From Macrostomum lignano (taxonomy: Eukaryota), in NCBI GenBank assembly GCA_002269645.1, contig NIVC01002045.1:146068-210067 (forward strand): 64,000 bases of DNA, written 5' to 3'. The translations under genes and the position numbers were made by a program. The notes beneath the pieces were generated by a model. The model made no database searches, was not told the DNA's origin, and saw nothing but the letters and a program-made list of their open reading frames with translations. Positions 1 through 64,000 of the stretch are shown piece after piece (positions within the stretch are counted from its first letter, which is position 1; each line of letters starts with the position of its first letter).

Positions 1-169
1 CTTTGACGTACAATTACATGACCAGCACAAAGTCTTTAATGTACTCTAAATGACCCGTAAAGGCCATGATATGCAGACCCGTACAAAGACTTTGAGGTCC
101 ATCTACTTCTTGACGCGTAACAGACTTTGATCTATCCCCTATCAAACAGGCGCAGACAATCATACACAC

Positions 170-3100
170 CTCGTCCAGAAACACCAGACACGGCTGCAGG
201 CGTCGAGCTTTAGCGAACAGATCGCGCACCGCTCGCTCGCTGGCGCCAACAAATTTGCTGAGCAGCTCCGGTCCGCGCACGGCCAGCAGACGGAGACGGA
301 GGTGGCGGGCCAGCGCCATGACCAGCATGGATTTGCCGCAGCCAGACGGTCCAGTCAGCAACACGCCAGCGGTGGCAGCGGCGCCGCCGCGTACGCGCTG
401 GACTAAGCGCGGGAATCGCAGCGGCCAGATGATGGCGCGCTCCAACACAGCTTTGGCCGAATCCAGGCCGCAGATCTGAGCGCGATCATTTTGACAGATT
501 TTTGTAGATGACAAGACTGGCTTTTAGTGGGTGTTTATAGCTACTCTTAGAGGGTGTTTATAGCTACCGTTAGTGGGTGTTTATAGTTAATTTTAAGTGG
601 GTGCCTATAATAGATATGTGTTTTAAGAGCAGAGTTTCAGTGGGTGTTTATAGCTACTCTCAGTGGGTGTTTATAGCTACCCTTATTAGGTGTTTATAGC
701 TACTCTTAGTAGGTGTTTATAGCTGCTCTTTGTAAGTTTATAGTCACCTTTAGTGGGTGTTTGGAGTTACTTTTAGTGGGTGTTTATAGCTACTCTCAGT
801 AGGTTTTTACGCTCGTTTAAGCTACTTTTAGTGGGTTTTTAAATCGGATGCTAGGTGTTCAGAACAGACTTTCAGTGGGTGTTTATAGCTTACCATCATT
901 GGGTGTTAATGGCGATTGTTACATGGTTTATAGCGCATATTAAAGCTTGTAGCTTGTAGCGGAGTTATGTAGCTCCTAGCTCCTTACCTGGTCATACTCA
1001 AGCGGCAGCTGAGCCCTAGCCGGATTGCACTCATCCCTGGCCTGCCTGACAGCGCCCAGAGCCACTTCCAACTGAAGCCTGGCGGCAGTGTCCGGGCTGC
1101 AGTATTCCAGAATCCGCTTGCACCTGGCGAACTCGCCCAGCGTCAGCTGCCGGCTAGCGGAGTCGGCGCCATCAGCGGAGAGCGTCAGCAGCCGGCGCAT
1201 GTCACCGGTGGGCGACAGGCGGATGTCCAACTGGCTGTCCGTGTCAAAGAGGCACTGACCGGCTGCCGAATCAATCAGCTGAGAATTTATAGGGCCGCCT
1301 GCAGTGGCCAGCAGCATTAAGCCGGGCTGGTGGCGAGCCCATTTCAATAGGCTGCGAATCAGGTGGCACAGGCGAACCAGCTGGACCTGATGGGCGGTTG
1401 CCAGGGGAGTAGGCAGCATAGCTTGAATCTATCACAGGCAATTGTCGGTGCGCATAGGCCTGCTGCTTTCAAAATTGAGCAATGGGCCAGACTGGCATGC
1501 AGTGAAGCGAATCGTCAGGCCCTCACAAACACACGCGCCTGCTAGGCTCAGACTGTACATTTGGTGCCCCGCTAGCTACTAGAAAAATGTGCAGAGTGCG
1601 CGCTTATCTATTAAAGCAGGCATAATTACAGACAGTGTACGCAGCTGCCAGGGGCAGGTAAACAGTGAAGACATTTAGCGAGTAGCTTACTACTGCCTCA
1701 GGGGTCACACACTGCAACGATAACAGATTCCGACAGGCGGCATTCGGGTTTGATTTGACCGCCGGCTTTAACACTTAGCAGTATATCTAGACTTTTATTC
1801 ATAAAGCTGAGTCGATCAAAAACTTTTTTCACGGCAGTGGGGAAGCATTTTATCACATTTTTATAAACCTAATTTACTAAACGAAAATCTTTCTAAATCA
1901 ATAGAGCTATAGGAATGGCACAACATATCAAAAGATGAACACTGGGTCTGCCTCCTATCGAAAGCAATAACAGTTTTCTGTGCTGAAAAATGAGGACTTC
2001 CAATCTCCGTAGTGTCTTTTTCGGCGAGAACCAGCCTCATAAACATCTAAGAAACGTAGGAAACGTCATCTACTTGAGGAGTCCTTGATTTTTTTAATAT
2101 TGGAGTTCTTGTAGAGGACTATGGCAACTGAAAAAAAGCTCAGACTGCAGGCTACCGAATTACACGAATCGAGTCCGGGACCCAGACAAAAAATCTCCGA
2201 ATGCTATTGCTACCTCTGCGCCGGTGCCGACTTGGCCGTCTTCAACTGGCGCGCAGGCAGCGTCCAGGTTGTCCAGCAGCAGGCCAGCGGGCGCCCGGGC
2301 CGCGGCAAGGCGGGCCGACCGCCACAGCCGCCTGCGCGCCGATGCGAACTCCAGCCGGGCCAGCCGACGGCAGTCCACGGCGTCGCCGGCGTGGAAGCCG
2401 TTGCGACGCAGCCGCGACGCGAACCGACACAGTAGCGCCGTTTTGCCTGAGCCGCCGCCGCCACCGCTGCTGTCATCTCGAAACAGAGTCAGGCAGCTCA
2501 GCCTGCTGGGACCGGCCACGGCCGCGGTGAACTGGCGAAACAGCTGACTGACTAGCGGCTCCAGGGCGTCAGCCAGCCAGTCTGGCAGCTGTTCGTTGTC
2601 GCCACCATCGCCATCTTGATCATTGACAGCGGCTGACTCAACTGTCGAGATGCCCAGCCGGGGTCCCAATTCGCGGCATAGGAGAGCGAATGGCAACTGA
2701 GGCGGCTGCTGCTGTTTGGCACTGCTCGGGTGGAAAATCAGCTCGGTCAGGCAGGCGTGATGGACACCGCTGTCTTCTGAAGCCAGTTTTTGTTTTCTTC
2801 TACTTTTTATGATCATACACTGGCTGCCGCTACCCTCCTGTGGGTCATACACTGGCTGCCGCTACCCTCCTGTGGGTCATTTAGTGGCTGCCGCTACCCT
2901 CCTGTGGGTCATTTAGTGGCTGCCGCTACCCTCCGGTGGGTCATTTAGTGGCTGCCGCTACCCTCCTGTGGGTCATACACTGGCTGCCGCTACCCTCCTG
3001 TGGGTCATACACTGGCTGCCGCTACCCTCCTGTGGGTCATTTAGTGGCTGCCACTACCCTCCTGTGGGTCATTTAGTGGCTGCCACTACCCTCCTGTGGG

Positions 3101-6100
3101 TCATTTAGTGGCTGCCGCTACCCTCCTGTGGGTCATTTAGTGGCTGCCGCTACCCTCCTGTGGGTCATTTAGTGGCTGCCGCTACCCTCCTGTGGGTCAT
3201 TTAGTGGCTGCCGCTACCCTCCTGTGGGTCATTTAGTGGCTGCCGCTACCCTCCTGTGGGTCATTTAGTAGCTGCCGCTACCCTCCTGTGGGTCATTTAG
3301 TGGCTGCCGCTACCCTCCTGTGGGGCATACACTGACTGCTGCTACCCTCCTGTGGGTCATTCAGTGGCTGCCGCTACCATCCTGTGGGTTATTCAGTGGC
3401 TGCCGCTACCATCCTGTGGGTCATTCAGTGGCTGCCGCTACCATCCTGTGGGTCATTCAGTGGCTGCCGCTACCCTGCTGTGGGTCATACACTGGCTGCC
3501 GCTACCATCCTGTAGGTTATTCAGTGGCTGCCGCTACCATCCTGTGGGTTATTCAGTGGCTGCCGCTACCATTCTGTGGGTTATTCAGTGGCTGCCGCTA
3601 CCATCCTGTGGGTTATTCAGTGGCTGCCGCTACCCTGCTGTGGGTCATACACTGGCTGCCGCTACCATCCTGTGGGTCATTCAGTGGCTGCCGCTACCCT
3701 GCTGTGGGTCATACACTGGCTGCCGCTACCATCCTGTGGGTTATTCAGTGGCTGCCGCTACCATCCTGTGGGTTATTCAGTGGCTGCCGCTACCATTCTG
3801 TGGGTTATTCAGTGGCTGCCGCTACCATCCTGTGGGTTATTCAGTGGCTGCCGCTACCCTCCTGTGGGGCATACACTGACTGCCGCTACCCTCCTGTGGG
3901 TCATTCAGTGGCTGCCGCTACTATCCTGTGGGTCATTCAGTGGCTGCCGCTACCATCCTGTGGGTCATTCAGTGGCTGCCGCTACCCTGCTGTGGGTCAT
4001 ACACTGGCTGCCGCTACCATCCTGTGGGTCATTCAGTGGCTGCCGCTACCCTGCTGTGGGTCATACACTGGCTGCCGCTACCCTCCTGTGGGTCATTCAG
4101 TGGCTGTCAAGCAATATAAAATCCAAATTAAAGACACAACTATAACAAATAATATTAATAGACTCACCGGTAAAGGCGAGCTTTCTATTGCCCAAAATCA
4201 AGGCCGGATTATCAGCTGTTCTTGTCCTGATAAATCCCTCCAGCGCCTGTTTGGCAGCCTGATAAAGGAAACGAGAATTGAAACACGGTCTGGATTATAA
4301 ACAGAAGCATTTGACGGGAATTATATAAATGGCAGTCAGTCTCGCAAGTCTAACAAGCACACAATCTCTCATACAAAAACACACATGTGAGCACAGCACT
4401 AACATGCAATTTGTCGGCTTTGCCAGACAATCGAAGCTCTTTTAAACGAATGCAGCCTTTGATTAAATCTGAGGTGACATCGGAGCCGGCGGTCTCGGCC
4501 TGAAGGACACGAGGCTTGACCAGCCGCAGCCAGGAGCCGCAGGCGATGCCAAGGGCAGCGGCGCAGGCTGGGGTCAACTGGAGACAGTCCGCAGGCACGG
4601 AGTCGCAGGGCAGCAGCTTCAACAGCAGAGGGCCGCCAGCTTTGGCTGATGACTCATCCATCACGGCTGACTCTTGCGGTCCTAACAGCTGGACTTCGAC
4701 CAGGCACCAGCTGGCACTGCGGCTGCCGCCGGCTGACCGCAGGTGGCGCGGACTGACGAGGCCGCAGTTTGGCTCGGCGATGCGGTCGGAGGCTTCGGGA
4801 ACTGCGCGAGCCTGCGGTTTTGAGTTTGAGACGTGCAGGCTTGATCATAATTTAAGGACTTTTGAATAGCAAAAAGCATGGTTTCGTGTTTTGTGTTACA
4901 GTGTGTCAGTGACGCATCAGCTTTCTTTTTGTGTCATAGCGTGTGTCAGTGACGCATCAGCTTTCTTTTTGTGTCATAGCCTGTGTCAGTGACGCATCAG
5001 CTTTCTTTTTGTGTCATAGCGTGTGTCAGTGATGCATCAGCTTTCATTTTGTGTCATAGCGTGTGTCAGTGACGCATCAGCTTTCTTTTTGTGTCATAGC
5101 GTGTGTCAGTGACGCATCAGCTTTCTTTTTGTGTCATAGCGTGTGTCAGTGACGCATCAGCTTTCTTTTTGTGTCATAGCGTGTGTCAGTGATGCATCAG
5201 CTTTCATTTTGTGTCATAGCGTGTGTCAGTGACGCATCAGCTTTCATTTTGTGTCACAGCGTGTCAGTGACGCATCAGCTTTCATTTTGTGTCACAGCGT
5301 GTGTCAGTGACACATCAGCTTTCATTTTGTCACAGCGTGTGTCAGTGACACATCAGCTTTCATTTTGTGTCACAGCGTGTGTCAGTGACACATCAGCTTT
5401 CATTTTGTGTCACAGCGTGTGTCAGTGACGCATCAGCTTTCATTTTGTGTCACAGCGTGTCAGTGACGCATCAGCTTTCATTTTGTGTCACAGCGTGTGT
5501 CAGTGACACATCAGCTTTCATTTTGTCACAGCGTGTGTCAGTGACACATCAGCTTTCATTTTGTGTCACAGCGTGTGTCAGTGACACATCAGCTTTCATT
5601 TTGTGTCACAGCGTGTGTCAGTGACACATCAGCTTTCATTTTGTGTCACAGCGTGTGTCAGTGACACATCAGCTTTCATTTTGTGTCACAGCGTGTGTCA
5701 GTGACGCATCAGCTTTCATTTTGTGTCACAGCGTGTGTCATGACACACCAGCTTTTATTTTGTGTCATAGCGTGTAATGACACCAGTTTTCATTTTGCGT
5801 CATAGTGAGTGTCATGACAAACTGTAAACATGGAGTCTGCAGACTTGTGCAGCTTCTCTGGGTCAGAGGCTCAGCAGTGTAAAAGGTCCGGTAGCGATGT
5901 TGGTATTTGAACTGACGCCAGCTGGCATCCTGAGTTTGGCATTCCCGTGGAATATCAAGACAGTTTATTTAGCTTTCACAAGCTCGAAATGTCCATCAAC
6001 TCACCTGTAGCAGCAGCGGGCGATGGTAACTCGGCCTTGAGCTGCTCGCAGGCGACACTCCAGCCGGTCCGTTCGTCAGCTGGCCGACGCAACGTCTGCA

Positions 6101-7312
6101 GGCGGCCCGCAGCCGCAGCAGCTGGCCGATGCCCAGGCCGTGGCCAATCAGCCAGCGGCAGACAAAATCCGCCAGCTTCCACAGAATGCCGGGCAACCAA
6201 GCTGGCCGGACTGCGGAGTCTTCATCACCAGCAACTGGCAATGCGGCCTCTTCTGCTGCAGGCTCTGCTTCTGTTGGCGAATTTCCTGGCGTTGCCAACC
6301 CGTTGCCAAGGCCAACAGCTCGTCCGCCGCTGAATTGACCATGCTGACGGCAGTTCAAATGCAGCGTAGTGCTGATGCCCAGCCGGCCGAATTTGTTCTC
6401 AATGCTGATTGGATGAAAGTTTTCCACTGTGCAGTACACCAGCTGGCCGCCGCACCACACTGGCAGCTGCATGCCGAGGTACACGAATGAGCACTGCAGC
6501 AGGAAGCCCTGCTCAAGCTCTGCCTCGCATTTGCGCTGCAATGCAGGGTTTGTGAGGATTTTTTATCTTTGAACCTCACAGGTACTTCAGTGTGTTTCTA
6601 TCCCTGATGCTCACAGGTACTTCAGTGTGTTTCTATCCCTGATGCTCACAGGTACTTCAGTGTGTTTCTATCCCTGATGCTCACAGGTACTTCAGTGTGT
6701 TTCTATCCCTGATGCTCACAGGTACTTCAGTGTGCTTCTATCCCTGATGCTCACATGTACATGTGGTTGCTAAAACTTGAACCCGGAGAATTTAGACTTT
6801 GGCATATAACTTACCAAAACATCCAAATCGAATGATGTCGCATCTAATGACACTGAGGATAGCAATGGAACAGTGCTAGGATCAATAACAGTCAGGGTTA
6901 CCTGAAGTATCGATAAAAAATATATACTTAGTATAAACAGAAGGCTAATGTAATTTAGACAAGAAAATAGCTGTTTAATTAATCTTACAAAGTCATCAGC
7001 GTTTAAGTGAAGTTTCTTGAACAAATAGTTAGGGATGCTTAGAACTGAAGATGGCACAGTGCCAACACAGGCTACAGAGCATGCCACGAATGCTGGCACT
7101 TTAGCATCAATGGATGCATACACAATCTGCAGTGTTAATATTTAATTGATGTAGTAAAAAATCAATGACTTGATAAGTGCATACAATATTGTTTCAAAAC
7201 TCACCCCATTTTTAACAAGACTGGCTGAAATATGTTGACTAGAACTGAGCTTGCATGTACATGTTTTTTCATAGTTAGTAGATACTTTGACATTGCTAAT
7301 TATCATAATCAT
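170..7312 (-). CDS. PEX1: Peroxisomal AAA+ ATPase PEX1 (multi-exon, 3' end beyond the left edge of the window)
   Basis: Inferred exons, with GT-AG boundaries and consistent phases: 7312-7205, 7126-6989, 6901-6815, 6535-6005, 4811-4404, 4258-4168, 2776-~2165, [unresolved link], 1428-988, 475-170. The D2 exon reads ICGLDSAK...GVLLTGPSGCGKS...VRGPELLSKFVGASERAVRDLFAKARRLQPCLVFLDE (Walker A/B with the PEX1-type GPELLSK.VGASE.AVRDLF). The degenerate D1 exon has GGSGKT...LLLDNLD. The N-domain exon LEQGFLLQCSFVYLGMQLPVWCGG...FGRL resembles the PEX1 N2 domain. Confidence 0.88.
520..905. repeat. Degenerate ~32-bp minisatellite (core TAGTGGGTGTTTATAGCTAC) in a PEX1 intron
   Basis: The core GGGTGTTTATAG recurs about 10 times with diverged spacers. 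Confidence 0.8.
2812..4110. repeat. 32-bp minisatellite, ~40 copies (TGTGGGTCATTYAGTGGCTGCCGCTACCMTCC), filling a PEX1 intron
   Basis: Period of 32 read directly (TGGCTGCC at 2821 and 2853). It accounts for the ORFs at 3320-4300. Confidence 0.97.
4895..5830. repeat. 40-bp minisatellite, ~23 copies (GTGTGTCAGTGACRCATCAGCTTTCWTTTTGTGTCAYAGC), PEX1 intron
   Basis: Units start at 4901, 4941, 4981 and so on; later copies carry 2-bp deletions. Confidence 0.96.
6577..6755. repeat. 35-bp minisatellite, 5 copies (CACAGGTACTTCAGTGTGTTTCTATCCCTGATGCT), PEX1 intron
   Basis: CACAGG occurs at 6577, 6612 and onward at the same spacing. Confidence 0.95.
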
Positions 7313-7655
7313 GCAATATAGACCATGAGTTAAAAATATATTTGTTTGGCTTTTATTGTAATCATTAGTGTTTAATATGTACTTAAATTTTTATATCACA
7401 TTAGAGACATAAAAAAATGGAAAATCACTAGACAACAAATAAGATAGCTATCTTGACTTTGTTTTTGTCTTTGCAAAATCTTAATAACTTTTGTTTTGAT
7501 CCTAATAAAAAGATGGCAACAATATTTTGAGACTAGATTTGAGAAAATTCTTTTTCATAGTAATTTAGATATCCATTTATTTAAATATTGAATAAACATT
7601 TTGGTTAAAAAATATTAAAATAAATCATAAAACAAATTTCATTTTAATACAGTAC

Positions 7656-8958
7656 TGAGGCGGAAGGCCTTATAGTTTCAATAGATGGAATGGCAGCCAA
7701 GAATTTGCGCTGCTTTGCGCGTATATTTATATTACAAAAAGCGCGAGATTATTGAGGGGCCTAGGGAGGTGCGCACATGTGGCGTGGCGTGATTGGCTAC
7801 GCCAACCCTCCTGGCTTAGCGAGCCGGCTAGCGCGGTGCGCCACCACCCCACCTCAGCTAAACAGAGGTTGGTGGGGGGGGGTTTCCAGTGCGGCTGCAC
7901 TGGTGCTGCCGGTCGCGTAGTCTGGCCGCCACACAGCTCCCCCCAGCACCGAGCTAGACCACGAACGTCGGGTAGTAGCCGAGGCAGCGAGAGCGCCGAG
8001 GAGCGGGCGCCGAAGGCGGCGGGGGCGCGAGGCGGGCGCCGAAGGCAGCAGAGCGCCGATGGCAGCAGGTCGCCGAACGGGCGCCGAGCGGTCGCCGAGC
8101 GGTCGCCGGGCGGGCGCCGAAGGCGGCAGGGGCTCGAGGCGGGCGCCGAAGGCGGTGGGGCGCCAGGAGGGCGCCGAAGGCAGCAGCAGGGCGCCAGGCG
8201 GGCGCCGAAGGCAGCAGCAGGGCGCCAGGCGGGCGCCGAAGGCAGCAGGGCGCCAGGCGGGCGCCGAAGGCAGCAGGGGCGCGCGGCCGGACCACACCCG
8301 AGGCAATCGACAGTCAGTTGCCGCCGTGAGCCGGATCGATGCTCCTGCACAGAGGCTGGGGACGTTAGGCTAGCAGCAGCGGTGCTAACCTAGAAGTAGC
8401 TGCAGCGTGTGGCGCTGGTTGGTCCAACGCGGGGGCCGAAAGGCGAGACCCCAGGAGCTACCGGGGGCGGGCTGACTGGGCCGATTCGTGCTGCTGGGCT
8501 GCGGTGCTGCTGTGCTGCGGTGCTGCGGTGCTGCTGTGCTGCAGTGCTGCTGTGCTGCGGTGCTGCTGTGCTGCTGTGCTGCTGTGCTGCTGTTGCAGTC
8601 GGCCAAGGCGGTTGGCTGCCAGGACCGCACAGGGCCGACCAGGTAGGCCCAGCGTTCCGCGCTGGGAGTCGGGCTCACCAATGAGGCGGAAGGCCTTATA
8701 GTTTCAATAGATGGAATGGCAGCCAAGAATTTGCGCTGCTTTGCGCGTATATTTATATTACAAAAAGCGCGAGATTATTGAGGGGCCTAGGGAGGTGCGC
8801 ACATGTGGCGTGGCGTGATTGGCTACGCCAACCCTCCTGGCTTAGCGAGCCGGCTAGCGCGGTGCGCCACCACCCCACCTCAGCTAAACAGAGGTTGGTG
8901 GGGGGGGGGGGTTTCCAGTGCGGCTGCACTGGTGCTGCCGGTCGCGTAGTCTGGCCGC
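7656..8958 (-). mobile_element. Non-autonomous miniature LTR retroelement (TRIM-like): two ~280-bp LTRs, a PBS, a PPT and no pol
   Basis: Direct repeats at 7656-7935 and 8682-8958 are identical except for a G-run (9 vs 12 G) and the outer end of the right copy. On the minus strand the LTR ends ...CCTCA, followed 1 nt later by TGGTGAGCCCGAC (8680-8668), a 12/13 match to the tRNA-Trp primer site TGGTGACCCCGAC. The PPT GGGGGGAG (7944-7937) precedes the TG-starting 3' LTR. Each LTR contains TATAAATA (7731-7724 in the left copy). No target-site duplication was found. Confidence 0.8.
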
Positions 8959-11900
8959 AGTCTGGCCGTAGTCTGACCAAATTATAGATAACCATTAACA
9001 TAGCAATAATAAAATATTTAAATAAATTATTGTTATCTAAAAAATACCTTGTTCAATGCCTCGAAAAAATACATTTAAAAGCACTAATAATTTCAACTTT
9101 GTCCAAATACTAATAGCTTAGTTAGGGACTGAATAAATTATTATGTATATAGCATTTTCATAGAAAATAGTATACCATATTTAGTTTTCATGGCTACTTT
9201 TGTGACACAAAATTTGGTTTGTTTATTCATTGCAAGGTGGGTCTAAGATCTATTTCATTAAGTTCATTAGTCTCAATAGTAGATTAATTTTGCATTTGTT
9301 TTTTATGAGATATTATAATTAACCTTTTATCTAGTTAAATTAGATATTAATTAATAAAAATATTTTGTTACTAATTTTTACAAAGTCACTCAAAGTCAAA
9401 TAGCCTTTTTGTTAAAATTTTGGTATAAATTTTTAGGAAACTTTATTTTAAGATAAAGCTTTTATTCTAGTATGCAATACTACATTATCTTGATTCTAGC
9501 TTGTGGACCTTAGATAGAAAAGAACAAATGAAAAATGGACTAAGAAAAAAGTATAGACTAGAAAGTTAAAAAATTCTTTGAAAGACTCTAATATTAATAA
9601 GATTTTGAAAGTTATTTTTTATTAATATTTTATTCTAATTGGTATCTTATTTGCTTAAAGTTAAATAAAGATATCTCAATATTGAAAATTGGTAAAATTA
9701 AATAAGTTACAAAAAATTTTGTATCTTGAAATTCATTTAGTTAAGAAAAGATTTTTGTTGCAACATATAAATATATTATTAACTTTACAAGCTGGCTAGA
9801 CCCTGGGAAAGAATATGGCTTAACCTCCATAGTCAGGAAGGTGGCATGTGTACACCGGAATGAAATTTGGGCAGGGCTACCTATATACGCCAAATGTAAC
9901 CATATGTATGCCAAATATACTATAATGCACACTGAATATACTGTAATGTACCCATGCATGCCAATTAGTTAATTGTTTATCAGCTTATTAAGGCACTGAA
10001 TGGACACTGATTTTCTGCTTTTTATAGTATATATATGTACATTTACCATACATGTACATGCATTATCATTTACACGATCTCAGTTATTGCTAGTCATGCA
10101 GTGATACATGTACATTTTAACTATACATTTTATACATGTACAACTCAATATGTAGTTTTCGCGTCGATAAAAAATTTTGCATTTAAAAATGGCAATGAGG
10201 GATTCTACTTATTTAGTGGCTGAAAATAAACAAACTTCTACTAAAAATACATGTATTTTGTTTTGCATGAGCAGTAAATTGAAAGTAGAAAAGTGAGTAT
10301 CACTTGTATTAAACTTTGTTTTTCTAAATTTCAATTTCAGAAAATTTTGATTTCAATTTTGATTTGGAAAGTAGCAAATTTCAATTTTGATAGAAAATTT
10401 GCTTTTGGAACATCTTTATACATCATGCCACATATTTGCGGCGTACATGGCATATGTTAAATGTACGCCAACTGTTGCAAGGCAGACCAAATATATGTCA
10501 AATATCTTTGGCTATGCAGATGCATGTTGGAATTTTCGACGAAAAAGGCCACCTTCCTGATTATGGCCTAACCTAGTCTTAAATCTTTGCCTTTGCAACA
10601 ATGCCTAAATAATTGTTGCTTTACCCTTTAAAAGAATATAAAAACACATTTCCGTGCTATTTTTATACTAAATTTATAAAATAAGGCCAAAAATAAAAAA
10701 ATAGGAAAAACATATGCTTTTAGAAAATGGAAAACCATTGCAAAATTAAAGGAATATAACAAAGGTTAGTAAACACAATAGAATATAAACATATTTGACC
10801 ACAAAAAATAAAGAAAAAAATTAAGATAGATAAATTTTTTCATATACCCCAATAAGAGGCCAGAAAAAATTGTTTTTAAGTTTTTGTCCTTTGAAAAACA
10901 TAGATAGAACTTTTATATGATACTTTCCATTAGACCTATACTAGCCACATTGTTTCTAATGTAAAAAATTACTTGTTCATTTACACAATGGTCAATATTG
11001 ATTCAAAGTTGGAACAAATATATATGTAAATTTCTATTTAATAGAAATTTTGTGCAATTTCTTTTTCAAATATACATTGATATTTTTCTTCTGTTGTATT
11101 ATCCAAAATGGCATATAATATAGGCCTAAACAAGAAAAAACAATGATCTCATTGCCAGCTCTTCTTACAATTCTAATAATGCTAATGGCACCAATGTCAT
11201 TAGATAAATGGTAAGGTAACTATTACCACTGCTTTATAGGAGTGACTTGTCATCTTAAAAGTCAAAGTTGATTTTAATTTTACTTCAAGCTTCATTGCAT
11301 TGAACATTTATATTTGCATGTAAGCATGCATATATGTGCTCTTTAGTCATGAATACACTAGCCATACAACTTACTTTTTGATCAAGAAACAACTTAACTA
11401 TGAAAGAAGCATAGGTAAAGTTAATGTAATGTTCTTGTACGATTATGTAAATAGATTATGTAAATACGATTATGGGTAAATAGTAGGAATAACTGTAACT
11501 ATCTGTATTATAATGGCTAAATGCCTTGTCAGCTAATTAGTACTTAGGCCTACTATGTCTGTGTACTCATGTAAAATCACTTTTTTTGTTGAATTGAATT
11601 TATCACAGCGACATATATAAATTTTATATAGTACTTTAAAGTTAAAAGGTAAGTTACATTTCGAAACCACCATTAATGCATGACTATAATATAAAATTTT
11701 TAAAGCAGAGAGGAACACATAAAAAACGTTTTAAAACAAAGCCTTATGACTGTTATGAGCTTTCTAAAACAAACCCAGACGCTCAACTAAACGCACTAGA
11801 CGCATCAGTTAAAAGGTATTGTGTCATTTATTATTCTATAACAAAGCTTAAAATAGCTTTTGTTTTAATATCTATGTCTAAAGTAATTGCCGGTAAAGTT

Positions 11901-13677
11901 CAAAGATTTTGTTATGAAAGTTTTAGAACATTTTTGTTACCTCAGTTTAGTTTTGTGTCGGTCTAATGTGGCGATTCTGTCTTCCAAACTTTTAATGGGG
12001 AATGAACAAGATAAATCTTGTAGCCTTCTATGGCGTACAAAGAAAGGACCACTGTCTATATACAGTGGTCCTTGGTACAAAGTATGTAGCATGTGATTTG
12101 ATTTTACATGTTTCACTGCTGATTTTGTGGTCTGTACAGACGAGACCGTTATTGTCCTAATCATCATAATCAACTGACTAAAGCGAGAAGAAATCTAAAA
12201 AAACATCTTGTCAAGAACCACGAAAAATTCGCGATATAATACTGTAATTTTAAGCACACTAAAGTCTCAGCTCTCAGCTTCTTATACCGGTATAAGTTGT
12301 CTGAAAAAAGTAACATAATCGTACAAGAATCAGAGCTACAAGTGCCCAAGGACTACTCAAGTAACATATACTCAAGTTGTCCTTGCAATTTCCATGCATA
12401 CTTCCATCGCTGCATCATGAGCTCGATACAGTGCTGCACTTGCATAACTTATTGGCTTACATGTATTTAGTCTACATTACATGTATATTATGCTTACTAC
12501 TACTATTTGCATGTACAGTATAGAATAACAATATTATTATACAGTAAGGTATACAGCGTATTACAGAATTCAGAAGTTGGGCAACAACTGGGGTTCATAT
12601 GATGGCTCGCATTTTTTTACAAAAAGACGAACTACATGTACTATATGCTACTAGACGTGCTTACAAACGCACGGCGAGTTTCCATAAACTTAATTAACGA
12701 CATGATTAATATACATGTAAGTCACACATGCATATTTGTGTAAAAGCTGTGTAAAAACCGCGACACAGGTGTCGATGTCGGCGCCCTTTTGACACTGCTT
12801 TTAAAACCTGATAGGGAATTTTTTCTTTTGCAAGTTTTTTATAAATAGCAATCAAAGTACGCGTATTACATGTACATGTATAGCATGTGTAATCGAAGCC
12901 CCGCGCTTGCTTGTAAACAATCACGAAAACAAATTAACAAACGAAATCTCTCTGCATACACATAAAAATTCCCAGAAGTTTTTGCTACCGTGAAATTTGT
13001 CTCGGCCAGCACGCAGCTGTTGATGGAACCTATCTAGATTATGTCATTGATTTGTGCACACAGCATTGGATGACCACACATGGCTGATTCATGCATCCAG
13101 CCTGTCCTTTGCATGCATGGTGCGCTCCTACATGTAGGTGGTCAAAAATGTCATCTGTTATGCGACTGTTCGCTCGCTTGACCGGTGGCCTCTGTGACTT
13201 TTTTATTCCTCGCCTTTGCATGTTTTTTTGAGGCTAATACTCTTGCGCGTCTGTTTTTCACAAATCAATAGCGGCAAGGAGAGGCAACACACGCAGCTTT
13301 GCACAGCGGGAGGGCTTGGACAATTCATCCAGTATAGCCCAGCTACCGCACGCTGCCGCTGCCGTGTCGGCTCTTTCGTCGGGTGTAGCTCGTACTGTAA
13401 AGGATCGGATACATGCAGGGGAAGGTTTGACATTAAGAAAAAAACCTGCAGGGCCCGGGTCCAAAACACAGCGTTTCAATCTTCCTTCACCCCGTTGGTG
13501 GCTGAAGCCGATTTCTGCCAACCACCCGCTGCTTTTACTGGCGGACCTACAGTAGCTCCCCCTCGCACCGAGGCTGTGCAGTATTTGTTGGCAAACAATT
13601 CATCCTGTGCCTGCAAATTCGGGCAAGTCGGGACAATCAAAGTCACAAACTAACCAGTGTGTTGCAGCAGCGCCAGC

Positions 13678-16368
13678 ATGACGCCAGCACCGTCCACCAA
13701 GACCGAGCAGGACTTTGCCGACTGTGCATTCGGCGACTTCTGGCTGCGCAAGATGCGGACGCTCTACAAGCAGCTGGACGCTGTTGGCAACGGCTACCTG
13801 TGCCTCGACGACATGATCGAGCTGCCCACCTTGCTGCTGGACGCGTTCCCCAAGATGGCGACGGAGTCGGGAGACACGCTGGTCAAGTCAATGATTGACC
13901 TCTGGTACGGTTTTCTGTGCACCTCGGTTGACGAGGACGATCGCTGCCATCACCAGCTGCTGGAGAACGATCTCATCGAGAGCCTGAAACGGACCTTGAA
14001 CACCGGTTTCAAGGAGCACCTGTACGAGGGCCTGGTGAAGCCGCTGTTTCAAGCAGCCGATTGCGACGCTGACGGCCTCATCAGCATGCTGGAGTACAAG
14101 ACTATGATGCGAGCTTTCAAGGTGCCGGACCGGGACTCTGAGCTCATCTTCAAGCTGCAGGACACCGAGCACAAGGGCAAGATTGGCTTGGAAACTTTTC
14201 GGGCCATCTTGGCGAACTACTTCTACAGCGAAGACGAAAAGACAGGTAGGAGGTTTGGCCTCACTCCGGTCATTAGCTCGGCCTCACTCTGGTCATTAGC
14301 TCGGCCTCACTCCGGTCATTAGCTCGGCCTCACTCCGGTCATTAGCTTGTTGCACCTCACTCTGGTCATTAGCTTGGCCTCACTCCGGTCATTAGCTCGG
14401 CCTCACTCCGGTCATTAGCTTGTTGCACCTCACTCTGGTCATTAGCTTGGCCTCACTCCGGTCATTAGCTTGTTGCACCTCACTCTGGTCATTAGCTCGG
14501 CCTCACTCCGGTCATTAGCTCGGCCTCACTCCGGTCATTAGCTTGTTGCACCTCACTCTGGTCATTAGCTCGGCCTCACTCCGGTCATTAGCTTGGCCTC
14601 ACTCCGGTCATTAGCTTGTTGCACCTCACTCTGGTCATTAGCTTGGCCTCACTCTGGTCATTAGCTTGTTGCACCTCACTCTGGTCATTAGCTTGTTGCA
14701 CCTCACTCTGGTCATTAGCTTGGCCTCACTCCGGTCATTAGCTTGGCCTCACTCCGGTCATTAGCTTGTTGCACCTCACTCTGGTCATTAGCTTGGCCTC
14801 ACTCCGGTCATTAGCTCGGCCTCACTCTGGTCATTAGCTTGTTGCACCTCACTCTCTGGTCATTAGCTCGGCCTCACTCTGGTCATTAGCTTGTTGCACC
14901 TCACTCTGGTCATTAGCTTGGCCTCACTCCGGTCATTAGCTCGGCCTCACTCTGGTCATTAGCTTGTTGCACCTCACTCCGGTCATTAGCTCGGCCTCAC
15001 TCTGGTCATTAGCTTGTTGCACCTCACTCCGGTCATTAGCTCGGCCTCACTCTGGTCATTAGCTTGTTGCACCTCACTCTGGTCATTAGCTCGGCCTCAC
15101 TCCGGTCATTAGCTCGGCCTCACTCCGGTCATTAGTTCGGCCTCACTCCGGTCATTAGCTTGGCCCCCAAACGAACGCCTCCCCAACCAAAGGCCTCCGT
15201 GTATTCGGGCCGCTCATCAACTACAAGCGACCGGAGGACTTCGGCGAGGTGGCGTGCGGCCCCTGCTGGGAGGGCAAAATGCGCTGCATGTTTCGCCGAC
15301 TGGACATCACTAATGAAGGCAAAATCAGCTGCAAGGATTTCATCCAGATAGCCAGGACTTTGTCCGTGCGCAGCCACCTGGACAAGCAGCGGAGCAACGC
15401 CGTTATGAGAGCGATTTTATCGTTGTGGATCAAGTTTATTGCCGTGGACAAGGACGGTGAGACTTACGATAGTGCATGCTTACACCTGCAACAGGTGTGA
15501 CTATCAGTGCATCCTCATGATGAACCAACGCAACAGGTGTGACTACTATTAGTGCATTCTCATGGTCACCAATGCAACAGGTGTGACTATTAGTGCATTC
15601 TCATGGTCACCAATGCAACAAGTGTGACTATCAGTGCATTCTTATGGTCACCAATGCAACAGGTGTGACTATCAGTGCATTCTCATGGTCACCAATGCAA
15701 CAGGTGTGACTATCAGTGCATTCTCATGCACTTCCTACGCCAAACCCGCCTCCGACAACGCCGCCCACAGGAAAGCACTTCGCCTCCATCACGGAGAAGG
15801 AGTTCATCAAGAACATGCGCACGCTCATCAATGGGAAATTCCGTCACGAGATCGACCAATTCGGCTGGACTTTCTTCAAGGCCGTGGAAACTTCCGGTGA
15901 CGGCTACATTCAGCTGCAGGAGTACCGCAACATCCAGGAGGCCTGGGGCGTCACCAGGGAGGAGGCCGACGGGTTCTTCAAGGTGCTCGACTTGGACAAG
16001 GTGCGCTAGGGATATTGGGGAGATGGTATTTTGGTATGAAGGCTTGCAGAAAGTAGATAGAGTGGATATTTGGTAGAGCGGATATTGGGTAGAGTGGATA
16101 TTTGGTAGAGTGGATATTGGGTAGAGGGGATATCAAGTTAATGGGCATCGGAAGGAAGGCATCTTGAGCAAATGATGCATTAATGGAGATTAAGCCTGTA
16201 GGATTTGCGGAAGAGAACTGTGGAACCCCGCCTGCTCACTCCCAGGACAACCGCATCTCGTCAGACGAGTACCTGACGGCCTGGTGCGACTACTTCCTTG
16301 GCGAGGACCCGCACAGCAAGTACAAGGCCCTGTTCGGCCCCGTCATCGCCAAGCCGGCGGCGCCTTGA
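13678..16368 (+). CDS. Tandem double-domain sarcoplasmic calcium-binding protein (SCP/calexcitin/photoprotein-like EF-hand fold), ~394 aa
   Basis: Exons 13678-14245, 15193-15456, 15771-16000 and 16246-16368 total 1185 nt and are in frame. Two homologous halves each start F/CWxxKMRxxF/YxxLD and end with YF.xED...FGP. EF loops include DCDADGLISMLE, ETSGDGYIQLQE and DLDKDNRISSDE. Confidence 0.88.
14252..15165. repeat. Mixed 23/27-bp minisatellite (GGTCATTAGCTCGGCCTCACTCC / GGTCATTAGCTTGTTGCACCTCACTCT) filling SCP intron 1
   Basis: Two interspersed unit variants, starting a few nt after the donor at 14246. Confidence 0.96.
15480..15730. repeat. ~39-bp minisatellite (GCAACAGGTGTGACTATYAGTGCATTCTCATGGTCACCAAT), SCP intron 2
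   Basis: About 6 copies are visible. Confidence 0.9.
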
Positions 16369-16509
16369 CGCGAAACTGAAAGGGTTTTTGAGATAACAAC
16401 AGCTCGTCAGTTTGATAGCCTCCAAACAAAATATGCCGCGATAAAAGTACACTCGCTACTTTCTTTATCCTGCCTTTCCTGCCTCTGATTTATTCAATTA
16501 CTCCTAGCT

Positions 16510-16900
16510 TTACTCTCGAACTATTTGCAGGTAGATACCCGTTGCTATGCAGGTGGGTATCCGTTGCTATGCTAGTGGATACCTGTTGCTATGCCAGCTG
16601 TGTACCCGTTGCTATGCCAGCTGTGTAGCCGTTGCTATGCTAGTGGATACCTGTTGCTATGCCAGCTGTGTACCCGTTGCTATGCCAGCTGTGTAGCCGT
16701 TGCTATGCAGGTGGGTATCCGTTGCTATGCTAGTGGATACCTGTTGCTATGCCAGCTGTGTACCCGTTGCCATGCCAGCTGTGTAGCCGTTGCTATGCTG
16801 TCGGATACCAGTTGCTGCTGTCGGATACCCGCTGCTATGCTGTCGGATACCCGTTGCTATGCAGGTAGATTCCCGTTGCTATGCCGGGTAGATACCCTAC
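16510..16900. repeat. ~23-bp minisatellite (core CCGTTGCTATGC) downstream of the SCP gene
   Basis: GTTGCTATGC recurs more than 15 times. Confidence 0.9.
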
Positions 16901-17439
16901 AACCTTCAAAGCAGGTATATTAAAGTAGTGCCTGTCGAGCTTCCCAGCTTCACGTGAGGAAATCCATAAAAGATTCCCTGCTCCCAACGCAATGATTCAA
17001 TAAATAATTCAGCTTTTTCCAAATGCATATTCCAATTTTCAACCATCCCCTGCTATTTTACATGTACATAGTAATTTAAGCTGCCAATTGACGTAATTTA
17101 TCCCCTAGAGCAACGCATTCAACACCTTACTTTAAGTAGCATATAATATTTCACCATGCGATAATCGGACTTAAAATATATGATTGCTTTCTTAAAAGCC
17201 AATTCGTTAGAAATTATTTAAAGAATCTTAGTAGCTATCATAATTTATGGCAGTAAATCCTGCAGTATTGTCGCAGGTGTTGATTGACTTTGTGAGTTGT
17301 TTCGCGTACGTACGGCCAGCTGCAATGCAAATCTATCGCTGCTTGACAGATGAGACCTTCGCCCAGCTGAATTGACTGCTGAGTTGCAGCAAATGTCAAT
17401 CATTTTAGAATTGGCATCCCGGTGTCCCCATCTACTGGC

Positions 17440-17835
17440 GCCCCTCTCCGCAATTTGGCGTCCCTCTATTTAGCGTGGCGTCCCTCTTCTCAATGTGGCG
17501 CCTAGCTCTTTCCTTGACGTGGCGCCCCTCTCCTTGATGTGACTCCCCTCTCTTCAATGTGGCGCCCCTTTCCTTGACGTGGCGACCATCTCCTTGACGT
17601 GGCGCCCCTCTCCTTGACGTGGCGCCCCTCTCTTCAATGTGGCGCCCCTTTCCTTGACGTGGCGCCCCTCTCTTCAATGTGGCGCCCCTTTCCTTGACGT
17701 GGCGACCCTCTCCTTGACGTGGCGCCCCTCTTTTTAATGTGGAGCCCCTTTCCTTGACGTGGCGCCCCTCTATTTAATAAGACAACCCACTCTTTAATGT
17801 GGCGCCCCTCTGGCACCCCTATTCTCAGCGTGGCG
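17440..17835. repeat. 20-bp minisatellite (GTGGCGCCCCTYTCYTTGAC / ...TTCAAT) with alternating dimer structure
   Basis: GTGGCGCCCC recurs about every 20 bp. Confidence 0.92.
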
Positions 17836-17983
17836 CCCCTATCTTTAATATGGCGCTTCTTTCTGTAGTGACTTGGCTGCTAACTGGCTATTCAGCAGCA
17901 TTTACTAGCTATCTCTACGGGCTCTGTGATCCGCTGCACAGCAGCTCAGTCCCCTGTGCTGGGCCTAAGTGTTTACTACCCGA

Positions 17984-18281
17984 TGACTCATCACCTGCCC
18001 TCGCGCGCGCGGAGTGTAATGGCTGCCTAGAGGGAGTAAACAGGATGACTCATCCGCCCAAGTTATATTTTTAGCACAGAATAAGCACGTGACTGTGCAC
18101 GCATGCTATGCGTGGCCTCTGACCTTAAATTACGCCACTGCTGCGTGACAGGGTTACCTTATTTGGAAGTTGGCCTTGGATCACGCATCGCTCGCATGAT
18201 TCTAAGGACCAAATAAGGGAGTTTCACGCGCTCACCGCATGAAACTCACGTGACTTTTGGGGGTCCGCTCGGCTATAAATA
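17984..18281 (+). promoter_or_regulatory. Candidate Pol II promoter: 2x ATGACTCAT (AP-1 type), 2x CACGTGAC (E-box) and TATAAATA
   Basis: TGACTCA at 17984 and 18046, CACGTG at 18086 and 18247, TATAAATA at 18274-18281. Function is inferred only. Confidence 0.45.
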
Positions 18282-19671
18282 CAGAGCATCTGGGAGCCGT
18301 TTTTTCCCCAGAGCGTCTCGTCGCGGAGCAGGAGCTGCCTCTCTGCCTCCGAGCTCTCCTCTCTCATTTCAGGATTTTCAGGTTTTCAGGTTCGAGCAGC
18401 AATTTTAGGAACGATCAACTGTCGAGACATTTTTCAGATTTGCCTTGCTCCGAGCGACTTCGTTATTTTATTTCAGGTGACGGATAGACAACTCTGTCGA
18501 CGCGTCGAGTCTGCACACCAAGGTGGCAGCAACCCTACCAAGTCTAAGGCTAACGTTTTAGGTTCTTTTTCAGGCAAATCGATAGGTAGTACAACAGTAC
18601 TATCTAGCTACTTCCGGAGCAGCGAGTTCTATTTCTAGGAACCTCTTCAAGAACTCGGGAAGGAGCGTAACATTTCCTTAGCGTGGCGCCCATGTTTCAA
18701 GTTGGACGCGAATCTAGCAGCGCCTCAGATAATAAAACTCAAAATATGAGCAGCTCAGAAAGTGAAAGTGCATTATTGCATGTAGCTCGCACTGTTGAAG
18801 AAAAAAGGAATCCATTTAACATTTTTTCTCCATGGAAATATGACTAATTTTCCTAGTAAGCAAAAAAAGATTCCTGGAGCATATGGTATGCTGGCTGTTG
18901 AGACCGAGCCCGCCCAGGGGCATTCAATGTTGAGCGGCTCCCAGATCCCGGCTGAGCCACAGCCAGTCATAAGCTGCTTCAGACAGACCCCGACAGGAGA
19001 TCGCAGAGACAGAAAGACAGAGAACTCAGACTTTCCTCACAATTTTTACTCAGTTCCGAAAGCCAGAAAAATCTAAGCGAGCCAAGCAGCTCAGCCCAGC
19101 GCAGAGATAAAGTCGGGTGCAGGGGGGGGGAGTCCTCTCTTGGGGCTTAGCGAGCCCAGTCGGAGGTGCCTGCAATGCAAAGGTAAATCCGCAGCTTGGT
19201 GGGTGGGAGAGAGCTGAGCAGGCAAGGGTAAGCGGGCAGCAGCTACTCAGTACTCGCTCACCTATAAGCCGATTCTGAGAGCTTGTCTCTGCTGAGCCCG
19301 CCAGCTTGTGCCTCTCCCTTCCCTCGTTGCGGCACTGCGCTGTACATTGCGCACCCGCGCGGGACTGCCGCTTTGCCGGCCCAAGAAAATAAAGGAAGAA
19401 AGGCCTTTGGGACACGCAGTCAGCAAGCCAAAGCCTTCCGTGTGTCTGTGTGGGACTCTCGGCAGCTCGCTCGGGGCAGAGGCGTCACCCCTGCTTCCCC
19501 AACCGCCCCCTCGGCTGCTTCTACGCGCGCAGAAATTGCCAAGCTGAGCCCCCAAAACTGCTCAGCTCAGCCTTGGAATAACAGATAATTTTATATACTG
19601 AAATCCTCCCATTCTCTGACGCCTCTCCCAATTCCGATTTCGTAAGCTCAAGGCAGCAGCGACGCGCAAAG

Positions 19672-20733
19672 ATGAAGCGCAGGCCGAACTTCAGCCCCGC
19701 CGAGATGGAGGCGCTGATCGACGGCGTGGCGGCCAGCCGGGCGGTGGTGGCCGGCGCCAGCTCCGGCCGGGTGTCCAAGGCCAGCAAGGAGCGGGCCTGG
19801 CTGGCCATCACCGGCGGGGTGAACGCCGTTAGCCAGCTGCACCGCACCGTCGGCGAGGTCAGGAAGAAGTGGAAGAATCTCCGCATGGTGACGAAGGCCA
19901 AGAAGGAAGCGCTGCTGTCCGAGCTGGTCCAGGCGTGCCGCAGCCCCGATGGCCACGGTGGCGGCGCGGTGGACGCGGCAGCCGCCGCGCTGAAGCAGCT
20001 GAGCCCGACAGAGTGCCGCGTCATGGAGATCCTGGAGGGCGGAGCCGCCACCGCCGCTGTCGACGCCGCCATAGACGATCTGGATGACGGCCACCAGCTC
20101 GGCGACGACGGCAACTGGTCGACAGACGGCGACGCCGCCGACGCCGAGCAGGAGCGGCCGCTGCCGATCGACAGGTCGGAGATCATCCTCACCCGCCGCC
20201 TGCCACGCCCGGCCTCACCGCTGCCGCTGCCTCCGGCACCGCCGACGCTGACTCTGATGCCGGCCGCGGCCCAGGCAGCGGTGGCGGCAGCTCCGCCCGC
20301 CCTGTTGAAGCCGTCGATCCTGACGTTCGTCGAGTCGCTTCAGCGACGCCTGCTGGCAGACGCCGAGGCTGCAGCGGCGACCGCGGCAAGCCCGACCGCG
20401 CCTCCGTCACCAACGGCCAAAAGCCGCGACCGGCACTGCAGCCGGCCCTGCCAGCGCTGCCGCTGCTGCCACTGCCGCCCCTCCCCGTCGGCAGGCAGCG
20501 GCGAGCAGCACCCGGCCGAGTCCATCGAGCGCCGCCTGCTGCGAGTCGAAGAGCGCCGGCTGCGGCTCGAGCGCGAGAAGCTGGCCGCCCTGCGCAGCAT
20601 AGGCGCCAGTCTGCGCCACATCGCCGGCGCCCTGACGATCGGCAACGGAGCGCCGGCTGCGCTTAGCGACGCCTGCCAGGTTGTTAAGGACGCCGATGAG
20701 GAGAGTCAAGAAGCTTCTCAGCAGGATTACTAG
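19672..20733 (+). CDS. Intronless Myb/SANT-like DNA-binding protein (Myb_DNA-bind_5; NAIF1/MSANTD-like), 353 aa
   Basis: The N-terminus KRRPNFSPAEMEALIDGV...KERAWLAITGGVNAV...RTVGEVRKKWKNLR is the family signature. A low-complexity middle is followed by a C-terminal coiled coil (IERRLLRVEERRLRLEREKLAALRSI). Confidence 0.88.
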   Translation: MKRRPNFSPAEMEALIDGVAASRAVVAGASSGRVSKASKERAWLAITGGVNAVSQLHRTVGEVRKKWKNLRMVTKAKKEALLSELVQACRSPDGHGGGAVDAAAAALKQLSPTECRVMEILEGGAATAAVDAAIDDLDDGHQLGDDGNWSTDGDAADAEQERPLPIDRSEIILTRRLPRPASPLPLPPAPPTLTLMPAAAQAAVAAAPPALLKPSILTFVESLQRRLLADAEAAAATAASPTAPPSPTAKSRDRHCSRPCQRCRCCHCRPSPSAGSGEQHPAESIERRLLRVEERRLRLEREKLAALRSIGASLRHIAGALTIGNGAPAALSDACQVVKDADEESQEASQQDY

Positions 20734-20868
20734 AGACTGTTGTGACCAGATACTCAACTTTGAGTTCCCTTTTATTGATGGTGGCTGAGCATTTCTCAAC
20801 TCAGAACTTTGAGCCACAGGCAGTGGCAGCCTCTGCTGCTTCCGATGCCTAAGCTTCTCCTTGTGCCA

Positions 20869-21230
20869 GACTGACTGACTGACTGACTGACTGACTGACT
20901 GACTGACTGACTGACTGACTGACTGACTGACTGACTGACTGACTGACTGACTGACTGACTGACTGACTGACTGACTGACTGACTGACTGACTGACTGACT
21001 GACTGACTGACTGACTGACTGACTGACTGACTGACTGACTGACTGACTGACTGACTGACTGACTGACTGACTGACTGACTGACTGACTGACTGACTGACT
21101 GACTGACTGACTGACTGACTGACTGACTGACTGACTGACTGACTGACTGACTGACTGACTGACTGACTGACTGACTGACTGACTGACTGACTGACTGACT
21201 GACTGACTGACTGACTGACTGACTGACTGA
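20869..21230. repeat. (GACT)n microsatellite, ~90 copies
   Basis: Perfect tetranucleotide run. Confidence 0.99.
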
Positions 21231-21854
21231 ATGGGTCAGGAATGACTATTTCAGTTTTCAATCGCCTTATTTTAAGTGGCCTAATTTGTTAAAAATATGC
21301 ATCCTATTTCAGCCAAAATCGCAAGCCGCACCTGGTGTTTGATTGACGCTATTCTCCTACAGCCAACTAAATGCCAATGATTATAAAAACCATAACAGTT
21401 TACAACTCATTGCTTTCAACAAACATGACTTTTTAATAATGAATGACTTTTTAAGGTATTAAATTGAAAGTAAAAAAAAATTGTATCAAAAATCAATTAA
21501 GTAAACTTTTCTTATAATTGAAAAGTACTAAGCAAAATATGCGCATAGGTAATGATTGAAACATAGCCGAAAATATATAGCTCACTTACAACAAGGCCTT
21601 AATAGCTCTTGACTAATACGGAGCGAGACAGTAAAGAGCACAAATACTTGCATGCCAGGGAATGAAAATGTATGTGCAACCCACTGCAAAACAAAATATG
21701 GAGCTTATTAAGCACGGATAAAGTAATTGCTGAGCCGTAACAACTACAAATAACAGAAGTTGGGGGTCATTTGAATACGCTACAGTTATCGAGTTATGTA
21801 CATAAGGACAGATGTACATGTAGTTACTTTTGGGGTCATTTCAAGACAGAACAG

Positions 21855-22200
21855 GTTTGGGGTCATCTGAGGATGCAACGGACTTGGGATCTTCTGAGGA
21901 CACAACGGACTTGGGTTCATCAAAAGACATAATGGACTTAGGGTCATCTGAGGACATAACGGACTTGGGGGTCATCTGAGGACATAACGGACTTGGGGGT
22001 CATTTGAGGACATAACGGACTTTGGGTCATTTGAGGACATAACGGACATAGGGTCATTTGAGGACGTAATGGACTTGGGGTCATTTGAGGACATAATGGA
22101 CTTGGGGGTCATCTGAGGACATAACGGACTTGGGGGTCATTTGAGGACATAATGGACTTGGGGTCATTTGAGGACATAATGGACTTGGGGTCATCTGGGA
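21855..22200. repeat. ~28-bp minisatellite (GGGTCATYTGAGGACATAAYGGACTTG)
   Basis: About 12 copies, degenerate towards the left. Confidence 0.92.
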
Positions 22201-22844
22201 TCATTTATGAATGCAATGCCAAGCCAAACTGAATCTCTAAAAACTGATGGAAAGTCAGCCCTGCCAGCCCAAAAACCTACTCGCTAGCCCGCACATTGCA
22301 GAGCATAGCTACTAAAAAACTGACAAAAAATCCTGACAAGGCAGATAAAAACGGAGCACACGGACAAGAAGACCCAGTTCAAAGTCGTATTGCACATAAC
22401 CTTTGTTCCCGGCCGTACCTGGCACTGTCAATCAAAAATAAAAAAAACGACGCTCCGCACGCGCGCTTAAAAAATTGTCGAAGGCGGCGACACAACAGAA
22501 GGCACTCAAATATGACAACACTGCGCCTTGGCAAATATGCCAAATAGCCACAAAAGAATAATAATACAAGACATAAGTACTCTGCTCTGGGTTATTTTAT
22601 TGAGCACACCAGTTGGTCAATACAATAGTGGAGGGCTTCAGGCACACGGTACGCACACGACAGGGGTAAGCTCTTTGCTTGATTAAATGTCGTTTTCATT
22701 TATCTATAAAGCTTAGGATACTGCTCCTAAGAAAGCGTGGACTGTCTCGGAGAAGATTGCCTGCCAATAGCGGAAAGTGTCGACAAATCTTCGGCAGAAT
22801 GTACGGCCGTCTAGGGAAACTATTTTTTGAAATTGTCTTTGACC

Positions 22845-23680
22845 GAATGTGTAGGTTGTCCATGGCGGAATGTGTAGGTTGCCTATGGTCAATTGTGTGG
22901 GTTGTCCATGGCAGAATGTGTAGTTTGTCTATGGCAGAATGTGTAGGCTGTCTATGGTAAAATGTGTGGGTGGTCTATGGCAGAATGTGTAGGCTGTCTA
23001 TGGTAAAATGTGTGGGTGGTCTATGGCAGAATGTGTAGGTTGCCTATGGTCAATTGTGTGGGTTGTCCATGGCAGAATGTGTAGTTTGTCTATGGCAGAA
23101 TGTGTAGGCTGTCTATGGTAAAATGTGTGGGTGGTCTATGGCAGAATGTGTAGGCTGTCTATGGTAAAATGTGTGGGTGGTCTATGGCAGAATGTGTAGG
23201 TTGCCTATGGTCAATTGTGTGGGTTGTCCATGGCAGAATGTGTAGTTTGTCTATGGCAGAATGTGTAGGCTGTCTATGGTAAAATGTGTGGGTGGTCTAT
23301 GGCAGAATGTGTAGGCTGTCTATGGTAAAATGTGTGGGTGGTCTATGGCAGAATGTGTAGGTTGCCTATGGTCAATTGTGTGGGTTGTCCATGGCAGAAT
23401 GTGTAGGCTGTCTATGGTAAAATGTGTAGTTTGTCTATGGCAGAATGTGTAGGCTGTCTATGGTAAAATGTGTAGGCTGTCTATGGTAATATGTATAGTT
23501 TGTCTATGGCAGAATGTGTAGGCTGTCTATGGTAAAATGTGTAGTTTGTCTTTGGCAGAATGTGTAGGCTGTCTATGGCAGAATGTGTAGGTTGTCAATG
23601 TCATATGTGTGGGAGGTCTTATGAAAAAATTTGTAGTTTGTCTATGGCAGAATATGCAGTTTTTCTTTGGCAAAATGTGT
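22845..23680. repeat. 23-bp minisatellite (TCTATGGCAGAATGTGTAGGCTG) with a 161-bp higher-order repeat
   Basis: The variant GCCTATGGTCAATTG recurs at 22881, 23042, 23203 and 23364. Confidence 0.95.
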
Positions 23681-24116
23681 GTTGTGGGTTGATGGCTTTG
23701 CCATAGACATTTTTGTTACGCGACTGCGTTGATGAATTGAATCATGCTATTGAGTTATGAAATAAATGATAGACGCGTCAGAGGTCAACAGACCGCTAGA
23801 CTGACAATTGCTAAAGGCTAAAAGCCAAAAGCACAACAATGTGTAGTTTGTTTATGGCAGAATGTGTCTCGTCTATGGTAAAATGTGTGGGTTCTCTACA
23901 ATAAAATGTGCGAGTTGTCTATGGTAAATACGTGGGTTATCTATGGCAGAATGGAGCTTATGCATAGCCGATTTGGGATTTTTTGGCAGATACTTTCGTT
24001 GCCAAAGACGGAATTTGCAGCTCGCACAATTAAAAAAACGCTAATTGAAGTGAAGGACAGAAACCAAGGATTACCAAGAAGAACAACTAAAGCCTGAAGT
24101 CGAACTGAGATGTCAA

Positions 24117-27100
24117 TCAAATCTTTGAGTGCCGCAGTTGGAACCCGTTGTTGTTGCTATGCAAAATTCTGTCGCCATCATCCAGCCTGAGATTCGCCGC
24201 CGCGTCGTCCTCGCCTTCGTCTCGCCGAAGATTCGCCAGTCTCTGAAGATTTTCGCCGGACTTTGCCCGACGAATCCGACGGGCCGCTTGGCCGAAAACT
24301 TGGCCGAGGAAGCCCAGGCCGATGCCGAACATGGTGACGGCTCCAAGCCGGCCGAGAAAGTCTGTGGCCGGGTTGGCCAAGTAGGACACGGTGAGGCAGC
24401 CGCCCACGCACAGCCGCATCAGGCAGAATGACACTAGGAAGGTCAGCTCTACGACTAGCAGCAGCTGGGACCTGCGAATGAGCAGTTCATGACCACAGCT
24501 AATCAGAATGAGCAGTTCATGACCACAGCTAATCAGAATGAGCAGTTCATGACCACAGCTAATCAGAATGAGCAGTCCATGACCACAGCTAATCAGAATG
24601 AGCAGTTCATGACCACAGCTAATCAGAATGAGCAGTTCATGACCACAGCTAATCAGAATGAGCAGTTCATAACCACAGCTATCAGAATGAGCAGTTCATA
24701 ACCACAGCTAATCAGAATGAGCAGTTCATGACCACAGCTAATCAGAATGAGCAGTTCATGACCACAGCTAATCAGAATGAGCAGTTCATGACCACAGCTA
24801 ATCAGAATGAGCAGTCTATGACCACAGTTATTCAGAATGAGCAGTCCATGACCACAGATAACCAGAATGAGCAGTCCATGACCACAGATAACAAGAATGA
24901 ACAGTCCATGACCACGGCTAACCAGAATGAGCAGTCCATGACAAGATAACCAGAATGAGCAGTCCATGACAAGATAAACAGAATGAGCAGTTCATGACAA
25001 GATAACCAGAATGAGCAGTCCATGACCACAGTTATTCAGAATGAGCAGTAAAATGACCAACAGCAGCTCAAACCAACCTGAGCGGACTGTTCCCGCCGCC
25101 GGAATTTCTTAGAAACCAGCGCAACTGCAGCAGCGGGTTGGTGCACTCGCTACCGCCAATGGTGATGGTAAGCTCCGGTGCCCATCGGCAGCCGAAGAGC
25201 GACATGGCCAGGCCGAACACGCTGGCGCAGTGGTGCAGCAGCATCAGGGGTCCTTCGGTGCGGTGCAGCAGGCACCAGGCCAGGTCAAAAAGAAAATAGC
25301 CCAAGCACACGGTGAACAGGAGCCGCTCCAGGTAGTTGTAGGGCTGGCCTGGACAGTAGGGGTGAACACAGGTGCGTTATGCGTAGATGCATTAAAGCGA
25401 ATTACATGGGTGGATTAAGGATGGTTCTCACAGGTAAATTATTAACGGTTCTCACAGGTGAATTAGTGACAATTTTCTCAGGTGGATTAGGGCGATTCTC
25501 ACAGGTGGATTAGTGTTGATTCTCACAGGTGGATTAGGGCGATTCTCACGGGTGGATTAGGGTGATTCTCACAGGTGGATTAGGGCGATTCTCACGGGTG
25601 GATTAGGGTGATTCTCACAGGTGGATTAGGGCGATTCTCACAGGTGGATTAGGGGCGATTCTCACTGGTGGATTAGGGTGATTTTCACGGGTGGATTAGG
25701 GTGATTTTCATGGATTGATCAGTGGTGATTCTCACGCGGGGATTAGTGGCGACTCTCATCTGCGGATTAGGGCGCCGCTAAAAATAAAGCTTATCGAATA
25801 TAAAATCTGAAGGCATTGATTAAGCCTGTATTTACAGCCAGTAAAATTGATAGAATCGCAAAATTTCTGTGTGCTGAGGGAGCAGCTGAGACGTGCAGTA
25901 GATCCATAGACATAATCGAATTGTCGCGGATGCCAGAAACAAAGGAAAACAAGAAGTTAGAGGAAGATTAGAAAACAACATAAGAGAAATCGAATTAGAA
26001 ACAATGTACCCTTCGTAGAGGTCATGGAGGTCCAAAACAAAGTGGCCCTAAAATTAAAATGATGCTGGCCATCCAAGTTGCCAAAATAATATTAGCTGTA
26101 TTGAAAGCTGGATGCTTGACAGCGTTTAACCTCTTCCGAACTGAAGAGGATTTTATTCATCTCCGTTCCGGTCGGATGGTAAGCAGCGCTTACCATAGAC
26201 TATTCCTTTCAGCAGAATGGTTTGCTAAGTCTGTGGTCATTCCAGTCTGATAAAAAGACATTGACTATGAATAAGGCCCAAAACTAAGTCTCCATAAACT
26301 AACATAGAAAGTTTTACAGCTGAAGATTATGGCTGCACTCATGGAAGAATTTGAAAGTTTTTCCGATTCGGACTTAATGACGTCCGATGAAGAAGAAGAC
26401 ATCATGTCAGAGGACGATTATGGTGAGTCGGACGGCCAGAGCACTGCCGAAGAGACGGAAGAGCTGTCTTGGCATTCTGTAGTTGCTGGGCATGACGTGC
26501 AAGCGAATGTGCACGAGTTTCTAGGGACACCTGGACTGAATCCAGGAATTTGCGTACCTGGTGATGTTGAGCAGGCAACGTCCTTTTTTCTCGGTCTTTT
26601 TTTGTCCAATAGCCTTTTCGAAGACCTGGCAAAATGGACTAATCGAAGAGCCTGGGCGGCGATCCACTCTGTCAATGTCAACGACCTGCCTCGGAGTTTT
26701 GCGCAATGGAGAGATTGCAGTGCGAATGAAGTAAAGAAAATGTTAGGAATGTGCCTTTACATGGGTTCCAATAAAAAGGCCGAAATGAACGAGTACTGGA
26801 GCACAGACAGTTACTACAGTACGCCGTACTTTCAAGCACCTCAAGCTTCAAGCAGGACCGCTTCAAGCAGCTACTTGGTCTGCTCCGTTTCTACGATTGC
26901 GCTGAGGATCCGATTGTCAACGATCCTCTCTTTAAGATCCGTCCGTTGCTGCAGGCTTTGAAAGAGGCTTGTATTAATGTGTACAGGCCCGAGGAGGATG
27001 TGAGCGTGGATGAGTCTTTGGTGCTGTACAAAGGTCGCCTGCGCTTTAAGCAATATATTCCAACGAAGCGGGCTAAGTACGGAATAAAGCTATATTGTGC

Positions 27101-28444
27101 ATGTGAGGCCAAATCAGGCTACCTGTACAACTTCTGCATTCACTCGACCCCAGAGGAGAACCGCCGGTTCGATGAACAGTTGCAGGGAGACAATCTGTCC
27201 TTCAGTGAGAAGATTGTTGTTGAGCTCTGCTACAACTTGTTGCACCAAGGCTACCGCATCTTTGTCGATAAATGGTTCGGTTCCTATCGGCTGTCAGAGT
27301 ACCTGCTGACTCAAGGAACGCACCTGACTTGTACCGTCCGGGCCGACCGAGGTGTGCCGATTGAGCTCAGACAGCTGCACGTTCCACCTAACGACGTCGC
27401 CTTCATGCGCAAAGACGGGGTGCTGGCTGTCAAGATCGTTGAACGAAAGGAGAGTGGCCTGAAGACTCTGTATTTGCTGGACACGAAAGAGGCGGCTGAG
27501 AGGGTTCAAACCAGACGCGTGGTTCGTGGAGGAGCAGAAACAGTGGTGCAGAAGAGCAGGTCAGTTCTCACCTACAATCGGTGCATGGGTGGTGTTGACA
27601 GAATGGACAGTCATCTACAGCCTCATCTGCCAGGGAGGAAAACTACAAAGTGGTTTTTGAAGCTCGGCTTGCATCTTTTTCTTCAAATGATTCGCAACGC
27701 TTGGATTGTGTACAGCCGGTGCGGTGGAGAGAAGACGTTCGCCAAGTTTCTTGAGGCCAGCATTCGGGAGCTGGTGGAGCGTACCGGAACGAGCAGGAAG
27801 CGCCCGGCCGCTGGCATCCAGGCCGCTCCAGGTGGCCCAGTCAGTCCGCACTTTCCAACGAAGATTGTGGCGCGGGACAGTCAGCCAAGACCAACAAAGC
27901 GCTGACGTGTCTGCTACAGAGCTGGAAGCAGCAAGCGCACGATCTACTGCTGCCCTGAGTGTCCAGGGGAACCGGGGCTCTGCTTGGAAGCCTGCTTTCA
28001 GCAGTGGCATACCTGATCTTCGACTGCGATTTGGACTAAGTCTGCCTTAATGAATCTATTTGAAGGCAACTGTTCACTCGAACTTAGTCAAAATATAATG
28101 CAAGTCAGTATATTTTAATGTAGTTTGTAAGTTTACTGAGTTATTATGTTTATTTAAAGTTTAAAGTTGTCTAACACATATCACAATGTTCTTTTTTGCG
28201 TTTTGGAGTACTTTTGCATCTAAATGTACGATCTGTACGATCTGCTTACTTTTGTTTTACTTTGTTAAAATATTTTTCGTATGATTTTTTTTTCAGTCGA
28301 GTTGTTTCCAGACCGTGAATAATCTGTAGCAGATTTCAACCAACTGCGGTATAAAAGGCAAATGACAAATTTTTTATTTGGAAGGATAAAAGTAAAGCTA
28401 GTTCCTTTTTGAATAAATATTTGTCCATGACCCCTAATGGCTGA

Positions 28445-28479
<35 letters not shown>

Positions 28480-31400
28480 GTTTTGAAGAGCTGCTCAATC
28501 TGATTTTCCTAACTTCAATTCTATGGCAAGCTCTGCTTACCATAGCCGACCGGAACGGCCTGTGGCCAGCCATAGACTTATAGAGACTTTCCTCACTCGC
28601 GAAAGTTTAGGTTTGGATTGGAATGTCAGCGTGGTAAGCACTGCTTACCATCAGACTGCTGGCGGTTAAATAATAAGTATTGAATATTTATTAACTATTA
28701 ATAACTATTAATATTTAAATGCATGACGAACGCTTTTGAAAAAATACCATCGAATACCATGCTACCCTGGAATTTAAAAACTCCCATAGACACCTGGGAT
28801 AAAAATCCACACTGAATCCCATAGACACCTGGGATAAAGATCCACACTGAATCCCATAGACACCTGGGATAAAAATCCACACTGAATCCCATAGACACCT
28901 GGGATAAAAATCCACACTGAATCCCATAGACACCTGGGATAAAAATCCACACTGAATCCCATAGACACCTGGGATAAAAATCCACACTGAATCCCATAGA
29001 CACCTGGGATAAAAATCCACACTGAATCCCATAGACACCTGGGATAAAGATCCACACTGAATCCCATAGACACCTGGGATAAAAATCCACATTGAATCCC
29101 ATAGACACCTGAGATAAAAATTCCCGTTAAATCCCATAGACACCTGGGATAAAAATTCCCGTTGAATCCCATAGACACCTGGGATAAAAATTCCCGTTGA
29201 ATCCCATAGACACCTGGGATAAAAAATCCACACTGAATCCCATAGACACCTGGGATAAAAAATCCACACTGAATCCCATAGACACCTGGGATAAAAATCC
29301 ACATTGAATCCCATAGACACCTGGGATAAAAATCCCCGTTGAATCCCATAGACACCTGGGATAAAAATTCCCGGTGAATCCCATAGACACCTGGGATAAA
29401 AATCCACACTGAATCCCATAGACACCTGGCATAAAAATCACCGCTGAATCCCATAGACACCTGGGATAAAAATTCCCGGTGAATCCCATAGACACCTGGG
29501 ATAAAAATCCACACTGAATCCCATAGACACCTGGGATAAAGATCCACACTGAATCCCATAGACACCTGGGATAAAAATCCACACTGAATCCCATAGACAC
29601 CTGGGATAAAAATCCACACTGAATCCCATAGACACCTGGGATAAAAATCCACACTGAATCCCATAGACACCTGGGATAAAAATCCACACTGAATCCCATA
29701 GACACCTGGGATAAAAATCCACACTGAATCCCATAGACACCTGGGATAAAGATCCACACTGAATCCCATAGACACCTGGGATAAAAATCCACATTGAATC
29801 CCATAGACACCTGAGATAAAAATTCCCGTTAAATCCCATAGACACCTGGGATAAAAATTCCCGTTGAATCCCATAGACACCTGGGATAAAAATTCCCGTT
29901 GAATCCCATAGACACCTGGGATAAAAAATCCACACTGAATCCCATAGACACCTGGGATAAAAAATCCACACTGAATCCCATAGACACCTGGGATAAAAAT
30001 CCACATTGAATCCCATAGACACCTGGGATAAAAATCCCCGTTGAATCCCATAGACACCTGGGATAAAAATTCCCGGTGAATCCCATAGACACCTGGGATA
30101 AAAATCCACACTGAATCCCATAGACACCTGGCATAAAAATCACCGCTGAATCCCATAGACACCTGGGATAAAAATTCCCGGTGAATCCCATAGACACCTG
30201 GGATAAAAATTCCCGTTGAATCCCATAGACACCTGGGATAAAAATCCACACTGAATCCCATAGACACCTGGGATAAAAATCACCGCTGAATCCCATAGAC
30301 ACCTGGGATAAAAATCCACACTGAATCCCATAGACACCTGGGATAAAAATCCCCGTTGAATCCCATAGACACCTGGGATAAAAATCCACACTGAATCCCA
30401 TAGACACCTGGGATAAAAATTCCCGGTGAATCCCATAGACACCTGGGATAAAAAATCCACATTGAATCCCATAGACACCTGGGATAAAAATCCCCGTTGA
30501 ATACCATAGACACCTGGGATAAAAATTCCCGGTGAATCCCATAGACACCTGGGATAAAAATTCCCGTTGAATCCCATAGACACCTGGGATAAAAATCCAC
30601 ACTGAATCCAATAGACACCTGGGATAAAAATCCACACTGAATCCCATAGACACCTGGAATAAAAATCCCCACTGAATCCCATAGATACCTGGGATAAAAA
30701 TCCACACTGAATCCCATAGACACCTGGGATAAAGATCCACACTGAATCCCATAGACACCTGGGATAAAAATCCACACTGAATCCCATAGACACCTGGGAT
30801 AAAAATCCACACTGAATCCCATAGACACCTGGGATAAAAATCCACACTGAATCCCATAGACACCTGGGATAAAAATCCACACTGAATCCCATAGACACCT
30901 GGGATAAAGATCCACACTGAATCCCATAGACACCTGGGATAAAGATCCACACTGAATCCCATAGACACCTGGGATAAAAATCCACATTGAATCCCATAGA
31001 CACCTGAGATAAAAATTCCCGTTAAATCCCATAGACACCTGGGATAAAAATTCCCGTTGAATCCCATAGACACCTGGGATAAAAATTCCCGTTGAATCCC
31101 ATAGACACCTGGGATAAAAATCCACACTGAATCCAATAGACACCTGGGATAAAAATCACCACTGAATCCCATAGACACCTGGGATAAAAATCCACACGGA
31201 ATCCCATAGACACCTGGAATAAAAATCCCCATAGAATCCAATAGACACCTGGGATAAAAATCCACATTGAATCCCATAGACACCTGGGATAAAAATCCAC
31301 ACTGAATCCCATAGACACCTGGGATAAAAATCCACACTGAATCCCATAGACACCTGGGATAAAAATCCACACTGAATCCCATAGACACCTGAGATTAAAA

Positions 31401-33384
31401 TCCCCATTGAATCCCATAGACACCTGAGATTAAAATCCCCATTGAATCCCATAGACACCTGGGATAAAAATCCACATTGAATCCCATAGACACCTGAGAT
31501 AAAAATCCCCACTGAATCCCATAGACACCTGAGATAAAAATCCCCACTGAATCCCATAGACACCTGAGATTAAAATCCTCATTGAATCCCATAGACACCT
31601 GGGATAAAAATCCCCGTTGAATCCCATAGACACCTGGGATAAAAATCACCGCTGAATCCCATAGACACCTGGGATAAAAATCCACACTGAATCCCATAGA
31701 CACCTGGGATAAAGATCCACACTGAATCCCATAGACACCTGGGATAAAAATCCACATTGAATCCCATAGACACCTGAGATAAAAATTCCCGTTAAATCCC
31801 ATAGACACCTGGGATAAAAATTCCCGTTGAATCCCATAGACACCTGGGATAAAAATTCCCGTTGAATCCCATAGACACCTGGGATAAAAATTCCCGTTGA
31901 ATCCCATAGACACCTGAGATAAAAATTCCCGTTAAATCCAATAGACACCTGGGATAAAAATCACCACTGAATCCCATAGACACCTGGGATAAAAATCCAC
32001 ACTGAATCCCATAGACACCTGGAATAAAAATCCCCATAGAATCCAATAGACACCTGGGATAAAAATCCACATTGAATCCCATAGACACCTGGGATAAAAA
32101 TCCACACTGAATCCCATAGACACCTGGGATAAAAATCCACACTGAATCCCATAGACACCTGGGATAAAAATCCCCATTGAATCCCATAGACACCTGAGAT
32201 TAAAATCCCCATTGAATCCCATAGACACCTGAGATAAAAATCCCCACTGAATCCCATAGACACCTGAGATTAAAATCCCCATTGAATCCCATAGACACCT
32301 GGGATAAAAATCCCCGTTGAATCCCATAGACACCTGGGATAAAAATCACCGCTGAATCCCATAGACACCTGGGATTAAAATCCCCATTGAATCCCATAGA
32401 CACCTGGGATAAAAATCCCCGTTGAATCCCATAGACACCTGGGATAAAAATCACCGCTGAATCCCATAGACACCTGGGATAAAAATCCACATTGAATCCA
32501 ATAGACACCTGGGATAAAAATCCACACTGAATCCAATAGACACCTGGGATAAAGATCCACACTGAATCCCATAGACACCTGGAATAAAAATCCCCACTGA
32601 ATCCCATAGATACCTGGGATAAAAATCCACACTGAATCCCATAGACACCTGGGATAAAAATCCACACTGAATCCCATAGACACCTGGAATAAAAATCCCC
32701 ATTGAATCCAATAGACACCTGGGATAAAAATCACCACTGAATCCCATAGACACCTGGAATAAAAATCCCCATTGAATCCAATAGACACTTGGGATAAAAA
32801 TCACCACTGAATCCCATAGACACCTGGGATAAAAATCCCATTAAATTTCCATAGACACCTGGGATAAAAATCTCATTAAATCCCATAGACACCTGGGATA
32901 AAAATCTCATTAAATCCCATAGACACCTGGGATAAAAATCCCATTAAATTTCCATAGACACCTGGGATAAAAATCTCATTAAATCCCATAGACACCTGGG
33001 ATAAAAATCTCATTAAATCCCATAGACACCTGGGATAAAAATCCCATTAAATTCCCATAGACACCTGGGACAAAAATCCACACTGAATACGAGCTAACAA
33101 CAAACAAATGAGACAAAAATCCGCATTAAATTCTATCGATGCTCACCCTGCATTTCCCAGTAGACGGCGTTGCGCCCAAAGCTCGCCAAATCCCAGCCGG
33201 CCAGCGCCGTGACCAAGCAGGCGTGCGCCACCGTCACCATGCGGCAGCGCCATTCGCGCGAAAAATGGCGCGTGGCGCCAAACACGGCCAGAAATTTGTA
33301 GGCGCCGGTCCAGCAGGCGAAAGCGAAGGCCACTTCGGCTGCCAAGCGGCCGGTGCTGGCTGAGCAGCCGAGGTCGGCGGGCAT
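24117..33384 (-). CDS. TLCD5: TLC-domain membrane protein TLCD5/TMEM136, ~287 aa, 3 exons
   Basis: Exons 33384-33147, 25348-25078 and 24471-24117 total 864 nt, with phases 1 and 2 consistent. Motifs: EWRCRMVTVAH, GYFLFDLAWC..EGPLMLLHH, GSECTNPLLQLRWFLR, LMRLCVGG. Confidence 0.9.
24476..25050. repeat. 30-bp minisatellite (AGCAGTTCATGACCACAGCTAATCAGAATG) grading into a 27-bp variant; fills TLCD5 intron 2
   Basis: The array abuts the splice acceptor at 24472-24473. Confidence 0.96.
25400..25770. repeat. 23-bp minisatellite (GTGGATTAGGGCGATTCTCACAG), TLCD5 intron 1
   Basis: About 15 copies with degenerate flanks. Confidence 0.9.
26130..28665 (+). mobile_element. piggyBac-superfamily DNA transposon, 2536 bp, antisense within TLCD5 intron 1
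   Basis: TTAA at 26126-26129 and 28666-28669, with both ends starting CC. Subterminal inverted repeat CCGTTCCGGTCGG..ATGGTAAGCAG at ~26163-26186 vs ~28533-28558. Palindromes ATGGTAAGCAGCGCTTACCAT (26176-26196) and GTGGTAAGCACTGCTTACCAT (28631-28651). Internal transposase present. Confidence 0.88.
26329..28016 (+). pseudogene. piggyBac (PGBD4-like) DDD transposase disrupted by one frameshift and one nonsense codon
   Basis: Acidic N-terminus. Catalytic-type motifs VSVDESL (D at 27009), IFVDKWF (27267) and YNRCMGGVDRMD (27597). A 1-nt frameshift lies between 26832 and 26847. TGA at 27903-27905 falls where the first Cys of the Cys-rich domain belongs, and the frame then continues RVC...CCPECPGEPGLCLEACFQQWHT-stop (28016). 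Confidence 0.93.
28775..33090. repeat. 35-bp minisatellite, ~120 copies, ~4.3 kb (AATCCCATAGACACCTGGGATAAAAATCCACACTG), TLCD5 intron 1
   Basis: Continuous array that explains all minus-strand ORFs from 28698 to 32807. Confidence 0.99.
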
Positions 33385-33524
33385 GCCGGGATTTCAATAC
33401 TTGGCTTCACTTAAGCTGCAATAAACTGCGGTTTCTACTGCCAGTAGCAGATCTGGGAAATTCTCTGCCGATCAGAAATAAAAAGCAGTGAAGCTGGAAC
33501 TTTGGGGGTGATTTTGGGGGGCTT

Positions 33525-34250
33525 ACGGATGATTATGGGTTGCTTAGGGATGATTTCGTGAGTGGCTTCGGGATGATTTTGGGGTGGCTTCGGGATGATT
33601 TCGTGAGTGGCTTCGGGATGATTTTGGGGTGGCTTCGGGATGATTTCGTGAGTGGCTTCGGGATGATTTTGTGAGTGGCTTAGGGATGATTTTGGGGTGG
33701 CTTAGGGATGATTATGGAGTGGTTTAGGGATGATTTTGTGAGTGGGTTAGGGATGATTTTGGGGTGGCTTAGGGATGATTATGGAGTGGCTTAGGGATGA
33801 TTTTGTGGGGGCTTAGGGATGATTTTGTGAGTGGCTTAGGGATGATTTTGTGAGTGGCTTAGGGATGATTTTGTGGGGGCTTAGGGATGATTTTGTGAGT
33901 GGCTTAGGGATGATTATGGAGTGGCTTAGGGATGATTTTGTGGGGGCTTAGGGATGATTTTGTGAGTGGCTTAGGGATGATTTTGTGGGGGCTTAGGGAT
34001 GATTTTGTGAGTGGCTTAGGGATGATTTTGGGGTGGCTTAGGGATGATTTTCTGGGGGCTTAGGGATGATTTTGGGGTGGCTTAGGGATGATTTTCTGGG
34101 GCTTAGGGATGATTTTGGGGTGGCTTAGGAATGATTTTGGGAGTGGCTTAGGGATGATTTTCTGGGGGCTTAGGGATGATTTTGGAGTGGCTTAGGGATG
34201 ATTTTGGAGTGGCTTAGGGATGATTTTAGGGTGCTTAGGAATGATTTTGT
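33525..34250. repeat. ~22-bp minisatellite (GAGTGGCTTAGGGATGATTTTG) between SCYL3 and TLCD5
   Basis: More than 30 copies; most contain TTAGGG, with TTCGGG in the leftmost copies. Confidence 0.95.
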
Positions 34251-34744
34251 TGTCTAGTATGGAGAACTCGAGGTAAAATAAGAAACTAAGGAAAAGTCTC
34301 TAACAAATAACAGGACACCCAAACTAAATAAAATGCGCCGTGAGTACTAACAGTAAAATATAATAACCGAATATATTTAGCAACGAGACTTGCACTAAAA
34401 TTCAAATCTTGACTTATTTCGCATGCAGTGGCAATGTAGCGAGCAAACGCCTCAGTGCAATTACTATAAACCATGCAATAGAATTGAAGCAAAGGTTATT
34501 AAATATCATCCTGGAAACTAATCATAAGTTATCTTATCACCAATTAAGACAGAGAAGGATAACGGCAGTAAAACAAAGAAGCTACCAGGAAAACGCCAAA
34601 AGCAGAAATTTCAATAGCCAGAACAAATTCCGAAATAGCAACTGTGGAACTTTTTTGAGTTCTGGAGCAATTCTCTGTCTCGGACAGTTTTTGGCCCCTG
34701 TTGGAGATTAGCGATTAGAAAGAGATCCGGCTGACTGATGGCAA

Positions 34745-37700
34745 TTAAGCATCTCCGGCTGATGCTGGTCTCTCAGTTGCCGCAGGCTGCTGGTCCTCGC
34801 CGGCGCCTCCGTTGCACCGGCCGGGAGCAGCGGCGCTCGCGTCCTCGTCGTCATCGACCTCCTCGTCGAGTCCCCAGGCGTCGCCGTCGTCGCTCCAGCC
34901 GTCCGCGGCGTCCGCTTCGCCGACTTCGCCCTCCGCCATCGCCAAGGCCAGCGCGGCAGACGGCGTCGTCTGCTGCTGCTGCTGCTCTTTAGTTGCCATG
35001 GAAACCGACGCCGAAGATGACGCACCGCGGATGCTGGGCTCCAGTTCGGCCAGAAATTCGTCGATCTGCCGGCCGGCGGCGGTCACCACCGGCTTGATGG
35101 TCAGCGCCTCGGCCGTCAGGCCGGCCGTTTGTGATGACGAAGGCGGAGGCTGCTTGGACGGTGCGGGCGCCGGCTGGCTGTCCGACGCAGCGATTTCGAC
35201 GTCCCCAGCGTTACCGGCATCGCTACCGCCGCCCCCCGCCATCCCGTCGCTCTCCCATTCGTTGCCCCAGTCTGCATCGTCGTCATCCGGGTCGGAGAGC
35301 GTCGCCACTGGCGGCGGCCCCTCAGCAACGGTTGCCAGGCGGGAGTTGTCGTCCTGGGCAGCCGATTTTCTGGGAGGATTGCGGCGGTGAAACCATGAAA
35401 CCCAATCCCAATGAACCCCAATGAAATCCGGAATCCCACACCCAAACCCATACCCAATCCGGAATCCCACACCCAAACCCATACCCAATCCGGAATTCCA
35501 CACCCAATCCGGAATCCCACACACAAACCCATACCCAACCCCACACTCAACCCTACACTCAACCCCACACTCAGCCCCACACTCAACCCCACACCCAATC
35601 CCACACCAAGCCCCTCGCTCTCCGGCGGCTCACAGTCGGTGCCGGTCCGCCAGAATCCTGGCCGACTCGGCCTCCACCATCGCCGCCTGCCGACGGGCCT
35701 CGGCCGCCGCGGCCTCCTCCGGCCCCCTGTAGCGGTCGCTGAGAGCGGCGAGGTCTCTCAGCGGCAGCGGGGCGGAGCCGGCGCCGCAGCTGCTGCTGCT
35801 GTTGAAGCCGCTGTCGCCGACGCCCGCCGCCGTCCCCAGCTGGTCGGCCGGGTCACCAGGCGCGGCGCCGAGGAGTCGCCGACGCGGCTGGGCGTCGGTG
35901 AACAGCGACTGCCTGGCGGCGTCGGCCTTATCGCCGAACAAAGCGGCGTAGCCGGCCAGCGGCAGGAGGGCGGCGACGGCCAGGTGGGTCCGCGCCACCA
36001 GCCGGTCGTGTCGGTCGCGAAGGCCCAGCAGCAGCTCGGGAATCAGCGAGCGATGCGCGCTGCGGAATGGACGGACGAGTTGCTTTTCTATCCGAGTTTT
36101 GTCACTGTTTCTCTGGCTAAATCCTCATTCTTATACAGGAATCGCCATTTCCATACCTAAATCCTCATTTCCCGTTCCTAAATCCTCATTTCCAATTCCT
36201 AAATCCTCATTTCCCATTCCTAAATCCTCATTTCCCATTCCTAAATCCTTATTTTTCATTCCAAATCATCATTTCCCATTCCTAAATCCTTATTTCCCAT
36301 TCCTTAATCTTAATTTCCCATTCCTAAATCCTCATTTTCCTCATTTTATGCTCAATCAAAATCCCCATTTCCCCAGAGCGGCTCACCCGGCCCAGTCCAG
36401 CAGGTGGCAGTAGGCCGGGAAATGCTCCAGCAGTGCGCAGCGCACCGGCAGATCCCGGATGCGCAGCACCATGGCCAGGTACGGCACGAGTTCGCGCTGA
36501 AAATTGGCCTCGCTTAGTAGGCAGTCGCCGTCTGGGGGCCTGGCGGCGCCCCGGTAGGGACGCAACAGGTATGGCAACAGGTAAGTGGCTGCCATGGGGT
36601 GCGTGAGCGGCAGGCGGCCAAGAAGCAGCCGGCCGAGGCGCCTGTGGGCGGTCGGTTGGGAAAATTAGTGGGGCGGATTTAGGATCCTCAAGGGCGGATT
36701 TAGGATCCTTAAGGGCGGATTTAGGATCCTCAAGGGCGGATTAAGGATCCTCAAGGGCGGATTTAGGATCCTTAAGGGCGGATTTAGGATCCTCAAGGGC
36801 GGATTTAGGATCCTCAAGGGCGGATTAAGGATCCTTAAGGGCGTATTAGCCATCATATAGGATTCTAAAGGGCGGATTTAGGATTTTTAGGGGCGGATTC
36901 AGGATTTCCAAGAGCGGATGTAGGCCCCTTAAGGGCGGATGTAGGATTCTTAGGGGCGGTTTTATGATTCTTAAGGGCGGAAACCCTCACCTGGCAACCA
37001 GGCCCTCCGGCAGCTCGAACAAACGACTCTTCAACGCCACGTAGAACTGCCTCAGTTCGTCTTCGCTTTTCAACGAGAAGTCGGCCAGAAAGCCGGACAG
37101 CTGAGTGAAGCAGTTGGCCGAAAATGCCACGTGACGCTGCAGCCGTTTGGCCGGGGTTCGCTCAGTTGGTGAGGCCGAGCACAGGCAGTTCTTGGCCAGG
37201 TTGCGCAGCTGGTCTAGGTGCTGCCGCCGCCGCTGCTGCTGGGGCTGGGGGTCCGGCAGCTTCGAGCATCTGACGGCGTCGATTGCGTCGCAGATGTCGA
37301 GGGCGGTGCGGCCCAAGCAGTACAGATCGAAGGAGTCGCGTCTGTCGGCGCTGAACACGTAGGCCTGCATGGCGGGGGATGGAGATCAGTGTGTTTTTCA
37401 AGTCCTTGCTGCGCTACTGCTAGTAGGATGGTACAGAATTTTAACTGTAGTTTTTTGTTATAGACCACAGATACTACACTGTACATGTAAGTGTTAAAAT
37501 AACTAGATCGGCCACTCAGCACGTATGCGTGTAAGCTACTTGCAGTTCAGTAGTAAGTTAAACAGAAGCATGTTGATGTATTTTTAAAGCCAAGGCTCAT
37601 TTTATTGGCTCTTACCCGCCCCCTGGCCTAGCTTAAACCTTTTAACAGTGCCTTTCCCCGCGCCCCGTCCCAATTTTATTGCCTTTCTCGGAATTCCAGC

Positions 37701-40533
37701 CTAAAGCTGCTATGTACATTTCAGTTGAGTAGCTAATGTACATTATGGCTAAACCAATTAGCAAGTTGCTTACGCCTGCAAGCTTGGGCTTCTTATCAAA
37801 AATCATTTCAGCTGACTTTATTTTTATAAAATAGCTTATGTATTCTTTTTTGCTACTGAACTGAAAGTAGGCTGTTTTACTTAGCATATGTATGCCTGAG
37901 TGGCCTATCTAGTGTTTTACTGTCTGTGTTTAACATGTTCAGGTCAGGGCAGGGGTATTTTTTATCAGGTTTCGCGTTTTGGTCAGGAATAATTTTGATC
38001 AGGGGTACTCGTAATTTTGGCTAAATTTTACTCTTGCTGAATAAAAAACAAGCAGTTTTCGCATAATTTTTGTTAATAATTAACGAAAAGTCAAACCCGG
38101 AAATAACGAGATAAAAAATGTTGTGTTTTACACTATATTAGCTTATTGACACTTAAAACAAGCCACCAACCTCGTCCCTATCGATTGCGCAATCGCCTAG
38201 TCGAGTTCGCACTGTCTTCAGCACATCAGCTGACATCTGGCCGAATGGTCGGCATAGCTCGAAGCCGCCCAGCTTCCACTGGCCCTGGCTGGTGCAGAAC
38301 AGACTGCGCTGGCACACATTATTGTGGGACAGCTGCGCCTGCGGCAGGGGTGGATTGGAGCGGATTCTACATTTTCCTGTTTGGGGGCGATTCTTGTGGC
38401 CATTTTATGGCAATTTTAGAGCGATTCTTGTGAAAAGTTTGTGGCGATTTTGGGGCGATTTTTGTGACCAGTTTTGTGCGTTTCTTGCGACCACTTTGGG
38501 GTGATTTATAATTTTTGTGATGAGTTTGGGGCGATTATTGTGACCAGTTTGTGACAAGTTTCAGGCGATTCTCGTGACGAGTTTGGGGCGATTTTTGTGA
38601 CCAGTTTGGGGCGATTCTTGTGACCAGTTTGGTGCGTTTCTTGTGACCAATTTGGGGCGATTCTTGTGACGAGTTTGGGGAAATTTTTGTGACCAGTTTG
38701 TGACAAGTTTCAGGCGATTCTCGTGACGAGTTTGGGGCGATTTTTGTGACCAGTTTGGGATGGTTCTTGGGACCAATTTGAGGCGATTCTTGTGACCAAT
38801 TTGGGGCAATTCTTGTGACCAGTTTGGGGCGATTCTTGTGACCAGTTTGAGGCGATTCTTGTGACCAGTTTGGGGCGATTCTTGTGACCAGTTTGGGGCG
38901 ATTCTTGTGACCAGTTTGGGGCGATTCTTGTGACCAGTTTGGGGCGATTCTTGTGACCAGTTTGGGGCGATTCTTGTGACCAGTTTGAGGCGATTCTTGT
39001 GACCAGTTTGGGGCGATTCTTGTGACCAGTTTGGGGCGATTCTTGTGACCAGTTTGAGGCGATTCTTGTGACCAGTTTGAGGCGATTCTTGTGACCAGTT
39101 TGAGGCGATTCTTGTGACTAATTTGGGGCGATTCTTGTGACCAGTTTGAGGCGATTCTTGTGACTAATTTGGGGCGATTCTTGTGACCAATTTGGGGCGA
39201 TTCTTGTGACGAGTTTGGGCGATTTTCGCAAATTTAGGACGATTCTTAAGGCGATTCTTGTGAAAAGTTCTTAAACAATTAACTGGTTCTTAGAAGTTTC
39301 TGGGACAATCCTTCCTGAGGGATTTCAATTCATGAGGGTGAGGTCAGTTTTCACAGCAAGCTGGTGGAACCAACTGTAGCATGCAGGAAGGCCAGAGCAG
39401 AGCAGATGCTGTGGACGCCCTGAACTGCTTCATCTGGGTAGAGGTCAGGCAGGTAATCCTCCAATGGTGACACCAGCTCGGTGACGATTCCCGTTAGCCA
39501 GGACTGCCGTATTGAGTCCAGGAACTTCACTATAGAAGGGTGGCGCACCGATTTGAGTACCTGCGGTTTTTCAATGGAAAAAATTTAGTCATTAGACTAT
39601 GACTGAGCTGGGCTAAGCAAGGTTCACTGACTCCAAATTGAAATACTTGTCTAAATTTTAAACTCTTATTAGTTGCTACTTATTAATAAAAATATTTAAT
39701 CTTATTAGTTAGGTAGTATATAAAATTTAATATAATTTGATTCTCCAATGGCTTATGAACAAGTAAAGTCTAAGTCAAATGTATTTCAATTTTCAAATTT
39801 AAATAAGATAATAATTACTAAATTTTTTCATAAAAATATGTTCTAATTATATAATATATATTATATATTTTTAATTTTTTTAATCTCAATATAATAAAAA
39901 GTATATTTAATAATATTTTTATAAATATTAACTGATATGGCTAACTTACCTAACTAGCTACATTTTATAGATATTTTCATCAGTCTACTATTGAAACTAG
40001 TAAGTATACATCACAAGCCAATATCTTAGATTATATAAAATTCAATATATCTAAGCTAAGTGGGTTGATCTATTGGTTTAATGTGTATCTCCTCCTAGAT
40101 GGCTGGCAACTCAAAATCTCAAATGTGAAACTTATATGTATCAAAGCAAAATTTTCCTCTGTAACAAAATTTTTATGTTGAAAATTTCAAAATTTATTTC
40201 ATATAAATGTAACAAACCTTCTTTATTTCATAATAAATCACACTTTATTTTGATTTTTCTTTTATATTAATAACAATGATCAATATAACAATATTGATAG
40301 AATTTAAAATAACTTACAAGGGCATTACTGAAGCACTCATTTGCAATTGCTTCTTCGTTGCTTTTATATATGAAGCATGTCAAAGATGAGTTTATATGGG
40401 AAGACTTAACAAATTTATGATTAGCTTCAGTAACATGGAATGTTGAATACTCAATGCTGTAGCTTCCAAACTTGTGAGTCTGCATATCATTAAAAGCAAA
40501 CTCTGAGGCACTAACTGAAACATCGTTACCCAT
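34745..40533 (-). CDS. SCYL3: SCY1-like pseudokinase 3 (PACE-1), ~749 aa, 7 exons
   Basis: Exons 40533-40318, 39560-39375, 38338-38171, 37364-36991, 36641-36387, 36059-35634 and 35369-34745 total 2250 nt. It has an MGNDVS myristoylation-type start, LKSVRHPSIVKFL, LAFLH-AQLSHNNVC..GQWKLGGFE (SCYL kinase-like), HEAT-like LIPELLLGLRD and an acidic W-containing tail. Confidence 0.9.
35410..35612. repeat. ~30-bp (GGAATCCCACACCCAAACCCATACCCAATCC) and 12-bp C-rich repeats, SCYL3 intron 6
   Basis: Visible tandem copies. Confidence 0.85.
36115..36370. repeat. 21-bp minisatellite (CCTAAATCCTCATTTCCCATT), SCYL3 intron 5
   Basis: About 11 copies, some degenerate. Confidence 0.9.
36668..36980. repeat. 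21-bp minisatellite (GGCGGATTTAGGATCCTYAAG), SCYL3 intron 4
   Basis: About 14 copies. Confidence 0.92.
38380..39260. repeat. 22-bp minisatellite (GGGGCGATTCTTGTGACCAGTTT-like), SCYL3 intron 2
   Basis: About 40 copies with a homogeneous core and degenerate ends. Confidence 0.95.
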
Positions 40534-41159
40534 ATCTTTAAAACGTATGCTTTATCTGCGTACTTTTGTAAAAATTAGTTTAAATAATTACGGTGGTGTT
40601 ACTTCATAAGTTCATCCATCATGTCATACCAGAAAAAAGACAATAAAATTAAAAAGATATACTGTGCTAGTTTATGCACATGATACACAAAACATGCCTA
40701 TAAATAGTAAGCTATCGCGTTCGCCCCAACTACAAGCTATGAATGAATATACTGCTTAGCATTAAACATGCCATACAGAGAAGTAACTGCCTATAACTGG
40801 AGTGCTTTGCAATAAAAACTTATTTGCTAATCAAATAGTGAAGTCAGTTCATGAAATTCGTTTCTTAGACATTTTTCTTTTTATTTTCGTAGGTAAAATA
40901 TTAGTTAACATAACAAAAGCAACACAACTAGAATCAACTTTAAGAACTGTGTTTAAGTTTTCTAATCATGGGCTAAGTGTTTTATAAATTACTAAATGCG
41001 CCACGTTAAGTAATTATTTTGTTGTAAATTGAAGTTGCTTACATTATCGTAGCAACAAAGCTTTAATTTTAAAATTCTTATCGCAAAAAATTTAATATTT
41101 TTTGTCACTTTGTGGTATACACTTTTTCAGGATATCAGCAACTTTTTTCTGTAGAGATC
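40534..41159. promoter_or_regulatory. AT-rich divergent (bidirectional) promoter region between SCYL3 and AK8
   Basis: The ATGs at 40533 (minus) and 41160 (plus) are 626 bp apart; promoter function is inferred. Confidence 0.6.
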
Positions 41160-47418
<6,259 letters not shown>

Positions 47419-47632
47419 TGGAGTCGTTCGAAGGTGTTTTTGCTAAGCCGACTCGGTCCGGGCCGTCACGGACTGTTTTATTCATATAATAACTCGACTG
47501 TTTTTCTACTTTTTACGTGAACTGCCTTGAATTGCTTGGTTTTGTTTTTTGAGAATAAATAAAACCCATTAGGTAATTATGCGCTCTTTTCCAGACTGAT
47601 TGCTGAAGACATCAACTTCACTGATTCACTGC

Positions 47633-48112
<480 letters not shown>

Positions 48113-48537
48113 CAGAAATTGAGTTCATTTCGGCAAGAAGCTCAGACACGGCAGCCATAAACGGCTCGCAGCTGATCTATGCCCGCCATAATTAGCCGCA
48201 TTCGCCCTCACAAGAGCCCCCCACAAAAGGCTGCTTCGCAAAAGCCGCAGGGTGCGAATGGGGAAGGATTATCCCAATTGCCGGACTCGTAAAAGATTTC
48301 CCCTTTGATCAGCGGATGCGCGGAGAACCCGCCAAGAAGGCCAAGCAGAGGCGAATGCCAGCCCGCGCTGAGTGAAGATTTTCGCCCTGGGCTGAAAAAC
48401 CAAAATTTGATATTCAGGCGAATCGCCACTTTTGAAGTTTTCTTTAATCTGATTTGTGCTTTGATCCATTCTCTAAGCCGCATCTTGGCACCGGAATATC
48501 GGCGGTGCATACTATTGTATATGCAGCGCAGTAAGGT

Positions 48538-49675
48538 GCTGTAGATAGGCACTGTAGATAGACACTGTAGATAGACACTGTAGATAGACACTGTAGATAG
48601 ACACTGTAGATAGACACTGTAGATAGACACTGTAGATAGACACTGTAGATAGACACTGTAGATAGACACTGTAGATAGACACTGTAGATAGACACTGTAG
48701 ACAGACACTGTAGATAGACACTGTAGATAACACTGTAGATAGGCACTGTAGATAGACACTGTAGATAGACAGTGTAGATAGACACTGTAGACAGGCACTG
48801 TAGATAGACACTGTTGATAGACACTGTAGATAGACACTGTAGATAGACACTGTAGATAGACACTGTAGACACTGTAGACACTGTAGATAGACACTGTAGA
48901 TAGGCACTGTAGATAGACACTGTAGATAGACACTGTAGATAGACACTGTAGATAGACACTGTAGATAGACACTGTAGATAGACACTGTAGATAGACACTG
49001 TAGATAGACACTGTAGATAGACACTGTAGATAGACACTGTAGATAGACACTGTAGATAGACAGTGTAGATAGACACTGTAGATAGACAGTGTAGATAGAC
49101 ACTGTAGATAGACACTGTAGATAGACACTGTAGATAGACACTGTAGATAGACACTGTAGATAGACACTGTAGATAGACACTGTAGATAGACACTGTAGAT
49201 AGACACTGTAGATAGGCACTGTAGATAGACACTGTAGATAGACACTGTAGATAGACAGACACTGTAGATAGACACTGTAGATAGACACTGTAGATAGACA
49301 CTGTAGATAGACACTGTAGATAGACACTGTAGATAGACACTGTAGATAGACACTGTAGATAGACCGTAGATAGACACTGTAGATAGACACTGTAGATAGA
49401 CACTGTAGATAGACACTGTAGATAGACACTGTAGATAGACACTGTAGATAGACACTGTAGATAGACACTGTAGATAGACACTGTAGATAGACACTGTAGA
49501 TAGACACTGTAGATAGACACTGTAGATAGACACTGTAGATAGACACTGTAGATAGACACTGTAGATAGACACTGTAGATAGACACTGTAGATAGACACTG
49601 TAAATAGACACTGTAGATAGACACTGTAGATAGACAGTGTAGATAGACACTGTAGATAGACACTGTAGATAGACT
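48538..49675. repeat. 13-bp minisatellite (CTGTAGATAGACA), ~87 copies
   Basis: Direct reading; it explains the ORFs at 48208-49723. Confidence 0.98.
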
Positions 49676-50202
49676 ATATTCAGCGGCTATAGAGTCCATC
49701 AAGTACTCAGTATCTGTCAGCACAGCTGATTGATCTCCGAACAGCCAGGGTCAACAAGAGCAGCAGCTCAGCCAGCTGTCAATAAGACATCGACCAGGAA
49801 GTGGGCGAGTTCTGCATACAGAGCTACTCGACGCGCTGTGCGTGACTCCGCGGAGCGACTCGCTCCCGCTGTAACCTCCGGGCCCTACAATTTGAAGCCT
49901 AGTCCGGTCCGCGCGTTCACCGCAAGAGGCTGGATTGCATGCCTGAGGCCTCGAGTTCGCGAGCCCTACCAGAATAATTAGAGAGTCTGCAGGACTGGCA
50001 GCCACTGATAAGGGGAGATTTTCCATTGCTGCTGAAATTATCAGAAGGCCTTCCACTATCTGAATCTGAATGAGCAGTTCACTGGAGTCTCGATTCACCA
50101 GTGCTTAAACATTCTGGTGTCAACATGAGAACGATGCGTATGCTTGGATAAGCACGCAGTCATACGCGCAGGCAGACACAAAAAGGTTAAACAACCAATC
50201 AA

Positions 50203-50657
50203 AACCCTAACCAAAACCAACCTAAACAAAACCCTGACCAAAACTCTAACCAACACCCTAACCAAAACCCTAACCAACACCCTAACCAACACCCTAACCA
50301 ACACCCTAATCAAAACCCTAACCAACACCCTAACCAAAACCCTAACCAACACCCTAATCAAAACCCTAACCAACACCCTAACCAAAACCCTAACCAACAC
50401 CCTAATCAAAACCCTAACCAACACCCTAATCAAAACCCTAACCAAAACCCTAACCAACACCCTAATCAAAACCCTAACCAACACCCTAACCAAAACCCTA
50501 ACCAACACCCTAATCAAAACCCTAACCAACACCCTAACCAACACCCTAACCAAAACCCTAACCAAAACCCTAACCAACACCCTAACCAAAACCCTAACCA
50601 AGACCCTAACTAAAACCGTAAACAAAACCCTAAAAAACCCTAAAAAACCCTAACCAA
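50203..50657. repeat. 12-bp telomere-like repeat (AAMACCCTAAYC) containing CCCTAA
   Basis: About 37 units, nearly all carrying CCCTAA. Confidence 0.92.
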
Positions 50658-51304
50658 TACCCCAATCCTGTCTCTCAGTTATACCTTTCGAAGACTCACT
50701 CATAAACTCTCTATTTCGACACCCCCGACTCACAGCCAGAGTCGATACAGACAGATACTTCAGGCGCATAGCGCTTGCATGCAGACACATTTAAAGGCCC
50801 ATAATCGGACTCATAAAGCTTCAAAATTTCCAAAGGGGAAGGCTACTTCATACTCATAATTGCAGCTTTTACAATAGAGCAACCATTTCTCTCTCGGTGA
50901 ATGCCGACCTCCCAGGGAATCTTTGCCGACTGAGATCAATACGGTCCATTGGCTAATCTCATACCGCTCCATTGTGCGGCCATTGCACTCGCTTGAAAAT
51001 CCGCACAGCTCACAAGCAACTTGGACACTGGAGCACTCCTGTGAGCCCGGGTGCCAGTTTTATAATGCCACTTTCCCCAGAGCGGCGCCAGTGACTGACT
51101 GGCAGGGCGCAACACTTGCTGAGAAAGGGAAGAAACCCCAATGCAGCTCAATAGGAGAGTGTCGTCTGCTCACAGCTCACTTGTCAGGGCAGCCTGGCAG
51201 GTCGCGCTGTCCAATATCTGGTGCCACTCGGCACTCGGCTATGAATTTTTAATAGCCACATTTCGCCAAGCAATCTTAATGAATGTTGTACTTATAGGCC
51301 GCTT

Positions 51305-51705
51305 TTGTATCTGGCTTAACCACGCTTTGTATCTGGCTTAACCACGCTTAGTATTTGGCTTAACCACGCTTAGTATCTGGCTTAACCAAGCTTAGTATCT
51401 GGCTTAACAACGCTTAGTATCTGGCTTAACCAAGCTTAGTATTTGGCTTAGCCACGCTTAGTATCTGGCTTAACCACGCTTAGTATCTGGCTTAACCACG
51501 CTTAGTATTTGGCTTAGCCACGCATAGTATCTGGCTTAGCCACGCTTAGTATCTGGCTTAACAACGCTTAGTATCTGGCTTAACCAAGCTTAGTATAAGG
51601 CTTAACCAAGTTTTAGCATACGGCTTAACCAAGCTTAGTGTAAGGCTTAACCAAGCTTAGTATAAGGCTTAACCGAGCTTAGTGTAAGGCTTAATCGAGC
51701 TTAGT
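51305..51705. repeat. 22-bp minisatellite (GTATCTGGCTTAACCACGCTTA)
   Basis: About 18 copies. Confidence 0.93.
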
Positions 51706-52968
51706 AGCTCGTATAAAGGTATGGCGTATGATTAATTTTTTACTTTTCATTCGGACCCTGGGTCAGCAGTCGCTCACACTTATACGAGCTCAAAATTCTT
51801 ACGATTGCGAATATTTCGAATCGCTTTACTCCAGCACAAAACCTCTGCAGTAGTCAGTGGCATAAACTAAGGGCTTATTATTTAATATGAGTTGGCTTTT
51901 CTCTCAGCCAGCTCTCAGTTACTTGCTCAAAGGAACTCTGACATTCTCGAATATTTAATAATTTGATACGAAGCTTCAGGCAGGGAGTAAAAGTGCATGA
52001 AGAAAGGGTCAACTAAGGTCAAATATAACCTCGAATTACTTTCCTCCCTTCTCGAGCGCCAGCAAGAGAGGAGTGGCTTCCCATTTCGCTTCATATTTTC
52101 CCAGATCCGTGCTCATTAGCATGCAGGCTCACGGTTGTTCCGGCTCTGCTTCGCCAGAGCGGACCGGCCAATGAATACATTGATTTACCACGAAGAAAGT
52201 CAACATCTTCGTTTTGCCGATGTCTTCTTTCAGCAGCAGCAGCCAGCTGTGTAGCCAACCGCCTGGCTTCAGTTCTGCATTTTTATATTTACTGTTTGTT
52301 ATACTCGATAAAATCTCGCACAGCGTTTACAAGTTTGAACAAAAATGTTTTTTTCAAATTGGTTATGAAAGAATGGTAGCTGGGGAAAAATAAATATATC
52401 TGACGTACTTCTACACGTATAGAGAAACCCTTGGCCATGGCAGGACGCTCCACCGATAGGTGCGACTGCGAGCCGTGAAAGAATGATGAGAATCTGTTAA
52501 GTTGACAGCGATTTTTTTTTAAATGTAAGTGAAACAACAACGGATTTGAACAAATTCAGTAACTAAAAAATGCGATGCGCGGGAGAATTCAGACACATTT
52601 GAGGCGAGATCTGCGATGCGGTAGAGTGCAGTAGATTAAGGACAGGTATTCTACTTTAGGTGTCCGTGGTAGAAGATAGCGCAGTGCTTGGATATTGCTG
52701 CTTCTGCTGCAGCTAAATTTCGCGTGGGTCTAAAACCGCATCCAAACCAGTTCGAAAAAAAATTAGTTTTAAGAATGCGAAATTGAAGTTAAATCTGTTA
52801 CAGAAGGTATAATATTATTAATATTTAAAAACGTTAATGAAGTTGGGAAAAACGGCGTACTTCATTCTTCCTACGGATAAATTAATGGTGGGATTCGCCG
52901 GTGCTTCTAGGAATTCATATTCTCCGGCTTTATTAACGACCATGCAGCGATCTTATTTGTTACTTCAC

Positions 52969-55900
52969 TCACAGCACGGCGCAGCTGGAGCGCGCCAACT
53001 GGGGACAGAAGCACTTTTGTTCGTTGCCGTAGATCCACAGGGTGCCGTTTCGACCACGCCAGGTGTAATCTACCTGAGTCACGGGCACCGCGTGCAGCAC
53101 CTGGCGCTGGCGCAGGATTCGAGCCTCGGTGCGTTTTGCCTGCTCGGCGTGATAATCCAGCATGGCCTGGGACAGCTGGCGCACCTCCTTGGAGAACTGC
53201 GTCAGCGGGAGGCCCTCCGCGGCCGAGTCGGTCTCGTGCAGCAGGACGCCGGTGACCTTCGACAGGCGACTCTCCAGCAGGTCCATGCGCTCGCACATCA
53301 GCTGGTTGGACGAGATGCTGTCGCTGGAATGATGACAGCGATTTGATTGAATCGACGCGGGCGAAAGATTAAAGAAAAAATAGTGAACCAAGCTACATCT
53401 CCCGAAGATCCAAGCTACAACAGTCTTAAACACACCAAGCTACATCTCCCGAAACCCCAAGCTACAACAGTCTTAAACACACCAAGCTACATCTCCCGAA
53501 GCCCCAAGCTACAACAGTCTTAAACACACCAAGCTACATCTCCCGAAGCCCTAAGCTACGACAGTCTTAAACACACCAAGCTACATCTCCCGAAACCCCA
53601 AGCTACGACAGTCTTAAACACACCAAGCTACATCTCCCGAAACCCCAAGCTACGACAGTCTTAAACACACCAAGCTACATCTCCCGAAGCCCCAAGCTAC
53701 GACAGTCTTAAACACACCAAGCTACATCTCCCGAAGCCTCAAGCTACGACAGTCTTAAACACACCAAGCTACATCTCCCGAAACCCCAAGCTACGACAGT
53801 CTTAAACACACCAAGCTACATCTCCCGAAACCCCAAGCTACGACAGTCTTAAACACACCAAGCTACATCTCCCGAAACCCCAAGCTACGACAGTCTTAAA
53901 CACACCAAGCTACATCTCCCGAAACCCCAAGCTACGACAGTCTTAAACACACCAAGCTATATCCCACGAAACCCCGAAACCCTAAGCTACGACAATCTGT
54001 TCAGTTCACATAAACTGAAAACTCACAATCGGACGGTGAGCTGCATGTAGCGCTGCAGTTTGCCCTTTCCCAGGCAGGCCTTGCAGTGCAGGTGGCCGAC
54101 CCCGGTGCAGTAGGGGCAGCCGTACTCCCCGGTCTCGTTGCACTCGTGACACGCGTGCCGGCCGTACACCGCCTGCGACGGAAACTCCAGTCGGCGGCTG
54201 CCAGGCCCGGCGAAGTCACCGCCGAAGCAGGTATCGCAGTCGGCGCGGCCGCTGCCGTGACAGGCGACGCACACCTGCCAGCCGCGCCCGTTGCAGGCGG
54301 AGCAGAGGATCACCCTGGCCGTGCCCGGGATGGCCACGCGCTGCTCGGAGCTCTCGAACGGCCTGCCGCCCGGTCGGCACTCGATGTCCCACAGCGACTG
54401 CGGGAACTGCCGGCAGGCGTTCTTCAAGTTCTCTAGCGGCTCCACGGCCGAGTGAACGTTGCGGGTCTCGACGTACGTGTCTAGCGAGTACTGCGGACAG
54501 CGGGCAGGCTTGAGCTCTCAGACTCCGAATGCACTCCTCAAAATCTCCCATAACTTTGAGAGCTTTAATCTCTTTGGTAATGAGGCATCGAAAGCAGAGA
54601 AATTTTACATTCGTCTTAATTCTCTACTGCAGAGACTCGTCCATCATCTATCATTTTTCAAGCTCTAAAGTGATGTCGTTCATGTGAAATTTCCCTTGAG
54701 AGGCGACGAGCTAGCCAAGTGGCAAAGTGACTGGTTGGCCGCATTACCCCCTCCCGAGTTGTTATAAAATTTACGACGAAAAGTAAACCCGGAAATTCCG
54801 AAGAACCTTGCACCCCACTGAACTTGATGTATCTCTCTATTCTAATCTGGTATTCCACCTGAACCAGTGCGGCTGTGCAACCCGCAGACTCCACCAACCT
54901 GGAAAGCCCTCCGCTGGCTGATATTCCGGAATTTAATCTCTTTGATCTTGCCGCCGCACAGCAGGAAGTGCCTCCTGGCCCAGGCCTTCAAAGCGAGCCG
55001 GCACTCGTCTTCAGTGGCGGGGCTCAGACTGCAAGTTTAATTAAATGAGGGTTGAGCGCAGGTGAAAATTACTGTTAAACAAATTAATAACATATAGGCT
55101 AATTATAGGTAGCATTAGTTACGTGTCCTACAGTAGAGAACTCAAATTAGATTTGCTTTTCTTCTGAACAACTGCGAGTTGACAAAAATAATCCCTCTGA
55201 AAAGTGAAACCAATTTTCAGTCGCTAGCAACAAAGGGTGACAGAAAGCTACCCTTAAAAATAGCTGTAACTGCACACAGCTCGCCTAACGAGAGCAGGAG
55301 CGGCTCACAGTGAGGAAAAACACGGAGTAGAAGACGGAACAGAGAGGGCTGGCCTACAACTGCCTACACGCCCTCACTGGGAGCCCCAGCTGTTGGTTGT
55401 CAAAGCAACACCGACAGAGTAGAGAGGGGAGATGCAAAAGCCTGAGCATGCACGGCCGCAGGAAATTGGCTTTGAGTTGCTCAAGAGAGTACAAATCCAG
55501 CGCACGCGCCTCTCGCATGCCTTCATTCCCTATTCAAAAGTTCCCAACTCAGATCTCCGGTTCTCGTGCGCCTAAGGGAAGGACATTGCGTAGCAAACGG
55601 GTACTCTTCAAAATAGTGAAAAACATTTTCCCTAGTATAGTAGAGAGAGAAGTAGGGGACACCGGAATCCAGTTCATTCCAGTTGACACGGTCGCGGTTT
55701 GAGGGGGTGGCGCGGCGACTGTGTTTATTACGACTGGGGGCGTGGCGTGCGGTCCTGGGGCTGGACGGGATTGATGGCCCCGGAATGGTGGATTTTTTTC
55801 ATTTTTTGCTTGCGGAGAGCTCGGCCCGCCCACCACCCTGGGAGCGGAAGCGGCACTGTTTGCCAAGCCGGCAGCCAAGAGTACTTATTCGGTACAGACC

Positions 55901-56354
55901 CCCGACCAGGCTGATGCAGCTCAACTGCTTGCACAATATTGCGCAATGTCTCTATTGAGTCAGAGTAGTGCAAGAACTGCTACACGCTTTCAGAAACAAC
56001 CAACCAACCAACCAACCAACCAACCAACCAACCAACCAACCAACCAACCAACCAACCAAACCAACCAACCAATTAGCTAACCAAACAATAAAACAAGCAA
56101 AAAACTAAAAAGGCAGCCAAGCATCACCTGCACAACGCGGCACCAAAGCAGGACTCATTAGCCGAGGTGGTGCTCATCAGGGACTCCGCACAGGACACCC
56201 GGTAGTCGGGCAGTCGCAGGTTGTTATCGAAGTCGCCGCAGCCGGAGTCGCAGTCGTCGTCTTCCGCTTCGTCGTCCCGCTGGAAGGAGATTTTTCGTCT
56301 GCCTCGGCGTTCCACGATGCCGCAGTCGAGGTTGTCAAAGTTTGGCGACTCCAT
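52969..56354 (-). CDS. SSUH2: SSUH2 homolog (Cys-rich, DnaJ-like CxxCxGxG repeats, C-terminal CaaX), ~391 aa, 4 exons
   Basis: Exons 56354-56128, 55028-54899, 54490-54027 and 53323-52969 total 1176 nt. Motifs: [22 protein letters not shown], repeated CxxCxGxG ([32 protein letters not shown]) and [25 protein letters not shown], ending CAVL-stop. Confidence 0.88.
53385..53995. repeat. 47-bp minisatellite (CCAAGCTACATCTCCCGAAACCCCAAGCTACGACAGTCTTAAACACA), SSUH2 intron 3
   Basis: Period 47 (53435, 53482); the unit is itself a dimer of CCAAGCTAC plus spacer. Confidence 0.96.
55996..56072. repeat. (AACC)n microsatellite, SSUH2 intron 1
   Basis: Direct reading. Confidence 0.95.
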
Positions 56355-56889
56355 GGCAGCAGGCGTCTTCTGTTCTCAACTGGCTCAAAATCCTCTGGCC
56401 TCCCTCGCTGCGAATTCATTCAGATTCCCTTTTTATTGGGGAAATCGCTCCGTGCAATGGGCGGTGCGTGAGTGGGAGGGTGCACGCCGGCCAGGGAGAA
56501 TAGCGGAGGAACTTGGGGTGGGCGTCCGGTCGGTTGCTGGGCGGGTCCCGGGGCGGTTTCTGGCAATTTGCGTACCTACCCTCTCTCGGGCAAGGCGGCT
56601 CTGCACTCCCCAAGCCTACACCGCGCACTGAAGGAGGAAGGGAGCCAATTGACAGGGGAAACCCGCCAATCTGAGGGCAACGCTATCACTGACGGGGCAA
56701 GTGCACTACAATGTAGTTAGAACGCTCGTGGCCTCAGCTGTTTAAACACTAAGTCCTCTACTATAGTGGAATGTGAAAATTAACTTATGAAAATGAAATA
56801 AATTAAAATTCCCTTAAGTATAGTTATAAAATCGTTTTTCAACTTTACAGCGTTATTTTGAACTACCGCAGATACAAAAACTGGAAACA

Positions 56890-57545
56890 AATCTAGATCT
56901 TTACATCCTTTATCTAGACCTCCACATCCCCAAGCTAGATCTCCACATCCCCTATCTAGATCTCCACATCCCCCATTAATTATAGATCTCCGGGTCCAAG
57001 ATCTCCACATCCTCAATCTAAAATACGAGCTCGTAGATTTCCACATCCCCAATCGGCATCGACAGGAAGATTTTGACATCCCCAATCGGCATCGACAGGA
57101 AGATTTTGACATCCCCAATCGGCATCGACAGGAAGATTTTGACATCCCCAATCGGCATCGACAGGAAGATTTTGACATCCCCAATCGGCATCGACAGGAA
57201 GATTTTGACATCCCCAATCGGCATCGACAGGAAGATTTTGACATCCCCAATCGGCATCGACAGGAAGATTTTGACATCCCCAATCGACATGCAGATCTCG
57301 ACATCCCCAATCGACATGCAGATCTCGACATCCCCAATCGACATGCAGATCTCGACATCCCCAATCGACATGCAGATCTCGACATCCCCAATCGACATGC
57401 AGATCTCGACATGCCCAATCGAAATGCAGATCTCGACATGCCCAATCGACATGCAGATCTCGACATCCCAATCGACATGCAGATCTCGACATCCCCAATC
57501 GACATGCAGATCTCGACATCCCCAATCGACATGTAGATCAGCATA
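56890..57545. repeat. Compound minisatellite: degenerate 21-bp, then 33-bp (GACATCCCCAATCGGCATCGACAGGAAGATTTT), then 27-bp (GACATCCCCAATCGACATGCAGATCTC)
   Basis: All three share the core ACATCCCC. Confidence 0.93.
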
Positions 57546-58164
57546 CCCACAATTCAGAAGTAAGCATACAACCCACTGCATGCACACGACACAAACTGGT
57601 CCACCGTTCCATTAGCTCCAAGCCAGTCTAAATTTAACCGCAGAATCTATTTTTTGTCCCACAGTCCTTTCAAGTCCGCTTAATTCCTCCTGATATGCAG
57701 ACTGTAAACAGGCTAAAATGTGAAGCGCTGTCGCGAACGGCTGTGCATGTCCGGGATCGGGGATCAGGTCTCCGCGGCGTCGCGTTGGGAAATATTGCCC
57801 TCTTACCCTGTTAATGATCCCTGACGCCATTGTGACCAAACCAATTTTGTTTTGACTTCATAACAGCGGCGATCCAGGACGCAGTTCTGCGCTGGGCAGC
57901 GACAATACGACTATTTTAAAAGGCTGACTTATTTATCGTAAACACGCCACCGGCATAAACGGGCTTTCGGGAAAGCCAGCTCGCGTGCGTAAGCCGGCTG
58001 GAGGCTCCCTCCGTGTTTTTCTGGATATTTCACAAAACGGCACTATGACGAAATAAATATCACGCGACTCTCTACGTAATTAGCAAGGTGGGCTTTTTAT
58101 AGCTCGCACTCTACGTCTGTTCAATAATATTTGCGATTTAGATATTGACTGCTGCTTGCCGGCT

Positions 58165-58645
58165 GTCTTCTCTCCCACATCTCCCTCTCACCTCTCCCTC
58201 CCACCTCTCCTTCTCACCTCTCCTTCTCACCTCTCCCTCTTAATCACCCTCTCACCTCTCCCTCTTAATCACCCTCTCACCTCTCCCTCTCTCTCACCTC
58301 TCCCTCTTAATCACCCTCTCACCCCTCTCACCCCTCTCACCTCTCCGTCTCATCTCTCCTTCTCACCTCTCCCTCTCACCTCTTCTTCTCACCTCTCCCT
58401 CTCACCTCTTCTTCTCACCTCTCCCTCTTAATCACCCTCTCACCCCCTCTCACCCCCTCTCACCCCCTCTCACCTCTCCCTCTTACTCACCCTCTCTCTC
58501 TCAATTCTCCCTCTCACCTCCCTCTCTTAATCACCCTCTCACCTCTCCCTCTCACCTCTCCCTCTCACCTCTCCCTCTCACCTCTCCCTCTCACCTCTCC
58601 CTCTCACCTCTCCCTCTCACCTCTCCCTTTCATCTTTCCCTCTCA
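58165..58645. repeat. CT-rich low-complexity repeat (CTCTCACCTCTCC)
   Basis: Nearly pure pyrimidine strand. Confidence 0.92.
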
Positions 58646-59344
58646 GTCTTCATACTCATATGTTAGCTCACAATGTCAATGTCACAACGCCGCAAGTCAG
58701 CCGCTCAGTGCACACACACACACACACAAACGTGCACGAGGCACTTATTGGCCAAGTGTGCAAAAACTTGCACATATTGGGACTGCTCCGACACACGAAA
58801 AATCACACACACACACGTCCCCACACAGGCAATTTTCAACCCACCAAATAGATTTTTATTGACAACATGCTTTTGGCTTACTGAAAACAGTTGGAAAGCA
58901 TTTTTCGAGGTGCATTGAACTCACAACAGATTGTACATGTATACTTGTCTAAAACAGAATTAAAAAACCCTGGTGTCTTGCTGAATTCCACTAAGGCAAT
59001 AATATCAGCACGTCAAATTTCACCAGATAATTTCAGCGATCATAGATTATAGAAGACAGGATGGTAAATGGCAAGGGACTTTAAGGTTATCGAAGACAAA
59101 CGACATTGACACATATCAAAAAAATTTTACGATCTGAATAAACAAAATTTGCTACATTTAGTGCCACTGGGAAAAAACAATTCTGTAGCGAAACTCCACT
59201 GTTCATAAAAATGTACTTTATTGATTATGACACAATCACTAGAATTACTCAAAAGGTACATGTCAGCTATTCGGACCCACAGAATGCTACGTAAAGGATG
59301 CGGAAATGAACCACACTATAGCAGAAGCCAGCACACACTATAGT

Positions 59345-59640
59345 ATGGGGCTGTCCCAACAAATTCACCATAGCCAGTGTGGATAGGGCTGTCCCAACAA
59401 TTCCACCATAGCCAGTGTGGATAGGGCTGTCCCAACAATTCCACCATAGCCAGTGTGGATAGGGCTGTCCCAACAATTCAACCATAGCCAGTGTGGATAG
59501 GGCTGTCCCAACAATTCCACCATAGCCAGTGTGGATAGGGCTGTCCCAACAATTCAACCATAGCCAGTGTGGATAGGGCTGTCCCAACAATTCCACCATA
59601 GCCAGTGTGGATAGGGCTGTCCCAACAATTCCAGCATAGC
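59345..59640. repeat. 38-bp minisatellite (CCATAGCCAGTGTGGATAGGGCTGTCCCAACAATTCMA), ~7 copies
   Basis: Period 38 (59368, 59406). Confidence 0.95.
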
Positions 59641-59835
59641 TTGAAAAAGAATATACACAAATACTATAAAAAGCAAATGCTAGAGCTCTACCGCGTCATT
59701 GCACCGGATTTTATTAGAAACAGACTGCAAAAAATGCGTCCTCTAAATAATATTCCAGTGAAGCACACAGCAGTTAATCGGCTTCTCGATTCAGAAAATT
59801 AAAAAAATAACCAGCTCCGCCAAAAAACTCATGAA

Positions 59836-59859
59836 TTAACTGACTGCTGCACAGATAGC

Positions 59860-59901
<42 letters not shown>

Positions 59902-62900
59902 GGCTTGTGAGCAGCAAGTGAACCAAATGACGGATGCAGCGGCGAGATCAGAATGCTCGCTGCTGATCGTTAAAGCGCATTCTTGTCTCTTAGGCATGTC
60001 GCTGGCGTTGCTGACTTCAGAATCTGCGAGGAAAAGAAATCAATTAAGATAGGCTTGCATTAGTAATCATTAATAGGCTATAAAGGAACCCTTTAATAGA
60101 ACGTGTTCAACTAATGCTGGGTCTGTTTTGAAAAGTCAGAACTCAGAAGTAGTCGCGATTAGAATCAGTATTGTCCCAATAAGTGCGACCCAACAAATGC
60201 TGTTCAAAAAATAGGCCTGGCTGCAATTTCCCAATAAATGCCCAACAAATTACTAGCCTTGAGCTAGGCTGGGCTGTGTTTACTATTCAATGCGTTTGTA
60301 GCTTGTGTCCCAACAATGCCACTGAGATTGTTGCATTGCTTTTCAATTGTGCTCTACCAAGTAACACAAGTACTCTGGTGTACAATACTTCTACAGCAGA
60401 TAATACTCACCCAAAACAGATCGTCTCTTTCTCTTTAATCCTGTGCCGGACGGGTTTTCTTCAGATCCACCAGAAAATTCACAAATAGACTGACTGCCTG
60501 CACGGATAGCGGCTGCTGCTGCTGCGGCTTGTGAGCAGCAAGTGAAACCAAATGACGATGCAGCGGCGAGATCAGAATGCTCGCTGCTGATCGTTAAAGC
60601 GCATTCTTGTCTCTTAGGCATGTCGCTGGCGTGGCTGACTTCAGAATCTGCGAGGAAAAGAAATCAATTAAGATAGGCTTGCCTTTAGTAATCATTAATA
60701 GGCTATAAAGGAACCCTTTAATAGAACGTGTTCAACTAATGCTGGGTCTGTTTTGAAAAGTCAGAACTCAGAAGTAGTCGCGATTAGAATCAGTATTGTC
60801 CCAATAAGTGCGACCCAACAAATGCTGTTCAAAAAATAGGCCTGGCTGCAATGTCCCAATAAATGCCCAACAAATTACTAGCCTTGAGCTAGGCTGGGCT
60901 GTGTTTACTATTCAATGCGTTTGTAGCTTGTGTCCCAACAATGCCACTGAGATTGTTGCATTGCTTTTCAATTGTGCTCTACCAAGTAACACAAGTACTC
61001 TGGTGTACAATACTTCTACAGCAGATAATACTCACCCAAAACAGATCGTCTCTTTCTCTTTAATCCTGTGCCGGACGGGTTTTCTTCAGATCCACCAGAA
61101 AATTCACAAAGAGACTGACTGCCTGCACGGATAGCGGCTGCTGCTGCTGCGGCTTGTGAGCAGCAAGTGAACCAAATGACGGATGCAGCGGCGAGATCAG
61201 AATGCTCGCTGCTGATCGTTAAAGCGCATTCTTGTCTCTTAGGCATGTCGCTGGCGTGGCTGACTTCAGAATCTGCGAGGAAAAGAAATCAATTAAGATA
61301 GGCTTGCCTTTAGTAATCATTAATAGGCTATAAAGGAACCCTTTAATAGAACGTGTTCAACTAATGCTGGGTCTGTTTTGAAAAGTCAGAACTCAGAAGT
61401 AGTCGCGATTAGAATCAGTATTGTCCCAATAAGTGCGACCCAACAAATGCTGTTCAAAAAATAGGCCTGGCTGCAATGTCCCAATAAATGCCCAACAAAT
61501 TACTGCCTTGAGCTAGGCTGGGCTGTGTTTACTATTCAATGCGTTTGTAGCTTGTGTCCCAACATGCCACTGAGATTGTTGCATTGCTTTTGAATTGTGC
61601 TCTACCAAGTAACACAAGTACTCTGGTGTACAATACTTCTACAGCAGATAATACTCACCCAAAACAGATCGTCTCTTTCTCTTTAATCCTGTGCCGGACG
61701 GGTTTTCTTCAGATCCACCAGAAAATTCACAAATAGACTGACTGCCTGCACGGATAGCGGCTGCTGCTGCTGCGGCTTGTGAGCAGCAAGTGAACCAAAT
61801 GACGGATGCAGCGGCGAGATCAGAATGCTCGCTGCTGATCGTTAAAGCGCATTCTTGTCTCTTAGGCATGTCGCTGGCGTGGCTGACTTCAGAATCTGCG
61901 AGGAAAAGAAATCAATTAAGATAGGCTTGCCTTTAGTAATCATTAATAGGCTATAAAGGAACCCTTTAATAGAACGTGTTCAACTAATGCTGGGTCTGTT
62001 TTGAAAAGTCAGAACTCAGAAGTAGTCGCGATTAGAATCAGTATTGTCCCAATAAGTGCGACCCAACAAATGCTGTTCAAAAAATAGGCCTGGCTGCAAT
62101 GTCCCAATAAATGCCCAACAAATTACTAGCCTTGAGCTAGGCTGGGCTGTGTTTACTATTCAATGCGTTTGTAGCTTGTGTCCCAACAATGCCACTGAGA
62201 TTGTTGCATTGCTTTTCAATTGTGCTCTACCAAGTAACACAAGTACTCTGGTGTACAATACTTCTACAGCAGATAATACTCACCCAAAACAGATCGTCTC
62301 TTTCTCTTTAATCCTGTGCCGGACGGGTTTTCTTCAGATCCACCAGAAAATTCACAAAGAGACTGACTGCCTGCACGGATAGCGGCTGCTGCTGCTGCGG
62401 CTTGTGAGTAGCAAGTGAACCAAATGACGGATGCAGCGGCGAGATCAGAATGCTCGCTGCTGATCGTTAAAGCGCATTCTTGTCTCTTAGGCATGTCGCT
62501 GGCGTGGCTGACTTCAGAATCTGCGAGGAAAAGAAATCAATTAAGATAGGCTTGCTTTAGTAATCATTAATAGGCTATAAAGGAACCCTTTAATAGAACG
62601 TGTTCAACTAATGCTGGGTCTGTTTTGAAAAGTCAGAACTCAGAAGTAGTCGCGATTAGAATCAGTATTGTCCCAATAAGTGCGACCCAACAAATGCTGT
62701 TCAAAAAATAGGCCTGGCTGCAATGTCCCAATAAATGCCCAACAAATTACTAGCCTTGAGCTAGGCTGGGCTGTGTTTACTATTCAATGCGTTTGTAGCT
62801 TGTGTCCCAACAATGCCACTGAGATTGTTGCATTGCTTTTCAATTGTGCTCTACCAAGTAACACAAGTACTCTGGTGTACAATACTTCTACAGCAGATAA

Positions 62901-63768
62901 TACTCACCCAAAACAGATCGTCTCTTTCTCTTTAATCCTGTGCCGGACGGGTTTTCTTCAGATCCACCAGAAAATTCACAAAGAGACTGACTGCCTGCAC
63001 GGATAGCGGCTGCTGCTGCTGCGGCTTGTGAGCAGCAAGTGAACCAAATGACGGATGCAGCGGCGAGATCAGAATGCTCGCTGCTGATCGTTAAAGCGCA
63101 TTCTTGTCTCTTAGGCATGTCGCTGGCGTGGCTGACTTCAGAATCTGCGAGGAAAAGAAATCAATTAAGATAGGCTTGCTTTAGTAATCATTAATAGGCT
63201 ATAAAGGAACCCTTTAATAGAACGTGTTCAACTAATGCTGGGTCTGTTTTGAAAAGTCAGAACTCAGAAGTAGTCGCGATTAGAATCAGTATTGTCCCAA
63301 TAAGTGCGACCCAACAAATGCTGTTCAAAAAATAGGCCTGGCTGCAATGTCCCAATAAATGCCCAACAAATTACTAGCCTTGAGCTAGGCTGGGCTGTGT
63401 TTACTATTCAATGCGTTTGTAGCTTGTGTCCCAACAATGCCACTGAGATTGTTGCATTGCTTTTCAATTGTGCTCTACCAAGTAACACAAGTACTCTGGT
63501 GTACAATACTTCTACAGCAGATAATACTCACCCAAAACAGATCGTCTCTTTCTCTTTAATCCTGTGCCGGACGGGTTTTCTTCAGATCCACCAGAAAATT
63601 CACAAAGAGACTGACTGCCTGCACGGATAGCGGCTGCTGCTGCTGCGGCTTGTGAGCAGCAAGTGAACCAAATGACGGATGCAGCGGCGAGATCAGAATG
63701 CTCGCTGCTGATCGTTAAAGCGCATTCTTGTCTCTTAGGCATGTCGCTGGCGTGGCTGACTTCAGAAT
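59836..63768 (-). CDS. Putative tandem-exon gene of unknown function: six 153-nt phase-1/1 exons plus a terminal exon (5' part outside the window)
   Basis: Each unit has TTTCTTTTCCTCGCAG|AT TCT GAA...GGC A|GTCAGT. Candidate exons: 63768-63616, 63144-62992, 62520-62368, 61895-61743, 61272-61120 and 60647-60495, plus terminal 60023-59836 ending in TAA. AATAAA lies at 59715-59710. No homolog was recognised. Confidence 0.35.
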
Positions 63769-64000
63769 CTGCGAGGAAAAGAAATCAATTAAGATAGGCT
63801 TGCTTTAGTAATCATTAATAGGCTATAAAGGAACCCTTTAATAGAACGTGTTCAACTAATGCTGGTCTGTTTTGAAAAGTCAGAACTCAGAAGTAGTCGC
63901 GATTAGAATCAGTATTGTCCCAATAAGTGCGACCCAACAAATGCTGTTCAAAAAATAGGCCTGGCTGCAATGTCCCAATAAATGCCCAACAAATTACTAG
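59840..64000. repeat. Highly homogeneous 623-625-bp tandem array, >6.5 copies, continuing past the window edge
   Basis: The anchor GTGCGACCCAAC falls at 60183, 60808, 61433, 62056, 62680, 63304 and 63927. Confidence 0.99.

Follow-up and report, generated by a model that had tools for sequence, protein, structure and literature searches.

Some non-autonomous transposons are known to carry tandem repeats at their centre from which satellites are seeded, examples being the Helentron-derived pearl/Cg170 elements of bivalves and Tetris of Drosophila virilis. Another described system that is relevant here is that of the Cryptons, tyrosine-recombinase elements (Goodwin 2003; Kojima and Jurka 2011, PMC3212892) with an active member in CryptonF-1_cRei (PMC9977147); their short terminal direct repeats are the substrates of recombination (PMC3212892; PMC9977147), and by their published definition they are without terminal inverted repeats (PMC3212892). 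We found no literature linking Cryptons to Macrostomum. The stretch of Macrostomum lignano DNA analysed in this work (64,000 nucleotides, referred to as the window) is packed with tandem repeats, and its last few kilobases had been interpreted from the letters alone (the sequence-only reading) as a 624-bp ‘satellite’ representing a tandemly amplified symmetric exon of an unrecognised gene, an interpretation that proved partly right. We conclude, with a probability of roughly 0.75, that the 624-bp repeat is an array of the exon–intron module of a non-autonomous mobile element that is mobilised in a Crypton-like manner and has an autonomous relative, referred to below as family C. Positions 58732–64000 and beyond, on the minus strand, are the 3′ two-thirds of one copy of this multi-copy DNA element, and the group to which the window copy belongs is called family A.

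The acceptor motif TTGATTTCTTTTCCTCGCAG has seven exact minus-strand matches in the window (starts at 63788, 63164, 62540, 61915, 61292, 60667 and 60043), 623–625 bp apart, and is absent from the rest of the window. As the sequence-only reading had described, GTCAGT follows exactly 153 nt past each acceptor and the sole open frame across this segment translates as SEVSHASDMPKRQ...AIRAG, from which a 153-nt symmetric exon of about 51 aa had been proposed. The frame, however, remains open for 84 nt past GTCAGT, up to the donor TTTTGG/GTGAGTAT (slashes mark borders here and below) at +237 in six of six full units, and because it extends to this consensus donor (G/GTGAGTAT) the exon is 237 nt long (79 codons) and in phase 1-1; its symmetry was thus correctly predicted but its length was not. 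The GTGAGT donor at +237 is a far better match than GTCAGT at +153. The exon copies, all on the minus strand, lie at 63532..63768 (acceptor ...CCTCGCAG/, donor G/GTGAGTAT, with the weak GTCAGT donor after 63616), 62908..63144, 62284..62520 (carrying a Cys to Tyr change at 62409), 61659..61895, 61036..61272 and 60411..60647, and all six are intact. Upstream of them a truncated unit, the 3′ part of the intron, occupies 63789..64000 on the same strand; the array, like the 5′ portion of the element, runs on past the window edge. A representative intron (63145..63531, minus strand, 387 nt) has GTGAGT, TACTAAA about 40 nt 5′ of the AG, a pyrimidine tract and AG, and includes three copies of a terminus-like motif, TT[AG]TTGGGAC; the same module lies between all exons, and the intron is a 90% match to the 5′ subterminal sequence of the element. 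The array ends in a diverged terminal exon (59836..60023, minus strand) which, as had been noted, has an expanded GCA run, a TAA at 59838–59836 and an AATAAA downstream (59710..59715, minus strand), the last of these being conserved in the window copy and in copies L001 and L002. This exon has a 1-nt deletion relative to L001 and is homologous to the start of an 879-codon ORF in family C, and its GCA run, stop codon and AATAAA are kept in other element copies and are not specific to this locus. None of the single-base indels in the window (61564, 61504, +G at unit position 609 and about 63863) falls within the exon, as previously observed, but this exclusion is not significant within the window (p = 0.09) and the bias vanishes on comparing 93 units from nine arrays; the compensated −1/+1 pair that had also been seen was located to 60547–60556, in exon copy 60411–60647. 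It should be noted that the 624-bp period exceeds the TRF limit of 500, and that the array was found by repeat search and BLAST. An Rfam gathering scan of the window gave no match, Pfam searches with the repeat peptide yielded nothing beyond noise below threshold (Bd3614_N, Kinocilin), and a match of the Caenorhabditis remanei repeat protein P0034 to the unit profile (E = 1.7e-7) was judged to be due to chance or low complexity.

All protein matches to the unit are M. lignano gene models, and the NCBI models for this species were built by RNA-seq assembly with StringTie and TACO (PMC5730564). Units are joined via the GTGAGT donor at +237 in 16 of 16 of these RNA-seq-guided models and via GTCAGT at +153, which had been put forward as the donor in use, in 0 of 16. 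The junction RRSVL-(D/A)-SEVS, present in all 16, corresponds to joining of the GTGAGT donor to the CGCAG acceptor, with the junction residue (D or A) following the AT/CT allele at the acceptor, and the expectation that units are spliced in series is borne out by these transcript-guided models. The gene is far from unrecognised, being annotated as BOX15_Mlig029855g1 to g39 and others, and also as about 30 UniProt clusters, with the label ‘Secreted protein’ on some models. One transposon family accounts for about 40 M. lignano ‘hypothetical protein’ genes and for several unusual fusion models (Rho-GAP, UCH, cadherin and others); all are fragments of it and are due for masking or re-labelling. 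As the element bears strong splice sites and symmetric exons, copies within host introns can be exonised, and the case shows that true splicing of a ‘satellite with splice sites’ does not make it a host gene.

The element is discrete, 8–10 kb in length and present at at least nine unrelated loci, so that what had been taken for the array of a single gene is the same array within a bounded unit at dispersed sites, an observation that the sequence-only reading had itself named as one that would speak against it. Every copy ends alike, as (GT)n-GTTT/GTGCATTAGG...CGTGCAC/GTTT-(GT)n, and homology between loci breaks off sharply at both ends, the flanks being unrelated. The five 5′ ends compared agree exactly with one another, as do the seven 3′ ends, and GTTT plus (GT)n flanks every one of them; GTTT(G) directly adjoins 8 of 8 5′ ends and 10 of 10 3′ ends examined, within GT microsatellites, although GTTT and (GT)n may belong to the element instead of being core and target. 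A 9-bp sequence (GTGTGCATG) near both flanks of L001 was considered as a target-site duplication and rejected, as it was not reproduced in other copies. A myosin heavy-chain gene harbours one copy of the element, in the same orientation as the gene. The number of units per array ranges from 6 to at least 19, and where the ends are in view the array is embedded between a constant 2.46-kb left arm and a constant 1.1-kb right arm; satellite DNA would form homogeneous arrays as loci of their own, outside a larger unit, and this is not what was found. In the left arm the ORFs are all shorter than 150 aa, and neither a promoter nor a first (5′) exon of the element was found.

At the 3′ end of the window copy, all on the minus strand, a 38-bp minisatellite of 7.7 copies (59348..59640), common to families A and C, variable in copy number and with the TTGTTGGGAC motif in each unit, is followed by the 3′ terminal region (58732..59347), which is about 98% identical to its family C counterpart and whose last 38 nt are the imperfect inverted terminus ...AAGTGCCTCGTGCAC. 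Next come GTTT (58728–58731) and (GT)8, together 58712..58731, the putative crossover core and target. The 3′ end of the element reads ...CCTCGTGCAC, and positions 4–42 of both ends form a 38-nt imperfect inverted match (28/38) with a score of 29, compared with 15.4 ± 2.2 in shuffled sequences and reached by 0 of 1000 of these (z about 6); in the joined ends, 12 of 15 arm positions match. The motif TT[AGC]TTGGGAC occurs 26 times in the window’s 5.3 kb of element compared with once in the other 58.7 kb, all in the same orientation, and the intron motif GGCATTTATTGGGAC is a candidate protein-binding site. The window outside 58712–64000 has no sequence in common with the element, and this, together with the wrong termini, led us to reject a relation to the piggyBac transposase at 26329–27905.

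Family C (copies L012 to L014) is 14.3 kb long and its ends are near-identical to those of family A (108/110 nt at the 5′ end and 713/730 at the 3′ end). Its module is 655 bp, repeated 9–10 times, with an exon of 240 nt; it is homologous to that of family A, about 35% diverged, and keeps the exon borders, which in both families start with AG/CTTCTGAAGTC and end with CGATCTG...G/GTGAG. The diverged exon array is spliced in frame onto an uninterrupted 879-codon ORF (L012 11074–13746), which is the sole long ORF of the 14.3-kb element and gives no reverse transcriptase (RT) match in Pfam. The terminal exon of family A stops after 60–80 codons whereas that of family C runs on for 879, and family A, with the termini of its coding partner and without its ORF, is a non-autonomous derivative. 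The other possibility raised earlier, amplification of the 3′ end of a gene, comes close for the window copy, but in family C the array makes up the 5′ portion of the element’s 879-codon gene. Intact repeat exons number 24 of 26 in family C and 77 of 111 in family A (Fisher p = 0.024), and a hydrophobic ‘signal-like’ segment that is present in every family A unit is absent from family C. The 879-aa protein has motifs in the canonical order of tyrosine recombinases, R-x2-E, GK-x2-R-x-VP, R-x-x-R-x-H and LGH-(9)-Y (instances RRRSSEISQ, GKRGRSVPI, RFLRKH and HLGHDITVHRQFY, with an H-to-Y spacing of 9), from which we infer that it is such an enzyme. Comparison by hhalign with XerC, XerD, lambda Int, Cre, FimB and FimE gave one weak match (P = 0.048), which pairs LLGH...Y with HLGHDITVHRQFY, the catalytic-tyrosine box. 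Searches of Pfam, NCBIfam, PHROGs and PDB sequences with the 879-aa protein gave no identifying match, a PDB match to designed Kelch proteins being spurious, and a single-sequence AlphaFold2 model (pLDDT 37) was too poor for a fold to be read from it.

Variation among 93 family A units amounts to 14 substitutions and 12 indels per 225 nt in the exon and 25 and 23, respectively, per 387 nt in the intron (p = 1.0 and 0.86). Four of the exon substitutions are synonymous, nine are non-synonymous and one creates a stop, against a neutral expectation of 0.235 synonymous, and because of these proportions and the equal densities in exon and intron we conclude that there is no purifying selection on the family A exon. 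In array L003, 11 of 15 units share a TGG-to-TAG stop, and 34 of 111 family A units are broken, although the numerous frameshifts in Mlig_3_7 copies may stem from long-read assembly errors. The purifying selection on the peptide and preserved frame that mark a functional repeat protein are therefore not seen in family A, and the proposal that an amplified exon produces such a protein is not supported for it. Coding constraint, past or present, is hinted at by the same frame staying open in families A, B and C despite their divergence, and KRKRRS and the SEV start are conserved across all three; family B has no NCBI gene model or contig. Exon and intron are both about 60–70% identical between families A and C, but this is uninformative on constraint because the divergence is probably saturated.

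The serial splicing of exons in annotated models, the ‘Secreted protein’ label, the conserved KRKRRS and SEV start and the six intact window exons, one of them with a compensated frameshift, would each suit a host gene (or its 3′ end) whose amplified symmetric exon gives a functional repeat protein, e.g. a polyprotein that is secreted and cleaved at KRKRR by a convertase of the furin type. We regard this as very unlikely given that the array sits within a fixed-end element at so many unrelated loci, that the exon is as variable as the intron and its substitutions are of the kinds described above, that a stop has spread through one array and that about a third of the units are broken; in addition, the hydrophobic segment of each unit is missing in family C, an N-terminal exon with a signal peptide was not found, and the family C repeats feed an 879-aa ORF, not a peptide precursor. 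Rather than marking a processing site, the repeated KRKRR more likely serves as a nuclear-import signal or is a relic. An ordinary non-coding satellite or minisatellite, with an accidental frame and accidental splice-like motifs and dispersed by segmental duplication, is harder still to credit: an open frame of about 85 codons per 624-bp unit is by our estimate not rare by chance, the window is dense in tandem repeats and large parts of the M. lignano assembly are duplicated (PMC5730564), but GTGAGT, the branch-point-like TACTAAA, the pyrimidine tract and AG are used by the RNA-guided models, a module about 35% diverged keeps its exon borders and feeds the 879-codon ORF, and homology ends at the same nucleotide at each locus with unrelated flanks, which is not an outcome of segmental duplication.

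The alternative with most to recommend it, although we still consider it unlikely, accepts mobility but not a tyrosine recombinase, the element being a non-autonomous TIR transposon moved by a DDE transposase encoded elsewhere, or the 879-aa protein being either a transposase of a new type or a protein captured from the host. The 38-nt inverted ends and subterminally reiterated motifs are as in many cut-and-paste elements, GTTT at both sides could be a 4-bp target-site duplication, and recombinase profiles do not match the 879-aa protein. Against this, the flanking GTTT(G) is identical at 12 of 12 ends examined and always in a GT microsatellite, a constancy that fits a site-specific crossover core better than duplication of an arbitrary target; the 879-aa ORF is the only long one of the 14.3-kb relative; and the protein has the pattern R...GK..R.VP...RxxR.H...LGH-9-Y, its sole hhalign match falling on the catalytic-tyrosine box. 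Helitrons or Helentrons and DIRS/Ngaro retroelements were rejected as their termini are wrong and there is no Rep/Hel or RT ORF.

A Crypton-like element, which this one probably is, would account for the array as follows. The array would have been born by tandem duplication of an exon–intron–exon segment in the element’s own gene, and unequal exchange would now shift its copy number and homogenise its units. The module would stay symmetric and open in autonomous copies because the downstream ORF depends on it, and family A, having lost that ORF, has exons that would therefore drift neutrally. If the 879-aa protein is a tyrosine recombinase, Crypton-like movement via a circular form would be expected, the joined ends ...AAGTGCCTCGTGCAC-GTTT-GTGCATTAGGCATTT... 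of the circle forming inverted arms around a short core that recombines with GT microsatellites, and the family C protein would mobilise family A in trans. More tentatively, the families may represent an undescribed flatworm lineage of Crypton-like elements, specific for GT microsatellites, in which the 5′ part of the recombinase gene is an amplified module under selection as DNA, since each intron contributes three more copies of the recombinase-binding arm sequence; amplification of the arm motif would then force the co-amplified exon to stay symmetric and open. If this were true, the cis-acting sites and coding exons of a transposon would have been amplified as one unit. The architecture is unusual in that an in-frame exon array also multiplies terminal-arm motifs. 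Should the recombinase assignment hold, a model animal for transgenesis would harbour a recently active, microsatellite-targeting Crypton-like element, and a site-specific integrase with a defined short target could be of practical use for M. lignano transgenesis.

Compared with host tandem exon duplication, the array is similar in that a phase 1-1 exon with a length divisible by 3 is duplicated together with its intron and spliced serially, but here a mobile element carries the exon at many loci, and the exon is without purifying selection in family A and in family C encodes the N-terminal repeat region of the element’s own protein. With pearl/Cg170 and Tetris the element shares conserved arms on either side of an internal array whose copy number varies, terminal or near-terminal microsatellites, a repeat unit related to the terminal sequences and arrays at many loci; the M. 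lignano unit differs in being a complete spliced exon–intron module from the coding gene of the element, not a non-coding repeat, and the termini are neither Helitron-like nor of the foldback kind. From Cryptons the element differs in that the 879-aa protein is not recognised as a tyrosine recombinase by any sequence profile, that GT microsatellites are the putative target, and that a 6- to 19-fold tandem exon–intron array with terminus-like motifs makes up the 5′ portion of its gene, an architecture of which we found no description in the Crypton literature (PMC3212892, PMC9977147). The 38-nt imperfect inverted ends also depart from the definition of Cryptons but can be read as recombinase-binding arms. 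Features in common with Cryptons are that on circularisation the ends would be inverted arms with a short spacer between them, as in the core site of a recombinase, and that the element is multi-copy with unrelated flanks, has a single intron-containing gene with no other large ORF and no reverse transcriptase, is bordered at both ends by a GTTT(G) direct repeat near-identical to the target, like CACCG/CAYCG in Chlamydomonas, and its 879-aa protein has the motifs R...K...R.H...H-9-Y in canonical order.

The 20-mer TTGATTTCTTTTCCTCGCAG, searched for in the whole window, occurs seven times on the minus strand (starts 63788, 63164, 62540, 61915, 61292, 60667 and 60043; spacing 623–625 bp) and nowhere else. 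As the sequence-only reading had described, a GTCAGT lies at +153 from every acceptor and the single open frame encodes SEVSHASDMPKRQECALTISSEHSDLAAASVIWFTCCSQAAAAAAAIRAG. That reading ended the exon at GTCAGT, but the frame continues for another 84 nt up to a textbook donor at +237 (TTTTGG/GTGAGTAT; / marks splice points or element ends) in six of the six full units, and the repeat exon is therefore 237 nt long (79 codons, phase 1 to phase 1), its peptide ending in ...GLKRKRRSVL. The other 387 nt of the unit look like a complete intron, with GTGAGT, TACTAAA about 40 nt upstream of the acceptor, a pyrimidine tract and AG. In the terminal copy the GCA run is long, and the TAA (59838–59836) and AATAAA (59715–59710, minus strand) are present as previously reported; indels in the window are confined to the non-exon part except for one copy with a compensated −1/+1 pair, so that the earlier description of the repeat was accurate in its acceptors, frame, terminal copy and indel positions.

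Two spliced units, used as a query, matched 30 protein clusters, every one from Macrostomum lignano. The matching NCBI entries (BOX15_Mlig...) belong to the Mlig_3_7 annotation, for which RNA-seq processed with STAR, StringTie and TACO was supplemented by mapping a de novo transcriptome, TransDecoder calling the ORFs (PMC5730564); the ‘gene’, taken to be unrecognised, was thus already annotated. All 16 NCBI models retrieved have the unit junction ...KRKRRSVL/D or A/SEVS... and read through the GTCAGT site. An AG/AT acceptor goes with D at the junction and an AG/CT acceptor with A, as predicted for a GT-AG junction at exactly these positions. A junction using the GTCAGT donor (IRAG/N or T/SEVS) is confined to UniProt models from ML2, the older assembly, as are two more alternative sites, an acceptor CAGCAG/CG and a donor ACCC/GTCCGG. 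Because the transcript-guided NCBI models join units through the +237 donor, serial splicing of the units is supported by published annotation; the proposal was right in outline, with the donor at +237 rather than at GTCAGT.

The contigs encoding the repeat-protein models were fetched and their arrays compared. At every fetched locus the array begins at unit position 88 and is preceded by an AT-rich left arm of 2.46 kb in which no ORF was found; a diverged terminal copy follows it, then some 240 bp, the 38-bp minisatellite and a right arm of about 720 bp. Homology between loci breaks off at the identical nucleotide on each side and the outer flanks are unrelated. Among the five 5′ ends and seven 3′ ends compared, window included, all 5′ ends read ...(GT)n GTTT/GTGCATTAGGCATTTCTTGGGAC... 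and all 3′ ends, including that of the window, ...AAGTGCCTCGTGCAC/GTTT(GT)n..., the site always being a GT microsatellite. In the window the 3′ boundary lies at 58732 (minus strand), followed by GTTT and (GT)8, and the left part extends past the window edge. Full-length copies measure 8,014 bp (locus L001) and 9,840 bp (L002), arrays hold from 6 to at least 19 units of 620–655 bp, and the gene-copy numbering of the annotation reaches Mlig029855g39. Identical units with common ends at no fewer than nine distinct, unrelated loci speak against the earlier view of an amplified exon of an unrecognised gene, dispersal of this kind being what the sequence-only reading had itself named as refuting it. 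We put the probability that the array is part of a dispersed element at roughly 0.85–0.9; the repeat is the internal exon–intron array of a many-locus non-autonomous transposon.

Two copies lie within host genes, one in the same orientation as its host, a myosin heavy-chain gene (L004, 5443–14783, NIVC01001124), and one antisense to a TIR-domain gene (L002, 6204–16043, NIVC01000257). Since their splice sites are strong and their exons symmetric, copies of this sort could be exonised, which may be reflected in UniProt models where the repeats are fused to cadherin or that bear names such as Rho-GAP, UCH, BAF250, DRIM and Dymeclin.

Its termini and the motifs related to them suggest that the element is mobile. 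The ends of the element form an inverted match (28/38 over 38 nt, positions 4–42 from each end) whose score of 29 was reached by none of 1000 shuffles (15.4 ± 2.2). The motif TT[AGC]TTGGGAC, part of the 5′ arm (GGCATTTCTTGGGAC), is present in uniform orientation, with a single copy in that arm, three in each ‘intron’ and one in each 38-bp minisatellite unit; 26 copies fall in the 5.3 kb of element in the window compared with one in the remaining 58.7 kb. Each intron also carries a 21-nt inverted match (90%) to 5′ subterminal sequence, and the unit outside its exon is therefore composed of terminus-like sequence. The minisatellite (59348–59640 in the window; homologous sites in L001, L002 and L012) varies by insertion from 3 to about 12 copies, each bearing the terminal-arm motif TTGTTGGGAC.

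An exhaustive profile search found two diverged sister families of M. lignano, B and C, with repeats of like design. Their units are 80 aa long (about 52% identical in family B; ASEVESSADAS...ANAKRKRRSAQ in family C) and retain the SEV start and KRKRRS end. The family C loci (L012–L014) hold a 14.3-kb element with (GT)n-GTTT borders as in the window's own family, A, and with ends matching those of family A at 108/110 nt (5′) and 713/730 nt (3′); it shares the 38-bp minisatellite, and its module, of 655 bp, is repeated 9–10 times. Its exon (240 nt, phase 1-1) starts AG/CTTCTGAAGTC and ends CGATCTG...G/GTGAG, both as in family A, and its intron has three arm-like motifs. The last acceptor leads into one uninterrupted 879-codon exon, the sole long ORF of the element, of which the first 60 or so codons are a repeat-exon copy; the RNA-guided NCBI model BOX15_Mlig014457g5 has 971 aa, with identical coding on six contigs. 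The terminal exon of the window (...AICAAVS-stop; ...SQLIDEFSGRAGYFLSF-stop in L001) is a shortened homologue of the start of this long exon.

The array would have originated by tandem duplication of an exon–intron–next exon segment in the element's own gene. In autonomous copies each unit would have to stay symmetric and open, or the downstream ORF would be lost, and in family A, where the ORF appears to have gone with the ends retained, the exons would still be spliced, yet drifting. It is this loss of the ORF with the ends kept that would make family A non-autonomous, and a pairing of non-autonomous A with autonomous C is likely. Intact repeat exons number 24/26 in family C and 77/111 in family A in the same assembly (p = 0.024, the three C copies being near-identical and not independent). 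In two of those three copies (L012 and L014) the exon at 9796–10034 has 239 nt, not 240, which is either an assembly error that recurred or a real frameshift common to both, one that would inactivate them if the exon is not skipped.

Constraint on the family A exon was assessed in 93 complete units from nine arrays, leaving out the GCA microsatellite. The exon (225 nt) has 14 distinct substitutions and 12 distinct indels and the intron (387 nt) 25 and 23, equal densities by Fisher's test (p = 1.0 for substitutions, 0.86 for indels); the avoidance of the exon by indels suggested earlier, which has p = 0.09 within the window, is gone in this sample. Four of the exon substitutions are synonymous, nine non-synonymous and one nonsense, the synonymous share under random change being 23.5%. 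Of the 15 units of array L003, 11 carry the nonsense change (TGG to TAG), a spread which shows that within-array homogenisation disregards the reading frame. Broken units amount to 34/111 overall, although some of the 1-nt indels may be errors of the long-read assembly Mlig_3_7, and the six exons of the window are all intact; indels have no bearing, however, on the pattern of substitutions or on the stop that has spread. The family A peptide is not under selection.

The window (1–64000) is unusually rich in micro- and minisatellites (95 TRF rows), many giving long spurious ORFs; they include a 35-bp unit ×123 (28782–33088), 1.3 kb of (AGTC)n (42706–43985), (GACT)90 (20869–21230) and a 13-bp unit ×87 (48539–49674). 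Interstitial telomere-like arrays occur at 50200–50662 (CAAAACCCTAAC ×39) and just outside the family C element in L012 (ACCTAAACCCTAACCC ×45, 17920–18614). Two adjacent plus-strand ORFs at 26329–27905 encode a piggyBac-type transposase (PF13843, E = 4e-43) and have no sequence in common with the exon-array element. Probable host exons or ORFs encode an AAA ATPase fragment (14–514, minus), an EF-hand protein (13657–14322, plus), a Myb/SANT-like product (PF13873; 19672–20733, plus) and a Cys-rich CXXCXGXG-like product (54023–54445, minus). A 565-aa tandem-repeat protein of Caenorhabditis remanei (KAF1756050.1; 59-aa unit, ...SKRLRSILPADVSERSD...) matched the unit profile over nine stretches (E = 1.7e-7), probably by chance or low complexity, though it is curious that the similarity includes a junction-like KR.RS.L/..VS.

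The 879-aa protein contains two C2H2-like fingers and, towards its C-terminus, RRRSSEISQ (R-x2-E), GKRGRSVPI, RFLRKH and HLGHDITVHRQFY in that order, with spacings resembling the tyrosine recombinase catalytic set R...K...H/R-x-x-R...H/W-9-Y, which we take to be represented by XerD, Cre and lambda Int. Sequence searches of Pfam, NCBIfam, PHROGs and PDB gave no match, a single-sequence AlphaFold2 model had a pLDDT of 37, and hhalign, with aligned XerD, XerC, lambda Int, Cre, FimB and FimE as the reference, yielded a single weak match, the LLGH...Y box on HLGHDITVHRQFY (P = 0.048). Our literature search found no paper connecting Cryptons with Macrostomum and none describing the 624-bp repeat. 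Notable in the architecture is an in-frame exon module, amplified in tandem within the gene of the mobile element itself, which multiplies the terminal-arm motifs too. The anatomy of the DNA is more in keeping with a recombinase than with a cut-and-paste enzyme, since GTTT(G) adjoins both ends of every copy and the joined ends, AAGTGCCTCGTGCAC-GTTT-GTGCATTAGGCATTT, set inverted arms of 15 nt (12/15) on either side of a short spacer, the layout described for recombinase core sites (PMC3212892). The GTTT(G) borders also agree with the insertion model for Cryptons, in which recombination takes place between a short sequence at the terminus and a target nearly identical to it, as was seen with CryptonF-1_cRei (PMC9977147). 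On this agreement with both core site and insertion model we regard the element, with moderate confidence, as Crypton-like, and lean slightly towards a tyrosine-recombinase mechanism; Cryptons are defined as lacking TIRs, and in having inverted ends the M. lignano element departs from them.
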